From Psilocybe cubensis (lineage: Eukaryota): a DNA stretch of 64,000 nucleotides. The stretch spans positions 3,968,001-4,032,000 of the forward strand of contig CM038999.1 of the NCBI GenBank assembly GCA_017499595.2, written 5' to 3'. The translations under genes and the position numbers were made by a program. The notes beneath the pieces were generated by a model that saw only the letters and a program-made list of their open reading frames with translations, was not told where the DNA came from and did no database searches. Positions 1-64,000 of the stretch are shown piece by piece (positions within the stretch are counted from its first letter, which is position 1; the number at the start of each line of letters is the position of its first letter).

Positions 1-238
1 CGCTTCTGTTGCTTTTCTTCAGAGCACAAGTCAACTCAAAAAAATTGAACCTTAACAAAGATCTTGGAGATGAAATGCCGATACAAACATTGCATTGGGT
101 TTAGATATGCGAGTATTTCTCGGTTACATTATTAAATTTGGAAAGTCAGGATAGTGATGTGCAAAAGAGCGTAATACTTGGAAGTAAATTGGAATAAAAA
201 TTAACAGAAATGCACCCAGCTGCGCACCGATAGCCTTA

Positions 239-1450
239 TCATACGTTCGAGGAAGAAGATCCCTTCTCGGAGATGTCCTTGGCGGGTTCATCTGCAGGCC
301 GACTATTTTCATGGAACGCAGTTTCGCTCCTGTCCCTATCGAACTGTACCATGGATGGCTTGAAGGCTATCGAAGATGTCGTGATTTTATCTTCAGTATT
401 TGATGACCAGGCGCGACCCATTGCGACACGTAGAATAATGAGCTGAGGAGAGAGTGCCTTGTTCCCAAATAAATTTAATTCTGTGAATTCAAACAAGAAT
501 GACGGTTTGAAGACTTACAAAGAAAGTTCCCCAAATGAAGCCAAGAGCTACCTGAGGAGCCTGACCCTTAGACGTATATACTGCGAATATAATTCCCAAT
601 ATACTGAAGGGTAGGGCAGACTCGACGAGAATAGAGGCAGCCCCGGTGTAAACTTTGTGTGCCTCATCTGGAAGAGTACCTCGTGCACGACGACTGAATG
701 CCAGAATTCGATAGACGATCAGTCCAGTAACAATAAAGTTGAGTCCGCTGGTAAGCGAAATCCATGGAATAAAGAAGTTGGTAGAGTTGGCAAGAATGTG
801 ATTGTTCGGTAGAGCGCTTTGCATTGTTGTCAACAGGGAGAACGCTAAATTACAGAATTAATACCATTGGAAAGGGGATAGAAATAAATCCACTGACCCA
901 CTGAAGCCATATACAGCAAAAGAAGAGGAATTAGAACCCATATAGAGCGTCTCCATATGACATAGCACCGATACACCTAAGTATTTATGATTTAATATCG
1001 AACATGGTAAAGAGGTGAGATTGTTACCAATAGCGCATCCGCCATTATGTTGGCCACAACATCCATTGATGTACCGAGCGTCTCAAACCAGCTATTTGCT
1101 GATGCAGCATAGTAAGCAAGGGGGCCGCCTTCGTAATCCCGATGATTGATCCACATAAGCTGACCCATGACAGCGTTTGTGGCGAAGGCGAAAGTCATAA
1201 GAATGAGCAAAGTCATGGAGTACGCGATGTAAAAGTTATTCCTCCTTGCTTCTTGCCTTGTTTTCCTGTTGTATATCAACATATAGACTGACGAGAATGT
1301 GACACATAGAAGGATGCCTATGCAAACGATTTTTCAAAATTCGTACAATTATCGAGGGTTGATCAATGCCAGTGAAGGTGACTCACCATATAGGATAGTG
1401 GTAAAGCTTAATCCAATATAGATTGATAGCTCTATGGGCTGGGTAGACAT
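239..1450 (-). CDS. Spliced multi-pass (about 7-TM) integral membrane protein of an agaricomycete-expanded family
   Basis: ATG at 1450 (MSTQPIELSIYIGLSFTTILYG); ORF pieces 992-1282, 489-833 and 239-496 are joined by GT-AG introns; hydrophobic helices with ILVESALP and PQLIILRVAMGRAW motifs. Confidence 0.8.
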
Positions 1451-1962
1451 CTTCTGGATGACCGTCAAGAGGATGGGGGTCCTTCGACTGGATGCACTGG
1501 CCTGAAACCAGAGTTTGTTGATATATGTCGATCTCAGAAGGGTCCTGCACATGTGGGTAAGAACCTTCTTTGTTGACAACTGTTACCTCATGAACTGGTT
1601 CGAATTTCTCCCCAAGGGGCCAGGGATAACCTGAATCTCTTTACGTACTAACTCAGTCACAAGGCACAATGCACGCCCATGATATCGGACCTGCAGAGTA
1701 CGCGTCGCGTATCAGCTCATGTGAGAAATCTATTTATAGTCTGACACTTCAGGACCTCGCCAAGGCTTGGTACAGAATACTAGTAACTAAGCAGCTCGAT
1801 TCATCTGGCCCCTGGGCGGGAAGATGTTCTTAGAGATGTATACCCAGGTTCCATTTTATATACTGTAGCAATCACGGAGTCGTTGGTTCAGATAGGACTT
1901 TATAACGCATTTAACATCCATTACGGGCAGTTGAGAGCGGATACCATTTTTCCCTTCTAACC

Positions 1963-2623
1963 ATGCTCCCCAGCTTCTTTAACTCAGCAAAAAATACATT
2001 TCTACTCGCTCTAATCCTACTCCAAACAGTTCTCTCACTAATCGTGTTCCGGCTGAATTATGAAACAATCTTGGGCAAGCGGTATACTACCCAATCCTAC
2101 AGTAAGCCTGAGGTCAGAGTCTCTCGTTCTAACTGATTAAAACCAAGGTAATTCAGCGTATCTTGGGGATGACTATCCCCGTCTATGGGCTATCCCAAAA
2201 CGATCTCCAGTATTGCTGTTCTACGAGCCCCACACTTTACATTATGGACTAGACGACGATCAAGAGTGGAGCGCTCTGGCTCCCGGAAATGGGATGATAT
2301 TCCTGGGCGACAAAAAGGAGCCATTCAGCATTTCAATGTTCCACCAACTTCGCTGTTTGAATATAATTCGTCAATCTATAGTCCACAGGGATGTGCTAGC
2401 AGCCTCGAACCTGACAAGACATTGCTTGAGTTATCTACGTCAGATGATTCTTTGTCGTGCCGATACATATGCCGATGCCGACTCACTGGCGGACTTCATG
2501 ATTTGTGAGGATTGGCAAGCTGTCTATTGGGAGGTGGAAAAAAATCAGATGATGATGATTCCGTCAGCAGAATGTACGTCTTTGTTTCTTATCAAGTTAC
2601 AAATAGTTTTTGAATTATAAGGA
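1963..2623 (+). CDS. UstYa/DUF3328-family oxidase-like protein with variant metal motifs
   Basis: Exon 1 1963-2101 encodes a TM anchor (MLPSFFNSAKNTFLLALILLQTVLSLIVF); intron 2102-2156; exon 2 YLGDDYP...SMFHQLRCLNIIR...TRHCLSYLRQMILCRAD...CEDWQAVY. Stop is at 2620 if unspliced, or 2623 via a final GTACGT..TAAG intron. Confidence 0.88.
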
Positions 2624-3175
2624 TGCTTTCAGGATACTTGCTATACGCAAACGTTTCAAGTAATTCCTGACTTATTCGTGAAGGCAAAGGGGCATCCTTG
2701 GACCTTAGGCATATGTAATTTTACATAATCGAATGCATCCCAATGCTCCCAAAGTTTAAGTGCCCAATGTACTATGCGTAAAAATTGCTGTGGTTCGCTG
2801 GTTCGTAGTAGCATCAGCGCATCTGGAATGATGCTAAGCAACTTGACATACCCCGTATGGTGTAGTGTGGATATAGAACATTCTTTTCTTCCCTTCCGAC
2901 CCACGGCAACGCCGGACATCCTTAAGAACAACTTCCCAACACAATGGGATATTTCGTCATAAAAGTGAATACCAAAAATAGGCCTAGGGCTATATGGTAA
3001 TCTGGCTCCATGTTAGACTTATCTTTTAGTGATAAAGAAGCGCCGCAGATCTGCGCCCTGGTTGAGCGATGGTGATGTTTGCATTTTAACTCTTATACGT
3101 CCCGAGCACTCCCACACGCCCATCTCTATTAAACACACGTATCTAGGAGTAAGTATCCGAATTCAACGCCTTCCA

Positions 3176-4167
3176 ATGATTACTATGCTCCAATCACCCT
3201 CATATGCCCTTGTCAAAAATGAGGACGAAGAAGAGAGCGGTGCAGTCTCGCTTCCTCCAGGTACGTGTACTGTATGGTTATTCTACGCTTTGTAACAGTG
3301 TTGAAGAGGTATACAAGCACGGGACACTAAAATCGGGACGTACCTTGCACCCATCTCAGTCATATTTGTGGCTATATCTGCCTTTGTCAACATTTGTCTG
3401 GGCGTCTTGCTAATCTCCAATATGGGATTCGGTGCTCAACAAGACGTTTATCATGGAAGCATGAAAACCAACAGCACTTATATAGGATTGGACAGACTCT
3501 ATTCCAATGCTACGGCCTTCAAAATTTATCCTCCAATACGAAATCAAGCACGGCGGTTCTTTCAGATATCATCAGCATATCCTGAGAGGCAGTTAGCGGA
3601 GGAGTCTCCTAGAATAGCAGGCCCTACAGGGTTTATTCCTTCAGCGCGAGGCTTTTATCAATTACTTGTTTCGTCCGAAGTGAGTATCTCATTTTCTATG
3701 CAGTTCCATCCACTGAAAAATGTGGCAGATCTCTACTATAGTCGAATTTCGAGTTATTGACTATGGGATGGAGAATTGTAACCTATCCCTCAACATTCCC
3801 TCCAACAACGCCACTGACCAAGTTACCATCGCTTCAGAAGGAAATCTTGAAATCTGGCAAATAGGCGATATTAATACGAGAATCGATAGGAGCAATATTT
3901 CGTGGAACTTCAGACCAAAGCGAACTCGCTTTATTGCGTCGACAAGTGTTCAATATGGGACTTCCAAGCAATTTGAAAGCTTTAGATGCGTCTCAGGAAC
4001 GCATCTCACGTTTGAATTGGCGTGTACAGGATGTCACCTAAATGTTACTCGCTTTTCTGACAAAGTTCATGATGGTAAGCTCCCGGTACCGTTGCGTATG
4101 CTCCGACTGCTCACTCAAATACCACGCAGCGCTGTATATTGTTCAATCTCAAACCCTATCGCATTAG
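3176..4167 (+). CDS. Single-TM protein with But2 C-terminal-like domain
   Basis: Four exons joined by GT-AG introns; TM segment PISVIFVAISAFVNICLGVLLI; family-typical blocks STYIGLDRLY, VSSEISTIVEFRVIDYGMENCNL, ISWNFRPKR and C-terminal ALYIVQSQTLSH*. Confidence 0.75.
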
Positions 4168-5590
4168 TTGACATGTACTTAGATGATAGTGCTAACTTAC
4201 ATCCAGAACCAAGGGATGCTTATGTACTCTGAGAGATTTGGAACAGTTCATCTCTTAGATTCTCTAACGGAGTGATTTTTAACTTTGCTTTCGTTCTGTT
4301 CCAAAATCGACCTTCTTTGTTACGTTTCTTTGCGATGACCTGAGTGATTAAGTCCGCCACGGCTATCTCCGATGTGATGTAGAATGTATTCCTAGTAACA
4401 TTGCCTTGGCTTCGCGGTCTTTAGATTATCATTGGCAAGTTCTTCTCGAGATAGATTTCTTCATCTGCCGTCTTCTATGGCCTCATTGCCCGTCGGCTAA
4501 CATAAGTTAAGAGAATAAGTTCTTCCTCCCATTTCATGGCACCCCCAGCGGTGCCACGGCTGTACTGCCACATCATGATGCAGTAAGTTATTCCTATTGT
4601 AAGAAAGCAACGGAGCTAATCCAAATTCTATCCCCGTACTGTCAATGGAGCACTCACGTCTTTTTATTTCGAGAGCGAGAAAAAAATCTTGCTCACTCAT
4701 CGGTCGGAGGTGACATGTGTCTGAATCTGTCGCCAGGACTTTTAGATGTAATATGCTACTGCATTACAGAGCTAGGAGAAGTTGAACTGTCTTAAAGCTA
4801 TTTCTCCAGCGATATTTCTACAGGTAGATACTGAAAAAGATTTTTACCGCCAATGTATCCAGTACATATGCTCCGAATCTTTGCCGAGTCTGTACTTCGT
4901 GATGAAACACGGTGTCAATGGTTTCTCATAGTCGAAGTTCTGCCTCCAGGCTCAATGATGCTCGGACATATGCTCACAAATAACAGTGCGAATTTCGGTG
5001 CTTTTACATCTTTCATCGTAATACGAAGCAGGTTTTACTCAAGATGGGCATGACGACACGAAAGATATATTTGAAGGTACATGACATTACTTTTAGTACA
5101 GGTATCTCCTGGATCTGATCAACTGTCCTTGACCTCTTCATTTTACCGCCGGTCTAGAGACTGCGCAAGATCTTCAGTACGTCTATAACGATCATAAACT
5201 TAACAAATACAGAAATAATTCCTGGATCGTAGATAAATCTCGCTGACATTATTCAGTGGAACCTTGAGGTAAAAATAAATACAGGTTTCCACACACAAAT
5301 TCCATCTGAATGGTGCCGATCAGGCCACGCGAGGTTTGGTATTATATGGCCAGATCTTAAGCTACTAGAAATATCTTTTCTAGTATTCGAGTCATTCAAC
5401 TGCACGCTCACAATAAGAAAAACCTGGAATTCGAGGGTCAATTACAATACTCATCATTATTGAGGCTGAATTAGAAGCGACCAAGAAGTGCACGGGGAAC
5501 GGAGTCAGCGCCGCACCTTCATGCATCAGACTTTAGAATTCTTTCCATGATTTTCCGAGAACGTGGTTTAATAAAAGAAGGAAACACACG

Positions 5591-5598
5591 TATAAAAG
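5591..5598 (+). promoter_or_regulatory. TATA box of the small secreted peptide gene
   Basis: TATAAAAG 65 nt upstream of the ATG at 5656. Confidence 0.55.
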
Positions 5599-5655
5599 CA
5601 ACATGAATGGGACGTTAAACCTCAGTAACTTAACCAACCCATCACAAGCAGGACA

Positions 5656-5885
5656 ATGCGATACACAATTCAAACAGTCATCCTCGCCATTGTGGTCTTT
5701 GCTCTTCATGCACAGCATTCCTACGCTGCTCCTATTACCGATCAAGAGTTGAGAGGTACATCCCCTGCTCTCTGCAGCTAAAAGTATAATGTATACTGAC
5801 ATTGATTATTTTAGCTGAAGCTCTCTCTGGGTCACCTCTTGCAGCCTCAAATCTTACCCCCGTTGCCGATCCAAGTAATCCATGA
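5656..5885 (+). CDS. 56-aa small secreted peptide, candidate RiPP precursor
   Basis: Exons 5656-5755 and 5815-5885; 59-nt intron GTACAT..CTGAC..TTAG. Translation MRYTIQTVILAIVVFALHAQHSYA-APITDQELR-AEALSGSPLAASNLTPVADPSNP*, with a classic signal peptide ending SYA|AP. Confidence 0.75.
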
Positions 5886-6396
5886 TACCATAAAAGTACC
5901 CACCCATTTTCAAGAAGGGAAGAATGATAGAGAGAAAAGGGGCTAGACCATCAACCTTAGACGGATTCTTCACGACTTTTACCTTAATAATAATGATTTA
6001 AATTTTCAAAAAGAGGGAGTGAGCCACAAGTACTGAAAGGCGAATGCGAAAATAATACAGGGGTGGAAAATGAACATCTTAGCACGCAAAAAGTTCGAAA
6101 GATGTTACATTTATATTCCTTTAATATATGCATAAAAACTCGGGTCGTTCATGGACTGCATGGGAGTACCCTCTGCCATCATGCCCGTGCTTTGAGAACC
6201 ATCGCGAGAAAGCATGAGACTACTGTCTCTTCTTTTCCGTGGCCATGCGATACATGAACGCCAGCTTCAATATCCTAAATGGAGTAATCTAAATCAACGC
6301 CATCCGATCTCACCGTGATGATTTATAGAGAGCTAAACTTGAGCCAAATGTCCATCATTCGACTTACCCGCCGTCTTCCAGACTCGCTCTCGTACC

Positions 6397-7446
6397 ATGA
6401 TTGTAAAGCAGCTAAAGAATCCATCTGGTTGGTTGCCCTCGAACCTTCAGACGTCCGACCCGTCGTTTACTGAAATTAAACCCAGAAAGGGAAGTTGAAA
6501 GGATTGTCGAATTGACAGTCCGTGCTTTCTCTGGAAGTACGTGGAAATCTAGGAGCTTTCTCCACTTAGAACTTGCATGGCGCTGACCCACCCTTATTAT
6601 GAGTAGCGGTGCCAAATGCACCTTTTCTTGGCGGAGATTGGACACTGCACGCTGAGTACTGTCGCTCTCAGACAAGAGCCACCGCTCTTGAAGGTGAATT
6701 GTACGTTGGGGTCACGGAGAGCGGATTGATAGTATCCACCGCCTCATGGTTCCCTCCGGGACGGAGTATGTTTGATTCGTAAGTTCACACATCGCCGTGA
6801 CAATCAAGTACTTGAACCGCCCTTAGGGATGCCCAGAAGGCATTGGGCTATAATCAATTCCGAACGAAATTGAAAGCAGAGGCAAAGGAATGGGAAAATA
6901 ATATTGTAAGTCTATAACAAATCATCATCTAAGTATAGATAACTTTAAACCTCGTATCAGTTTGCAAAAATTGTCGTCGAGAGCGTCGAGACACTGTTTA
7001 CAAAAGAGGTGCATAAAGTCCCACTTGGTGGCCGCCGTTATTTTTTGATCTATTTTTTGACAGGAAATCGCTTCAAGATGGTGGTGTTATAATCTAGTGA
7101 CAGATCCCGCGTATCAACGCAGAGGATATGCTACAGCTGTCATGAAAATTCTGGCTGATAAAGTGAGTACATAATCGTCGTTAGCGCCTTTACTGCTGTT
7201 CATATCGCAAACGCCACTCAAGGCAGATAAACTAGATAACATACTCGGCTTAATCGCTACGACACAAGAAAACGTAAGCTGTACATAAATCACCCACTAA
7301 AAGGTTCATTTCCAGACGAGTTTTAGGTCAACTTCTACCGTGGTATTGGCTATCGGGAACGCGGATGTGTACATGTGCCAGCACCTACAGGAGATTTCGA
7401 CATGCATGTGATGGCTCGGGACCAGTCGTCAAAATCCTTCGACTGA
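6397..7446 (+). CDS. GNAT-family N-acetyltransferase (multi-exon)
   Basis: Hand-spliced: MIVKQLKNPSEREVERIVELTVRAF...RATALEGELYVG...STASWFPPGRSMF...WWCYNLVTDPAYQRRGYATAVM (acetyl-CoA motif A)...ENVNFYRGIGY...SKSFD*. Confidence 0.88.
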
Positions 7447-7894
7447 CTACATAGATACATCCCATGGGAACTAGCTCCTAGCTACTGCGATGAATAGATA
7501 GCTTCGGTGCTCGGAAATGGAAAATATCATGATTTGGGTTCTCATCATCTCGGGTTGGATCTCCGACGGAACTCACAAAGTGGCTTTTCTTCTCTACAAG
7601 CCAGAATACTCCAGCCTTCACACAGGCTGACTTTGGCCCATGGCCTGGCTGTGCAAATGTTTTCATTTTGGCTAGTAAAACTCACAGTAGGTTCTAATTA
7701 TATCTGATTGCAATGGAACCCGCCAGAACCGACGACGGGCGTTCGGAGCGGGTCATCACCGATCTTGCCTCGGTGGCTTTTGCAATCTAAATCTACTCCC
7801 GGTGTTAACCCATTGTTAACCACGTTGTGCCTAATCAATCTTTCGTTGGGGTAAAAAAGCAAATGGGATGCCACTCGTTTTCGTCAGTGCAGGC

Positions 7895-8702
7895 ATGGAA
7901 CCTCAAAGAACCACCTCAAACATATTGATTTTTCTTTGCGCTCTTTCATCGCTATTGTTCACTTCAAGTCTCATTTCTCTGTACTTCAATGATGCTCGAG
8001 GAACAACCTACTCGAGCAAGCCTAAAAGCTACAGTGCGTGCGAATTACATTTCCCCAGAGTGACCGTTAAAGTCCGATATATTTTGACGGTTCACTTGCA
8101 GCCTATACATGGGAGGATTACCCACTTGAGGTTCCAATCAAACTTGAACCTACACTGGAAGTCGTCGTCGAAGAAAGCGTGCACTACCAAGTAATCGGGC
8201 CCGAAGCCCACGATGAATGGATGTACGACTCGCCTCACGGCGAAGGCACCTTCCGCCTGGGCCCCAACCGGCACTACTCGACCATCGCCATGTTCCACCA
8301 GCTCCATTGCCTGCGTATTTTTCGCGGTGCCATCGCAGCGGGGCCGGACTACCCGATGAAGCTGCAGCGCCAGCACCTCGAGCATTGCCTCAACTATCTG
8401 CGCGAGACGACGCTCTGCGCTGCGGATCTCACACTCGAGCCGGGGGACTTCGCCCAGCGAGATTTCGATCTCCAACGTACTGGCGCTACGCATATGTGTC
8501 GCGACTATCGGGAGCTTTATAAGTTGTCCGAGAACGACTGGGCGGACTGGTATGTATACATGTATCGACATAATATATCATGTAAGTTGTCTCCGAATTT
8601 GACAGCCCTTCAAATGCTTCGTGTACTCATTCACAAATTATAGTGTCCGAGTTGAGGGAGAAGCAACTAAAGGAAATCGGAGAGCTTGCGTCCATTACAT
8701 AA
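7895..8702 (+). CDS. UstYa/DUF3328-family oxidase with two intact HxxHC motifs
   Basis: Exons 7895-8033 (TM anchor; alternative ATG at 7868), 8102-8581 and 8644-8702; AMFHQLHCLRIFR and QHLEHCLNYLRETTLCAADLTLEP, HMCRDY. Confidence 0.92.
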
Positions 8703-10457
8703 AGGCTGGAGTATACCGCAAGGCATTCTCTGCCCGACAGACATTCAATAGTAGACTCAAGGCACATTTAAAATTTAGTGTGTTTACCAGCGGTCAATGG
8801 CTTCAATACAAAGTCGCGCAGGGTTGTAGATGCCAAGCTCCGTCGTAAAAAGCGCCGAAAATTGTAAATACATATAGACTATCCATTCTTCAAACTCCGT
8901 TTACAATAGACAATAGAACTAGATAGACCGCTGGAATAGATCAAAACGCGAACATTTTCACCAAGTTTAATCGCGAGCTAAAATTGGAAGTAATTTCCAA
9001 TTCCGGAAGTAGATCTAAAAATAGCTTATCGACTTATCGAGGAGTTTTCAACCTTGTCAAGTTCATGTTGATGCAGCGATGATCATGGATTCTTACCCGT
9101 TAGTTCTTACTCCTCTCATTATATGCCCCTGATACTCATCATTACAGCCTCTTATGGGCTTGCTATGCATCAATCCAAAAACACTGTTACACATCCAGTA
9201 TCGCTCGCTCCGCTGGACACCGTTACGGCGCGCTCGGTCCATAATACCGATTCATCATTCCAAACAAACAGAGATACCCGAGTTACAGAATGAAAAGATG
9301 CAGCTCCCAAACTCGTAGTGTATCAGCGGAACATAGCACACGAATCAAGTCCAACGTATCATGCCAGTGGAATGGTCCTCATCGACGGACTATCAGCGTT
9401 AGCGTGCGGGGCGATCACCCATTTCGGCAATGTCGACACGACAGCAAATTCATTTATCCTGTCGACTTGCAAATGTACAAATGTGGGTCCGCCCCCCTGT
9501 TCCTCCCCACTCCCCCACCGATCTAATAGTAATAGTAATAACCGTGTTGATAAGTCGAAAACACTCCCATCGCGTTTATCATTTTGCAAATTGTCCCTGC
9601 CGTTAGCTTGGGGCGCGCGTGGCTGGCTGAACAGAGCAGAACTGAAGACTTGTTTTATTCGATGATATGATCGGATTGCCTTTGCCTTGAATGAACGCGA
9701 CATTGTGGCAGCGCAAAGTTCTTCGATCGATGATCTCCCGGTGTAAGTGTAAGGATGACGGCCTGAGGCCTGAGCTAGTCTGTAGAGGGGAGGGTGTGTG
9801 TGTGTTAAGCGCAAGCAGGTAATATGGGTATCAATTATCATTACCAATGACGTCTGCGCCTATTTCCCCATGTTCCGGCCCTGAAGGAACGATTGTTAAT
9901 CCAAACCAGCAATTAGGCGCCTCGTTGCGAACCGAGTGTGATGAAATGAACTTGTACTAATATATAGTAACGTTGATGGTTTGAAACTTCTTGAAGCTTG
10001 TAAGCCTGCCGCCTTACTACACTATCGTTTCTGCTGTATATATACTGTCCATCATTAAGAAACATATCGATTCTTTTACCTTACCGGTTTGAGTGTAACT
10101 ACTGTGTTCGGACAGACAATGTTAAACGTTCAAATTTTCAAATTTTCAAACCTTAATGCACATACAATAATTTTAAGAAATCATAGCGATCCATAGTACA
10201 ATTCGAAACCATATACAAAGCATATGCATCAGTAGCAACAGCAAGTAGCAGATATACAACACAGAAAGTTTTAAAAAATTGAAAAAAATGAAAGCTTTAA
10301 GCAAACCCATGCAAAAGACACACACACAAAATAAATCAAAATCAAAAGAAAAGGAAACAGAAAAAGCAAAAAGAAAAAAAGAAAACACTCAAATCCCGAC
10401 TCCAAAGAATCCTACACATTCACAAAAATCAAAACTACCCAAACTCAAAACTCATTT

Positions 10458-13400
10458 TCAAAACCCCCTAAGCGCACTCGCAACCCTCGCAAGCCCATCA
10501 AACGACAACACACCCCTCCACTCCTCCCGCACACCATCTTCTCCATACTCATATTCATGGCGATCTCTATGATGCCCTGGCCTCTGCCTCTGCGTCACAT
10601 ACAGTCCGCTAGCGCCAGCGACATTGCGAGGGTTGTTTTCCCCGACACGCCGGGTTTGCTGCTGTACAGGCATAGACACAGACACAGACACAGGCACCTG
10701 GACATGTACAGCTGCGAGCGGCTTCGTGCTGACATTCGAGAGCGGGTATTGGCCCCGTGCAGCTGGAACGACCAGGTTCTTCGTTCTACCTCGCTGATCA
10801 TCCACATCGGCATTGGCGTGCGCATTTTCGTTGGTGTCCGCATTAACATTAGATGTCGGCACCGGCGCTAGCGCTATCGCATCCTCTTCCACAACTTCAA
10901 CTTCAATCGAAGGTTCCATGAGCGCAGGAGGAGGCGCCAAAGGCGGCGGCACAGGCGTCCTTTCCTCACCGCTCCCACTCGCGCCGACCCTGATCTGTGG
11001 AGGTACATACGCGTGGTTATTGTTGCTGTGGTTATTGATGTTCAAATCGAAGCCTCCAACATCATCATCGCCATCGCCATCGCCGCCTCCAAGTCCCAAT
11101 CCAAGCCCGAGCCCGAGCCCCATCCCCATCCCCATCCCCATACCGTAACCAAGTCCATACCCACCATCATCCTCATCCTCATCCATGAATTTATACGCCG
11201 CGTTCTCGTACTCGTCTTCGTACCCAGACGGTGGGCGGGACACTTCTTTTGGTCGTGTCTGTGAATTGAAATTTATTGGATGAGCAGCATCCGCGTCCGC
11301 GTCGTCGTTGTTTTGCTCAGAGTCTTCTTCTTTTTCTAGAGTTAGTTGTAATTGTATAAGCTGCTCACGCTCCTGCGCGTCAATCTCCTCTTCGCGCGCT
11401 TGCGCCTGCACCTGCATGGGCTGAGGCTGATGCTGAGGCTGCAGCTGAACGTGCTGCTCCATCACCTCACCTCCAAGGACGACAACCTCCTCAACATCCA
11501 CACCAAGGTTCATCTTCTCCTCCCCCTCCCCTTCCCCCTCCTCGTCCGAGCTCGCCGCATCCACATCACCATGAGCAAACTCACCACCGTCCACCCCACG
11601 CGCGCGGCTCAGGCTTCTCTGTCCCCTTCCTCGTCCTCGTCCTTGTTCTTGTCCCACACCTCGCGCACGGCTCACGCTCCGCATGCGCATGCTCATCCGG
11701 CTGCGGCTCCTACTATAACTGCCAAGCCTGCATCGGCCTTCCTCATCCTCCTCCTCCTCGTCGTCGTCGTCGTAACGAGAGTGTGAATGAGAATGAGACC
11801 GCGCCCGACGCTCTTCGACGCCCACATCCATCATGCGCATCCATATCTTATGCACATCCGTGTATTCGTCTTCATCTCCGTCTTCGTCTTCTTCTCCTCC
11901 TTGGCCTTCATCCTCCCGCTCCTGGCTCTCTCCATCTGCGCGCGTTCGTTTGCCTTCGTTTGAGAGGGATATCTCCTCAGCAAGGACATCAAGCACCCTC
12001 TTCTCCTCCTCGTCCTGTGCCTGCACTTCCTCCTCCCCTCCCTCTTCACCACCACCACCCGCCTGAGCCCGACAAAGCGCCAAATACCCCAACGCAAGAC
12101 TAAGCGCGTCCTCCCTCCTCTCACGCGCACTCATCACGCGAATACGCACGTTCCTCCGCGGCTGCTGCTGCTGCTGCAGTGGTGGTGTTCGCCTAGTAGC
12201 GCGCTTTTGGATTTTGGTTTGGGTTTGATGCCGCCTACACCCATGCGCATGCGCGTGCGCGGTCGGATCGTCTCGCGTACGCGTACGCGTACGGCCTTGT
12301 CTACCTTCATCCACCTCATCCTCATCCTCATCCTCATCCTCATCCTCTTGCTCACGGTCCCCATCCCCATCCCCATCACCCTCATCCCCATACTCATCCC
12401 CAACCCCAACCCCAACCCCAGACGCAGACCCAACACCAACCCCCATCCAAAGCCACCCACGCATCCACACCCACGCAGCACGCATCTGGCGCGCGCTCAG
12501 CGCCGTCGTGCCATCTACATAGTGCGCCCGTTCGCTTTCGCTTTCGCTTTCCGCGGGTTCTTGCTCCGTCTTTGGATCTGCCTCCTTTTTTGGCTGAGGC
12601 TCTGGATCCGTTTTTGTCTGGCGCTCCGTTTTTGTCTGGCGCTCCGTTTTTGTCTGGCGCTCCGTTTTTGTCTGGCGCTCCGTTTTTGTCTGGCGCTCCG
12701 TTTCTGGCTGAGGCTCCGTTTTCATCTCTGCATCCACCGCTGTCACAGCCGCCGCCGCCGACGCCGACGCCTCGACAGCAACATCACGACGATGACGAAG
12801 ATGAAGCAGAGCACATGAACGCGCCGCATCCGCGTCTGCGTCTAAATTGTCTCCACCCAGCTTGGGCATCTCATCCCCGCTCGCAGGCGTCCGCCCAGGT
12901 GTCGACCCAGGTCCAGGTGCGGGTCCGGGAACGGGTACGGGTAAAGTAATAGGTACAGAGAGCGGAACGGGTTCAGGGAGCGTGAGCACCATCGAATGCG
13001 ACCGCGGGCGCGGGCGCGGGTGTGTTCGCGTCGTCGTCGTCGTCGTCGTCTTTTGGGGGACACACACCACTTTGCCCCCTTTACCCCCCACCTCCTCCTC
13101 CTCTACTTCCTCATCTTCCTTGAATCGTCCTTCATACCCCGCCTCGGCGTCCTCGTCGTCACTCACACCATCAACATCAATCTCAACCTCCTCCTCCTCC
13201 TCGGCGTCGTCGTCATAAAGCACACTAAGCACAACCTTCCGCATCCTCTCCATCTTAGCTCTCTCCAAGCCTTCCTCATGCGCGTACGATTTCCGGCTCT
13301 CGCCCCCTCTTTCATCCCCAGCCTCCTGCGATCCCACACCCGCACCTTCGCCAAGCACGCCCAAATCAGCCTCACCCACACCCAAACCCTCATGCTCATG

Positions 13401-14531
13401 ATCATGATCATCCTCATCCTCGAAATCAAACACCCCAACTTCGACACCCTGCCCTAAATACTGCACCCACCGCGCGCGACGAGCTTCCTCCTCCGCCTCC
13501 TTCTCCTCTGCATCCTTCTCGATATCCTCCACATTCTTCTCATGAACATCCTTCTCCTCCGCGTCATCCCACGAGCGTTTCATCGCCGCGCGCGCAGCGA
13601 TCGTTAGTCTCGCTGCACCTGCACCTGCACCACTACCACCACCCGCACCCGCGCTGGCAGCAGCAGCAGCAGCATTAACCCCTCCATCTCCATTCCCATC
13701 TACACCCTCATCCCCATCCTCCTTCCCATCCGCCCCCGTCCTCGCACATCCCTCACACCCACCCGCACCCACACCCGCACCCACACCTCCACCCACACCC
13801 CTCTCACCCTTCGAGCGCACCACAAAAGGCAACGGCGCAAACGTCGTTCTCTTCATACCCGCTCTCCCCTTCCCCTTGTCCATCTCCCTCGAATTGGCCT
13901 GCGGAGACGCAAAGGTCGATTTCGCAGGTGTACCAGCAAGAGCCGCAAGCGACGACGAGCGCGGCCGCGGGCGCGTGCCTGCTAGGATCGATGTCGGTGT
14001 CGACGTGGACGGTACTGCGGGGAGAGTTGGGAGATTCTGCGTTTGAGTCTGCGTTCGTGTGCGTGTTCGGGGGGTTTGTAGTGTTGGGACAGGTAACTGT
14101 GCCTGTGTAGACGTAGACACAGGAGCAGGAGCAGGAGCTGACGCAGACAGAGCGGGAGGAGGAGGAGGAGGGGGCATGTGGCTGTTATGCACGGGGTACA
14201 GCGTATACGCAGGCGGCGCGCCGCCCATCAAGCGCGTCATTGTCGTCGGTGTATCCGTTCTCTGCACCTGCACCTGAACCTGCGCCTCCAGCTGTATTGA
14301 GCTTGAAGCAGGCGCGTTTGTCGGCGGTGGTGGTGGTGCAGGTGCATCCACATTCGCGTTACCCGCATTTCCACCGTCACTCGAGCTCGAATCAGCACCG
14401 CGGACTCGCATCCTCAAAGGCGTCGGCGTCTGTCTCTGTCTCTCCATCTGCGTCCTCGATCCACCCGCACCACGTTTCGCTTTTGACGCGCGCCTAGGCA
14501 AGCTCGCGCCACTCGGACCCGGCGAGAACAC
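10458..14531 (-). pseudogene. 3' part (1357 codons) of a low-complexity gene disrupted by the transposon
   Basis: Long ORF with no ATG at its 5' edge, starting immediately next to the transposon target duplication; joins in frame with 22180-23301. Confidence 0.8.
12604..12722. repeat. Coding 18-bp tandem repeat, about 5-6 copies (TERQTK)
   Basis: Repeated TCCGTTTTTGTCTGGCGC. Confidence 0.9.
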
Positions 14532-14533
14532 AG

Positions 14534-14561
14534 TGTCGGAAATTTCGGGATAGCCTTACAA
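14534..14561 (+). repeat. Left terminal inverted repeat
   Basis: Matches the reverse complement of 22152-22179 at 24/28 positions. Confidence 0.9.
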
Positions 14562-15619
14562 TGATGGGGCCTAGATTAGGCCAAAATTTGGCTTCTAATG
14601 TGATTCGGCTCTCTTAGAATGCCGACTTTTGCCTTGCGTTGGATTAGATAAATATAGAAGTCATGTGTCACTCACTTGTAAAGAGGGGCAAATGAAAATG
14701 ATTTATAGAATGTATTTAGAGGACCAAATGCGTATTTATTTTGAGAAAATGTGAGTGCTAAATGTACAAGCTACCGTAAGAAACCTACTGAAGTTGAAGT
14801 TGATCCATATTACAACCATACGAGGCCTTACAACTTGACTGTGACTAACGTCACACACATACACAGCAAGTGCAAAGTTGTCAGGCATTCAAGGGATGGT
14901 CAGTATAGATATATCAAATTGGACAATTTTCTACGTCATTGTGGATCATTTACACTTTATTTTATGTACTTTTAGTGCTGTGTCAATATCCCTGCAGTTT
15001 GTGCGCCATAGAGCACAAGTAAGCAAAGGGTCACGGCCGTGAGAAGAATGTCACATGGATCACGCGACACAGTGGACTTAGAAGAAAATCACATACATCG
15101 TCTACGTCTTCACCAAAGTAACTGTTTATGTAGCACATGCTATCTACAAAGGTAAATAATCTAGGGTACGGTGGATAATCAGTAATTCCACACGAAGAGA
15201 GACTAATTTTGAACATGATACATGGGAAAGAATGATTTGACTGATATCTCATAAGTTGATGCATTGTAACTCGGTGTTGATTGTTGTATGTTGCATGCAT
15301 ATTGCACTGTACAACTATGGTAGTACTGCCTTAATCATCAACAATGAGAATCTTTAACCTCTTAAAGACCTTTGTGCTGGATACTATGACATATTTTGAT
15401 AGATGGTTACTAGAATACATGTTCTGGCAGACTAAATTGATGAACTGATTATGGTAGCTTAGTGATGTAGCGCAGCAGAATGATGAAACTAGGGCCTATG
15501 AGACGAATAATCTCCAGCACACTCTATATTAGATGCTGGTAAAATAGTATAAAAGCAGTTGGATCATATTTAATTCTTTATCTGCTCCTCTTTCTGATAT
15601 CTTCTTTACTTTCAAAGAC

Positions 15620-18600
15620 ATGGCTAACCGCCGCCAGCCAAAGGACCAATTGTGCCCAATATGCAACAAGATGTTTAGCATCCAAGGCATTGCTCAACAT
15701 ATCCGATCATGTAGTGGCAAAACACCAAGTCTGGATGCACAGAATGCTTTTGGAGATTTTGCAAATAGGGTTTATGAAAATAGTATGTCATAGTGTATAA
15801 TCTAATTATTGACATTTACCATTCAAAACTCATACAGACTCTCTACATTATACATCAATTTTAAATGCTGCTATTAGCCACTCTCCAGCTATACCAAATG
15901 AGGATTCTACAACCGCTTCTTATTCTGCTATAGATATGGCTCAAATGGAGACACAGGATTCTCTAAATGGTCATCATATTTCCCTTTCAATGGAGCCGGA
16001 AGATTCAATTGAGCCAGTCACAAATCAATCCTCTATACTTCAAATGCTTGATGAAATTTCAAATAATCATTTGCCCCCACCGCTTCCACATCAAATCTGC
16101 ATTGAATTTCATCCAAGTGCAAATATGCCACCAAAATTCATTCCTACACACCAATATAATCCAAATTCCTATCAAACGTCACCAACACCCCATTCTACCA
16201 GTACCAACCCGTGGCATCCATTTAGGACACGTCTTGACTTCGAAGTGGCAGAACTTGCACTTAGCTCACATATGAATAGGCAGCAAAAGCAGATTTTATT
16301 AACCCTTATTGACAGAATCAAAGAAAAGCCAGAGCAGTTTACAATTGACAGTGTATCAGAGCTTGAGAAGACCTGGGAGCTTGCTCGTAGCTACCGTTCA
16401 ACTGGAGTGCGTAATATTTTTTCTATTTTGTAGTTGTACTAACTAATACTATGGAGTACAGTTCCAGAAAAAGGAATATCTTGTACCATACCAAAATGAT
16501 GAAATTGGGTATGAAGTGTATATCCGGCCACTAATTGAGTGGTGCAATAGTCTTCTTCAGAATCCTTCTCTACTTTCACAGTTTCATTGGATTGCTGAAA
16601 GGCATTATAAACAAAATGACGGTAAACGAGACCGGTTGATTGGAGAACCATGGACTGCAAATGAATGGTGGAGCATCCAGGTAGATGTATATATTTTTCT
16701 TTTTACAAATGTAGAATACTTATCATCCTACTCTGCTTTAGAACCTTCTTCCCAATGGTGCATTACCATTTTTTATTATCCTATATGCAGACAAAACTCG
16801 GCTATCCACCTTTGGTACTGCAAAGGCATATCCAGTGCTTGCTCGCTGTGCAAATCTTCCAGCAAATCTTCGAAACAGTGATGGTATTGGTGGGGGAATC
16901 CTAGTTGGATGGCTGCCTATTGTAAGCATTCTAAATGTTATAAATTTTTTTAGTATTAAACTCCAAATATGGATTTCTAGGTTGATGAAGATGCTGGCGA
17001 GTCAGGAAAGAAAATTTTTGTAAACTTCAAGCGTATTGTTTGGCACAAAGGATTCCACGAAATTCTTAAGTCCGTTCAAGAATATGCCACAACAGGATAC
17101 TATGCACAGTGTGCAGACAACATTGTCCGGTGGCTATTCTTCTTTATTTTGATTTTATCAGCGGATTATGAAGAGCAGTAAGTAATAGTTTACTTCAATA
17201 TAATTGTTATAGTAAATGAAACTGTTGGGCGCCTATTTTATAGATGTGTTATGGCCCTAACCCGTGGTGCTACAAGCAACTTTCCGTGTCCTGTATGCTT
17301 GGTTCCAAAGGAAAATTTATCAAATCTTACCACGGTATACCCTTATCGAACATCAGCAGAAATGAAACACATATATACAGAGGCACAAAATTTTACAGCT
17401 AAAGATAAGGAGAATTATTTAAAAGAATATGGATTACGAAATGTAGAGGTATAGTGCATTATATATGTCATTATTCTTGATTAATATTTCCTACAGAATG
17501 TATTTTGGATGATGAATGGGAGTGATGTATATAAAGCTCTTTCCTGGGATCGACTACATGCATACCATGGTGGACTATTTTCTGATCATTTATGGTCAGA
17601 ATTTAAGGCTATTATTGATAGCTCTGGAAGGAAAGATGCTGAGATTATTGACAATCAGTAAGCATTGATAATATAACCTCTTGATGGATAAGTAATAATA
17701 AGGTTTATGCTTTTATAGATTTGATCAAATTCCTCGATGGAGTGGTCTTAATCACTTTGCATCTATAATTAAGACAGGAGAATTTGCAGATGGAACAAAA
17801 TATGAAGATATAGCAAAGGTACACATGCATTTTTTAGACACTAATTGTGAATATAATATATCTGTGATTTCTAGATCATTTGTTATGCATCTCATAATGT
17901 TCTAGAGAAGTCAGACCGTGGATATTGTCTGCTCAAGCTTATGCGAAGCTTTGTAGAATTGGATATGTATTCATCTTTGATTATTCATAGCAGTACAACA
18001 TTACATGGGTTACAAAAAGAACTTGCAAAGTTCTGTTCTATTCTTGAGGTAAGGCATTCTCCAATTCATATGTAGACCCAATTAATTCTCTCAACAATAA
18101 AATTTCCAGGAATATATTCAACTCCATCCAGACAAAAATTGGAATTTTCCTAAAATCCATTCACATGTCCATATGATTCAAGATATTGTTGCAAAAGGTG
18201 CAACTCGGAACTCTAATACTAAACCCAATGAAAAGGCACATGGCTTGCTTAAGCTCTGGTACCGCTTTCACACCAATTTCAAAGATGTGGCGCCACAGGA
18301 ATGTGCTTTAATTCATGTGTACAATATTATTTGTCTGATCTAGTAAATTTGCTTCTAACAGATATTAAAAATGAACCACGATGATCTTATTGCAATGATT
18401 ATTCGCATGGATATCAATGCTATTGATGATCTTGACATGCCCAAAGAGGACGGCGAAGAATCACTTATATCTACACCACAAGTTTCCAATCTTGGAAATT
18501 CATTGGGTAACGGTCTATTTGTTTGTACATGTATAATGTTATTAAATTGACATTTAACAGGATCAAGTAATGAGAAAAGAGCTCAAAGTCACATTTCAAT

Positions 18601-19281
18601 TGGGTCACTTCAAGCAATAATCACATTTGCCGATGTGGAAAAACAATTCAAAGAGAACATGGCATTTGAACGCTTCCGGATTAAAACAGGAAAATACCTT
18701 GCAGCAGCTTCTGGAAGTACTATCCGATTAAAAGCCAATCATAAGGTAAGAGTTACAAGAACAATTTAAGCATTATTTATTTTTCATGTCAAAACTTACT
18801 TGTGTAACAGATTACACCATTTGAGCTTGCAAGAATTCATTATCAGTCGGAAATTGATTGGTCGGCTCAAAGAGATATGGTTCGAGTTAGCAAAAGTTTC
18901 CACAAGCGGCCACGAAATGATTACGTCCTTTTGGCACTTGATCATCAGAAGTACTGCTTTGCACAACTTCTGTTCATGTTTATTGTGTCATTAGATGACA
19001 AAACAGAGTGGCCGCTTGCTCTTATTCTGCCACTTGATGAACCGGTTGATCAGCGCACAAATTTGGCACGTAGGCGTGATAAAGATTTAGAGTTTCTCCG
19101 AGTACGAGCCCGAAGGCGAACAAACTCTGCAATTATTGACGTACGTAGTATAGTACGCGGTGGCCTTCTGATTCCAGACTTTGGAAATGATGCAAACGAG
19201 TTTATTGTTATGGATTCACTTGATCCGGACATGTGGTGGCGGTTAAAATCAATAAAATTAACTACACATGTTTTATTATAA
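15620..19281 (+). CDS. Plavaka-family transposase with N-terminal C2HC zinc finger (multi-exon; one aberrant splice donor)
   Basis: CPICNK..IAQHIRSC; PWHPFRTRLDFEVAE; EPWTANEWW; ILYADKTRLSTFGTAKAYPVLARCANLP; GGGILVGWLP; ILSADYEEQ; RGATSNFPCPVCLVP; WDRLHAYHGGLFSDHLW; WNFPKIHSHVH; NTKPNEKAH. TATAAAAG at 15548. Confidence 0.88.
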
Positions 19282-19552
19282 CTAGTGTTGTTACATATTA
19301 AACAGAATACAATAAAGAGTGTAATCAAGCATGCATAGTGCTCTATTTTTGTGTTTTGTACACGTTATATTAAATTTTCAGCTTGATCCTTTACATAGTG
19401 GGAAAATGATGTTATATCAAGGCTATAGCACGGCGCTTAACATGAGGAAAGGGTGCGGCTCACTTTTCTGTTTAAAAGACACAAAATTTCTTCTTTCTGA
19501 GTAGCAGCACTGATATTCTAACTCATATCCTCTCTGGTACAACTCTTTGGTC

Positions 19553-21551
19553 ATGTCTTCATCAATGTCAATTGTTCCAAGCTCCGTTGCAGGCGAGTCA
19601 TCCATTTCAGGCGCGTCTTTTTTCCGTGGAGCAACATTGGCCGAGCTTGAGCAAGTAAGTAATATTTTAATGTATTTTTGCATTTTCTAGATTCTAATGA
19701 ATAGAAACAGAGGTGTCGGATCCAGCAAGATACCATTTTTAATCTGGAATCAAAGGTCCGGGAGCTTAAAGAGGAAAACGCAAGTTTGAAAATGCGCTTG
19801 ATCAACAAAAAAGGCGCTGTTCGACCTGCTGTCTCTGACACATCGGATTGCGCAGCCGAAATAGCTCTCCGAAAGGACCTTATTCGTCTTGCTAAATATC
19901 ATTTCATTTTCTATCGTATTATTGTTCCCAAGTCACTCTTTGGAAATCCCAGGCCTTCGTTCAGCTCTAACAATGCATCTGCTCGGTACAAAGACGAGAA
20001 TACATCCAAGCTTGGCAATATTGCGGAATTGTACGAATGCTTTCCAGCAAAGTACCATTCAATTATCAGTGAGAATGTGGAGATGGCAGTTAATGTGGTG
20101 CGTTTTATATCTTTTTTCCAAGTTTAGGATATCTTGCTCATATATCTTTATTCTATAGTTCGTTAAAGGCTTGTCGGAAGGCCGTTCAACAATACTAAAT
20201 AAGATTCGGACCTCTGCGCCTTCTATTTTCCCAAACATTCCATCTGAGCTGTTCACCTCACCATTGTCTTTTGGCCTAAGCTCCCATGCGGTTGTGCAAA
20301 CATTGCTTGGTGCATCGGACCGTGTAAAAGTGATGACCGGAACGAAGGAAATCTGGAAGCTCATTTATCCCAATGACACTGCGCACACATTTCCCCCAGT
20401 TTTATTTGCAGATTCTGACACCAACAACGCTTTGGGACTTTTTAAAAGTGATTTTCTTTTGAAGGTACAGTATATTTAATTCTGAAAATACATAATACCT
20501 GGCTAAAACTCTAGTTTAGACGGCAAGAATCATTCTTCTAGGGCCATCGGCCTTAAAGGCGGAGATTATGCCTCGAACACGGGAAGATAGTCCAAGCGCC
20601 CATATTGATAGTCGTATGAATTGTACAACACCAGGCTTGATAGCTGCGTCTGCAACAGCGGTATGTATTTGTTATTACATGTATTATAAATTGAGTGCTA
20701 GATATTGACTACTAATATAGACTATATACATCTTATCCGACGACCGTGAATTTACCAGTAGTGGTGTAGGACCAACAACAGGGAGGCTTTATCTTGCTCA
20801 ACACGATATGTACAAGCATTATCTCATTACACAGCAGTCATCACTCGCTTCACTGTTCAAATATTGGGATAATATTCTCTTTCCACACCAAAAACCCATT
20901 ATTCCTACTTCTATTACACAGCAGCCTACGGAAATCCTTACATCAAGCCATTCCAGGATGTCGGATTCCGAGTCAAGTCCATCTCCGCATCCGGTTTATC
21001 AGATGATTGCCAACTTTAGTCGACAAACAACCATAACTCCTAGTTCAACAACTTCTATTCCGGGTCCTATCGTTAATGTGGAAGACCGTGACACCGACTC
21101 TGATGTAGAAGACTTTGCGCCGCCACTACAAAGCACTCGGAACCTGCCATCTAATACTCAGGATATTACTGAAGATAGATCTGATACTGACGAAGGTACT
21201 TGTCTTTTGATTCCCACGCGTTTAGCTCATGCCCATTATGTATCATTGGTATTAGAACCGACTCCGGCAGCCTTTGAGTCTGCACTCCATGTTACAAATA
21301 CCACGGTCAATGCTCCACTCCCAGTATTTCTCCCAGTTCCGAAGACTCAGACTCCGACAAGCCCTCCCCTTTCTTCCAATACAGTCTCTGTTCCTAATGC
21401 TTCCACAAGCATTTCTCCACTTGAAGCACCAGTAATCAAGCCAAAACGTGGTCGAAAGAAGGGGTTGGCCCCTGTGCAGCCTGACGCAACTGTTGTAGCC
21501 AAAACACGGAGCACACGCTCTAGTAAGCGTGCTAATATTACACCATTATAG
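19553..21551 (+). CDS. Second transposon-borne gene: coiled coil, helical DUF6698-like domain and S/T/P-rich tail with basic motif
   Basis: Spliced MSSSMSIVP...LESKVRELKEENASLK...RIILLGPSA...TTPGLIAASATA..YILSDDREF...LFKYWDNILFP...KPKRGRKK; lies within the TIRs. Confidence 0.75.
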
Positions 21552-22151
21552 TAGGCACGCTGTACTTAGACTACTTTGCATTCCGGTGTATCTCATTATG
21601 GCGGACATACTACTGTGTTTGGTTGATTACTTCTTTGCTTTTCAATGCATAGTACGGCCCTCACGATTGAGATTGTCTGAAAAAATTGAAGTCCGAGTAG
21701 ACGACTCTGGACTCGATCGGTTACATCAGTTGACTAAGCACAGAAAATGTGGTGTCATATTAACGCCACACTATAATTTAAGAAAGGAGGTTTGGTCTAG
21801 TGGTAACAATGCTATTGGTAGGTTTGTCTTGTCTTGAAGGTCTGGCGTTCGGTTCTTGGTAAGTGCATAAAAGTTTGACTTCAACACAATTCCTACTGAA
21901 AGCAATCGTTGACTACTAATCAATTGGAAACTATGTCAGTGCGTTCATCTTCCTTTTAATTTGTTAGATGCCCTTTGAATCAAGCCCAACCTAGCAAGGT
22001 CTTTTAATCTAATCTTATTCCCTACGCCTTGCTAGGCATGTATAGACTTCTAAGCCACTACCTTACAAGGTCAATCACGGTTACTTCTTAGGCACGCTCT
22101 CAGATTGGGAGGCATCACAAGGCTAGCCGGGCCTTGCCGGCCTTTTCGGCC

Positions 22152-22179
22152 TTGTAAGGCATTCCTGAAAATTCCGACA
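22152..22179 (-). repeat. Right terminal inverted repeat
   Basis: TTGTAAGGCATTCCTGAAAATTCCGACA. Confidence 0.9.
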
Positions 22180-23301
22180 AGATATGGGATTCGGGACGGG
22201 TGTCTGCAACTGAGAAAACTGAGAGAAATGAGGGAACTGGGCGGAGATGGACGGCGGGAAGGCCGTTCGAGTAGGCGTTTGCGTTTGTGATGAGGGCAAA
22301 GGTGCAGGAGTTTGCGAAGGCGCAGTGGGACGATAAGTGTTTGTTATAGGGGTAGGGGTAGAAGTCGACGTTGACGTTGACTGTTGCACCTGTGTCAATT
22401 TCGATTTCGATTTCGACGCTGATGCTGATACTGGTGTTGGTGTTGGTGTTCCGGCATGTGCTGACGCTGGTACTGGCACTGGAGCTGACACAGATGCTGA
22501 TATCTCTCCTTCCCCGTCATCACCAAACACATCGTCCGGCACCCCGCCCGATCTCGGCTCTTCATTGCTCTTTTCCTTGTCCTTTTCCTCCTCCTTCACC
22601 TCACCGGCACCCTTACCCTTACCACCACCACCCCGCATCCCAGTCCTAGTTTTAGAGCGCCGCGGCAAATGGCTCCGATGCGGCTGCACGAACCCGCGCG
22701 CGCTCATCTTCGCCTGTTCCTCCCCTCCTGTCCCTCCTCCTCCTCCCGTCCCTGTTCCTGCTCTTCCCATTCCAAGTCCTCCCATTCCAAGTCCTCCTCC
22801 TATTAATCCCGCACCCGCACCTCCTCCCAAACCCGCACCCAAACCCGCACGTACACCAACACCACCCAACCCGCCTCCGGATCCATGGCCAAACCCCATG
22901 CCTACGCCGCCGAACTCGCCCTGCGTGACAACATGCCCATGCGCTCTAGCGTGCGCATTGATCGACGCGAAGCTCAGTGCCGCCGGCTTCATCTGCTGCT
23001 TCATCTGCTGCTGTGGCTGGGCACGCGCTGGAACCGCGACTTCATCTCGTGCGGGTGCGGGTGAGGGTGCTGTTGTTATTACAGGTACAGGAGCGGGTTT
23101 TACGAGGGAAGACGAGGATGAAGATGGGAGTGAGAGAGAGAGGATGAGCGTCGATGAAGATGCGGATGCTGGGGATGGTATCGCCTGCCCCTGCCCCTGC
23201 CCCTGTGCTTGTCCCTGCGCCTGTGCTCGCTTTTTTGGTGGGGATAGGGGTGTCGGTGTCTGAACAGAATTTTCCATTGCCATTGGCATTGACGTTGCCA
23301 T
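22180..23301 (-). pseudogene. 5' part (374 codons) of the disrupted low-complexity gene
   Basis: ATG at 23301 (MATSMPMAMENS); reads ...PVPNPIS into the TIR and stops at 22123 after 18 element-derived residues. Confidence 0.8.
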
Positions 23302-26300
23302 GCGCGTAGAAGATGTGTATTGTGATAGATGTGAGCTGCTAAAGATGTTGATGATGATGATGATGCAAGTGCAAGTGTTTTGGGTCGTAGTTGTATTTAG
23401 ATATTGTAGATGTCGAGCAGTGTAGTGTGTGGTATCACCAAAGCGATAGACGTAGATATACGCGTGCGTGTGATGAGGCGAGAAGGTGACAGTATCGTTT
23501 TTCAACGGTTCACTGGTTCAATACACAAGAAGGGGTAGACTGAGGAGAAATGATGTGTTAGATGCTTCAAAGTTCCAAGTTCAAGGTTCAAAGTACAAAG
23601 TTCGTATTTCAAAGGGCGAAGTTCAAAGTTCAAAGTCCAAAGGGGAAAAGAGCAAGGGGGAAGAACAATCAGCATCCTATACAGCACAAAAAAAACACAA
23701 ACACAACACACCTTATCGTCTCGTCTCGTTCGTTCGTTCGTTCGTATATGCTCGTACGTTCGTTCGTCGTATGCGTTCGTCGTATGCGTGCAAACACCCT
23801 AACCACGGGACGGGGTAAACCAACAAAAAAACGCGGGGAAGGGGAAGAGAGAAGAAAGGTCTAGAACGATTCGTTAAAAAGATATAAAACACACCCTTCA
23901 ACGAGAAGGTCCCAAACTCGCCCGAACCCTTCAAACCACAAACCACAAGTCCTCTTCGTTTCGGTCCCAAAAAAAAATAGCCTTGGAAAGTTGTAGCAAA
24001 TCCGTATGAAATCCGTATGAAATCTGGATCCGTGTCCAAAAAGCGTGCGAGGGCGAGGGACAAAGCGAGAATGCCAGGGAGAAAGCAAAGACGAGTATGA
24101 AGCCGGTGTGATGTACCCAACCCGAACCTCTCCACAAGTCCGCAAGTCAAAAGTCAAAAATGTGTATATGCCGTCGGGCAGGGAAGCGGGCTCGGCGCGG
24201 CGCGTGGTATTTGAATCCCGTTATGTAGATGGATGTATGATCCAATTTTGACACGTCCCCGTCCCTTGCGAATTCGATCTTTGTGCCGTCGACGCGTATG
24301 TATGCGTGTGTCTTTTCTTCAAGTTGTAATCTGTGATTTGTGATTTGTGGTCTGTGGAAAGATAATGGGAACAAGTGAAGGGAGAGGAGAGGGGAGGGAG
24401 AGGGATAACCCGAACGAACGATCAGAGAATGCACAACAAAGATGAAAAGAACAGATGAAAAGAAAAGATGAAGAATGAAGAAATGAAATATGCAAAAATG
24501 ACCAATGAAAAATTTTCCTCAAATTTGAGAATTTGGGAATTTTGGTTGAAAGTTTGAAAGTTTGTATGATTGAAAGGAAGCGTAGGTGTAAGCAAACGTA
24601 CGCACGTACGTATAACGTAGCGCCACGAACTACACACTGCACACTGCACACTTCAAACTTCACTAGTCACTAGTCACTTCCGAATCTCCCAGAACCTCAA
24701 CGTACAAGCCCGACCCGACTGACAGACCGAACGAATGACAGACCGAAGCAGCACTCACCCCCAAAACCAAAAAACCCAAAACCCAAAACCCAAAATCAGC
24801 CCAAAAACCAACCAAATCTAACCACCACCAAACACGAAGCCGACCAAAACCGACACAAAAATTGAAGAGGAAGACGAAACCCGAGATCACCACGTCCACT
24901 GAATGAAGCTTGATAGCTTGATAGCTTACGCAGGGATGAGATAGGATCCTGATTCCTGAACCAATACCAATCCCGCACGCCGGATGTCTATCACCCTATG
25001 TCACTCCTGAGCACGAGTCCTGGAGTCCTGGACAACCTATCGGTATACAGCTGATGCAGGGAAAGAGAAGGAAAGAGAGGGAGCAGGGAAGAGGCGTACG
25101 GAGCAGATCTCAGAACGGGACGGGGGACGGGGGTGAAAGGGGTGAGCAGACCGAGGTGATGTGGTCAGGTATTACGGGTGATGTAAGGTGAGCCGATGTG
25201 ATGTGAGCCAATGTTAGGTTGGGTTGGGTTGTGTAGGGTGATGTAAGGTGAGGCTAGGTAAGGTTGGATGAGGTGAGGCTAGGTGACGCGATGTCCGAGT
25301 CCGTTTCCGTACGGGCTGGACTTTGTCTCAGAGTTTGAATGGTATGTTATGCGATGTTATGCCGTGTGTTATCTTTCGGTGATGTTATCAGAAACAGAAA
25401 GGAGTCTGCTGCGTCCTCGTCCTCTTCGTGGATATGGATGTGGTGCAGGAGTAAAGAGAGTAAAGAAAGAGCTTATCGGTGAAGCGACAGGAGGCGACCA
25501 GCCAGCCACCCAGCCAACCAACACGATACCCTTCCGCTTTCCGCTTTCCGCGTTCCATTTTGATGATCCACTCTTATGAAAATAGTAACATCGTGTAATG
25601 CACGCGAGAGCAGGCGAGGCTCGGTCATGATGCATGAATATCGAATCATGATGCATTCGGAATACAGTATTGAATGCTTGAGGAGCTGGAGGCTGGAGCC
25701 GCACCGTCACTTCATCCATGAATGCTCAGGCTGATGTAATCTTTACCGTCATCGCTCTTGGTCTGGATGCGGTGCGAGCGCCGGCAAGGCTGGAGAGATA
25801 AGATAAGGACATTCAATGGATTGTTTAGAGGATTGTGCAAAGACTAGAGTATAGGACTGAATTTGCTGTGTTAACCGGCTGTATTGCTTTGTAACTGTGA
25901 TCATGGTCATGGTAGACCTTTGTGACAGCTGTCAGGAGTCAGGCCTTCAAGTTTCAAGCTTCAGGACTCAGTCGAAATTCAAAATTCAAAGTCATTACTG
26001 ATATCGATGATATCCTCTGACATAACCATTATCGATGACTCTCCATTTGTCTTCTTACCAAACCTCTTTCTTCGTAGTTAGAAAACGAGATTTTGATGGA
26101 CTTTGATGAATAAAATAAACCACTTCAAACACCGCTATTAGACCTTGTACAAAATAGGAAAAAGGAGAAACACCGCTCGGACCCACAACCTGCCCTTGCT
26201 CTTATGGCAAACAACAACAACAACACACCTCTAAAAAAAAAGTAAGTGGACCAAACCACCACGAACAATCCCAAAATGCTACTATTGTCATCACTTTTCC

Positions 26301-26750
26301 CTCCGCACCGAACGGGCTAAACTTATTGTACTCATTAAATACGTCAAGGACCAAGTAGGACCAAGTGGACCAAGTTCAACTTCACCATTCTCACAAAGCA
26401 AAGCAAAGCAGAGCAGAGCAGAATTATTATTACTAGTAACAACCATTAATTCAAACCACGCACAGGGCCCTCGCCACTCCGAGCCAATGCAATTCAATGT
26501 ACAACTTGAAATTGAATATATTGAATATACATGTATCGCTGAGCCGCCGCTGAGCAGGTGTCCTCGTCAACTTTATCTTTTTATCTTGTACAACAACACC
26601 ATCTTCACATCAGGACTCGTACTCAGTACTCGAGCTCAGACTCAGACTCTGACTCAGAATTCAGGAATCCACAAACCCAGAAACCCAGAAACCCTGAAAT
26701 CCAGAAATCCAGAAATCCATCATCCGACTCAACACAACAACAAGGAAAGA

Positions 26751-28634
26751 ATGCCAGAACAACACCCGGAGCCCTCACCCAAACCCACCCCCAACCCCAC
26801 CCCTGCCCCCAAACGAAAACCCAAACCCAACCCACACATCAACCCCGACCCACCCCCGCACCTGCGCAGGTACCAAACCAGGCTGCAACACCACCGCGCG
26901 ACGCACTTTCCCAAGGCGTATCCTATTACGTTGAGGTATCGGCCTTATCCTTATCCTTATCCAGCTTTACGAGTGCAGGAGGAGGAGCAAAAGGGAAAAG
27001 GAAAGGGCAAGGAGAAGGATCGACAAGAGCAGCTAAGACAAAGAAGACGAAAAAGAGGAGATGAAGAGGGAGAAGGAGAAGGAGAATACGCAGAGATCCA
27101 AGCGATGCACTTCCCCGTACCAGGCATATCCATCGCATTTTCCGACGGGGAGTACGACGAGTCTTCGTTCACCTGCGCGCCTCCTCCCCGCTCGCTCTAC
27201 GCCAGCATTTACTCGCCCACACGCACACCACGCACAATAAACCCACCACAACACACAACAAACCCACCACAGCGCACAACAAACCCACCACAACGCACAA
27301 TAAACCCAACACACACCCTCCGCCTCGCACACTCAACCGCCGCGAAGCCGCGGCTGGACTACCGCGCCAAATACGGGGATGGCGCGGTGATATACCCCAA
27401 CACGCTCTGGTCTGCGTATGATGCTGTGAAAGATGTAGCGTCGTTCACTGCGCTGCTTGGGCCTGGGCCTGGGCCTGCGGGTGCGGGACACGCTTCCTCT
27501 ATCAACTCCACCTCCTCCTCCGCCGACGACGACGCCGACAACGCCAACGCCAACGCCATCGCCGACCCACCGCGCATCGTCGGCTGGAGCGGCGAGCGCC
27601 TCCGCGAAGGCGACATCAGCTGCTGGGCCTTCCAGCGCGTCGTATGCGGGCCGCCGCCGCCTCCATGCGCATACGCCGCGCCGCCCGCCATTCCACTGCC
27701 CATTGCCACACGTATGCCAGAAAATGGGGGTGCAGGTGCGGGCGCGGACTATGTCCGACGCGGATGTCCACCTGCAATTCCACCTGTTGATGTACCCCCG
27801 TATCTGTATCCATATCTACACCCACATCCACATCCATATCCATACGCACATCCACACACAGTGCAACCGCATACACCTACCGCCCCATCCCAAGCACCAC
27901 CCCCAGCCCAAGCCCGCACCCCCCCAGCCGAATGCACCACCTACACAACCTACCTGCACACCCGCACTCAAGCCGACCCATACACGCGCACAACCCGCCT
28001 ATCCGACGCGCAGCTCACCACAATCGACGACTTCCTCGCGCTCGCGCTGCCGGGTGGGCTGGAGCCGCGCTGGGGATGGAGCGGGTATCCGAATGCGCGG
28101 GTGTCTGATCGTGCGCATGTGGTGGTTACGGCGCCTGTGCCTTTGTGTCCGGTGGTGGATGGGGGTGAGGGTGGGGGTGGGGAGGGAGGGGGGGAGGGAG
28201 AGGGGGGGAGGAGGAGGTATGTCACGTTTGACGAGATGGTTGCGGAGGAAGCTGAGAGGCTGAAGAAGAAGGCCGCTCAAGAGCGGGCGGAGGAGAAAGC
28301 GAGAGAGAGGGAGAGAAAGATCGCGCGGAATGGCAAGGGAAAGGGTAAAAACAAAGGAAAAGGCAAAGCGAGAGCAAGAGCGGAGGAAGACGACGGAGAC
28401 GCGGACAGGGACGGGGACGGGGAGAGCGGGGAGAGCGAACAACTGACGAAGAACAAAGTCTGCGACCACCCCACGGACCCAGAAGACATACCGTACCAGC
28501 GCATTCCCTCGCAGAGCGCGAAAGATATAGCTGCGGTGCTTGTGCTGGGCCTGTACGTCCCGCCCGACGAGCTGCGCGAGGCGTTGTTCAAGTTGGAGGA
28601 TATGGCGTGGAGAGGGCATAAAACTCCGTCATGA
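26751..28634 (+). CDS. Low-complexity protein, probable paralogue of the disrupted gene (possibly phosphatase-fold derived)
   Basis: Single long ORF, likely ATG at 26751; conserved islands AMHFPVPGISIAFSD, TTRLSDAQLTTIDDFLALALP, HVVVTAP, DIAAVLVLGLY and AWRG. Confidence 0.7.
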   Translation: MPEQHPEPSPKPTPNPTPAPKRKPKPNPHINPDPPPHLRRYQTRLQHHRATHFPKAYPITLRYRPYPYPYPALRVQEEEQKGKGKGKEKDRQEQLRQRRRKRGDEEGEGEGEYAEIQAMHFPVPGISIAFSDGEYDESSFTCAPPPRSLYASIYSPTRTPRTINPPQHTTNPPQRTTNPPQRTINPTHTLRLAHSTAAKPRLDYRAKYGDGAVIYPNTLWSAYDAVKDVASFTALLGPGPGPAGAGHASSINSTSSSADDDADNANANAIADPPRIVGWSGERLREGDISCWAFQRVVCGPPPPPCAYAAPPAIPLPIATRMPENGGAGAGADYVRRGCPPAIPPVDVPPYLYPYLHPHPHPYPYAHPHTVQPHTPTAPSQAPPPAQARTPPAECTTYTTYLHTRTQADPYTRTTRLSDAQLTTIDDFLALALPGGLEPRWGWSGYPNARVSDRAHVVVTAPVPLCPVVDGGEGGGGEGGGEGEGGRRRYVTFDEMVAEEAERLKKKAAQERAEEKARERERKIARNGKGKGKNKGKGKARARAEEDDGDADRDGDGESGESEQLTKNKVCDHPTDPEDIPYQRIPSQSAKDIAAVLVLGLYVPPDELREALFKLEDMAWRGHKTPS

Positions 28635-28959
28635 AACAGTCAGGTAGATTATTACAGTCGTTTTCGTTTTCGTTTTCGTTTTTTGCATAAATCTGAGAAT
28701 CGAGAAGCTCCTCGAATCGTCTCCGTGAATAAACATCCCAGGTACTTTACAAAAGAGAATGATAGGTATGTTTTGGACGCAGTTAATCCGCCAGTGCAGA
28801 TCTCGAGGTATCAGAATAGATGAACAAGATGTATATTCGAGCTGGTGTCTCGACGAACTTCTGCCAAAATTGGTTCTGCACCAGGCATACTGGTCCTGCT
28901 CAATCGCGACGAGTTGATTGTGGCCTGGACACCAATACGTCCGCTATCGATCGTTAAAG

Positions 28960-29028
28960 CTTGAACCTTGAACCTTGAACCTTGAACCTTGAACCTTGAA
29001 CCTTGAACCTTGAACCTTGAACCTTGAA
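28960..29028. repeat. Heptanucleotide tandem repeat (TTGAACC)9+
   Basis: Nine perfect units plus a partial unit. Confidence 0.95.
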
Positions 29029-32000
29029 GCGTGAAGTCCGAACATCAAATACACGCAAGCCTCCTAAAATAGTCCAAAACACACGAATCCGGGTGCACGA
29101 ACTTGCCCATCCACTTTACATTGCTCGCGAGGGAAAAGGGAAATGGGAAATGGTCGAAATGGTGTGCCATGCCATCAGAAATTTAGAATAGCCAGCCAGC
29201 CAGAAAGCCAGAAAGCCAGAAAGCCAGAAAGCCAGAAAGCCAGACATACAACCAGAAAGAAACAAGCAGAAACCCCCAGGACATCCATGCCGTTCAAAAT
29301 GAGGTTGACTTCATTGCCCATATACACTCGACTCGACTCCCAAATGGCACCCATCCAACGGCACGGCGGAGTTTCATGACAGCACAGCACATCGATAAAT
29401 ACATTGAGTGAATGATGGAGGAAAGAAGTCAGCATGCCCTGACCCATCCCAAAAATCCTAGGTACGCATCGAGTGTTATGTTTAGTACGTGCCGCATGAC
29501 GGCGTGCGAAGGATTGGTATTTTTCTTATCGTCGAAGATCTGACAGTAGTTTGAAACTAAGAAAGTAACCATGGTTGTCCACTCTGCCGTCCAGCGTCGA
29601 ACGTCCAACGTCCAACGTGAACGTGGACGTGAGAAGTGAAGGTGGACACGAAAGTTAACCTAACCGTGTGGCCCGGGTTTCCAAAGCTCTGAACATATGT
29701 CAATGTCCCTCAGTCCCTGAGAATCAGATACATAGGAAAAGGAGGGTTTCCAGTATGAGAAAACATGTACTTAACAAGAATAAGAGCAAGACCAAGAAAG
29801 ATAGATGGATTACCGGTTACCGGTCAGCGTCCGGTTGTTGGTGGCAAGGAGCTTTCGGAGAGGTAGGAGTGACTGATTTCAGCTTCTGTGCGCCACTGCT
29901 ACTTCAGTGGGCTTGAAAACATCGTCAACTTCAAGCGGAGACTCAAAATATTTGACGGTCACTTTGTACACGTGATCGCGCGACGCGACGCGACGCGCCG
30001 AACGCGACGTCGCCTCGCGATTGGTGATTTGCGTCGATTCATATATAGTAGAGATTGTACTCAGAGTTGACAATACACATCAAACGAGCGGGGACAATGA
30101 TGGTAGATGTATATAGGACATGGGATAATATTAATAGACACATCGTCTGTTTTCCCTATCATGATAGATATTCCATTTGATTGAGTAGGATAAGGATGGA
30201 TGCTGTAGCTGTAGATGCTTCGAGGTTGCTAGTAAAGCTTAAGCTTGAATCTTGAAGCTCGAAGGTCACTTTAGAGAGCTCTGAGGTACCAGAATAGATA
30301 ACTAAGATACTGGTGAATGGTCACCCGGGCACTTAGCGTGTGTTGGTCTGCTGAGCTGCAACAGGTCTACAGGTCAACAGGTCTACAGAGGGAGAGGGCG
30401 TTGGGATATGACACTTTGCCAATGCAAAAACATTGCTCTCCGTTTTCCGTAAATCATCCAAGAGCGCGCATCTGGGTAGAGAGGATCGGTAGCGGTCTGA
30501 CGCTCTGCAGGCCAATACGTCCATCATACATTATCCATGGTCAAATCACCGTAGAATCGAATACATGAGAAGCTCCCGAAATAATCTCAACACAAGCACA
30601 AGAACAAGAGCGCAGGTGGATCTATGCGTCCACTTAGCAGTGCGAGGGAAGGAAAGGGGAAACGATACCATGTATGCCCGCCCGTAGAAGTACAATTCGT
30701 ACGTTACAACAGACAACCAGACACACACAGAGAGAGAGAGAGAGAGAAACACCAGGAAGCACATGCCCACTACCGCTCAACTTGATCTTGGAGTTCGAGT
30801 CCCATCCCATGTGTCTATGTAGTAGTAAGAAACAAGAAATTGTACACGATTCGCCATTCACCAATCACCGATCACCAGTCACCGGTCACCGGTCCCCTCT
30901 CGTATGGCAGCCAGCCAACGCCAACGGCGGAAATTCACGACAGCACACAGACAAAGACACAGACACAGACACAGAAAAAGGCACAGACACAGATCGCTAT
31001 TTTGAATGATGGAATCCAGCGTGCATGCGGGCGTGCGGGCCTGACATCCAAATTAACATTCCACAGTCCCAGAATTCGAATTCGGATTCGGATTCCATTT
31101 CGTCGAGGTACGCGTCGAGTGTTTATGTTTATGTTTAGTATTACTATTAGTAAGTAAATGACAACGTGCGAACTTAAACCAATCGCATCTTTCTCAAGTA
31201 TCGTTGTCGTAGATCTGCCAATTAAAAGACAAAGACAGAACCTGGTTGACCACTGACCACTGTACAGCCCGCGCATCCAACGCGAACGACCAAAGTCCGA
31301 GTCCAAGAGTCCAAGTCCAAGTCCAAGTCCAAGTCCGAGACCGAGTCACTTAGATACGAAAGTTAGCCTATTTCTGCATCTGTGATTTCAGAATCAAAAG
31401 CCGTCGTGGACGTGTGCCCCTGAGATGTAAAGCAAAAAGGGTTTCCACGTTTCCCTGTAACTTTAAGTATTACTATGAGAGACGTATAAACATGACAACG
31501 GTAGAAGGGTTACTGGTTGGTGCACATGGGTGGCGAGGAGCTCAGTGAGAGGACAGGTCCAGGACTAAATTTCAATCTCAGCTTCAACCGGGTGTGGGCG
31601 TGGGAGGATGTTTTCAAGCGGAGAGTCGAAAAAACGATCACACATTACACGTGATCAGCGCGATGCGACGCGTTCAGTGATTCGCGGTGATTCAACGTAC
31701 GTGGTAATTGCACTCCAAGCTGACAGTATGTAGGCATCACCAACTAGCGGGACCGATGATCCGACTCGCACACGTACGATACCAAGTTAATCTTTAGTCC
31801 TGACGATATAATACTATAGGTATCGTACATCGTATCATTATAGAATAGAATGGAACGTACACGATAAACAAAGTTCTTTCTACATTGTGTGAACATTAAT
31901 ATTTGTTAGTTGTGTATGATCAAAACATACATTATAGAATATTCTTTAATTCTCAAGAAATGTCGGCTGCTGCCTTAGATATGTCTTGTAACAGTACTCC

Positions 32001-33987
32001 TTGTTTATCAGTTGAGTCGTAAACTCCGGGACGTGTCAATCAGATACCAAAGTACTCCTGGAAGTTAGGTACGTAACTGAAGTATAAGGAAAGCAGTTTT
32101 ATCTGTTACAACTCACCGCCATAGACATGGTACCCACCTCGGTCGTCCGAAAAGTATGCATATCAGAAGTGACTTTGTATCTCTCCTCAGAAGCTTACTC
32201 CCTTTCATCCTGTTAAAATACATTGAATGGCTACATGATACATGATACATGATACACTATCGTCTCTACATTCGAAACCAAGGCAATTTAGTCCAGACCC
32301 TAAGTAAAAAAATACAAAATTCGGAATCGGATTCTATGAATTAGATAGCCAGCTCTGTAGATGTGAATGTGAAAAGACAGCCTGACCCACCTGTAAATCG
32401 TGACTGATGGGAAGCCGACACAGCGTGGCATCGACCGACGAGTAAGGTACGGCGGCCGCACGCATTGACATGCTGTCCGATTCCCATGCAGCACAAATCT
32501 TGTTCGGCGCCGCCCTTCTATACCATACAATTTCGTATGTTTATTTTGCTGATGAATGATGTATTTCTTTATCAGGCCTGCTCTACAAAGCGTAAAGTCG
32601 GATACTGGTGTTTTTATTTCGTCCGGCTGTTTGCTGATGCCTATTGCCTGAACCGCACAACCGCCGCGCCGTCTATCCCGATAGCATGTCAGTATCCAAG
32701 TTATCCGACGAGACTCTGACTCTGGCTCTGCTGAGGACATTACTCCGATTAAGGTTGAAGATTTTAAATACAGGAGGAACGTACTGAGCGGTTTATAGAA
32801 TCTCCAGAGTATAGGCATCGTTTAGACCATATCTGTTGATGGTCAGTGTGCCGGCCTGATATCTTAACCTTGAGCTTGAACTCTTGACGTCATCATCATC
32901 AGAATATCGATTACGTTGATCATCGCAGTTTCTGCCTAATCGTTCCTCCTTACAAACGGTAAGTTTCCCACCTGGATGTGCGATGAATGTCAGATTTGAT
33001 CTTCTCATGCTATACGGGGAGCGGAACCCGGGATAAGAGGCACGCCGAGTAAACTGACGAAGAGCTTGTAGGTATATTGAGAGCCGAAAGTACACTTGGA
33101 AGTAGCCACCGCTCAAGGGCGCATAACCGCTCAACGAACATTTGCGTCGAAAATAAGATCCAGCAAAAGAGAACACAGAATCTAATAAACACAGAATGTA
33201 TTCTCATATATAGATAGTCCGTCGAGCATTTGGCTACAGTACAAGCGCATACAGGTCTCGATTCTCTACAAAGTCGAAATTTGTCATCCACATTTCGTAG
33301 AGATGGTGCGATACACGTGTGCTGCTATGAAACATAAAGATGGAAGCTTGACGGTGGACGGGGGGACCGAAGAATTGCCCATTAGTCCACAAACTGAAAT
33401 TCTCTCCCACTAAATGAGACTTGCCGAGAAATGTCCACAGTGGACTCAGCGAGGGAACTGAATTCAAGTTTACTAACGGGTTACTACGTTCTACGATGAG
33501 TAGCAATTGCCGTCTCCTTGAGTGCGCTTTTTTTAAGCCTTCAGAAAATTTATATGCGAAAGAACTCATGGTAGCACAAGACGCTGTTTTTGGAACTAGA
33601 GGGAGGCTTCAGTTCATACCGTCTCCATATCTAGGGTTGATTTTATCGGAATTTTTAACCTACGATTTTGATGGAACTATATTTAGAACATGTATTCCTC
33701 ATGGTTGCACCTTCGCATGTCATTCCTCGATAAAACTGAAGTTTGCAGACAATTTTCATGTTTAAGACAGGTACAAAGTTCGCGACAGGTAAGATCTGCC
33801 GCTCTGTCTAGCCGACGATGCCGTACCTTGCAGGGATTCCAACAGACACTTCTTTGCAATTATGGTTTGTAGGAGGTACCCCATTCCACGGTCACACACC
33901 ACCCGAGATGTTCCTTATATTTGTAGCATAGAAGATTGAAAAAAATCTTCACCCTGTTCCTCCATCGCTGTGTCCAACATTTCAATC

Positions 33988-35968
33988 ATGGACAAGGTCT
34001 CCTCCCGAACTTCTGGTGATCCCGAGAAAGTACAAGACCGCAGTAGCGTCAGCAGTGGATCTCCTGTAACCGCCAGGGATGTTGACCCAGCTTTAGAGAA
34101 GAGGATTTGGCGAAAGATGGATCTTTATATTCTCCCGGTTGTGACACTGTTTTATCTGCTGTCGTTCTTGGTGAGCGGTTTACGGCCTCCCCGCACTCCG
34201 ATGGGCGTTTACCTAACTGCAAATACAGGATCGATCCAATATCGGAAATGCACGAGTCGCTGGTCTGCAATCAAACCTCAAGATGACGAACAAGCAGTAC
34301 AGCATTGCCTTGACTGTAACCTACGTTCCCTATATCGCTGCTGAGCTTCCATCCAACTTGCTGCTCAAGGTACGTGCGACCTAATTGTATACATGGCTAG
34401 TAAAACTCATTCAGAAACTCTAAAGGCTGTCGGTCCCAATCTTATGTTACCCACCATGTTGACTCTCTGGGGTATCGTCACTACTCTGCAGGGTCAGTGT
34501 TTTGTTAATTGTCGACCCGTTCAAAGAAACTAAATAATTTATCAGGCGTGGTGAAGTCATACCATGGACTACTTGCTTGCCGTTTCTTCCTGGGCCTATT
34601 CGAAGGTACAATCTATCACTACCAACTTAATCCGTAAATTGACCCTGACTTGACGTTGACGTTAGGTGGTGTGTTCCCCGGATTAGTTCTATATTTATCC
34701 TTTTTCTATCCACGACAAAAGCTTCAGTGGAGGTTAGTTACGATATTGTTCAGCATATTTCACTTTTGATGAGTTCTTCTGCTCCACAACAGGGTGTCTG
34801 CCTTCTTCTCTGCAGCTTCTATTTCGGGAGCCTTCTCTGGCTTACTAGCCTTCGGCATTATTAATATGAAGGGCGTCGGTGGACGTCCAGGCTGGGCATG
34901 GATTTTCATTCTGGAGGGCCTCTTCACCGTCGTCTTTGGGGTGTTGTCCTACTTCCTCCTACCAAGATCTCCCGCCCATGCCCGTTTCCTCAGCTCCGAC
35001 GAGAAAGACTATGTCGTTGCTGCGCTCAAACGAGACGGTGCTACCGGCAAGAACGACACCGTTGACAGCTTCAGCTGGAGGGAAGTTGGCGAGGCTTTCA
35101 AATTGCCGCAAGTATGGATGCTTGCTGTGATGTTCTTCTTCGATGGTACGGACAACTTTGTTTCAACAGAGGACAGTAATCTAAGCTAACTTATTTGATC
35201 CAGGGACCATTCTATATGGACTGGCCTAGTACGTCCATCAGTCGCGCTATACCTTCTCTGTCTGACTATATTCTCTTTAGCTTCACACCGTCAATTGTGC
35301 AGAGTCTTGGCTACACGGCATCCAGGGCTCAACTGATGAGCGTACCGCCTTTTGCGACTGCGTTTGTCGGTAAGGCTCATTATTATTCCTGATTTTAAGC
35401 AATTCTCACCGTAGTTTCTAGTCTCCATGGCTGGTGCCTTTATATCTGACCGCTACCGATGCCGTGGTCTCGTTACCATCTTTGCTTCAGTTCTTGCAGT
35501 GATTGGATTTGCAATGTTCCTAAGTACGTCCTCAATATCGCTCTAACCCTTACGCACGATATTTATCCTTTTCTAGAATCGACCAAGCACAAGATTCAAT
35601 ACGCATCTTTATTCTTCTCCATCACTGGAACGTATCTTGCTGCACCTAGTCTCTCAACCTGGAGTGCCAACAACGCTGCCCCATACACCCGCAGAGCAAC
35701 GGCCATAGCCATCGGCTTCATTATGACAAACTCTGGTGGTATTCTTGCAACATGGCTACTTGGATCGCTGTCCCCCGCGCCGCACTATACCCTTGCCACA
35801 CGGGTTCTTCTTTCCTTCGCCGTCATCATGGGGGTCCTCGCTGGTCTTAATACGTGGTACCTGTGGGATCAAAACAAAAAGAAGGAGGTTATTCGGTCTT
35901 CTTCTACCATTGACCAGGAGAAACCTGGTCTTGGAGATCGCTCTGCATGGTTTGTTTACGCTCTTTAG
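33988..35968 (+). CDS. MFS transporter, anion:cation symporter (Dal5/allantoate-permease-like)
   Basis: RIWRKMDLYILP, DRSNIGNARVAGL, ELPSNLLLK, SGAFSGLLAFGI, GWAWIFILEG, AQLMSVPPFA, WSANN..RRATAIA; many short introns. Confidence 0.93.
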
Positions 35969-38063
35969 ATCAATCTACTATGTCGTGGTGTATAATTTGG
36001 AACATCGACACCAAGCTGTTACGACCTTCTACCTATTATTATTTGTCGTAATGTACTTAATGTAATTGTTGCTTAAAACGTTTCTGAATCGATGATTTGA
36101 ACGTATATACCAATCATCCAAATCATGCACAATTTTTTTGTGTAAGGTTACTGTTAAATCAAAGCAGCACGTACTTCAGTCAGGAGCGACATACCCCCTA
36201 ACCGCCTCGCCTAATCCGTCAAGTCCCTCAAATTACCTGTTACGGTATAGTTCCAACTAACAAGGGCCATCACTCATTCCACGCTTTGTACGCCACCGTC
36301 GTCCACTTGATGAAACTTGATACAACTTATCTTGAAATTTAACTCCGACTAATGACGAAGGTCCTTTTCTTTCTGCTGGAGGAATTGAAACCTCTTTTCT
36401 GCGTCGGATTTTCAAGGTATCCCATCACATTTTGAGAAACGATTACCACGGCCTCCAGTATACCCGTCCTCTAAATACTGTAAGGTTGGATCTTACCACG
36501 CGTATAGAGTATATTCATAACTTTTCCATGCCAATCATCACATTTTCTTCTGATTGAGACAGATTTTAATATTGCAAGGCCATTTGACACCCGTTATCAG
36601 CGGGCTATGTCTTAACCTTTTAAACCGTGAGGAATGATCTACGAAAAATCAACGGCGGCACACTAGAGAATCTCTCAACGAATATCATCGTTTTCACCTG
36701 TCCTCACTCCCCGTCAAAAAACTGTGATATGTAGTCCATTTGTCATTCCCAGGATCTCGAGGTGCCAAAGGTATTTTGTCAAGAGACAGAAACAACATCC
36801 TGGATAAAATGCTCAGATTTAGCGTCTAAAGTGTTTAACCGTAAGGCGGATAGCTGAGGCAAATAGATATCCGTGTTGGTATAAGCATTATCTGGAACAC
36901 CGATGGTCTCTTTAAACACCCATAAAATTTGATAGATGACGTACGTGACTGATGAACCTCTTGACAGAAACGCCTACTCTTACTTTGAAACAAAACAAAA
37001 AGCCTCGGTCAGTTAGTGCTCTCGCTGTCTGTGTGGCTGATGTCGAAATGGTTCTAATTTATTTCAATTGAAAATATTGAGCTTTAGGGAATGTATTTTC
37101 TAATAGATTTGTTAGATGATTGCAGTACATATCCCTCTGGCGGCTCCGAAGGGTCAAATTGTGGACTAGCCGATATACTCTTTGATCTGTAGCAACTCCT
37201 GATAACATGTAGTATTGTCAGAAATGTGCTGTATCATACCCCGCCTGGATAGGGTGTAAGAAATTCTTGCCCTCCTGCAACCATACTTGTCATTTCGATA
37301 AGAAAATTCGGTGTGTATGTACGGCGGTGACAGTCGGCTTTAACTGAAGTCGCGCACATGAATACGCGTGGAAGCTGGGCGGGAGCAGTTAAATATCAAG
37401 GGTCCAGGGCGGTTAGCGTGGCTCATCATTCAAGTCAACAACCGGACTTTGGAAGTGAACAGTTTACCACGTACTGACAATGGTGGCAGGAACAGACCCA
37501 GACCTGATAGACCACGGCGGGCACACTACAGATGTGATCTATTTAAAACACCTACAACAACCGACGTCTGGACTCTTTTCGCGTGTCTGGTTGGTAAAAG
37601 GAAGCGTGGTAGACAATCGAAGAGGGCGTCTACGGAGAAACTTGTGCCAAACTACCCTCATGCTATTTATCTATTAATAGATTTACATTCACAGTCGCGG
37701 CTAACGCAGAACCCGTGGGGCGATGAATACACCCCTTATATTCTTCTTCTTCGGGGCCTGTTTTTATCTCTCCGAAAGCATCTATAAGTGGTGCAAAGTT
37801 GTAGGTACTAAATTTTTGACAATTTGTTCCCGAGCTGCTCCATTCTCATCATATCCAACCCGTCAAGAAGGTTCTGTCCTGAGTGGGAACAGGGCACCCC
37901 AAGTGGTCACATTCATTTCCACACGCACGTCTCTACTAGACGTTTACTACTCTGGTTATAACCAGATTCTGGAGGAAGGAATACCGAGGAAGCTTCCCAA
38001 CTCCCTAGTGTTAACAACTGCCCTCCATCCAGCGCAGCCCCACATTCCTTTGATTGCGAGAGA

Positions 38064-40082
38064 ATGCCGAACGTTACTTTATCGTAAGTCCTTAGGTTTA
38101 TGCTGTTAGAAAACTTCCAGTAACAGCCGACTTGAAGGTTTGGGCCTATGCTCATAGGGGTGTTCTTTAACATGATTTTATATGGGGTACGTCAGAGGAC
38201 CGCTCGCACTACAATACTGTAGTAACTAACATCAATATCCTCACAGGTCTTGTTGGTCCAGGTTTGTAGCTTTTGCCTAATGAAAGCGTTGTAGATTTTT
38301 AAGAAAGGGAGGGATCTAGGTATATCACTACTACATCACCTTCAAAAGGTTTTTTGTTTTGCGTTTCAACTACTACGTATTCTGACATGTTGATTAGGGA
38401 TGCGCCCTGGATAAAGTACTTGGTAATTTAACTTCGTCATGGGACTAAGCTACCACCATACTGACAAAACCAGGTACTATACCTGTTTATCCTGGAATCG
38501 ATAAACACTGGCTGCGACATGGCTATGATGTATCAACCGCTCATTCAGAACTTTGGTAGTGATCTCCCCCGCAGCAAACTTGGCTATGCAACTGACGTGT
38601 ATTTTGTGGAATCCAGGTCTACCGGAAGCGACGAAATACTTCCCTACATGTGAATTTCAATTTTACTATGTGCATGAGCACCGCTAATCTGTCGGTTCGC
38701 TCGGCAGTGTTTGCGTCCGGTGAGTTGTGAAACCAATTCCTCTCTACGAATGCTAAATACCTATTTTTAGAACCCGTTCTCATTGTGAGTGCGATTTTTT
38801 CGCCACTTTTCGCTTCAATTGAAGTGGACTTCTTAGGTCGCCATATCTACACCCATTCAAATCTTCTTTGCGTGGAGAATCAAGCTGCTAACCAAATCGA
38901 ATGTGCTCGCGATCGTTATTATCCTCCTATCTCTTGTGTCTATGGGTGAATTTTTAATGATTTCTTTACGTATGTCTCGAAAGGTTGACAAATGTAACGC
39001 TTACAGGCGGTGGGACGTATACTACAGTCCTGCTCATCAAGATTAAGCTGTTCGCTCGTAAACCAGAATTGCATTGGCCCGCACTGGTTTGGTTGCTTTC
39101 AGCCAGTATCGCTGATATTGCTATTACCACCGTGCTAGTCTTGACCTTGGTAAAGCCGTCTTTCTTTCTGAGCGCAGCCCTGTAGTGACAATTCTCATGT
39201 AGTCAAGACGAAGGACAGGGTTTGTTGCGACCGATGATGCAATTTCCAAAATCATCCGAAGTATGTCCATAAAAACTATTCTTACATATAGGTGGGATGG
39301 CTAACCTATTGTCCTCAGTGACTGTTCAAACCGGAATGATCACGTATGTCGAGGTCAAATTGCTGACACTTTGGGACTGACAAACGCTAACAGGGCATTC
39401 TTTGCCATTGGAGATGTGATCTTCTTTATGTGTAAGTTTCATAATCAACGTTATATGTTACCTTATATTCTGACGAAACTACGCCGCAGCCCTTCCCGTG
39501 AGTTCTCATTATACGGATGACAAATGAGAAATTGTTGAATCTTTTTCTTTACTTTTGCTGAATTACAGCATACTGCACTGTAAGATCAAGCCTATCGTCT
39601 TACTATTAGCTTAACTTATTTGTTATATATGATAGAAACTTCTTGTGGGATTTGTCTCTCTCCAAGTTGTATACCAATTGTCTACTTTCTACCCTCAACG
39701 CCCGCGAGGAGCTTCAGGAGCTAGCTGGGTCACATAGACGAAACGTCGTATCGACTAGTGCTGGACGTAGACAGGTAACGCATTTTGAATACAATTCCCA
39801 TGAAAATCGCATTTATTCATCATAACAGGAAACACAGTTAGACTCTCCAGCGGTATGATTCCTCATGCAACAAATACACATTGTATTTATACCGTGCACA
39901 GCATATCCTAGCCTCGGCCATGTATGAGCTAGATCAGCAGAAATCCACTCATACCCAGAGTGCAGATATGGAATACGGCATTACAATCACCAAGGTTAGT
40001 ACTTAATACTCTGATTTTGGGAAGTAAATCAAATGTTCTGAATTCTCATTTCGTCGTTTACTAGGTCGTCGAGACCCAGTAA
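38064..40082 (+). CDS. DUF6534-like multi-pass membrane protein with microexons
   Basis: MPNVTLSFGPMLIGVFFNMILYG, QIFFAWRI, WLLSASIADIAIT, TDDAISKIIRMTVQTG, LSKLYTNCLLSTLNAR, ending ITKVVETQ*. Confidence 0.85.
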
Positions 40083-40580
40083 ATTCTCGGTGTAAATATT
40101 CCTTAAAGTTATTCCTATCAATGCTCGGACAATAATCCATACTGTACTAATAAGAGGGTAACGGGTAGAGACGACGAAGCTATAAGGCTTTTTTTGAAAA
40201 TACATTCGTTTCCATTTCGTACTGTGTGACCTCCTCATTGACTTGTCAGTGTTAGCATGGCGAAGATTAGTTGCATTACGCATGGTAGGTGCATGTTTTT
40301 GCCTTCCGACGGCATCATCTACTGCATTTTTTCGATCCAGTCGTGAAGATTGCCTCACTGTGACAATAAGATATCTATTCCATCTTAGAACATCAGAACA
40401 CGCATTTAAGGGCTGGCCCTTCACTCATTTACAGACGCCTTGCTAATTGACTCCTGGTACCGTGTGTGTTTGGGGCTATTTGGGACTCAATTCTCGTACT
40501 ATATTTGCTTGCTAGTATATTCGGGTCCGCCAAATCTACCTACCCCTGCTTCCTGGTCTGACTCTATCTGTTTACGAACG

Positions 40581-41814
40581 ATGAACTGCATGTCTAGCGA
40601 TAACGATTCTTTACCACTGATGGGAACTCCAGATATGCTATCCAAACCATCGAATGAACCTCAACAAGAACAACGTATTCTAATTCGCGAAAGGTTGCGA
40701 TCGATGGAACGCAGCTTAAACGAAATCAAGGTCACACTAGGGACCCTCAAGGCTGCATGCACCTCTCTGGAAGCACAGACAGAGAAATTCAGCAAAGAAA
40801 TGGTAGCGATGAAGCGCATCATGCTTCTTGAAACACCCCCCGCAGAAGAATCTCCACCTCGGACACAGGAGGTATGACAGGGGTGTATCTGTGGTATCCA
40901 CTGCTCATACCACCCAAGAACCACGGCATACAACACCTTTTGCAGAATCGTGGGCCACAGCCAGTTACTGAGGTATGTGCACGTTATGTTCTGACAGGCG
41001 ATCATTTTAAAAATTAAGGTATTGAAGCTTGCCAGACGTCCTGGTATTCTTCATCGAATAAATGATTCAATAGGCAGGATAGTACATCCGGATCATATTG
41101 TGAGTGCACTCTATGTGTAAGGGGAATATATGTTCATGCATCGCTTTTCAATCAGTCAACTGCAATATTTACTCCTCCCGAGACAGAACTTTTAGGAAAG
41201 AGACGTCTGCAAGAAGATACCGACGACGGAATAGATGAATCGGCATCCTTGGACAATCAACCAACTCAAAGAGCAAACAAACGGGTCCGATTCGCAGACC
41301 CTAATGATCTTCCCATATCCCATGTACGCACACCTATGCATCAACTGGTGAGCGTTTATTGGCGATTTCAGGGGCCAGTCCACTGATACATCATCAGGAC
41401 ACAGCATCGGGATTCAGTGACCTCTCTCTTCCAAAGCCCAGACGCATCTTGCTCAAATTAGGAAGGGATACAGAACAGGTGCTTTCGGAGTCAAGGGGAG
41501 ATTCCCCCGTTGAACCTTTGGCATCTCCGATATCACCTCCTAACTCCCCAATTATTTTACCTCTGGGGAAGACAAGGAATACTCGACGAAGGTTTCGGGA
41601 TAACATGACGTATCTTCAAAGCACTCAGCACTCAAGGCCCAAGACCAAATGGGACCCGGCAGCTGGTAAAAGGGTTCCAATCGTGACAGTTCCCAGTCCA
41701 TCTATGAGCGGCGAGGAAAGTGATAGAAGTGAAATGGGGGCTGGTATGAAAGCAGAGCAAGAGGACTATGAAGGAAAACTTAGTCATGATCTATCCAACA
41801 CGTCTTTGGGCTGA
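40581..41814 (+). CDS. Hypothetical protein (coiled coil, basic NLS-like segments)
   Basis: Spliced ORFs with canonical introns; coiled coil LRSMERSLNEIKVTLGTLK; LGKRR and NKRVRF motifs. Confidence 0.6.
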
Positions 41815-42572
41815 CCTGGTTGAATTACTAGCGAGAGAACGACATGTATTGACCGAGTTGCGAATATTGAGTTAATAGTTCCTGGACGACTATACCTTGA
41901 CGTCGTCCCACCTACCCCTGTCAAGAAAAATATATCCCGTATTACCTTCAATGTATCTCGAAAACATCGACATGGCAGTGACATTAGGTTATTGGGGTAA
42001 TTCCAAGAAACATTCCTCCGCCCATCGGAAGTCTACCTGAGTCAATTTGGAAGCATAAGTCGAAAGGGAAGGGAGACCTACAAATGTAAGAGAAAAAGGA
42101 GAGGAAATGTCGTCCACATGCATGTTTTAGAGGGAGTCAAAGTGAACTAAGAATGAAATAATGAACGTCTGTTGATGTGTGAAAATTTCCGCCTGCCAAA
42201 ATGTGATCTATTCTTGTACAGCACGTGATCGGGGCGCGTCACACATTTGAACCCAGTGGACAGGGGCGTTATAACGAGGATTTCTACCATGCTTTCCTCT
42301 CACATACAGAAAATTTAAAGGTATGTAGTACCATCTGTGACATATGACTACTTTATCAAGCCAAAGGTTTGACTGAGTTTTTCTTGACAAAATAATAGTA
42401 GCTAGTGTGGCAGTGCTCGTTTCCCTGCCTGTCAACTGCTAATTTGTTTGTTGCACAGCCTCAGGCTATGCTACTTAACTCTGAGTTTAAACAATGGTGG
42501 TGAGATACGGACCCCATTTCGCTGCAACATGCTCTCACCGTAACTGCAATTATTGGGTCAAATCTAGTCCCA

Positions 42573-45500
42573 ATGGAAAATCTCCTCCGGTTCAAGAATG
42601 CCATTTCTAGCTGTACACATATGTGTAGAGGCTCTGGCACCAACAAGCCAGCCTATACGGCACATTCACCAACCGCCACTCATGAGGCAACCGCCAAAGA
42701 CAAGAGCCCAAATCATTGGCGATATAAACGATTGGTCTCCAGTTCCCTCTTTTTAAAATTTAAGCGTCGCTCGACGACACGTATCACTGCACACGACAAC
42801 ATATCCTCCACCCCAACACTAGAAGACGCCAGAAAACTGCTCGACGGGAAGGACCAGAGCCCTCAACATAAATTGCTTGTCCTCCATGTGGCACACGTCA
42901 TCGAAAACACACCTAACCTTCGTAATCTGGTTGTAGAGGTTGTACGACTTGTCCAACAGTCAGAAGTACGTCAATGCTTCCATCGTATTTCCGTTCCCTT
43001 GATAAGGATGTTTCATCCCATGATGTCAGTGTGAAGATGTCGCTCAGGTTACGATTGAGTTTGCCACTCAGTTGATTACAGCATTTGAAGACCCAAGCCG
43101 TTTTCCTAACGATCAAACACGGCTATCTGAACTCGTGTTAAATTTCCTTAGGTAGGTCATATCACGGACGAGGTATTACACAGCTGATTAAACATCATTA
43201 AGTATTTTGAAATCGGCAAATGCAAATGGTATACAGAGGACAAAGGAGCAAGTTATACATTCTATCAGGCAAATCCTCGTAAGTTTTTTGCATGCTCGCT
43301 CTAAGATGCTAAATCATAACAAGCCCCAAGACAAATCATTATGATCTGTTCCGTGGAAGTGACAAGAAAGACTCCTGGTTGTCATGCCTTAAAAGTGAAT
43401 GTCTTGGGCCAACCTTGTCTATGTTACACATCATCCATACAAGTGCCTCAATAGTCCCTGTTCCGATGGTTCAGCCACTTATAGGGATCATTGCTGGTCT
43501 ACTCCAAGCCACCGAGGTATTTTATAGCCGGTTTATTACATTAATTCAATGACTTTAATGTTAACAATTTGCTCAGCAAGCCTGCAGCAACTATGAATGG
43601 ATGAGATGGCTTTCTGTTACAGCTGCGGAGTTTGTTGTTTCCATTGCTGCCGTAGTTGGTTCTGTTGAGAAGCCTAGAAAGGAATGGCTTGAGGCAATCG
43701 ACGTATTCCAAAAGTAAGTCGTCGTTATGCTAGCTATAGTCATCCGCGATTTATTTTATTGTTAGAAAACTCTTCAAAATCGTCAAAGAAGCACAGCATT
43801 TTTCAAAGCAGAGCGTCGCTACCCGATTCCTCCAACAAGGGAGTCATAAAAACGCTATTGAATTCATGAAAGAAGACCTCAAGAATGCTATACATCACTT
43901 CAATGTAGGCTAATTTTTCGTTCCATGATTTCATTTTGAATTTTAATAACAATCTACTTATAGATTCAAACCAAAATGAGCATTAAGGCGGATATTTTGC
44001 AGATGGCGCGCCAGATTGGTACGTGCAGAAATTCTGGGCGACTCTGTATTTAAATGACATCTGGTGTGTATTGTAGAGGTTTGCTCGCTGGAAACGCTTC
44101 CTCGTTTGACAGATTATGATGTCAATTCTCAACATGGCCGTTACAGGATCATACAGGAGGAGTCAATCAAAGATGTATTGCATTGGATTGAAGACTCAGA
44201 TGGAATGACCTTCTTCTGGATTCAAGGTGCTGCCGGCATAGGAAAGTCGACATTGGCCCATGGACTGTTTGACATCCTAAAGAGCGAGGGCCTTCTTGCT
44301 TCATTTGCCTTCTTTTCCATTGGTAATAGCTTGTGCCCAAAGGACCTTGTCCGGATGATGGCTCGAGAATTATGCAGCTTACACCCCGGGTCTCGTATGG
44401 CAGTCGCGCTGGCCATAGACCATTGTTCTGGGGTACATCACTCTCTCGAAAAATATCTGATCGATTTCATTGCAGCACCAATATCTACATTGGGCTACGC
44501 GGGACCACTTGTTATTATCATCGATGGACTGGACGAATGGGATAAAAGGCTTATGTTACTTGATGCCCTGCGTCGGATTAACCTGCCAGTCAATCTGAAA
44601 TTTGTCATTACAAGTCGTTATTCGCCGGATATTGAACAGGCCATTGAGGGAAGTTTCACCCAATACCAGTTGGCCCATGTGTCGGAAGACGTTTGCTACA
44701 GGTACTTCAAGGACAATTTTCTTGCAAAAGGAATCAATGGCGTAGATGAAAAACTGCTGCATGACCTCGTCGTGAAAACTGACGGGTATCTCATGTGGGC
44801 CGCAACCGTCTTCTCCCGTATATCCATTCCAGATCCGAAGAGAACAACGCTACAAATCCTCGAGAATATTGCCTTACCGTCTTTTTATTCTGCGGAAGTA
44901 AATTGGATGGACGACTTTTATCGAGAAGCATTGGAACGAATTCTGCCTCATCAACACGCCAGATCATGTCTCGAATTATTTCTTTCAATGATGGCGCTGA
45001 GGGAAGCCCTCCCTCTTCGGGAATTTTCCCGCTTGATTGATTTGGAGGAGCATTTTGTCAAGACTGTCTACTCCCAATTGAGGGTGCTGCAGACTCGGGG
45101 GAAATTCCATGAGGGAATAGTGCAACCTGCCACACAATTATTCCACACCTCATTCATCGAGTATTTGGGTCGGGTAGACAAAACTCTGAGTCCAAATGGC
45201 GTCATGGCCGTGAACTGCACACGCTTTTTCGTAAAAATGGTTCGGGCAGGCACTGGATTTGTCAAGCTTCAAGAAGCGGAACATTATGTTGGAAATCACT
45301 GGATGGACCATTTATGGGAGAGTCCCTCGGAAACCAAAGGCTTCCTGGAGACATTTCCACATCTTTCAAGAAACCACATATGTGTGCGTGGTAAATGCTT
45401 GCTGCCTCACATACGCCTCTATGAGGCTCTGAAGCCTTCGCCCGAGGTAATCCCCTACATCCCAGTTTTCTTCAGCTCTCTTGGGCATACGTATATAGGC

Positions 45501-46337
45501 GTTGATGCTATATCGAAACACCGGCAACTTACAACCGAAGCTGAGCTCGCTAACAACAAGAACCCAACGGCCTTCAACTGGACGCATTCCGAATCGCGTT
45601 CCATTTCGGTTAATTATGATAATGTCATTTTTGAGATTAGTTTGGCCATAGCCAACTTTGAGAGAGCAGTAGATTGCGCTCCCTTGAGCCATCCTTGGCC
45701 TCTCACCCAGTCTAAAACTCGGCAACGCTGGACCCAGAATCGATTTGGGCACATCGAGACACCCCAGAGCGACAATATCCCCATAAACCTCGGCTGCAGG
45801 TCGACTGGGCGTATGTCTGAAACCGCAGAAATTACGAATCCAGCATATCCTTATCACCACGAAGCTACGCAACACAGCGTAGCCATCAAGCAGTCCATGT
45901 CCAACATCAAGAAAGTGGATTATAAGCCTGACGCAAGTCTTCCAGGAATATTCAGCAACCTTGGAGTCTGTTACTCGTCTCTCTTTGAGCGCACCAGAGA
46001 CATAACAGATATCAGCCGAGCCATAAAACATTTCCAACAAGCAGTGCAACATGCTCCCTACGGTCATGGAGATCTCCCACAAATATTCAGTGATCTGTCA
46101 AAGTGCTACCTCCTTAGATTTGAGCATGCTGCGGATCCGACAGATATCAACCTCGCCATAGCTTACGCTAATAAGGCTACACGTTCTGCTCCACCCGGTC
46201 ATCCATGCCTGCCATTATGGACCAGCAGCCTAGGTGATCTTTACCAACGTAGGTTTGAACAAACCGCGGACATTATGGATTTCCGCAACGCTATAGATAA
46301 TTTGTGGGCAATAGGGTTTCGACTTGAAAAGCTTTAA
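42573..46337 (+). CDS. NLR-like protein: helical N-terminal domain, NACHT and TPR repeats
   Basis: Walker A WIQGAAGIGKST and Walker B LVIIIDGLDE; about 3 TPR-like repeats (SNLGVCYSSLFERTRDITDISRAIKHFQQAV); upstream exons at about 43450-44019 splice into the long exon; the 5' start is uncertain. Confidence 0.8.
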
Positions 46338-46617
46338 CAAGGTTTTACATCTCGACTGTATTTAACAAAATGACAATTTGCTCATTCATATCGACCGGAA
46401 CAAAGAATACAGACGACTTTGCCATCAGTAACAGTTAACTGAATCTGAGGTGTCGGAATCACTAAGCTACGTCAGGTCAGAGCCCCAACCACTCATGCTG
46501 CTTTCGCTGTATGCACAATGGGTGCGTCCTCAGTAATATCTTCATACAATTTAGTATTGGAAACATGAAAGCAATGCAAAACGGAATTCTTACATCATAG
46601 CATCATCTGTTTCGTGT

Positions 46618-48788
46618 TCAATACTCCGCGTATGAATCAGATTCAGATTCAGAACTGTCGTCACTCCACACCAACCGCGCTTTCTTCACGTTCGTGGAAG
46701 GACGAATAGTCGATATATTCTTTCTCATATTTCCTACAGTGGTGTCTTTGCATGCCCGACTGGCTGCGTCCACCGCCTCTAGGTTGGTTTGGGCGTTCAA
46801 AAATTCTTGGGCACGTCGGTGACTGTATGAAACGCAGACGATTTTGACGATTTTGATATGCTAATAAAACAGAGAGAAGCATAAACATTGGATGTGTGAG
46901 TAAACGGACAGATCGGGACCCACCTCGTCGCCCCTTTCAAAAGCGTCTATGACATCGTCACTCGTCAATGGGCTAGCATATTTCCTCCCATTGATAAGCT
47001 CGGATTCTTCAATGATTTCTCGCTCAGTAGGTTCGTTGTTATAGCGTAGGCGAAGTGTCATCCGCGCGCGCATGTCGCGATATACAGAATACCTCTTGTG
47101 TTTTGCAATCTTTATGCCCCAAGTTTGCTTGACCTTTAAGTTTGCAATTAAGTACAATGATCAATCTTAATCATCGTTAGCTTACAGAGGATTCCTGAGC
47201 GGTGAATTCCTCTCTGGTCATCTGTCCTACGACGTAGCATTTGTACTCGCCACGATATTCCAACATTGGTTTTTTCTTGGCCTCGATTTTGCCAAACAAT
47301 GACCACGGTGCGTTATTGGAGACCTCCTCACGACAGCTGAGGAGCAGACCGGGTGCGCCGGGGTAGCGTGGCATGTCAGGATACACATCGTACGTAGGGG
47401 TAAGGAACCTGTGCTGCTTATTTCTTGATGTCCATAAAAATCCCATTCCTGGAAGGCCGAACGATTTGGACAGAGCCCGACGAGATACAGAGACGCCAAG
47501 TGGCACTGGGTCAATGTTTAACGCTGCCGTATCATTGAGATATCTCGAAAGGTCCTGGTATTGCGCAACGTTTGATCAATGGGGATGTCAACGTTACAGA
47601 GTAGTAGTCAAACATTTACCATAACTTCAGGCTGGGCACTAATCGTTGGTAAATCTGGAAGTAAAACGGCCTGTGTATCTGAGGACTGGTTTGATCCATT
47701 TTCATCCAGCTGAAATTCAAAGAATGGGCTGTCACCACCAAATGCCGTCGCAACGACGAGGAAGATGACACAGAAGACCGTCCGGACGGTCTAACGGTCA
47801 AAGCCTACTGATATATTTTAGCGACGTCAAAATGGATGGAATTAGACCTTTACCTCGATATCTGGCAGAACGACGATTGTTGGCAAGACCTCCCTTTCAA
47901 CCGGAGTTCCGCAAGGGGGACAGCCCGCACTTTGATGAAGCTCATAATCCGAGCTCTCATGGTCAGCGTCCATTAGTGATGATAACGAAGGCGAAGTAGA
48001 GATAGCATTTGAACAAAGACTAATTCTAGGCGTAACCTATGGTTGTTGGTTATAAAAATTTTGAAGAGCCCAAAAACCACCTACAGCAGTGTCACCGTCT
48101 TCATCCAAACATTTTTCCTTAATGCGATCAGTTTCCTTCTGTTCTATCTCATTGATTTTGACCCTCCTCAACTTACCATAACCACTAAATCATCATCTTG
48201 AAGCTGCAAAGAATGGCGCTTAGTCGGGGTAGGGATTTGTGGGAAAGGCGAGGATGCATCTGGGAGGAATCTAAGGCTGAGTCATTAGATGGGGCCTATG
48301 AGGTGCCACTTGAGACGTTTCTGAAATTAAATGAAAAAAGATGTCGCACAACACTGGGACACTGTTCATTTCATGAGTATATCTCGTATCGCATTCAAGG
48401 AGTGTTCTTACTGGATATATTTCATAGTCATCGTTGTTATCTGCCATATCCTCTACCTAAGTATACAGTGAGTGAGCTAGACGGTTATAAATTTTGTAGG
48501 AGAGACTTGTCTGACATCGGGCATTTGTGTATTGATAGCATGTTCATGCTGTAAGAACACACTGTAAACCCGTTAATGGTTGAATCCAAAAGAGCCACGT
48601 ACATTATCTTGTTGTTCTTCCTCGTGCGTTTCCTCAATTTTTCGGTAAGCATCTCGTCATTTCGCTGCTTCTGCTTCTGCGTTCGAGGCCCTGATGCTGA
48701 ATTCATAGCGCTGTTTGCGAAGTATCAATACCTTCACCTGAAGCTGTGCATTTTGAGCAGAGAGTTTCTCCATTTCCAAGGCTGTCAT
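46618..48788 (-). pseudogene. DUF6697-like gene with N-terminal coiled coil; in-frame TGA in the predicted first exon
   Basis: PRYPGAPGLLL, EYRGEY, QMTREEF, RARMTLR..EPTEREI..DAFERGDE; upstream MTALEMEKLSAQNAQLQVKV...AEAAK*RDAYRKIEE with the stop at 48659-48657. Confidence 0.6.
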
Positions 48789-50001
48789 CCTGGTAGAGTA
48801 TGATAGATGGTTAAAACAAGATGGTGCAGGTTGTGGCTTGGTTCAAGATGGTTTCCGATCTGTTTCGAGACTATGGAGCTTAAAGCCCAACGAAGATAGG
48901 GGTTGATGCCATCAATTGTTTGGCAGACTGGTCTTGAAATAACAACTTGGGCCTTGTCCTAGCTTCGAATCCGGCGCTATGCCACTCTTTCCTTCACCAC
49001 CAATTTATCTGAAGGCCTGAATATTGAATGGCGGACCTGAGCGGACTCTTTTTGTGCTGCTCGTGTTGTGAGTTTCAATTTTCGTGTCAAGTACACCCGC
49101 TGCGAATCGAAATCTATTGGAAGAACCTCGGACGGGGTTGGCAGAAGTACGAGAACTATGGGGACTTCTGAGAACTCGAAAAGTGGCGAGGCTGACCGAC
49201 TATTGACCACCTTTAACAGGTTGCGTACCGGATGGTTCATATACCAGCCCAAAGACCAAACCTGATCCCAGGGAACAGCAGATCGACGACGAGTTCCTTG
49301 CCAGAAATTACCGGCAGGATTCGTCGGGGCGATTCCATACTCAGCCGACGCCAACGAGCTCAATGTTTCCTCCGCAAAACACAAGCAGCAATCGGTCGAC
49401 AAAATCAGAGCAGAAGCAGGAAGAAAACCCCAGTGATGCAGCGGGGCACCGTGTAGAGCTTGTCCAGCTGAAGCCCCCAACGCTAGTTATCGATGGCTCT
49501 GGTTCGACTGCTTCGAGTACGAGCGACAGCGGGAAGCTTCATCCAGCAAGCACCCTCTCTGGTGCTGGGTGACTTCGGTGAGCGAGTGCTGCGGATATAC
49601 TGGGTTCGGAGGTAACCCCTATTGAAGGGTTGTACTGTGTAAGGTCATATCCAAATCAAAACGCGTGGATCTGATCATGCATCCCAGAATTTCATGCCCC
49701 AAGGAGATGGATACGTGGCCCTCCTGTGTTGTATGTTTAGTTATTTTGTATTGCACCACGACTGTTTTTCTAGACTCCATCTCACAAGCAGAAAGTGCCT
49801 CAATTGAGTGATATAATCAGAACTCGTGTGGGTGATGCCCATGCAACGAAGCCCGCGCGATCAGGAAGCGGCAATAACTGGGAGGATCACTAATTTAGAA
49901 AAGATACTGCTCACATTTTAAATAGAACGACCCGTCCAGGCTAGCCGTTCCTCCTTATACACTCCGTTGGCTGACTCGCTCTTACTCCCCTTCGTACCCT
50001 C

Positions 50002-50677
50002 ATGGAAGCCATTTTCGACAACAAAGCCAATGTTCTGGACGCCAAGATACGAACGGCACACGACAACTCTGTGATCTATTCAATATCGACGGACCAGACG
50101 ACGTGGTCCAAGACATACACGTACGTTCGAGATATGAATCCTGCTGGGCGAGAGGATCCAATTGTGGTCGGGATCATTAATTGGGACAAGAAAACGTTCG
50201 AAGTAAATGGACATCGTAAGACTTTGAAGGAGATCAGACGGAAGCCGAGGCGATTCTCGCTGAGGTAAGAGCTCTATTTCCTTGAAACGTGATGTAGCTA
50301 AAGAAAGGCAGATCGAAACTTTGGAAATGGAGCGAAGATAGAGAAGAGTACGCAATTGTGCATCGCGAGGAGGGTTGGCAGGTATGGCCCATCATTCATA
50401 CACAGCGTACAAGCTTATATTCCCGGCAAAGGCCATGTCCACCAGTAAAAACCAGGTCGAAGCTACGTTGGCCGTGCCATACCGTCCACAGCTGTTTGGG
50501 AAATTGAAACCAATTGTGATAAACCTTTCGAGATCAGCTTTGGCAAAAGACGAGGTTTTCCTGATACTTGCTTTCATTTACCTAGAGTACAGGAGGCAAG
50601 AAAAGACGGTGAGCTGACATTTCTTTGTAGGAAGCCACTAATTAAGCTGCATATAGAACAGCTCCGGTGGTTGGTGA
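50002..50677 (+). CDS. DUF6593-like protein
   Basis: Four exons; VIYSISTD, VGIINW..FEVNG, FLILAFIYLEYRRQEKT, last exon NSSGGW*. Confidence 0.75.
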
Positions 50678-51034
50678 CCCACCTTTGATTTATAATTCTT
50701 CGTCTGAAGCAAAAGTCAAGAAAATAATTGCGCAAGTATCCTCTCCCACGGTAGTTACAACGATAACTGACACATAAATTAACTAGCCAGTCCATTTCAA
50801 CGGATACAGGACACTTTCAGAGTTTTATTTGGAGCGCCGCTGATTGTGAAATAAGTATAGAGTATAAAGAGACTTTTAGAGTTTGAAATGGTTTGAAGGG
50901 ATTAATGATGTCAAGTCAAAAACATGCGAAATGAATGTGTCTGACGACTAGCGGCTGAAACGCTGACCGTGGGAATTTCATCAATTTTTGCCTCGCTGCT
51001 GTTGTCGTCGTCCTCCCTTTTGCCGACAACAACA

Positions 51035-52362
51035 ATGCCATCCCAAACTTTCGATAATCGACGTCTTGTCGGAATTCATGCTGAGCGTGTTACTAATGTA
51101 TCCAACAACGAATTCCCAGGGCACTATCCCGGCGAAGATCATTCGTGGAATCTTGAAAAATTCAAAAAGGTACGCCAGTATTTGTCTCGTATCAAGTATT
51201 TTCACCGAATAAACTGCTTTTGCAAGGGCAGAACTTGACAGTCACAGTACAAAGACTGTCTCAACACTCCATAGACTTTGATATTGTGGGCGTTGACGCG
51301 TCGATAGCAAATGCATTTCGAAGGATCATGATGGCAGAGGTGCGTGGATGATGTTTCTCTGCAGAAAGTTTTCCAAACGTTTTCTAGGTCCCAACGGTAG
51401 CCATCGAGCAGGTATTTGTGTGGAACAACAACTCAGTCATTGTAGACGAGATTCTTGCCCATCGACTAGGTCTCGTCCCACTAAATGTGGATCCGTCGTT
51501 GATGAAGATGAGAGGTCCGTACATCCTTGTCTATCCGCGTCAAATAGTTAACATCTACCTCAGAACCCGATACAACTCCAACGGACCAGAACACGCTTGT
51601 TTTCAATGTTGATATCACCTGCGAACGCAATCCAAAAGCTCCAAAAGGCACCCTCAACCCGCACGAACTCTATATCAATTCCGAATTCCTTTCCTCGCAT
51701 ATCACCTGGACTCCAGCAGGAGACCAAGAAGAAACTTTTGCTGCGAAACGACCAGCCCCGATCAACCCCAACATAGTGCTTGCCAAATTGAGACCGGGGC
51801 AGCAAATCAACATGGAGCTTCATGCGGTGAAGGGCGTCGGGAAGGATCATGCCAAGTTCAGTCCCGTTGGTACGTCGTTTTTGCACAATATCTACCCTTT
51901 ATCTAACCGCCCGTTTAGCCACCGCGTCGTACCGTTTGCTTCCTCATATCAAAATCACAAAACCGATACCACCCAGCAAGGCGGAGAAGTTCCAGAAATG
52001 CTTCTCGCCCGGTGTGATCAAAATCGATCCTCGAACGAAAGAGGTCAGCGTAGACGAGAAGAACGTGCGGAACGATAGCGTCAGCCGAGAAGTTCTGCGG
52101 CATCCTGAGTTCGCTGATTCGGTCGAGCTGAGCAGAGTCAGAGACTTTTTCCTCTGTACGTGTGTTCTCCTTTCAAACATCCCACATTTCTAATTTCCCC
52201 GCAGTCAATGTCGAATCAGAGGGACCGTATGCACCAGAACGCATATTGCCCGAGGCGATCAAAGTGATGCGAGAAAAATTGGCCGTTATTCGGCAAGCTG
52301 CTCTGGCGCTACGGGAAAAGACCACAACTGTTGATACCGATGTCGTTATGGCGGATTCATGA
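51035..52362 (+). CDS. RPC40: DNA-directed RNA polymerases I and III shared subunit AC40
   Basis: [104 protein letters not shown]. Confidence 0.96.
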
Positions 52363-53557
52363 TTTATGCACCATATTCTGACTGTTTTATTTCCTGCTGT
52401 GTATAGAGTCATTTTTCCTTTGGTTAAGTTGGTGTTCACGTTGTAAATTCGGGTTCTTGCAGCAGCGTTAGGCTGCCGAGATATCAATGAGGGTGCAGGG
52501 ATGCGCGAGGGTTGTGATTAATTGCTCAATTGTGGCAATAGGATGCTTTGAAATTTATGACTACTCCCAGCAACAGTCAAAGGCTCCAAGTTAGCTAACG
52601 TGGTGGGGCACTTCCGTTCGATGCTACCTGTTTCAAATCTCTGGCTAAAGATGGGGTTGATCGAATCGTCCGGGTATGCTTCAGTATTTCGATGGTATTA
52701 ACGACCTTCATTTTTCCATGCAAAGGCCTTATGTGTTGAATGGTACCCAAGACCTGGCGTCTCCTGACTGTGACAAAAGGGTGCGTTCTTCCGTCGTGGC
52801 CAGTTATCCAACGTAAATTCATAGCTGACGGTGTACAGAAATAGCACACCGTCCAGCCGAACGTAGCCGGGTTAAGGCATGGTACCACGGACCTTACCCT
52901 CAGCCATAAATGTGGAAAAGAACTTCTTCGATTTACGTGTGGATGCTCTGAAATCCGACAATCATTACCAGAACTGTTGTGCCCGCGCTACCATGCGTAC
53001 ACTTGGCAAAGTGTCGGTGAGAAATTATATCTTCAACAAGTAGCCTCTAGCTGACCGTTTCCTTCTAGATCATGCACTGTCCACCCGTTCCCGTGGGATG
53101 TCCTTTGCATGTTGGACATGGATTTTGACGTGTCGGATATTAGTTGATGAATACTCATGGAATATCATTCAGAGCACTTGCAAAGCGGTACGAGGTTGAA
53201 ACGAGGTACAGTGTCAAGGTGAGTTACTGTGCGGCGTACGACATACTACAATTCAAAGTTCACTCAGACCCGACGGGGTAGTTGGAAATTGGAATTATGA
53301 CTTTCCCGGGGGTTTGCGCCCGTTTCGCGGGATGGGAAGATGCTATAAATTCATGGGTAGAGGATGCTCCCTGCTTTAGGAAATAGCTAATCCGAGCAGC
53401 ATTTTGGTTGCCGACGGTCTCGGTAGGAACGCTTTATAGCAAGATATTTTTAACATAGGAAGCCTTTCAAATTACTCAAGTTATAACGGCTTGAGTTAAA
53501 ACCCCCGGAGATAACAAAAAAAATTTCAAGACTCTCCTATCCCGTATTGCTTTATGT

Positions 53558-55992
53558 ATGTCACTAACCACTACTCCTTCTCACATGGGCTCTCATTTCG
53601 CTTTGGGGTCTACTCCACCACGCTCCACAGAAGGTTTTTCTGTCTATTCAGAAATACAAAATGACCACAAACAACAGCATTCTGCTTCGTTGACCGACCA
53701 GACGAACCTCCTTCCGTTTAAAAAGGCTATTGTATGCTTCATCGGTCTTGCTCTGTGCATCTTAGTCTCGACATTGGACTCTATCATCATTGCTACCGGT
53801 ATTCCCACCATCTCGGCGGCGTTTGACGCTGGCGCCGTTGCCTCATGGGTCCCCACTGCGTACCTGCTCACGTCCACAAGCTTTCAACTATTGTACGGCC
53901 GCTTGAGCGACATTTTTGGTCGGAAGGCAGCTATTTCCGTGGCTATGCTCGTCTTCATGGTCGGAAACCTGCTCGCTGGGTTCTCGAGGACCATCAAGGA
54001 ACTGATTATATCTCGTGGTATAGCAGGTGCTGGAGGAGGTATGTTTAGGCTTGATAAAATTTGCAGTATATGCTTAAGATATCTGCCAGGAGGAATAATC
54101 AGTATGGCACAAATTGTTATTTCTGACATTGTAAGCCTGCGGGATAGGTACGCCGTGTCAACAAATACATTTTCATTCTCTACTTATGCTGGACAACGTT
54201 TAGGGGAAAATATCAAGGAATTATAGGTATCGTCATTGCTCTGGGGTACACTGTTGGGCCTCTAATTGGGGGTTCTTTGGCACAGAACATTAGTTGGAGA
54301 GTAAGTTTTGTCGCAATTTAACTAGGACCTCATTCATTCATTGACGATATTTGCAGTGGTGTTTTTGGATTTGTATCCCGGTAGCTGGCTGTGCAACGTC
54401 AGTTGTCGTGTTTATATTACCGTTAAAGCCTGTTAAGGGGAGCATGACGAGGTAGTCTTTGCACCGATTACTTTGAAAACTGCTAACAATACATCAGAAA
54501 ACTTCTTGTGGTCGACTTTTTTGGTGCTGTTCTTACATTGGTCGGATGCACCCTCGTGATATTACCGCTCATATGGGTAAGGCTCACAGCAGACTATGTC
54601 ATTTTCATTCTATATTCATGCTAATGGAATAGGGAGGTGTGACCTTTCCTTGGGGATCTGCATTTGTTCTATCCCCTTTACTGTCAGGTTGTTTAGTAAT
54701 TGTGTTGTTTTGCATCTGGGAATGGAAAGGACCACGGTTGCCCATTGTACCCAGTAAGTAAATCAACGGCATACCCCCTATAATTACGTTAAATGAAGAT
54801 AGTGTACATCTTTAAGTATGCTACACTGACGGGTGTATATATTACCATGTTCATCAAGTACGCCTGCACAGAGTTTCACAGGATAATGCCTCCGCTTTCT
54901 AATCCATGGTGTCTAAATTATAGTGGATTCGTTTTCTTCTCTTCCTTGTCATACCTGCCGCAGTACTTCCAAGTCGCCTTGGGGTACGATCCAATCGGTG
55001 CTGGAATACTTTTGATCCCGCTCCTTGTCAGCCAAATGGCTGTTAGTTGGATCTCTGTATGTATACAATCTTCAATGGGTTAGATGACCTTAGATGCTAA
55101 TGTACAAATATACAGGGAATCATTGTCAGCCATACTGGCCGTTATCGAGTACGCATGACAGCAATACTGTAGTTATCTCTTCTTGATCTGCTCATCCCAG
55201 AATATCATTCACTCTGGATTTATTGTCTGGTCTATTGCCTGCGGCCTGACATCGACTTTTAACCGCCATTCACAGAAAGCCGAGATAATTATCTTTATGC
55301 TTCTCGCAGGAAGTGGAGTTGGTCAAGTGGGTTTCTATAATTGAGATTTGGCAGTCACTAATTTCAACGCCTGTAGACTTTGCAAACTACCGTAGTTGCC
55401 GCTCAGGCCAGTGTTTCTCGGAGTGACATGGCAGTGGTAACGGCCTTTCGTAATGTTAGTCGGCCTGATAAAATCCAGCGACTCCCAGTGACGCTCATCC
55501 GATTTTATCCTCCTTAGTTTGTTCGTCTGTTAGGAGGAACACTATCCCTTCCTGTAGGAGCGACTATTCTGTGAGTATCGCCTTGCACAAACCTTGCCGC
55601 CAGCTTTTCCTTGAAAACTAAATGCTCTAATAACATATAGAAACAACTCGCTACGATCAGCAATGTCCTCACTCGGTTACTCCAGTGAACTGATCATCGA
55701 AATTATTGATAAGCCTGCGTTACTTTCCTCCCCGACCACACTTGGGATATCTCCTTCTGATGCAACCTTTCTCCTGGATGTGGGATACACGAGAGGATTT
55801 CGCAGAGTATTCATTTTTAACGCAGCTTTGACGGCATTAGCGACCCTGGCCAGCGTAATTCTGATCAAGCACAAAGAGTTAAATAGGGGGGACGAGAATG
55901 AACTGGGACATACAAGTGCTCTATTCGTGAGCAAGAACGAGGTCAACCCCAGAGTGACTTTCGAGTTGGCCAAAGGCAAAGCTGCAATATAG
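53558..55992 (+). CDS. MFS drug:H+ antiporter (14-TM DHA2 type), copy 1
   Basis: STLDSIIIATGIPTI, WVPTAYLLTSTSFQLLYGRLSDIFGRK, SDIVSLRDRGKYQG, YLPQYFQV. Confidence 0.92.
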
Positions 55993-57674
55993 GAACCTAA
56001 CACAGAAATAAATTTTATTTTTATAACGTTTCTGAGGAGCGCCGGGGCAGCATGAATCCATCTTAGGGTAGTTGAGACTGCTTAACTTCTTACCTTCCGA
56101 ACAGACATGTCCCGAGAAAATCTGAGTCACTGGGGAGACGCGATGCGTCGTTACTATAAGTACATCTCGGCTTGATCACGGCTATCGTTCGAATTTTGAT
56201 CTCCGTTTCGAACGGAGTCGGAAGTGACTATCACGTGGCCTAATCAACCGACGCGTTTGTGTGAATCGTTTCCTTGAACCCCATGTTCTACACATTGCCC
56301 ACCCAAGTTACGTATATCATGACTGACATCCCAATTCAGATGGATGAAACATATGAGCTCTCTATTCTCGTCAGCAAATTAGCGATATTGTAATGCAAGT
56401 TTGCACCAACATCCCGAAGAAGCCTTGTCAAGAGGTCTGTCGAAATTGGTGCACCTAAGTTTGTCACACATCATTCCTAACCGTCGCACATTGATTTTGA
56501 ATGCACAGAGTCTCACAGACACAATATTTTCTTGACCCGAAACGGTGGCTGGCCATAGTCATCGAAGAAAAGGGAAGTTCGGGCGAAAGTTTGTCCTATT
56601 GATTCAGATACGAGATGTCGCGTGGTGCCCGATCCCGCAGCCTATTGTTGAATTTACCATCATTTCAATGGAAAGTTCCACCAGCTCTATCAGGTATCCA
56701 CGAAGTTTCGTCAGGTCTTACCAGGACTGTTGCGCGCAGGCATATGGTGTACTTGGCGAGCTGCGGTAAGAATTTATATATTTTACAAGTAGCCGTTAGC
56801 TGAAAAATTTCCAATAGATTAAACATTTCTACCCAATCTCGTGGGACATTCTTGGCAAGGTGGTTGGCAAGTCGGACATGGATTTTATCGTGCCCGGCAT
56901 TAGCTGATAAATGTCCATGAATGCATTTCAGTACATGAAGCTACTTCGATGAGGGTGCAACCCTAAGCAACGACAAGACCAGTTCCTTGATATGGATTTA
57001 TAGGCGGTTGAAGCTTTGGTTCTCTTGTCGGTCATCAAACATATTCGTACGTCTGCAAAGAAATCTACTACCTGTAATAACTTTACTATGCCAATAATTG
57101 CCAGATCTTCTCACTCGTATTACATCAACACCCATTCGATGCGATATGGCCTCTGAGCGCCACGCGGCTTTGACGTGTGCCAATGTCTGTAAGACCGAGA
57201 CTGCAAGTTTCCAGGCTATTATTTTAAACAACAATTATAGATCTATTTATACGTTCGCATGCTGTCTTACAACTGTTATAAGCTTACGTGTTTCATAGGA
57301 TACCATTTCAGCGGAGGACACCAGTTCATTTATTCACAGGAGACCTGATGTGTGTGCTCGTTCGTAACCCCAGAACAGCATGATCGGAACTAATATACGA
57401 GGAAGCCTTGACCATCGTGTTTGCTCCAGGACTTCCTTCACATACATTGCGAGCTTCATTGCGTGTAATAAAATTTCTGGAATCGCGCGAGCAGTTGGTC
57501 AAAACTTTACTGAGCGAGATATTGATAGAAGCCGACGGTTCCGGTGCAAAAACCTCTTATCGTGATACATATTTTTAACAACGGCAGGCATCTAGAAGAC
57601 TACTTATATTTGGACTTATAAAACCCGGTCAATTCTAAGGAATTTCCCCCAAAACGCCCCCTTCTGTGTGGTAT

Positions 57675-60172
57675 ATGTCGCTAACTACTGCTCCTGAAGA
57701 ACTGGGCTTGCAACATGCTCCAGAGTCCACAGCTCAGCACAACACAGAAATTATCTCTTCTTGCTCAGACACACAAAACTACCGTGACCAACAACACACA
57801 ACTTCATTGACCGACCAGACGAACCTCCTTCCCTTTAAAAAGATTATCGTATGCTTCCTTGGTCTAGCTCTCTGCATTGTAGTCTCGACACTGGACTCAG
57901 TCATAGTTGCCACCGCTATACCCACGATATCTGCTGCATTCGACGCTGGCTCCATCGTCTCATGGGTCCCTTCCGCATACCTGCTGACATCCACAAGCTT
58001 CCAACCCTTGTACGGCCGTCTGAGCGACATTTTTGGGCGAAAAGCAGCGATCTCCGTAGCTATGCTCGTGTTCATGCTTGGAAATCTTCTTGCTGGATTC
58101 TCGCGGACTATTATACAACTGATCGTGTTTCGCGGGATAGCAGGTGCTGGAGGAGGTGCGTTCAGCTCTGCTGCGATATTGACTGAATACTGATAATTGC
58201 GTTCTAGGTGGAATCATTAGCATGGCACAAATTGTTATTTCTGATATTGTAAGCCTGCGGGATAGGTATGTAGCGGAGACGTTCCGACCTCCCGTGCTAA
58301 TTATACGAGAAACGTTTTTAGGGGCAAGTACCAAGGAATCATAGGTGTCGTCATTGCCCTAGGCTACGCCGTTGGACCTCTAATCGGAGGTTCTTTGGCA
58401 CAAAACGTTAGTTGGAGGGTACGTTCGTCAAGCCTTGATGTGAACGTGGATCTTAGTTAATAATTATTCAGTGGTGCTTTTGGATTTGTATCCCCGTTTC
58501 TGGGTGCGCGATGGCGGTTGTCATATTTATATTACCTTTAAAACCAGTTAAAGGGAATATGACGGGGTGAGTTTTATACCAATCACTTTTACACGAGCTA
58601 TAGTGCTTTGCTACGTTCCTCTAGAAAGCTTCTTTCAGTGGACTTTTTCGGTGCTGTTCTAACTTTGGTCGGGTGCACTCTCGTGATTTTGCCCCTTATT
58701 TGGGTAGAATGTTTTGCTAACCGTTTTGTGTTTATGTATTACTCACGCTAATATGTCAGGGTGGTGTAACCTTTCCTTGGGGATCTGCAGTTGTTCTTGC
58801 TCCCTTGCTTTCTGGGTGTTTGGTGGTTGTATTATTTTGCATCTGGGAATGGAAGGGAGCGCGGCTACCCATTGTTCCCAGTGAGTATTAACATATCAGA
58901 GGGCAAAATATATGCTCACGTAAAAGTCAGTGTATATCTTTAAGCATGCTACTGTTACGGGAGTATACATTACTATGTTCGTGAAGTATGTCTATCACCC
59001 TATTTTGCAGGTTTACTCTTTGACTCTCTGACCCTTTGTTAACTTGTAGTGGATTTGTTTTCTTCTCTTCGCTATATTACCTGCCTCAGTACTTCCAAGT
59101 TGTTTTGGGGTACGACCCGGTTGGCGCAGGAGTTTTCCTAATCCCAGTACTCGTTAGCCAAATGGTTCTTAGCTGGATTGCCGTATGTATACCATTCGCA
59201 ACCCTAGTTTTACGAGATTGTTCTTCGCTGACCTATACGTGTCAAGGGGGTCATTGTAAGCCGCACAGGCCGCTATAGAGTAAGTAGGCAAATAATGTAT
59301 GCAAGCTTATTTTTAAAGTCCCTTTGTCTTAGTCTATTATTCACTCTGGCTTTGCCATCTGGTCCATTTCCTGTGGCTTGACATCGACCCTAACACCTCA
59401 TTCACATAAAGCTGAGATTGTGATCTTCATGCTTCTTGCAGGAAGTGGCGCTGGTCAGGTGTGTTATCAGTATTACAAAGTAGTGACCATGGGGCTAACC
59501 TTCTTCTCTCCTATATTCGTACCATTTGAAGACATTGCAAACTACAACCGTTGCTGCTCAAGCTAGTGTGTCTCGACGCGACATGTCTGTGGTGACAGCT
59601 TTTCGCAACGTCAGTCAACCTAGAAACAAGTTGGTATCACAATGTTGACTTCAGTTTTGCATACTCTTAGTTTATTCGTCTGTTGGGAGGAACTCTGGCT
59701 CTTGCCTTGGGATCGACTATTTTGTAAGTGGCGAATGGGTCACCTGGCCTGATCTTTACGAGCTAAAATTTAAACGTTGATTTCTCGAATTTAATTTAGG
59801 AACAATTCCCTGCGTTCAGCAATGTCTTCACTTGAGTACCCCAGCGTGCTCACATCCAGAATCGTCGACAACCCTGCCTTACTTTCTACACCTACTGCAC
59901 TTGACATATCGGCCTCTGATGCAAGCTTCATCCTGAATGCGGGATACACAAAGGGATTTCGCACAGTTTTCATCCTAAACGCGGCGTTGACGGCTGTAGC
60001 AACGATTGCCAGTATAACTCTAATTAAGCATAAGGATTTGAACAGGGGAGACGAGAACAATTTAAAGGCTGCGACATCGGAAGTAAACAAAGGCGAGGAT
60101 GAGATGAAGATGTACCCAAAAGTGACTTCCAACCTGGCAAAAGTCGGCATGGCGGGAGATAAGGAGGTATAA
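57675..60172 (+). CDS. MFS drug:H+ antiporter (14-TM DHA2 type), copy 2 (tandem paralogue)
   Basis: Same motifs and intron positions as copy 1; FQPLYGRLSDIFGRK. Confidence 0.92.
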
Positions 60173-60469
60173 GGCTATAGACACTGTGCGACCATTTCTT
60201 ACACCAATAGATAGTAGTAAGTACTAGATGATACAGAAGAACGTGTATGCTATATCAAAATGGAGACAATTCTGGAATCTGGATGTACCTACGTCTTTTT
60301 ACAATTTCTGACAAAAAAAATTGATTGGAGAACTTACTTGGCATTGATGTCATTCATCAAATATCAATGCAATGCGCTCCAGGCGCTGCTGAAAGAGAAT
60401 TAAATTCGAGTAACTACAAGCATTAGATCGTAGAGCGTTAAGCCGCGGGCCTATTGAGTGTCAATTGAT

Positions 60470-60563
60470 GATAGTAGAAAATGTCAGTATAGTCGATAGT
60501 AGCAAATGTCCGTATAGTCGATAGTAGCAAATGTCCGTATAGTAGAAAATGTCCGTATAGTCC
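60470..60563. repeat. About 25-bp minisatellite, 3-4 copies, downstream of the laccase stop
   Basis: Units of GATAGTAGCAAATGTCCGTATAGTC with partial variants. Confidence 0.85.
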
Positions 60564-60637
60564 GAGGAGTCCGAGTCTGATACATATTGCGCCCACCCTC
60601 CGCGCATCTCTCAACCGAAAAGAAAATAAAAAAGATA

Positions 60638-63096
60638 TCAAGCTGGTCCCTGTTCAAGTCCTCGGAGGCCACTGGAGCTATGCTTGAAATGACGATGCGC
60701 ATGATGGAAATGATTTACACCACTCCTCGGGACGAGCTGGACTTCGGTATCTGCTGCCGAAAGCGCGTCATATATCGGACAGAGCTCATTCCAGGCAGCT
60801 AGAAAGGGTATGTGAGCGCATGCATTTCTGATGAGTACCATGAGTACTGGGCATACCTGGAGGGTTCGTGGGAGCCGGAGGAGTTGGTGGTTTCCAGAGA
60901 TTGTAGAAGCTATTAAATAAGTTCCACTTTGGCGCTGGCGCTGGCGCTGGTGTTGGCTTTGATTTTAGACTATCCGGGTCCTCTGCAAAAACCACTGCTA
61001 AACCACTGTAAAATTATTGAGAAAATGATAAGAGGACACCACATAGTTTACTTACTTGACATAGTGGAAATCGATGTGACTGATCGATCGTTGTAAGTGA
61101 TCAAAATCAGAACTTGTTTAGCCATGGAAAAAGACTAGGTCGCACCAATGCATTATCCATGGACCGGGATTGTCTGTCACGAAGCGGATGGTGACATTGC
61201 TGCCAATATCCCCGGCACTAACGACATCTCTTCGAAGAGGGTTGAGATAGTTGGGTTTAGTCTCTCCTGCACTCTTAACCACGCTGAATGGATGCTATAA
61301 AACGGGTTAGCCCACGACTAGCTTTGAGAAAATTCAGAAACGTACTCCGTGAAGATGGAAGGGGTGCTGAGAATGGTCAATACCGAAGCAACAACGAAAC
61401 GCAGCACACGCACCGGTCCCCCAACAACGCCTGCTGGCATCGTCAATTCTATGACCTTATTTCGCGGAAGAACGAAAAGCGGCCCATCAGGGAGCAGTTC
61501 TTGTGCTGTTTTGGCACCGCTCATCAGTTGCAAGAGCAAAGGAACGGAGGGTTCATGGAAGTTTTTGCCGTTGATCGTAAAGCCTTGAGAGTTCATGGAC
61601 ATGTCGAGGTTGATGTTAACGTCGGCCCCTCCTGGGTAAGGCTTTCCGGGAGCACGAGGATCAAGAAGTAGCGGCCGAAGTTTGGCTTCCGACAGAAGGT
61701 TGACTTTCTTCTGCTGTGTCGTCTTCGGATCGACAGCACGGGCTCCCTTGTATCTTAGGATAGCGGAGTTAATACCACCTTTGAATCCCTTCGCGAGCTC
61801 CATCTCTGGAGTAATGGCGTTCGGAAGGGCGCGTATCCAGTAGTTGTCGACATTTTGGTTAGCATGGAGAACGAATGAATATCGCTGCCCTAATATATCG
61901 TTCAGACATATAAACTCTACGGTGACATGTAACTTCCTACCTGCAAAGATCTGGATGGCATTCACAGTCATCGGAACCGTATTCTCTCCATCGGCCTCTA
62001 TAACAGTCATGTCATGACCATCTATCGAGAACATATAATTGGGATCACAAGACATGGACACCAGACGGAAGCGGTATCGGCGTCCCCTCTGAACATTGAT
62101 GATTGCGAGAGGTGCTGCTGGCCCCCCAGGATATCTCCCCAATCCATTGATCAACGTTGAGTCGGCGATGGGGATGCCTCCTAACGATGGTCCCACAGTA
62201 TGGTACCTTAAAACTCTGAGTTATTTTACAACGTTATTCAAATAAAACAATGAAACACACCAGTCGGCCAGTGTGATGACGGTCGATTCTTGACATTCGC
62301 GTTATTTTACGTTGACCACGAATAAAAATTTTACTAACCGTCGTCCACTAAAAGCAACGTTAATTCAGGATAATTACCATAAAACGGGATCTAACTACGT
62401 ACCGTCATACAACAACCTATGTGGATCTTGTGGATCATAAATGACAATGGGTCCACGAAGTCCGTCGCAGTACTGTGTTCCTAGCACCAAAGGAATTTAC
62501 AGCGGCGTTCAAGACGGACATAGTAATCGTTTCTTACCGAAATGGGAGTGATACCAGTGCGTCCCGGCCTTGTCCTTATTCGTAAATTCATATTGAAAAG
62601 ATCTTCCAGGCGAGATGGGACACTGCGTGATTCCTACTGGTCCATCTGCCCAAGCAGATTGATGTTGGAGCATCCCGTGCCAGTGCTATACGGCCGTGTC
62701 AAACTATGCAAGACACACAAAATAATTTGCACGAACTATACTGGTACTTCTCAGCATGGTTTTATCGGTAAGATCATTGACGACATTCAAGCGAAATGTT
62801 TCCCCCTATCGAGCAGTTGAGATACTTCGTAAGAAAACGGCAAAGCTCTTACCTTTTTAGCAGTGATTAGGGGGCCAGGGTGAGAACCTTGGACAACAGT
62901 GGATCTAATGATGATCAGCACGAACCAAACAAGGAAAGAGAGCATAGACGACGCACGAGCGCTTGAAGCCATCAGGATTAACCACCTTATTCGAGACTTT
63001 GAGAGTCGCCCGAGGTCCAACGGCGGCAAGTGTCGGATGGCACACAAAGGTCAACACAACCGTAAGGGCCGCGTATACGGAGAGGGATATCCTCAT
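60638..63096 (-). CDS. Laccase (AA1 multicopper oxidase)
   Basis: Signal peptide [24 protein letters not shown]; copper signatures HWHG, WYHSH, HPFHLHG and [20 protein letters not shown] recovered across introns. Confidence 0.95.
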
Positions 63097-64000
63097 ACCA
63101 ATAGTAATGACAGTGGGGTAGAAATGAACGTGGAAGGCGTAAACGCCTGTTGGATGATGGGGGTTTCAATGTAGAACATTTTCAGACGAGCCCATTGTTA
63201 TATGCTGGATGTTGTGAGTCTCGAGCACTCCCCGAGGGACGGTACCTACCAGTTATACCAAGAATTTGATTGGGATTTGAGTTGCACCGTGCAGGAGCGT
63301 GCAGGCGACGGATTTGCAATCAGAGTCTGATTAAATCAAATTGGAAGCACCACGTGGATGGTTTGAGCAACAAGTTTGGCCGGGTCCTGGCAAGGTATCG
63401 AAGGGTTTTCCTGATGTATTTGATTGTGGACTGTACTCTCGATGTAAGAGAACCACATCTTGAACATGGGTTTGAACATGAATGAGAATAGGTGCAAGCG
63501 TAGTGACGTTGCTTCACAGCTGTAAAGACGACTCGGCAAAGGTCGGCCCTCTTATGTTCCGTCGGGGCGGCTGTTTGCGAAGATTACAAATTATTATTGT
63601 GCCTGAAATGCTCTGAAATGACGTCCGGTTTCAAATAATCTTTCAAGATCTCACCCATTACATGTTCACAAACTTCAAGCATACAGCGTACTTCCTGGCA
63701 ATAAACATTCTCATTGTTATTTACTACAAGACATACAAGTCTCAGGAGCCATTGAATTTTGCCTACATTCAACGTTACGGAGACAGGTTGGCAATGTCAT
63801 CAAACGCATCAGCGAGTCAATGGCTCCGAAATCGCTTCACCTCGCTATACGAGGCCGCACCACCCCCAGAAGAAGCAGATTTTAAAGCCCTTTTTGTTTC
63901 CATTTTCTCGGAAGATGCTCAAGTTTGGTTCAATCACGAACAGATATCGGTGGATGCATTTCAGGAGAAAATCACATCAGCCAACTATGCGGCCAAGGAG

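Follow-up and report, generated by a model that had tools for sequence, protein, structure and literature searches.

Several DUF3328 paralogues are often found in one dikaritin cluster. In the clusters of this kind (ustiloxin, phomopsin, asperipin-2a and victorin), a membrane-anchored UstYa protein with two HxxHC motifs is class-defining, as set out in the accessible part of PMC12048977, and such a protein (g5) is also encoded at the locus described here, which lies in a 64,000-nucleotide stretch of Psilocybe cubensis DNA (the window). Unlike the dikaritin clusters, which are those of Ascomycota, the present locus belongs to a basidiomycete; no Kex2-processed repeat precursor was found in the module, nor a tyrosinase, methyltransferase or P450, and the constant partners are a But2-C protein, a seven-helix protein, a GNAT and a UstYa paralogue with half of the motif histidines.

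It was only recently demonstrated, according to the available sections of PMC12435403, that DUF3328 proteins are two-copper oxidases. The CctR protein described there, a hydroxylase among the DUF3328 enzymes of cyclochlorotine, is a membrane-anchored, disulfide-linked homodimer acting on a non-ribosomal peptide, and its gene adjoins that of an NRPS. Its two coppers are held by the four motif histidines, its activity is lost whenever a His or Cys is mutated to Ala, and an accessory protein providing electrons or Cu(I) is expected by its authors (PMC12435403). In contrast to CctR, there is no NRPS near the present locus, and the canonical enzyme is accompanied by a conserved, His-depleted paralogue.

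As for mushrooms, antiSMASH 'fungal-RiPP-like' regions of Agaricomycetes, e.g. of Termitomyces, are defined solely by a DUF3328 match and have no known precursor in the excerpted account of PMC11455885; this locus would probably be flagged likewise. Such calls are silent on conserved partner genes, and in the one region described in the same excerpts the partner of DUF3328 is an AMP-binding enzyme rather than But2-C, seven-helix and GNAT genes (PMC11455885). No publication joining these families was found in the literature covered, subscription journals lying outside it, and the DUF3328-centred module reported below is real and apparently undescribed. Mushroom DUF3328 genes are numerous and carry the 'RiPP-like' label; a fixed set of partners provides concrete candidates for co-expression, through which the function of basidiomycete DUF3328 enzymes becomes directly testable.

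Gene content and transcription of the locus

Five sets of open reading frames on the plus strand at 1963-8702 were recovered, in agreement with the first-pass annotation, which had described two UstYa/DUF3328 genes, a membrane-anchored But2-C-like gene, a small secreted peptide gene and an acetyltransferase gene (Table 1). Profile searches bear out the protein families. The main exons of g1 and g5 match PF11807 with E-values of 6.8e-11 (42.9 bits) and 2.6e-17 (63.8 bits), respectively, both above the cut-off of 25, exon 3 of g2 matches PF09792 (But2; E 2.7e-10, 41.2 bits, cut-off 24.2), and a 33-aa exon of g4 matches the GNAT profile PF00583 (E 3.5e-4, 21.3 bits), with the cut-off of 20.7 only just reached. 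Four of the five genes thus stand, on their Pfam matches, common strand and transcript cover (of low depth for g5), and the 56-aa ORF (g3) is left without independent support. The matches of g2 and g5 that are 100% identical bear UniRef names of Psilocybe cubensis; that of g2 (P0001) carries a precomputed PF09792, and g5 is 85% identical to a Psilocybe cyanescens entry.

Table 1. Genes and ORFs of the locus (positions in the window).
Gene	Product	Position	Strand	Exons	Evidence
g0	Seven-helix membrane protein, 325 aa	239..1450	-	1450-1387, 1317-1028, 976-898, 844-519, 457-239	X10 spliced contig, translation
g1	UstYa/DUF3328 'U1' type, 185 aa	1963..2634	+	1963-2101, 2157-2573, 2633-2634 (stop codon split by intron)	PF11807, X10 introns
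g2	Type-II membrane-anchored But2-C family protein, 273 aa	3185..4167	+	3185-3260, 3318-3679, 3729-4074, 4130-4167	PF09792, X10 (introns 1 and 2)
g3	Hypothetical 56-aa ORF, signal-peptide-like start	5656..5885	+	5656-5755, 5815-5885 (including stop)	ORF with predicted intron
g4	GNAT acetyltransferase, 216 aa, 8 exons, no signal peptide	6397..7446	+	6397-6427, 6486-6536, 6607-6778, 6827-6905, 6961-7008, 7064-7162, 7223-7273, 7327-7446	One X10 contig, PF00583
g5	Canonical UstYa/DUF3328 'U2' type, 225 aa	7895..8702	+	7895-8033, 8102-8581, 8644-8702	PF11807, exons modelled here

Evidence of transcription was provided by X10, a single run guessed to be RNA, in which 15 GT..AG or CT..AC joints are listed across g0, g1, g2 and g4. 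Its spliced contigs confirm both g1 introns, introns 1 and 2 of g2 and all seven g4 introns; for g0, four CT..AC joints lie in a single spliced contig that extends over 76-1520. From these contigs, the first g2 intron was corrected to 3261-3317 and the GNAT start to the ATG at 6397, with an extra intron at 6428-6485. Concerning g5, there is low-depth cover only, at 7701-8400, and its intron positions are those of our own model, the first paralleling the g1 intron. X10 contigs are absent over 4201-6300, including the 56-aa ORF, and such a blank weighs neither way. X9 represents a close relative (about 99% identity over the region) and says nothing on distant conservation; the same holds for X11 and X12, which contain only a few short, near-identical pieces. 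A k-mer comparison of the four promoters gave no 7- to 9-mer common to all of them, and the words common to three or more were no more frequent than in shuffles.

Conserved co-location in related loci

Related loci were collected from metagenome contigs, which have no species assignment: 292 stretches matched the g5 query, and of the 214 that passed confirmation the best 80 were retained, the seed of all 80 loci being this one family. Among these best 80 of 214, relatives of g2 lie beside UstYa genes in 29 loci, relatives of g4 occur in 17 and relatives of g0 in 22 (tblastn), fractions that are rough, and with uninformative absences, since many of the contigs are short. As controls, five further proteins encoded in the window (NACHT, laccase, MFS, Rpb3 and DUF6697) were each found in 0/80. 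Dereplication at >=90% nucleotide identity (at least 90%) reduced the 80 loci to 54 groups, which are not 54 independent lineages, as several loci may be paralogous modules of few genomes. In the 22 groups with a representative of at least 5 kb, a second UstYa gene was present in 11, a But2 gene in 12, a GNAT gene in eight and the seven-helix gene in 13.

The relatives are only 27-50% identical, and gene order and orientation are shuffled between loci while membership is kept: L002, L014 and L034 hold all five families, in arrangements unlike each other and unlike that of the window. Head-to-head pairs recur, either of a GNAT gene with a g5-type gene or of a g1-type with a g5-type gene. Given this conserved co-location in relatives, the four protein genes are grouped to an extent well beyond chance. 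In terms of the synteny search suggested by the first-pass annotation (DUF3328, But2-C and small peptide), the protein genes recur together in diverged relatives, and the peptide was found in 0/80 of the best 80 of 214 loci. Absence of conserved co-occurrence had been set beforehand as the outcome that would speak against the proposal, and for the protein genes co-occurrence was found. Together with the transcription and splicing of four genes in one run, it supports the idea of a single functional unit, and its recurrence in many mushroom-forming fungi indicates that the gene neighbourhood is probably one. Neither a conserved backbone enzyme nor a recognisable precursor was found in the related loci.

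The UstYa/DUF3328 pair

Read from their translations, g1 and g5 both have a hydrophobic N-terminal stretch corresponding to a membrane anchor. In g5, the two HxxHC motifs are HQLHC and HLEHC (four His in all); the H, H, C, H, H, C of this type, residues which in CctR make up the two-copper centre and the disulfide-linked dimer (PMC12435403), are invariant in alignment A1, and HxxHC was found in 56/64 g5-type rows at motif 1 and in 58/64 at motif 2. The first-pass annotation overlooked that the first UstYa protein, g1, has neither canonical HxxHC motif. It carries HQLRC and LTRHC (HxxRC…LxxHC), i.e. one His of each motif is replaced and 2/4 of the copper-ligand histidines are left, which is not the canonical catalytic form. 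The variant motifs are kept across the relatives in its clade: motif 1 is HxxR/KC in 19/25 g1-type rows, and in no covered row does motif 2 begin with His. The TLEPGDF loop, invariant among g5-type proteins, is missing from g1, and the two later cysteines are kept in the g1 type.

In the tree, 17 motif-variant rows form one clade (support 99/96) and the g5-type rows a separate one (33 rows, 99/97), with parallel sub-groupings in the two. Judged from alignment and tree, g1 is a member of an old sister clade, an anciently diverged paralogue of the g5 type. No relative was retrieved by a PDB sequence search with the UstYa profile. A complex prediction for the g5, g1 and But2 domains scored 0.66, compared with 0.68 for a control in which chain 1 had been exchanged, and so speaks neither for nor against such a complex.

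The But2-C protein

The PF09792 domain of g2 is common to S. pombe But2 and to secreted fungal proteins, and But2-C proteins of other fungi are mostly secreted, with no assigned role in the part of PMC12581995 available. Compared with But2-C proteins generally, g2 is a type-II membrane protein of roughly 270 aa, with an N-terminal hydrophobic anchor read from the translation, a DYGMExC motif and four cysteines, motif and cysteines being conserved, and is genomically tied to DUF3328 genes. Its AlphaFold2 model (pLDDT 82) consists of a helix at 31-61 and a beta-sandwich; the model was matched best by Foldseek to carbohydrate-binding modules and to further binding domains of the jelly-roll type, and nothing of note came from a PDB sequence search with the But2 profile. 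At E<=1e-3, 413 representatives of the family were counted. For this widespread family of secreted and membrane proteins, the locus offers a first genomic link to a function. A neddylation role, as for But2, is implausible for what would be a lumenal domain.

Two other roles were considered for g2. A cupredoxin-like copper or electron carrier was rejected, because the fold is a jelly roll like that of carbohydrate-binding modules and there is no conserved His/Cys/Met cluster. The YIGLD motif preceding the But2 sandwich was also set aside as a hidden core peptide, since its sequence is conserved where a core would be expected to vary, and the model makes it part of the domain.

The GNAT and seven-helix proteins

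The acetyl-CoA loop of GNAT enzymes has the motif R/Q-x-x-G-x-G/A. In g4 it reads QRRGYA, and the relatives conserve Q-x-RG-[YF]-[AG]; those present at the related loci carry the subfamily motifs and are often head-to-head with the canonical UstYa gene. Having no signal peptide, g4 would be separated by the membrane from the domains of the DUF3328 and But2 proteins, an observation that counts against the module view.

The upstream gene g0, overlooked by the first-pass annotation, is a conserved member of the module. Its relatives have conserved motifs and about seven hydrophobic segments. The three largest g0 exon frames gave no Pfam match even at E 10, DUF6534 and DUF6533 included. As to atlas feature scores, g0 reaches 0.96 against hypothetical Basidiomycota clusters; the nearest named family, DUF6534, scores only 0.83 and DUF6533 0.78, and both are leads only.

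The 56-aa ORF

The ORF starts with an ATG and a signal-peptide-like segment, is interrupted by a predicted intron of 59 nt that has GT..AG ends and the branch site CTGAC, and is preceded by TATAAAAG (TATA box) about 65 nt upstream. Relatives were found by tblastn in none of the best 80 of 214 loci, and tblastx over the related loci revealed nothing conserved at 4101-6400, where the ORF lies. A collection of 5.8 billion clusters, from which the Psilocybe cubensis proteins encoded next to the ORF were retrieved, yielded no 27-88 aa protein having three words in common with it. The known DUF3328 cross-links (ether or C-C) use Tyr or other aromatic core residues; the predicted mature part of the ORF is without Tyr, Phe, Trp, Cys, Lys or a dibasic site. 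The claim that it is a single-core precursor was accordingly not upheld: at best, the ORF is a lineage-specific addition and not the defining precursor.

Small ORFs of this kind also occur within some related modules: at 5910 in L002, between the But2 and GNAT genes as in the window, at 12014 in L034, and at 4615 and 6439 in L042. The intergenic DNA of the modules contains 18 signal-peptide-like ORFs vs. a mean of 4.0 in mononucleotide shuffles. In a better control, counted over whole spans, 45 signal-peptide-like ATG ORFs were found in 73,267 bp inside modules and 84 in 204,137 bp outside (6.1 vs. 4.1 per 10 kb), those inside being mostly UstYa anchor exons. A crude script restricted to single-exon frames detected no Kex2-repeat precursor in positions 1-16000 of the window and the 54 representative loci. 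Its sole match, at 12518-12721, was rejected as an out-of-frame artefact in a low-complexity gene.

Proposed function and alternative explanations

We consider it rather likely that Psilocybe cubensis has at this locus its own copy of a five-member module which recurs in many mushroom-forming fungi and whose members (g5, g1, g2, g4 and g0) cooperate, at a secretory-pathway membrane. By analogy with CctR, g5 would use O2 and two bound coppers to oxidise a substrate in the lumen, g1 could be a half-site or a non-catalytic dimer partner, and g2 may bind the substrate or present it. Transport and acetylation, on the cytosolic or membrane side, would be the part of g0 and g4. Of the peptide-modification system put forward by the first-pass annotation, what is retained is one unit around secretory-pathway DUF3328 oxidases; the peptide-precursor part is unsupported. 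That part, a RiPP cluster in which the peptide at 5656-5885 would be modified by the two UstYa proteins in the secretory pathway and acetylated by the GNAT, is very improbable. The ORF does lie inside the module on the same strand, with a plausible signal peptide, intron signals and TATA box, and has small counterparts in the L002, L034 and L042 modules. Against it stand the lack of any relative, conserved segment or word-sharing protein, the composition of the mature peptide, a density of signal-peptide-like ORFs hardly higher inside module spans than outside, the loss of half the copper ligands in g1 and a GNAT without signal peptide. A broader version, a new class of fungal modified peptides made by a heteromeric g1-g5-type copper oxidase with a But2-C presenter, a seven-helix helper and short, lineage-specific, secreted peptides without repeats encoded in the module, seems to us improbable; equally so is its corollary that the 56-aa ORF and the unrelated ORFs of L002, L034 and L042 are precursors, fixed in position and free in sequence.

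The substrate gene might instead lie outside the cluster, the substrate being a small molecule of non-ribosomal origin, or else a ribosomal peptide or protein encoded elsewhere (e.g. a repeat protein processed by Kex2), a possibility that we regard as somewhat unlikely. Ribosomal as well as non-ribosomal peptides are substrates of DUF3328 enzymes, as stated in PMC12435403, and in Basidiomycota only 103/1680 Kex2-repeat proteins have a DUF3328 gene nearby, a count from the accessible portion of PMC7329392. The loci share no conserved gene resembling a precursor or encoding a backbone enzyme, and S33 hydrolase genes lie beside UstYa genes in three of them; no positive link, however, leads from the module to any particular substrate, and the Kex2-repeat scan was limited to single-exon frames. 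It is also quite unlikely that the genes are neighbours by descent only, i.e. that an ancestral neighbourhood was segmentally duplicated and is slowly decaying without shared function. A few genomes, each with many paralogous copies, may have contributed the loci, a genome can hold several UstYa genes (16 in Pleurotus ostreatus, in the extract of PMC8893723), and the promoters have no motif in common. Yet the module keeps its membership at 27-50% protein identity amid many shuffled arrangements, the two kinds of head-to-head pairs recur, the control proteins score 0/80 (best 80 of 214) and the UstYa clades show parallel sub-groupings, all of which count against mere descent.

Other families near the modules

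In the surroundings of the modules there are 160 ORFs that reach 115 aa; Pfam was run on 135 of them, the other 25, overlapping alternative frames, being omitted. Except for S33 hydrolases in three loci, these 135 ORFs contain no further recurrent family. The three loci (L053, L068 and L076) form a sub-clade in which genes for S33 alpha/beta-hydrolases of the aminopeptidase type adjoin the UstYa genes. Single finds were a BBE/FAD gene in L042 and a TRI5-like gene in L055.

Gene models of the cluster

The DNA of the window is fungal and has short GT..AG introns, and two proteins identical to window products bear the name of Psilocybe cubensis in UniRef. The Plavaka transposase fragment and the DUF6697, NACHT, MFS and laccase genes found elsewhere in the window are consistent with an agaric genome. 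The gene models were hand-built and then compared with the contigs of sequencing run X10, labelled RNA by guess only; because GT..AG introns are skipped exactly, these contigs are spliced transcripts.

The five ORF sets of the first-pass annotation all lie on the plus strand between 1963 and 8702. Pfam searches recovered UstYa/DUF3328 for both g1 and g5, as that annotation had expected, and But2-C for g2, with a GNAT match on one g4 exon, barely over the cut-off. The X10 contigs confirmed both introns of g1, two of three g2 introns and the full set of seven for g4. They also relocated the first g2 intron to 3261-3317 and placed the g4 start at 6397 with an additional intron, the frame appearing broken if this intron is ignored. 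The hand-built g2 model corresponds to UniRef protein P0001. As for g5, the public model P0002, 194 aa long, has its start in a different frame and is missing the membrane-anchor exon (7895-8033) present in relatives; our 225-aa model is the better fit to the family. The first-pass observation was largely borne out, except that nothing beyond its ORF features supports the 56-aa ORF (g3).

Features of the window and of related loci (coordinates prefixed by L refer to metagenome loci)
Feature	Location	Strand	Remarks
g0 (M), seven-helix membrane protein	239-1450	-	
g1 (U1), variant UstYa/DUF3328	1963-2634	+	
g2 (B), membrane-anchored But2-C	3185-4167	+	
Interval from g2 to 56-aa ORF	4168-5655		~1.5 kb; no recognisable gene, no segment conserved in related loci; X10 cover absent; gap long for such a compact region
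g3, 56-aa ORF	5656-5885	+	
g4 (G), GNAT	6397-7446	+	
g5 (U2), canonical UstYa/DUF3328	7895-8702	+	
1365-aa open frame	10458-14555	-	GC-rich (0.51-0.61); low-complexity repeats, e.g. TERQTK x5; no Pfam family; X10 cover at 3' end (10151-10500)
Plavaka transposase fragment	16447-16881	+	PF18759, E 5.2e-9; AT-rich surroundings (GC 0.36-0.38)
MFS gene	34773-35968	+	Upstream of the MFS pair at 53495-58193
Long exon, fungal NLR-like gene	44058-46337	+	NPHP3_N/NACHT NTPase domains
MFS/sugar-transporter first exon	53495-54226	+	Resembles the next, at ~4 kb distance; the two probably form a tandem pair
MFS/sugar-transporter first exon	57639-58193	+	
Laccase-type multicopper oxidase exon	61318-62220	-	PF00394, E 1.6e-38
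S33-type hydrolase	L053:3256-4107		
S33-type hydrolase	L053:7946-8686		
S33-type hydrolase	L068:6803-7612		
S33-type hydrolase	L076:3649-4602		
Small ORF	L002:5910	-	
Small ORF	L034:12014	-	
Small ORF	L042:4615	-	
Small ORF	L042:6439	-	

Conserved co-location in related loci

A search with the g5 exon found 113 relatives among 128 candidates; one is an orthologue from Psilocybe cyanescens (85%), and further ones bear names from Mycena, Lactarius, Russula, Suillus, Dentipellis and others. An alignment of 15 g5 relatives (A1) was used to retrieve DNA from JGI metagenome contigs: 292 stretches matched, confirmation left 214, and of these the best 80 were retained (27-56% identity to g5; 417,518 bases in total). 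When the spliced window proteins were used as tblastn queries against these bases, relatives of g2 were found in 29 and of g4 in 17 of these best 80 of 214 loci, while five unrelated control proteins from the same window matched 0 of the 80 loci each. The minus-strand gene g0, upstream of the originally annotated span, is also conserved in related loci (tblastx), with relatives in 22 of the best 80 of 214.

Loci with 300 bp or more in common at >=90% identity were merged into 54 groups, and the 22 with a representative of at least 5 kb were counted. Of these, 11 have a second UstYa, of the g1 type, 12 have But2, eight GNAT and 13 the seven-helix gene; some groups may be paralogous copies in a single genome, many contigs are short and every locus was seeded from the g5 family. 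L002, L014 and L034 each contain all five families, and L021, L023, L039 and L063 have a further, more divergent membrane protein of the g0 kind.

Gene order and orientation vary widely among loci: M- U1+ B+ G+ U2+ in the window, M- G+ B- U1- U2+ in L002, G- U2+ M+ U1- B+ in L014 and G- U2+ U1- B+ M+ in L034, with U1/U2 and GNAT/U2 as recurrent head-to-head pairs. Membership retained despite rearrangement at such divergence argues for selection maintaining the grouping of the module genes. The functional unit suggested by the first-pass annotation is supported by this co-location more strongly than could have been known from the window.

Two types of UstYa proteins

The H, H, C, H, H and C columns are invariant in A1, and the g5 clade retains both HxxHC motifs: motif 1 reads HxxHC in 56 of 64 g5-type rows (six uncovered, two HQIRC) and motif 2 in 58 of 64 (four uncovered, one gap, one QLAHC). 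The corresponding motifs of g1 are HQLRC and LTRHC. Of the 25 rows of the g1 type, 19 show HxxR/KC and four HxxHC at motif 1, and motif 2 starts with Leu in 17 and with His in none. In a tree of 66 rows, from which matches below 110 aa, rows with stops and non-representative loci were excluded, the 17 rows with variant motifs group in one clade (99/96) and the 33 g5-type rows in another (99/97), the two showing parallel sub-groupings. The TLEPGDF loop is conserved in the g5-type and missing from the g1-type, which retains the two later cysteines.

CctR, the cyclochlorotine DUF3328 hydroxylase, is described as a disulfide-linked dimer with two coppers bound by the four motif histidines, every motif His and Cys being essential (PMC12435403). 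Since CctR needs each of these residues, proteins of the g1 type are unlikely to be two-copper enzymes of the canonical form; most simply, they would be a conserved, co-inherited and dimer-competent partner of the canonical enzyme.

The 56-aa ORF and known DUF3328 systems

Support for the 56-aa ORF is confined to its ATG, a start resembling a signal peptide, a predicted 59-nt intron that is plausible, and a TATA box upstream. A large protein collection, which did return P. cubensis proteins for the neighbouring genes, has no entry of 27-88 aa with three words in common with it. With window 1-16000 as tblastx query, 4101-6400 had no match to the 80 related loci, while the flanking genes all matched. 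The predicted mature part (32 aa) is devoid of Tyr, Phe, Trp, Cys and Lys and has one Arg. DUF3328, But2-C and GNAT genes recur together, whereas the 56-aa ORF has relatives in 0 of the 80 g5-related loci (tblastn); the reading of this ORF as a precursor is unsupported. No conserved NRPS, PKS or Kex2-repeat precursor gene was found near the modules, the search for Kex2 repeats covering single-exon frames. Four small ORFs (43-76 aa) within related modules start like signal peptides; the two in L042 are alike, and none of the four resembles the 56-aa ORF.

Among known systems, the P. cubensis locus, a DUF3328-centred cluster, comes closest to the dikaritin clusters of ascomycetes and to the DUF3328 enzymes of cyclochlorotine. 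It shares with them the class-defining enzyme; the precursor searches had a negative outcome, and its set of partners is constant and of another kind. DUF3328 genes are numerous in Basidiomycota (16 in Pleurotus; PMC8893723), an adjoining DUF3328 gene is rare among their Kex2-repeat proteins (103 of 1680; PMC7329392), and genome-mining tools label such genes 'fungal-RiPP-like' without a precursor (PMC11455885). Our literature search found no publication tying UstYa to But2, the seven-helix family or a heterodimer.

Partner proteins

Some seven segments of the g0 product (325 aa) are hydrophobic, and it matched no Pfam family. The g4 relatives have subfamily motifs in common with g4, whose gene model shows no signal peptide. 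The But2-like family comprises 413 representatives at E<=1e-3, mostly of ~270-295 aa and of common layout, with a DYGMExC motif and four cysteines conserved. The AlphaFold2 model of g2 (pLDDT 82) consists of a membrane helix and a beta-sandwich, for which Foldseek gave seven matches at E<=0.001, to a chondroitin-sulfate-binding module (E 2.9e-7), to prodomains of BMP9 and to a porphyran-binding carbohydrate-binding module; later matches, to CBM6, meprin/MAM and Eph ligand-binding domains, are weaker than E 0.001. From these matches, the modelled domain is a generic binding module rather than a redox fold.

In one locus sub-clade, S33-type alpha/beta-hydrolase (aminopeptidase-like) genes flank the UstYa genes, and a Favolaschia protein with the UstYa domain alone bears the NCBI name 'hydrolase-4 domain-containing'.

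Follow-up and report, generated by a model that had tools for sequence, protein, structure and literature searches.

The name Plavaka was reportedly introduced in a PNAS paper of 2014. A study of December 2025 (PMC12730594) places Plavaka within the CACTA/EnSpm-Mirage-Chapaev-Transib (‘CMCT’) group of DDE transposons, with transposases that are recognisably similar to those of EnSpm and with C(2)C and H(3-4)H motifs common to both. It describes PlavakaA families as ending in 5'-TGT..ACA-3' and as making 2-bp duplications, and 2-bp target-site duplications (TSDs) were tabulated for Plavaka families in 2021 (Table S3 of PMC8290104). A preliminary description of the locus considered here had put forward its ends and the length of its target duplication as new. 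Since both were already in print (PMC12730594, PMC8290104), what the locus contributes is a polymorphic allele and a new family or copy; about Plavaka ends it tells nothing new, and its bearing on the Plavaka group at large is slight. Its value is local, namely a dated, base-precise insertion with a matching empty allele in other strains. Within the 64,000-nucleotide stretch of Psilocybe cubensis DNA that was analysed (henceforth referred to as the window), positions 14534-22179 very probably hold a DNA transposon of the PlavakaA lineage that is complete, is probably autonomous and has recently interrupted a long orphan gene within its coding frame.

Boundaries of the element and the empty site

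The element (14534..22179, + strand) is 7646 bp long, begins with TGT (14534-14536), ends with ACA (22177-22179) and has a G+C content of 0.389 compared to 0.459 for the window. Its 28-nt terminal inverted repeats (14534..14561 on the + strand and 22152..22179 on the − strand) are identical at 24 of 28 positions when the former is compared to the reverse complement of the latter, with mismatches at positions 9, 14, 18 and 19. A degenerate 28-mer representing both arms (≤3 mismatches) occurred at two sites in the 64-kb window, both of them the element ends, where 100 shuffled controls gave an expectation of 0.00. A generic repeat search (seed 14, minimum 40) returned no inverted pairs, and the 28-nt imperfect ends fall under those settings. 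An unstranded 2-bp AG duplication flanks the element on the left (14532..14533) and on the right (22180..22181), and element plus one AG amounts to 7648 bp. The TGT...ACA ends, 28-bp imperfect repeats and AG duplication claimed in the preliminary description thus matched base for base. The duplication was seen for the window copy alone, and for the remaining copies the flank is visible on one side. The octamer CCTTACAA occurs four times in the subterminal regions (14554..14561, 14826 and 22061 on the + strand; 22152-22159 on the − strand) and is absent from the 5.9-kb interior, a weak signal in small numbers, and its occurrences are possible candidates for protein-binding sites.

The same description had predicted an allele without the element, and this allele was found in three of the four public sequencing runs compared for the joint (X5, X7, X8 and X12). 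The empty-site joint, 14531->22180, skips 7648 letters, with 2 letters fitting either side, and was present in one contig of X7, one contig of X8 and 11 raw reads with 10 start places of X12. These three runs span two studies and two organism labels, and element depth was 0 across most bins in X8 and X12. The joint was not found in run X5, which contained a single contig of exactly 7646 letters corresponding to 14534-22179 with 2 letters different, as well as two contigs extending past 22179 with differing letters. Run X7, which has the empty site here too, contained a contig with 30 unlike letters ahead of 14534. Near-identical copies of the element sit at other sites in other runs, and the contigs of X5 and X7 end or start at 14534 and 22179, the boundaries expected from the window copy. 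Copies differ by 0-2 letters per 7646, which fits a young family. Depth in X5 was 84.8 on the element and ~33-36 on its flanks, a difference that is not readable as copy number. The whole stretch is contained in runs X1-X4, which all come from one study that may be its source and are therefore not independent evidence. The insertion is young and polymorphic between strains, in line with the recent origin previously proposed.

The interrupted host frame

As claimed in the preliminary description, removal of the element and one AG restores an open frame of 1731 codons (374 + 1357) on the minus strand, from an ATG at 23301 to a stop at 10458-10460, with a junction that reads ...PVPNPIS directly followed by VFSPGPSG.... 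The upstream part (22180..23301, − strand) holds 374 codons from the ATG, and the downstream part (10458..14533, − strand) holds 1357 codons and the stop, is of low complexity and belongs to no Pfam family. In the interrupted allele the frame enters the element for 18 codons and reaches a stop at 22123-22125, so that no more of the 1731-aa host protein can be made than an N-terminal fragment of 392 aa. The restored frame is far beyond chance, since the longest simulated frames measured 449-564 codons (300 Markov simulations for each of orders 1-3), and its G+C content by codon position is 0.69/0.52/0.55. Among the strain indels listed (23 further rows exist), those inside the frame (6, 3, 6, 3, 6 and 12 letters) were all multiples of three, compared to one of the six upstream of the ATG (16, 8, 1, 3, 1 and 5 letters). 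Indels in multiples of three are also expected from the 6- and 18-nt repeats of the host frame. The frame as a whole matched no Pfam family. Searches for homologues of 746-2375 aa, with either the whole downstream half or its residues 1060-1357 as query, found none among the 7999 and 7998 most word-sharing candidates scored, a selection in which low-complexity words may crowd out relatives. The protein atlas returned no relatives, giving the same sequence alone, from residue 29 on. We consider the frame to be an orphan, low-complexity gene that is likely a working one.

We weighed this reading, and that of a recent insertion, against their alternatives. The split frame might not be a working gene but simply an open stretch of great length in G-rich DNA of low complexity, in which case there would be no ‘knockout’. 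The missing family, homologues and atlas relatives, the wealth of 6-, 12- and 18-nt repeats and the presence of frames of 247-308 codons on the opposite strand too would all accord with that, but it is made unlikely by a length of 1731 codons where none of 900 simulated sequences exceeded 564, by the strong codon-position bias, by the common reading frame of both halves when the element is taken out (one chance in three) and by in-frame indels that were multiples of three in six of six listed cases as opposed to one of six upstream. The clean split of the frame claimed in the preliminary description stands; its term ‘natural knockout allele’ would be fair only if the orphan frame works as a gene, which is likely. 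The insertion could alternatively be old, with the window allele ancestral and the empty sites elsewhere produced by precise excision. Cut-and-paste elements do excise, and the runs show that both states exist without giving their order. Excision by this group of transposases, however, usually leaves footprints, whereas here the empty site has none: exactly 7648 letters are absent, one AG remains and the 1731-codon frame is kept open. Together with the recurrence of the same empty site in three runs from two studies with two organism labels, and with copies that are only 0-2 letters apart in 7646, this renders an old insertion very improbable, and we retain the recent one.

Two probable genes within the element

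The first gene (15620..19281, + strand) is a transposase gene of 13 exons that encodes 983 aa and has no internal stop. Exons 1-7 lie at 15620-15782, 15838-16406, 16462-16680, 16742-16921, 16981-17177, 17244-17448 and 17497-17657, and exons 8-13 at 17719-17818, 17875-18048, 18110-18286, 18362-18512, 18561-18745 and 18811-19281 (all on the + strand). Exons 2-13 were taken from the public model P0002, from which the window differs at 0 of 1444 residues and whose introns are GT..AG. Exon 1 and the natural stop were placed by inference, on the basis of the sequence itself and of paralogue P0003 (970 aa), which is 62% identical to the gene 1 product over 959 positions and has the same C-terminus. 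The Plavaka type that had been suggested was borne out by the Plavaka transposase family PF18759, which was matched colinearly by 4 of 16 ORF pieces: three exon pieces gave 36.2, 39.1 and 32.6 bits (cut-off 26.3) over profile positions 40-229 and the fourth gave 16.4 bits (same cut-off), and P0002 itself gave 185.7 bits (E 1.7e-54, profile positions 38-322 of 325). Exon 1 (15620..15782, + strand) encodes a C2HC zinc-finger-like motif (C-x2-C...H-x4-C), which scored 19.6 bits against zf-C2HC_2, under the 27-bit cut-off, and is followed by a 55-nt GTATGT...ACAG intron. The exons of the PF18759 domain (16462..17657, + strand) contain two acidic motifs, LYADKT and SADYEEQ, as well as CPVC, and the exon at 18110..18286 (+ strand) contains HSHVH with PNEKAH 20 residues on, a candidate H(3)H and catalytic E that are kept in all three paralogues covering this exon. 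The pattern of LYADKT, SADYEEQ, CPVC, HSHVH and PNEKAH is present in gene 1 and conserved among paralogues, and the D/D/E and zinc residues assigned from it, following PMC12730594, are candidates.

The second gene (19553..21551, + strand) has six exons (19553-19654, 19705-20097, 20159-20464, 20520-20660, 20721-21195 and 21256-21551), encodes 570 aa without an internal stop and comprises a long N-terminal helix, a DUF6698 domain and a Ser/Thr/Pro-rich tail with a KPKRGRKKG basic patch. The DUF6698 (PF20414) region, which has two introns inside it, lies at 20165..20876 (+ strand), and residues 1042-1240 of P0002 matched PF20414 with 41.6 bits (cut-off 23.7, E 1.5e-10, profile positions 1-204 of 206). 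Among the 149 relatives listed, 92 are 400-699 aa long. PF20414 was detected at E ≤ 0.001 in 35 of 38 relatives scanned (four of these under the cut-off) and PF18759 in none of the 38. A predicted model of P0002 residues 885-1247 was confident (pLDDT 90.1, pTM 0.82), and its comparison to the PDB by Foldseek gave nothing at E ≤ 0.001 (best 0.72). With VIA-align, run against 48,161 chains, Z did not exceed 5.0, and the rows cover the long helix only (residues 12-67). Relative P0024 is without the long helix. Its model had a mean pLDDT of 64.4 with its domain (residues 1-290) mostly above 90, and its best matches, at Z 4.8 where the tool's bar is ~8, were KRIT1 (58 residues aligned) and the Prospero homeo-prospero domain (115 aligned, rmsd 3.3). 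The gene 2 model, although confident, thus matches no solved fold, which does not imply a new one. DUF6698 was not mentioned in the literature searched, including the text of PMC12730594 (0 matches).

Whether these are two genes or one depends on how the region between them is read. The public Psilocybe cubensis models P0001, P0002 and P0004 are annotated as transposase-DUF6698 fusions, which would give one long protein of ~1.45-1.53 thousand aa as in P0001 and P0002, and a GT...AG pair at 19242/19581 does keep the frame. In maize En/Spm, one alternatively spliced transcript gives rise to two proteins, a precedent for such an arrangement. Against this, the ‘intron’ of the fusion would be 340 nt long when the other 16 measure 48-75 nt, ORF1 has its own stop (19279-19281) at the same end as paralogue P0003, ORF2 is opened by an ATG at 19553, and its relatives mostly stand alone at 400-699 aa, with the Plavaka domain in 0 of 38 scanned. 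We therefore regard a single fusion protein as improbable, and the public models, which wrongly leave out the zinc-finger exon, as probably merging two genes, whose order (transposase, then ORF2) is retained in the diverged paralogue P0004. An identity as a canonical EnSpm/CACTA element rather than Plavaka, for which the recognisable transposase similarity and common C(2)C / H(3-4)H motifs (PMC12730594) might speak, is extremely unlikely: the ends are TGT..ACA and not CAC(TA)..(TA)GTG, the duplication is 2 bp and not 3, and the best Pfam family is PF18759.

Neither spliced ORF1 (983 aa) nor spliced ORF2 (570 aa) has an internal stop; the coding capacity of this Plavaka element is intact, and the element is probably autonomous. 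In the mechanism we propose, the 983-aa transposase would recognise both 28-nt inverted repeats, with the C2HC finger at its N-terminus as a possible means of doing so, and a putative D-D-E centre (LYADKT, SADYEEQ, PNEKAH) would cut at TGT/ACA, with CPVC and HSHVH as the presumed zinc-binding pair typical of the CMCT group. Joining of the element to a target whose strands are cut with a 2-nt stagger would follow, and repair of the gaps would yield the AG/AG duplication. For the DUF6698 protein, with its long helix, compact helical domain and basic tail, the most likely role is that of an accessory factor to the element. A more far-reaching reading, which we hold only tentatively and think rather doubtful, is that of a live two-gene PlavakaA in which the DUF6698 protein is an obligatory transposition cofactor not described before, a functional counterpart of En/Spm TnpA that binds subterminal CCTTACAA-type sites, possibly with a transposase fusion also made by alternative splicing. 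If true, DUF6698, a basidiomycete family without literature, would be a transposon-borne protein family, and Psilocybe would gain a native, currently mobile tagging element. The hitherto unstudied DUF6698 is now tied to a transposon, of which gene 2 is the least explored part. Overall, the precise insertion with its empty allele, the intact coding capacity and the near-identical copies elsewhere are good circumstantial evidence that a PlavakaA element is currently mobile in a cultivated mushroom species. Such an element could account for gene disruptions that differ between strains and might be put to use as a native tool for tagging.

Comparison with known transposons

A literature search on Psilocybe cubensis transposons gave matches that concerned other species. 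With regard to RAG1 and Transib, the element's transposase has no sequence match to solved structures: a phmmer search of the PDB with P0003 gave one chance row (E 1.5) and no RAG1 or Transib match, and a five-sequence transposase profile gave 0 rows, so that the RAG1/Transib link rests on PMC12730594. In relation to En/Spm (CACTA) of maize, the element lacks CACTA ends, has a 2-bp in place of a 3-bp duplication, carries weak subterminal repeats (four octamers) and encodes a second protein (DUF6698) with no detectable likeness to TnpA. With PlavakaB and MarorPlavaka of Marasmius oreades (Table S3 of PMC8290104; PMC12730594) it has the Pfam transposase family and 2-bp duplications in common, and its inverted ends are likewise short (28 nt compared to 10-66 nt). 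However, the ends of those elements are CATCA(G)..TGATG, their autonomous members measure 11-13 kb and some PlavakaB families carry TET/JBP genes.

The closest likeness is to PlavakaA, whose TGT..ACA termini and 2-bp duplication the window element has. All six PlavakaA consensus sequences in the supplement of PMC12730594, compared over their first 400 letters, begin with TGTCG, and the window element begins with TGTCGGAA. Within that same portion, visual comparison shows PlavakaA-1_LB and the 5' end of the element to agree in 22 of the initial 30 letters, including GCCTTACAAT, and two of the consensus sequences code for a C2HC finger near the 5' end as the element does. The assignment to PlavakaA is suggested by termini and duplication, and indirectly by the likeness of the terminal 30 nt and by the shared N-terminal finger. 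Like PlavakaA, the element has no TET/JBP gene and an Agaricomycete host, whereas at 7.6 kb it is shorter than the published consensus sequences (~8.5-9.5 kb). For Psilocybe cubensis the supplement of PMC12730594 gives a PlavakaB family only, and the window element is of PlavakaA type. Finally, PlavakaA in print is a consensus, whereas here it is a single dated insertion with an empty allele.

Ends of the element and its empty site

The PlavakaA-type element extends from 14534 (TGT) to 22179 (ACA) on the plus strand (7646 bp) and is flanked immediately at both ends by an AG target duplication (14532-14533 and 22180-22181). The first 28 letters match the reverse complement of the last 28 at 24 of 28 positions; boundary inspection and a script thus bore out every point of the preliminary description, which had proposed TGT/ACA ends, 28-nt imperfect inverted ends and an AG duplication. 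A degenerate 28-mer spanning both arms, allowed up to 3 mismatches, detected only two sites in the window, which are the element ends, and none in 100 shuffles. Four copies of the octamer CCTTACAA lie in the subterminal regions and none in the interior of the element, which is a weak signal.

An empty allele in other strains had been named beforehand as decisive for the insertion. When four public sequencing runs were aligned to 12500-24200, the predicted joint (14531 to 22180, skipping 7648 letters, with 2 letters fitting both sides) was found in run X7 (one contig, shorter side 108 letters), run X8 (one contig, shorter side 87 letters) and run X12 (11 raw reads with 10 start places). The sequence at this site, ...AACAC-AG-ATATGG..., is footprint-free. 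The insertion is real and unusually clean. Element depth was 0 across most bins in X8 and X12, and only short conserved exon stretches drew reads, with 90-95% likeness, which derive from other Plavaka families. In X12 such reads stack only on short conserved exon stretches within 16801-18755 even though this strain lacks the element, indicating that diverged Plavaka families are present there too; loose read ends were also seen in X12 at 17003, 18254 and 18299 (22-30 reads each). Four further runs (X1-X4) contain the whole stretch and may be its source.

The remaining aligned run, X5, showed no empty-site joint among the reads and contigs aligned to 12500-24200. One X5 contig of exactly 7646 letters corresponds to 14534-22179 with two differences, from a copy that may or may not lie at this site, and two others continue beyond 22179 into sequence that differs from the window; the X5 depth ratio is not readable as copy number. 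The element is also present in X7, where the window site is empty and the contig in which the element starts carries 30 unlike letters before 14534. Since the X5 and X7 contigs break at 14534 and 22179, different copies share sequence up to the proposed ends and no further, and the element occupies other locations in other strains. Across the runs compared, the copies are nearly identical, with 0-2 differing letters over 7.6 kb.

The interrupted host frame and its surroundings

Removal of the element and one AG fuses two minus-strand frames into a single open frame, from an ATG at 23301 to a stop at 10458-10460 (374 + 1357 codons, junction ...PVPNPIS/VFSPGPSG...), and a script reproduced this previously proposed restoration. 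The longest frame in simulated sequences of the same composition was 564 codons (300 sequences per Markov order 1-3), and G+C in the restored frame is 0.69/0.52/0.55 at codon positions 1/2/3. Among the rows listed, the six indels between strains within the frame are 6, 3, 6, 3, 6 and 12 letters long, all multiples of three, and the six upstream of the ATG are 16, 8, 1, 3, 1 and 5, although the repeats of this highly repetitive frame favour multiples of three anyway. Its length relative to simulation, codon-position G+C, the register of its two halves and the indel lengths together speak for a real gene. The frame yielded no Pfam family, no homologue and no atlas relatives in our searches. The interrupted allele would encode a predicted fragment of 392 aa.

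The frame contains approximately six tandem 18-nt units at 12589-12714 (minus strand), coding the repeat TERQTK, as well as many 6- and 12-nt repeats and in-frame indels between strains. A second long low-complexity frame (26235-28631, 799 codons), with a sub-threshold PARP-repeat match only, is followed directly downstream by repeated copies of the 7-nt unit GAACCTT (28949-29032). Elsewhere, the window holds an ORF piece of the mycotoxin biosynthesis protein UstYa family (8071-8640, plus strand, Pfam E 4.4e-17); an NLR-like gene of a type common in fungi, a frame of 759 codons that carries NPHP3_N/NACHT domains (44058-46334, plus strand); a tandem pair of MFS transporters approximately 4.12 kb apart with repeated blocks 73-92% identical (53495-55069 and 57639-59195, plus strand); and a multicopper oxidase (laccase-like) exon (61321-62220, minus strand, E 1.6e-38).

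Genes of the element

The Plavaka transposase family (PF18759) matched 4 of 16 plus-strand ORF pieces in colinear order, and one element exon used as query retrieved Psilocybe cubensis proteins with 99% identity. One public model, P0002 (1444 aa), is encoded by the window with 0 differences in 18 exons separated by GT..AG introns and scores 185.7 bits for PF18759, which upholds the Plavaka assignment, and 41.6 bits for DUF6698 (PF20414).

We think that P0002 is imperfect in two ways: it misses the first exon and fuses two genes. An upstream exon coding a C2HC finger (15620-15782, plus strand), absent from P0002, joins it in frame via a 55-nt GTATGT..ACAG intron. The paralogues P0003 and P0004 begin within this finger, and, by eye, a C2HC finger is also coded near the 5' ends of two published consensus sequences, PlavakaA-1_LB and PlavakaA-4_SLL.

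As to the fusion, P0002 spans 19242-19581 by a 340-nt 'intron', the remaining 16 introns being 48-75 nt. A single long protein is the public reading, but a stop codon at 19279-19281 closes the transposase frame at precisely the point where paralogue P0003 (970 aa) terminates, and an ATG at 19553 starts the downstream frame. The downstream part has 199 relatives at E <= 0.001 in a search of 1.84 billion representatives; among the matches listed (149 besides the fused model P0001), the length is 400-699 aa in 92 and at least 900 aa in 4. DUF6698 was present in 35 and the Plavaka domain in 0 of 38 relatives scanned (top-ranked and longest). These observations make the 340-nt bridge doubtful, and we therefore propose a model, predicted from sequence, in which the element would contain two separate genes, one of 13 exons for a transposase of 983 aa and one of 6 exons for a DUF6698 protein of 570 aa; neither frame has an internal stop. 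P0004, a diverged paralogue, has the same order, transposase then DUF6698 gene. As public models over 15620-21551, P0001, P0002 and P0004 all omit the zinc-finger exon and join the two genes across the 340-nt 'intron'; P0001, in addition, has a later start and lacks part of the Plavaka domain.

The predicted structure of the DUF6698 protein (pLDDT 90.1) consists of a helix of 40 residues and, after it, a compact helical domain; for this model, and for that of a relative lacking the helix, matches to solved folds stayed within the noise of the tools. Atlas clusters carrying DUF6698 are mostly Basidiomycota, and no mention of the domain was found in the literature searched. Our guess, from its position, conservation and basic tail, is that this protein might be an accessory factor.

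Comparison with published Plavaka elements

The transposase would act by a DDE cut-and-paste reaction. Its motifs LYADKT, SADYEEQ, CPVC and HSHVH, then PNEKAH 20 residues on, are conserved among paralogues and appear to fit the order D, D, C(2)C, H(3-4)H, E given for the group in PMC12730594; sequence searches of the PDB gave no match to the transposase. PMC9674265 describes a deletion at a Plavaka element, with clean excision not observed.

The preliminary description was right to identify a Plavaka-type transposon, but print has overtaken its claim to provide the termini and target-duplication length of a little-known group, since PMC12730594 (December 2025) already reports both and PMC8290104 (2021) had earlier listed the duplication length. 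The former divides Plavaka into two lineages, PlavakaA with 2-bp TSDs and 5'-TGT..ACA-3' termini and PlavakaB with 2-3 bp TSDs and CATCA..TGATG termini; the latter gives, for 23 Plavaka families of Marasmius, the length of the inverted ends and a 2-bp TSD, with ends all of the CATCA type among the rows listed. In the supplement of PMC12730594, PlavakaA consensus sequences start with TGTCG in six of six cases and TGTCGGA in five of six, and Psilocybe cubensis is represented by a PlavakaB family only. By eye, the Laccaria PlavakaA consensus and our element agree at 22 of the first 30 letters. The element has the PF18759 transposase, the TGT..ACA termini and the 2-bp duplication, three of the four features that define PlavakaA, the fourth being clade placement of the transposase. 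Overall, the element adds a new family or copy to a lineage already known, in another species, and was caught as a strain polymorphism.
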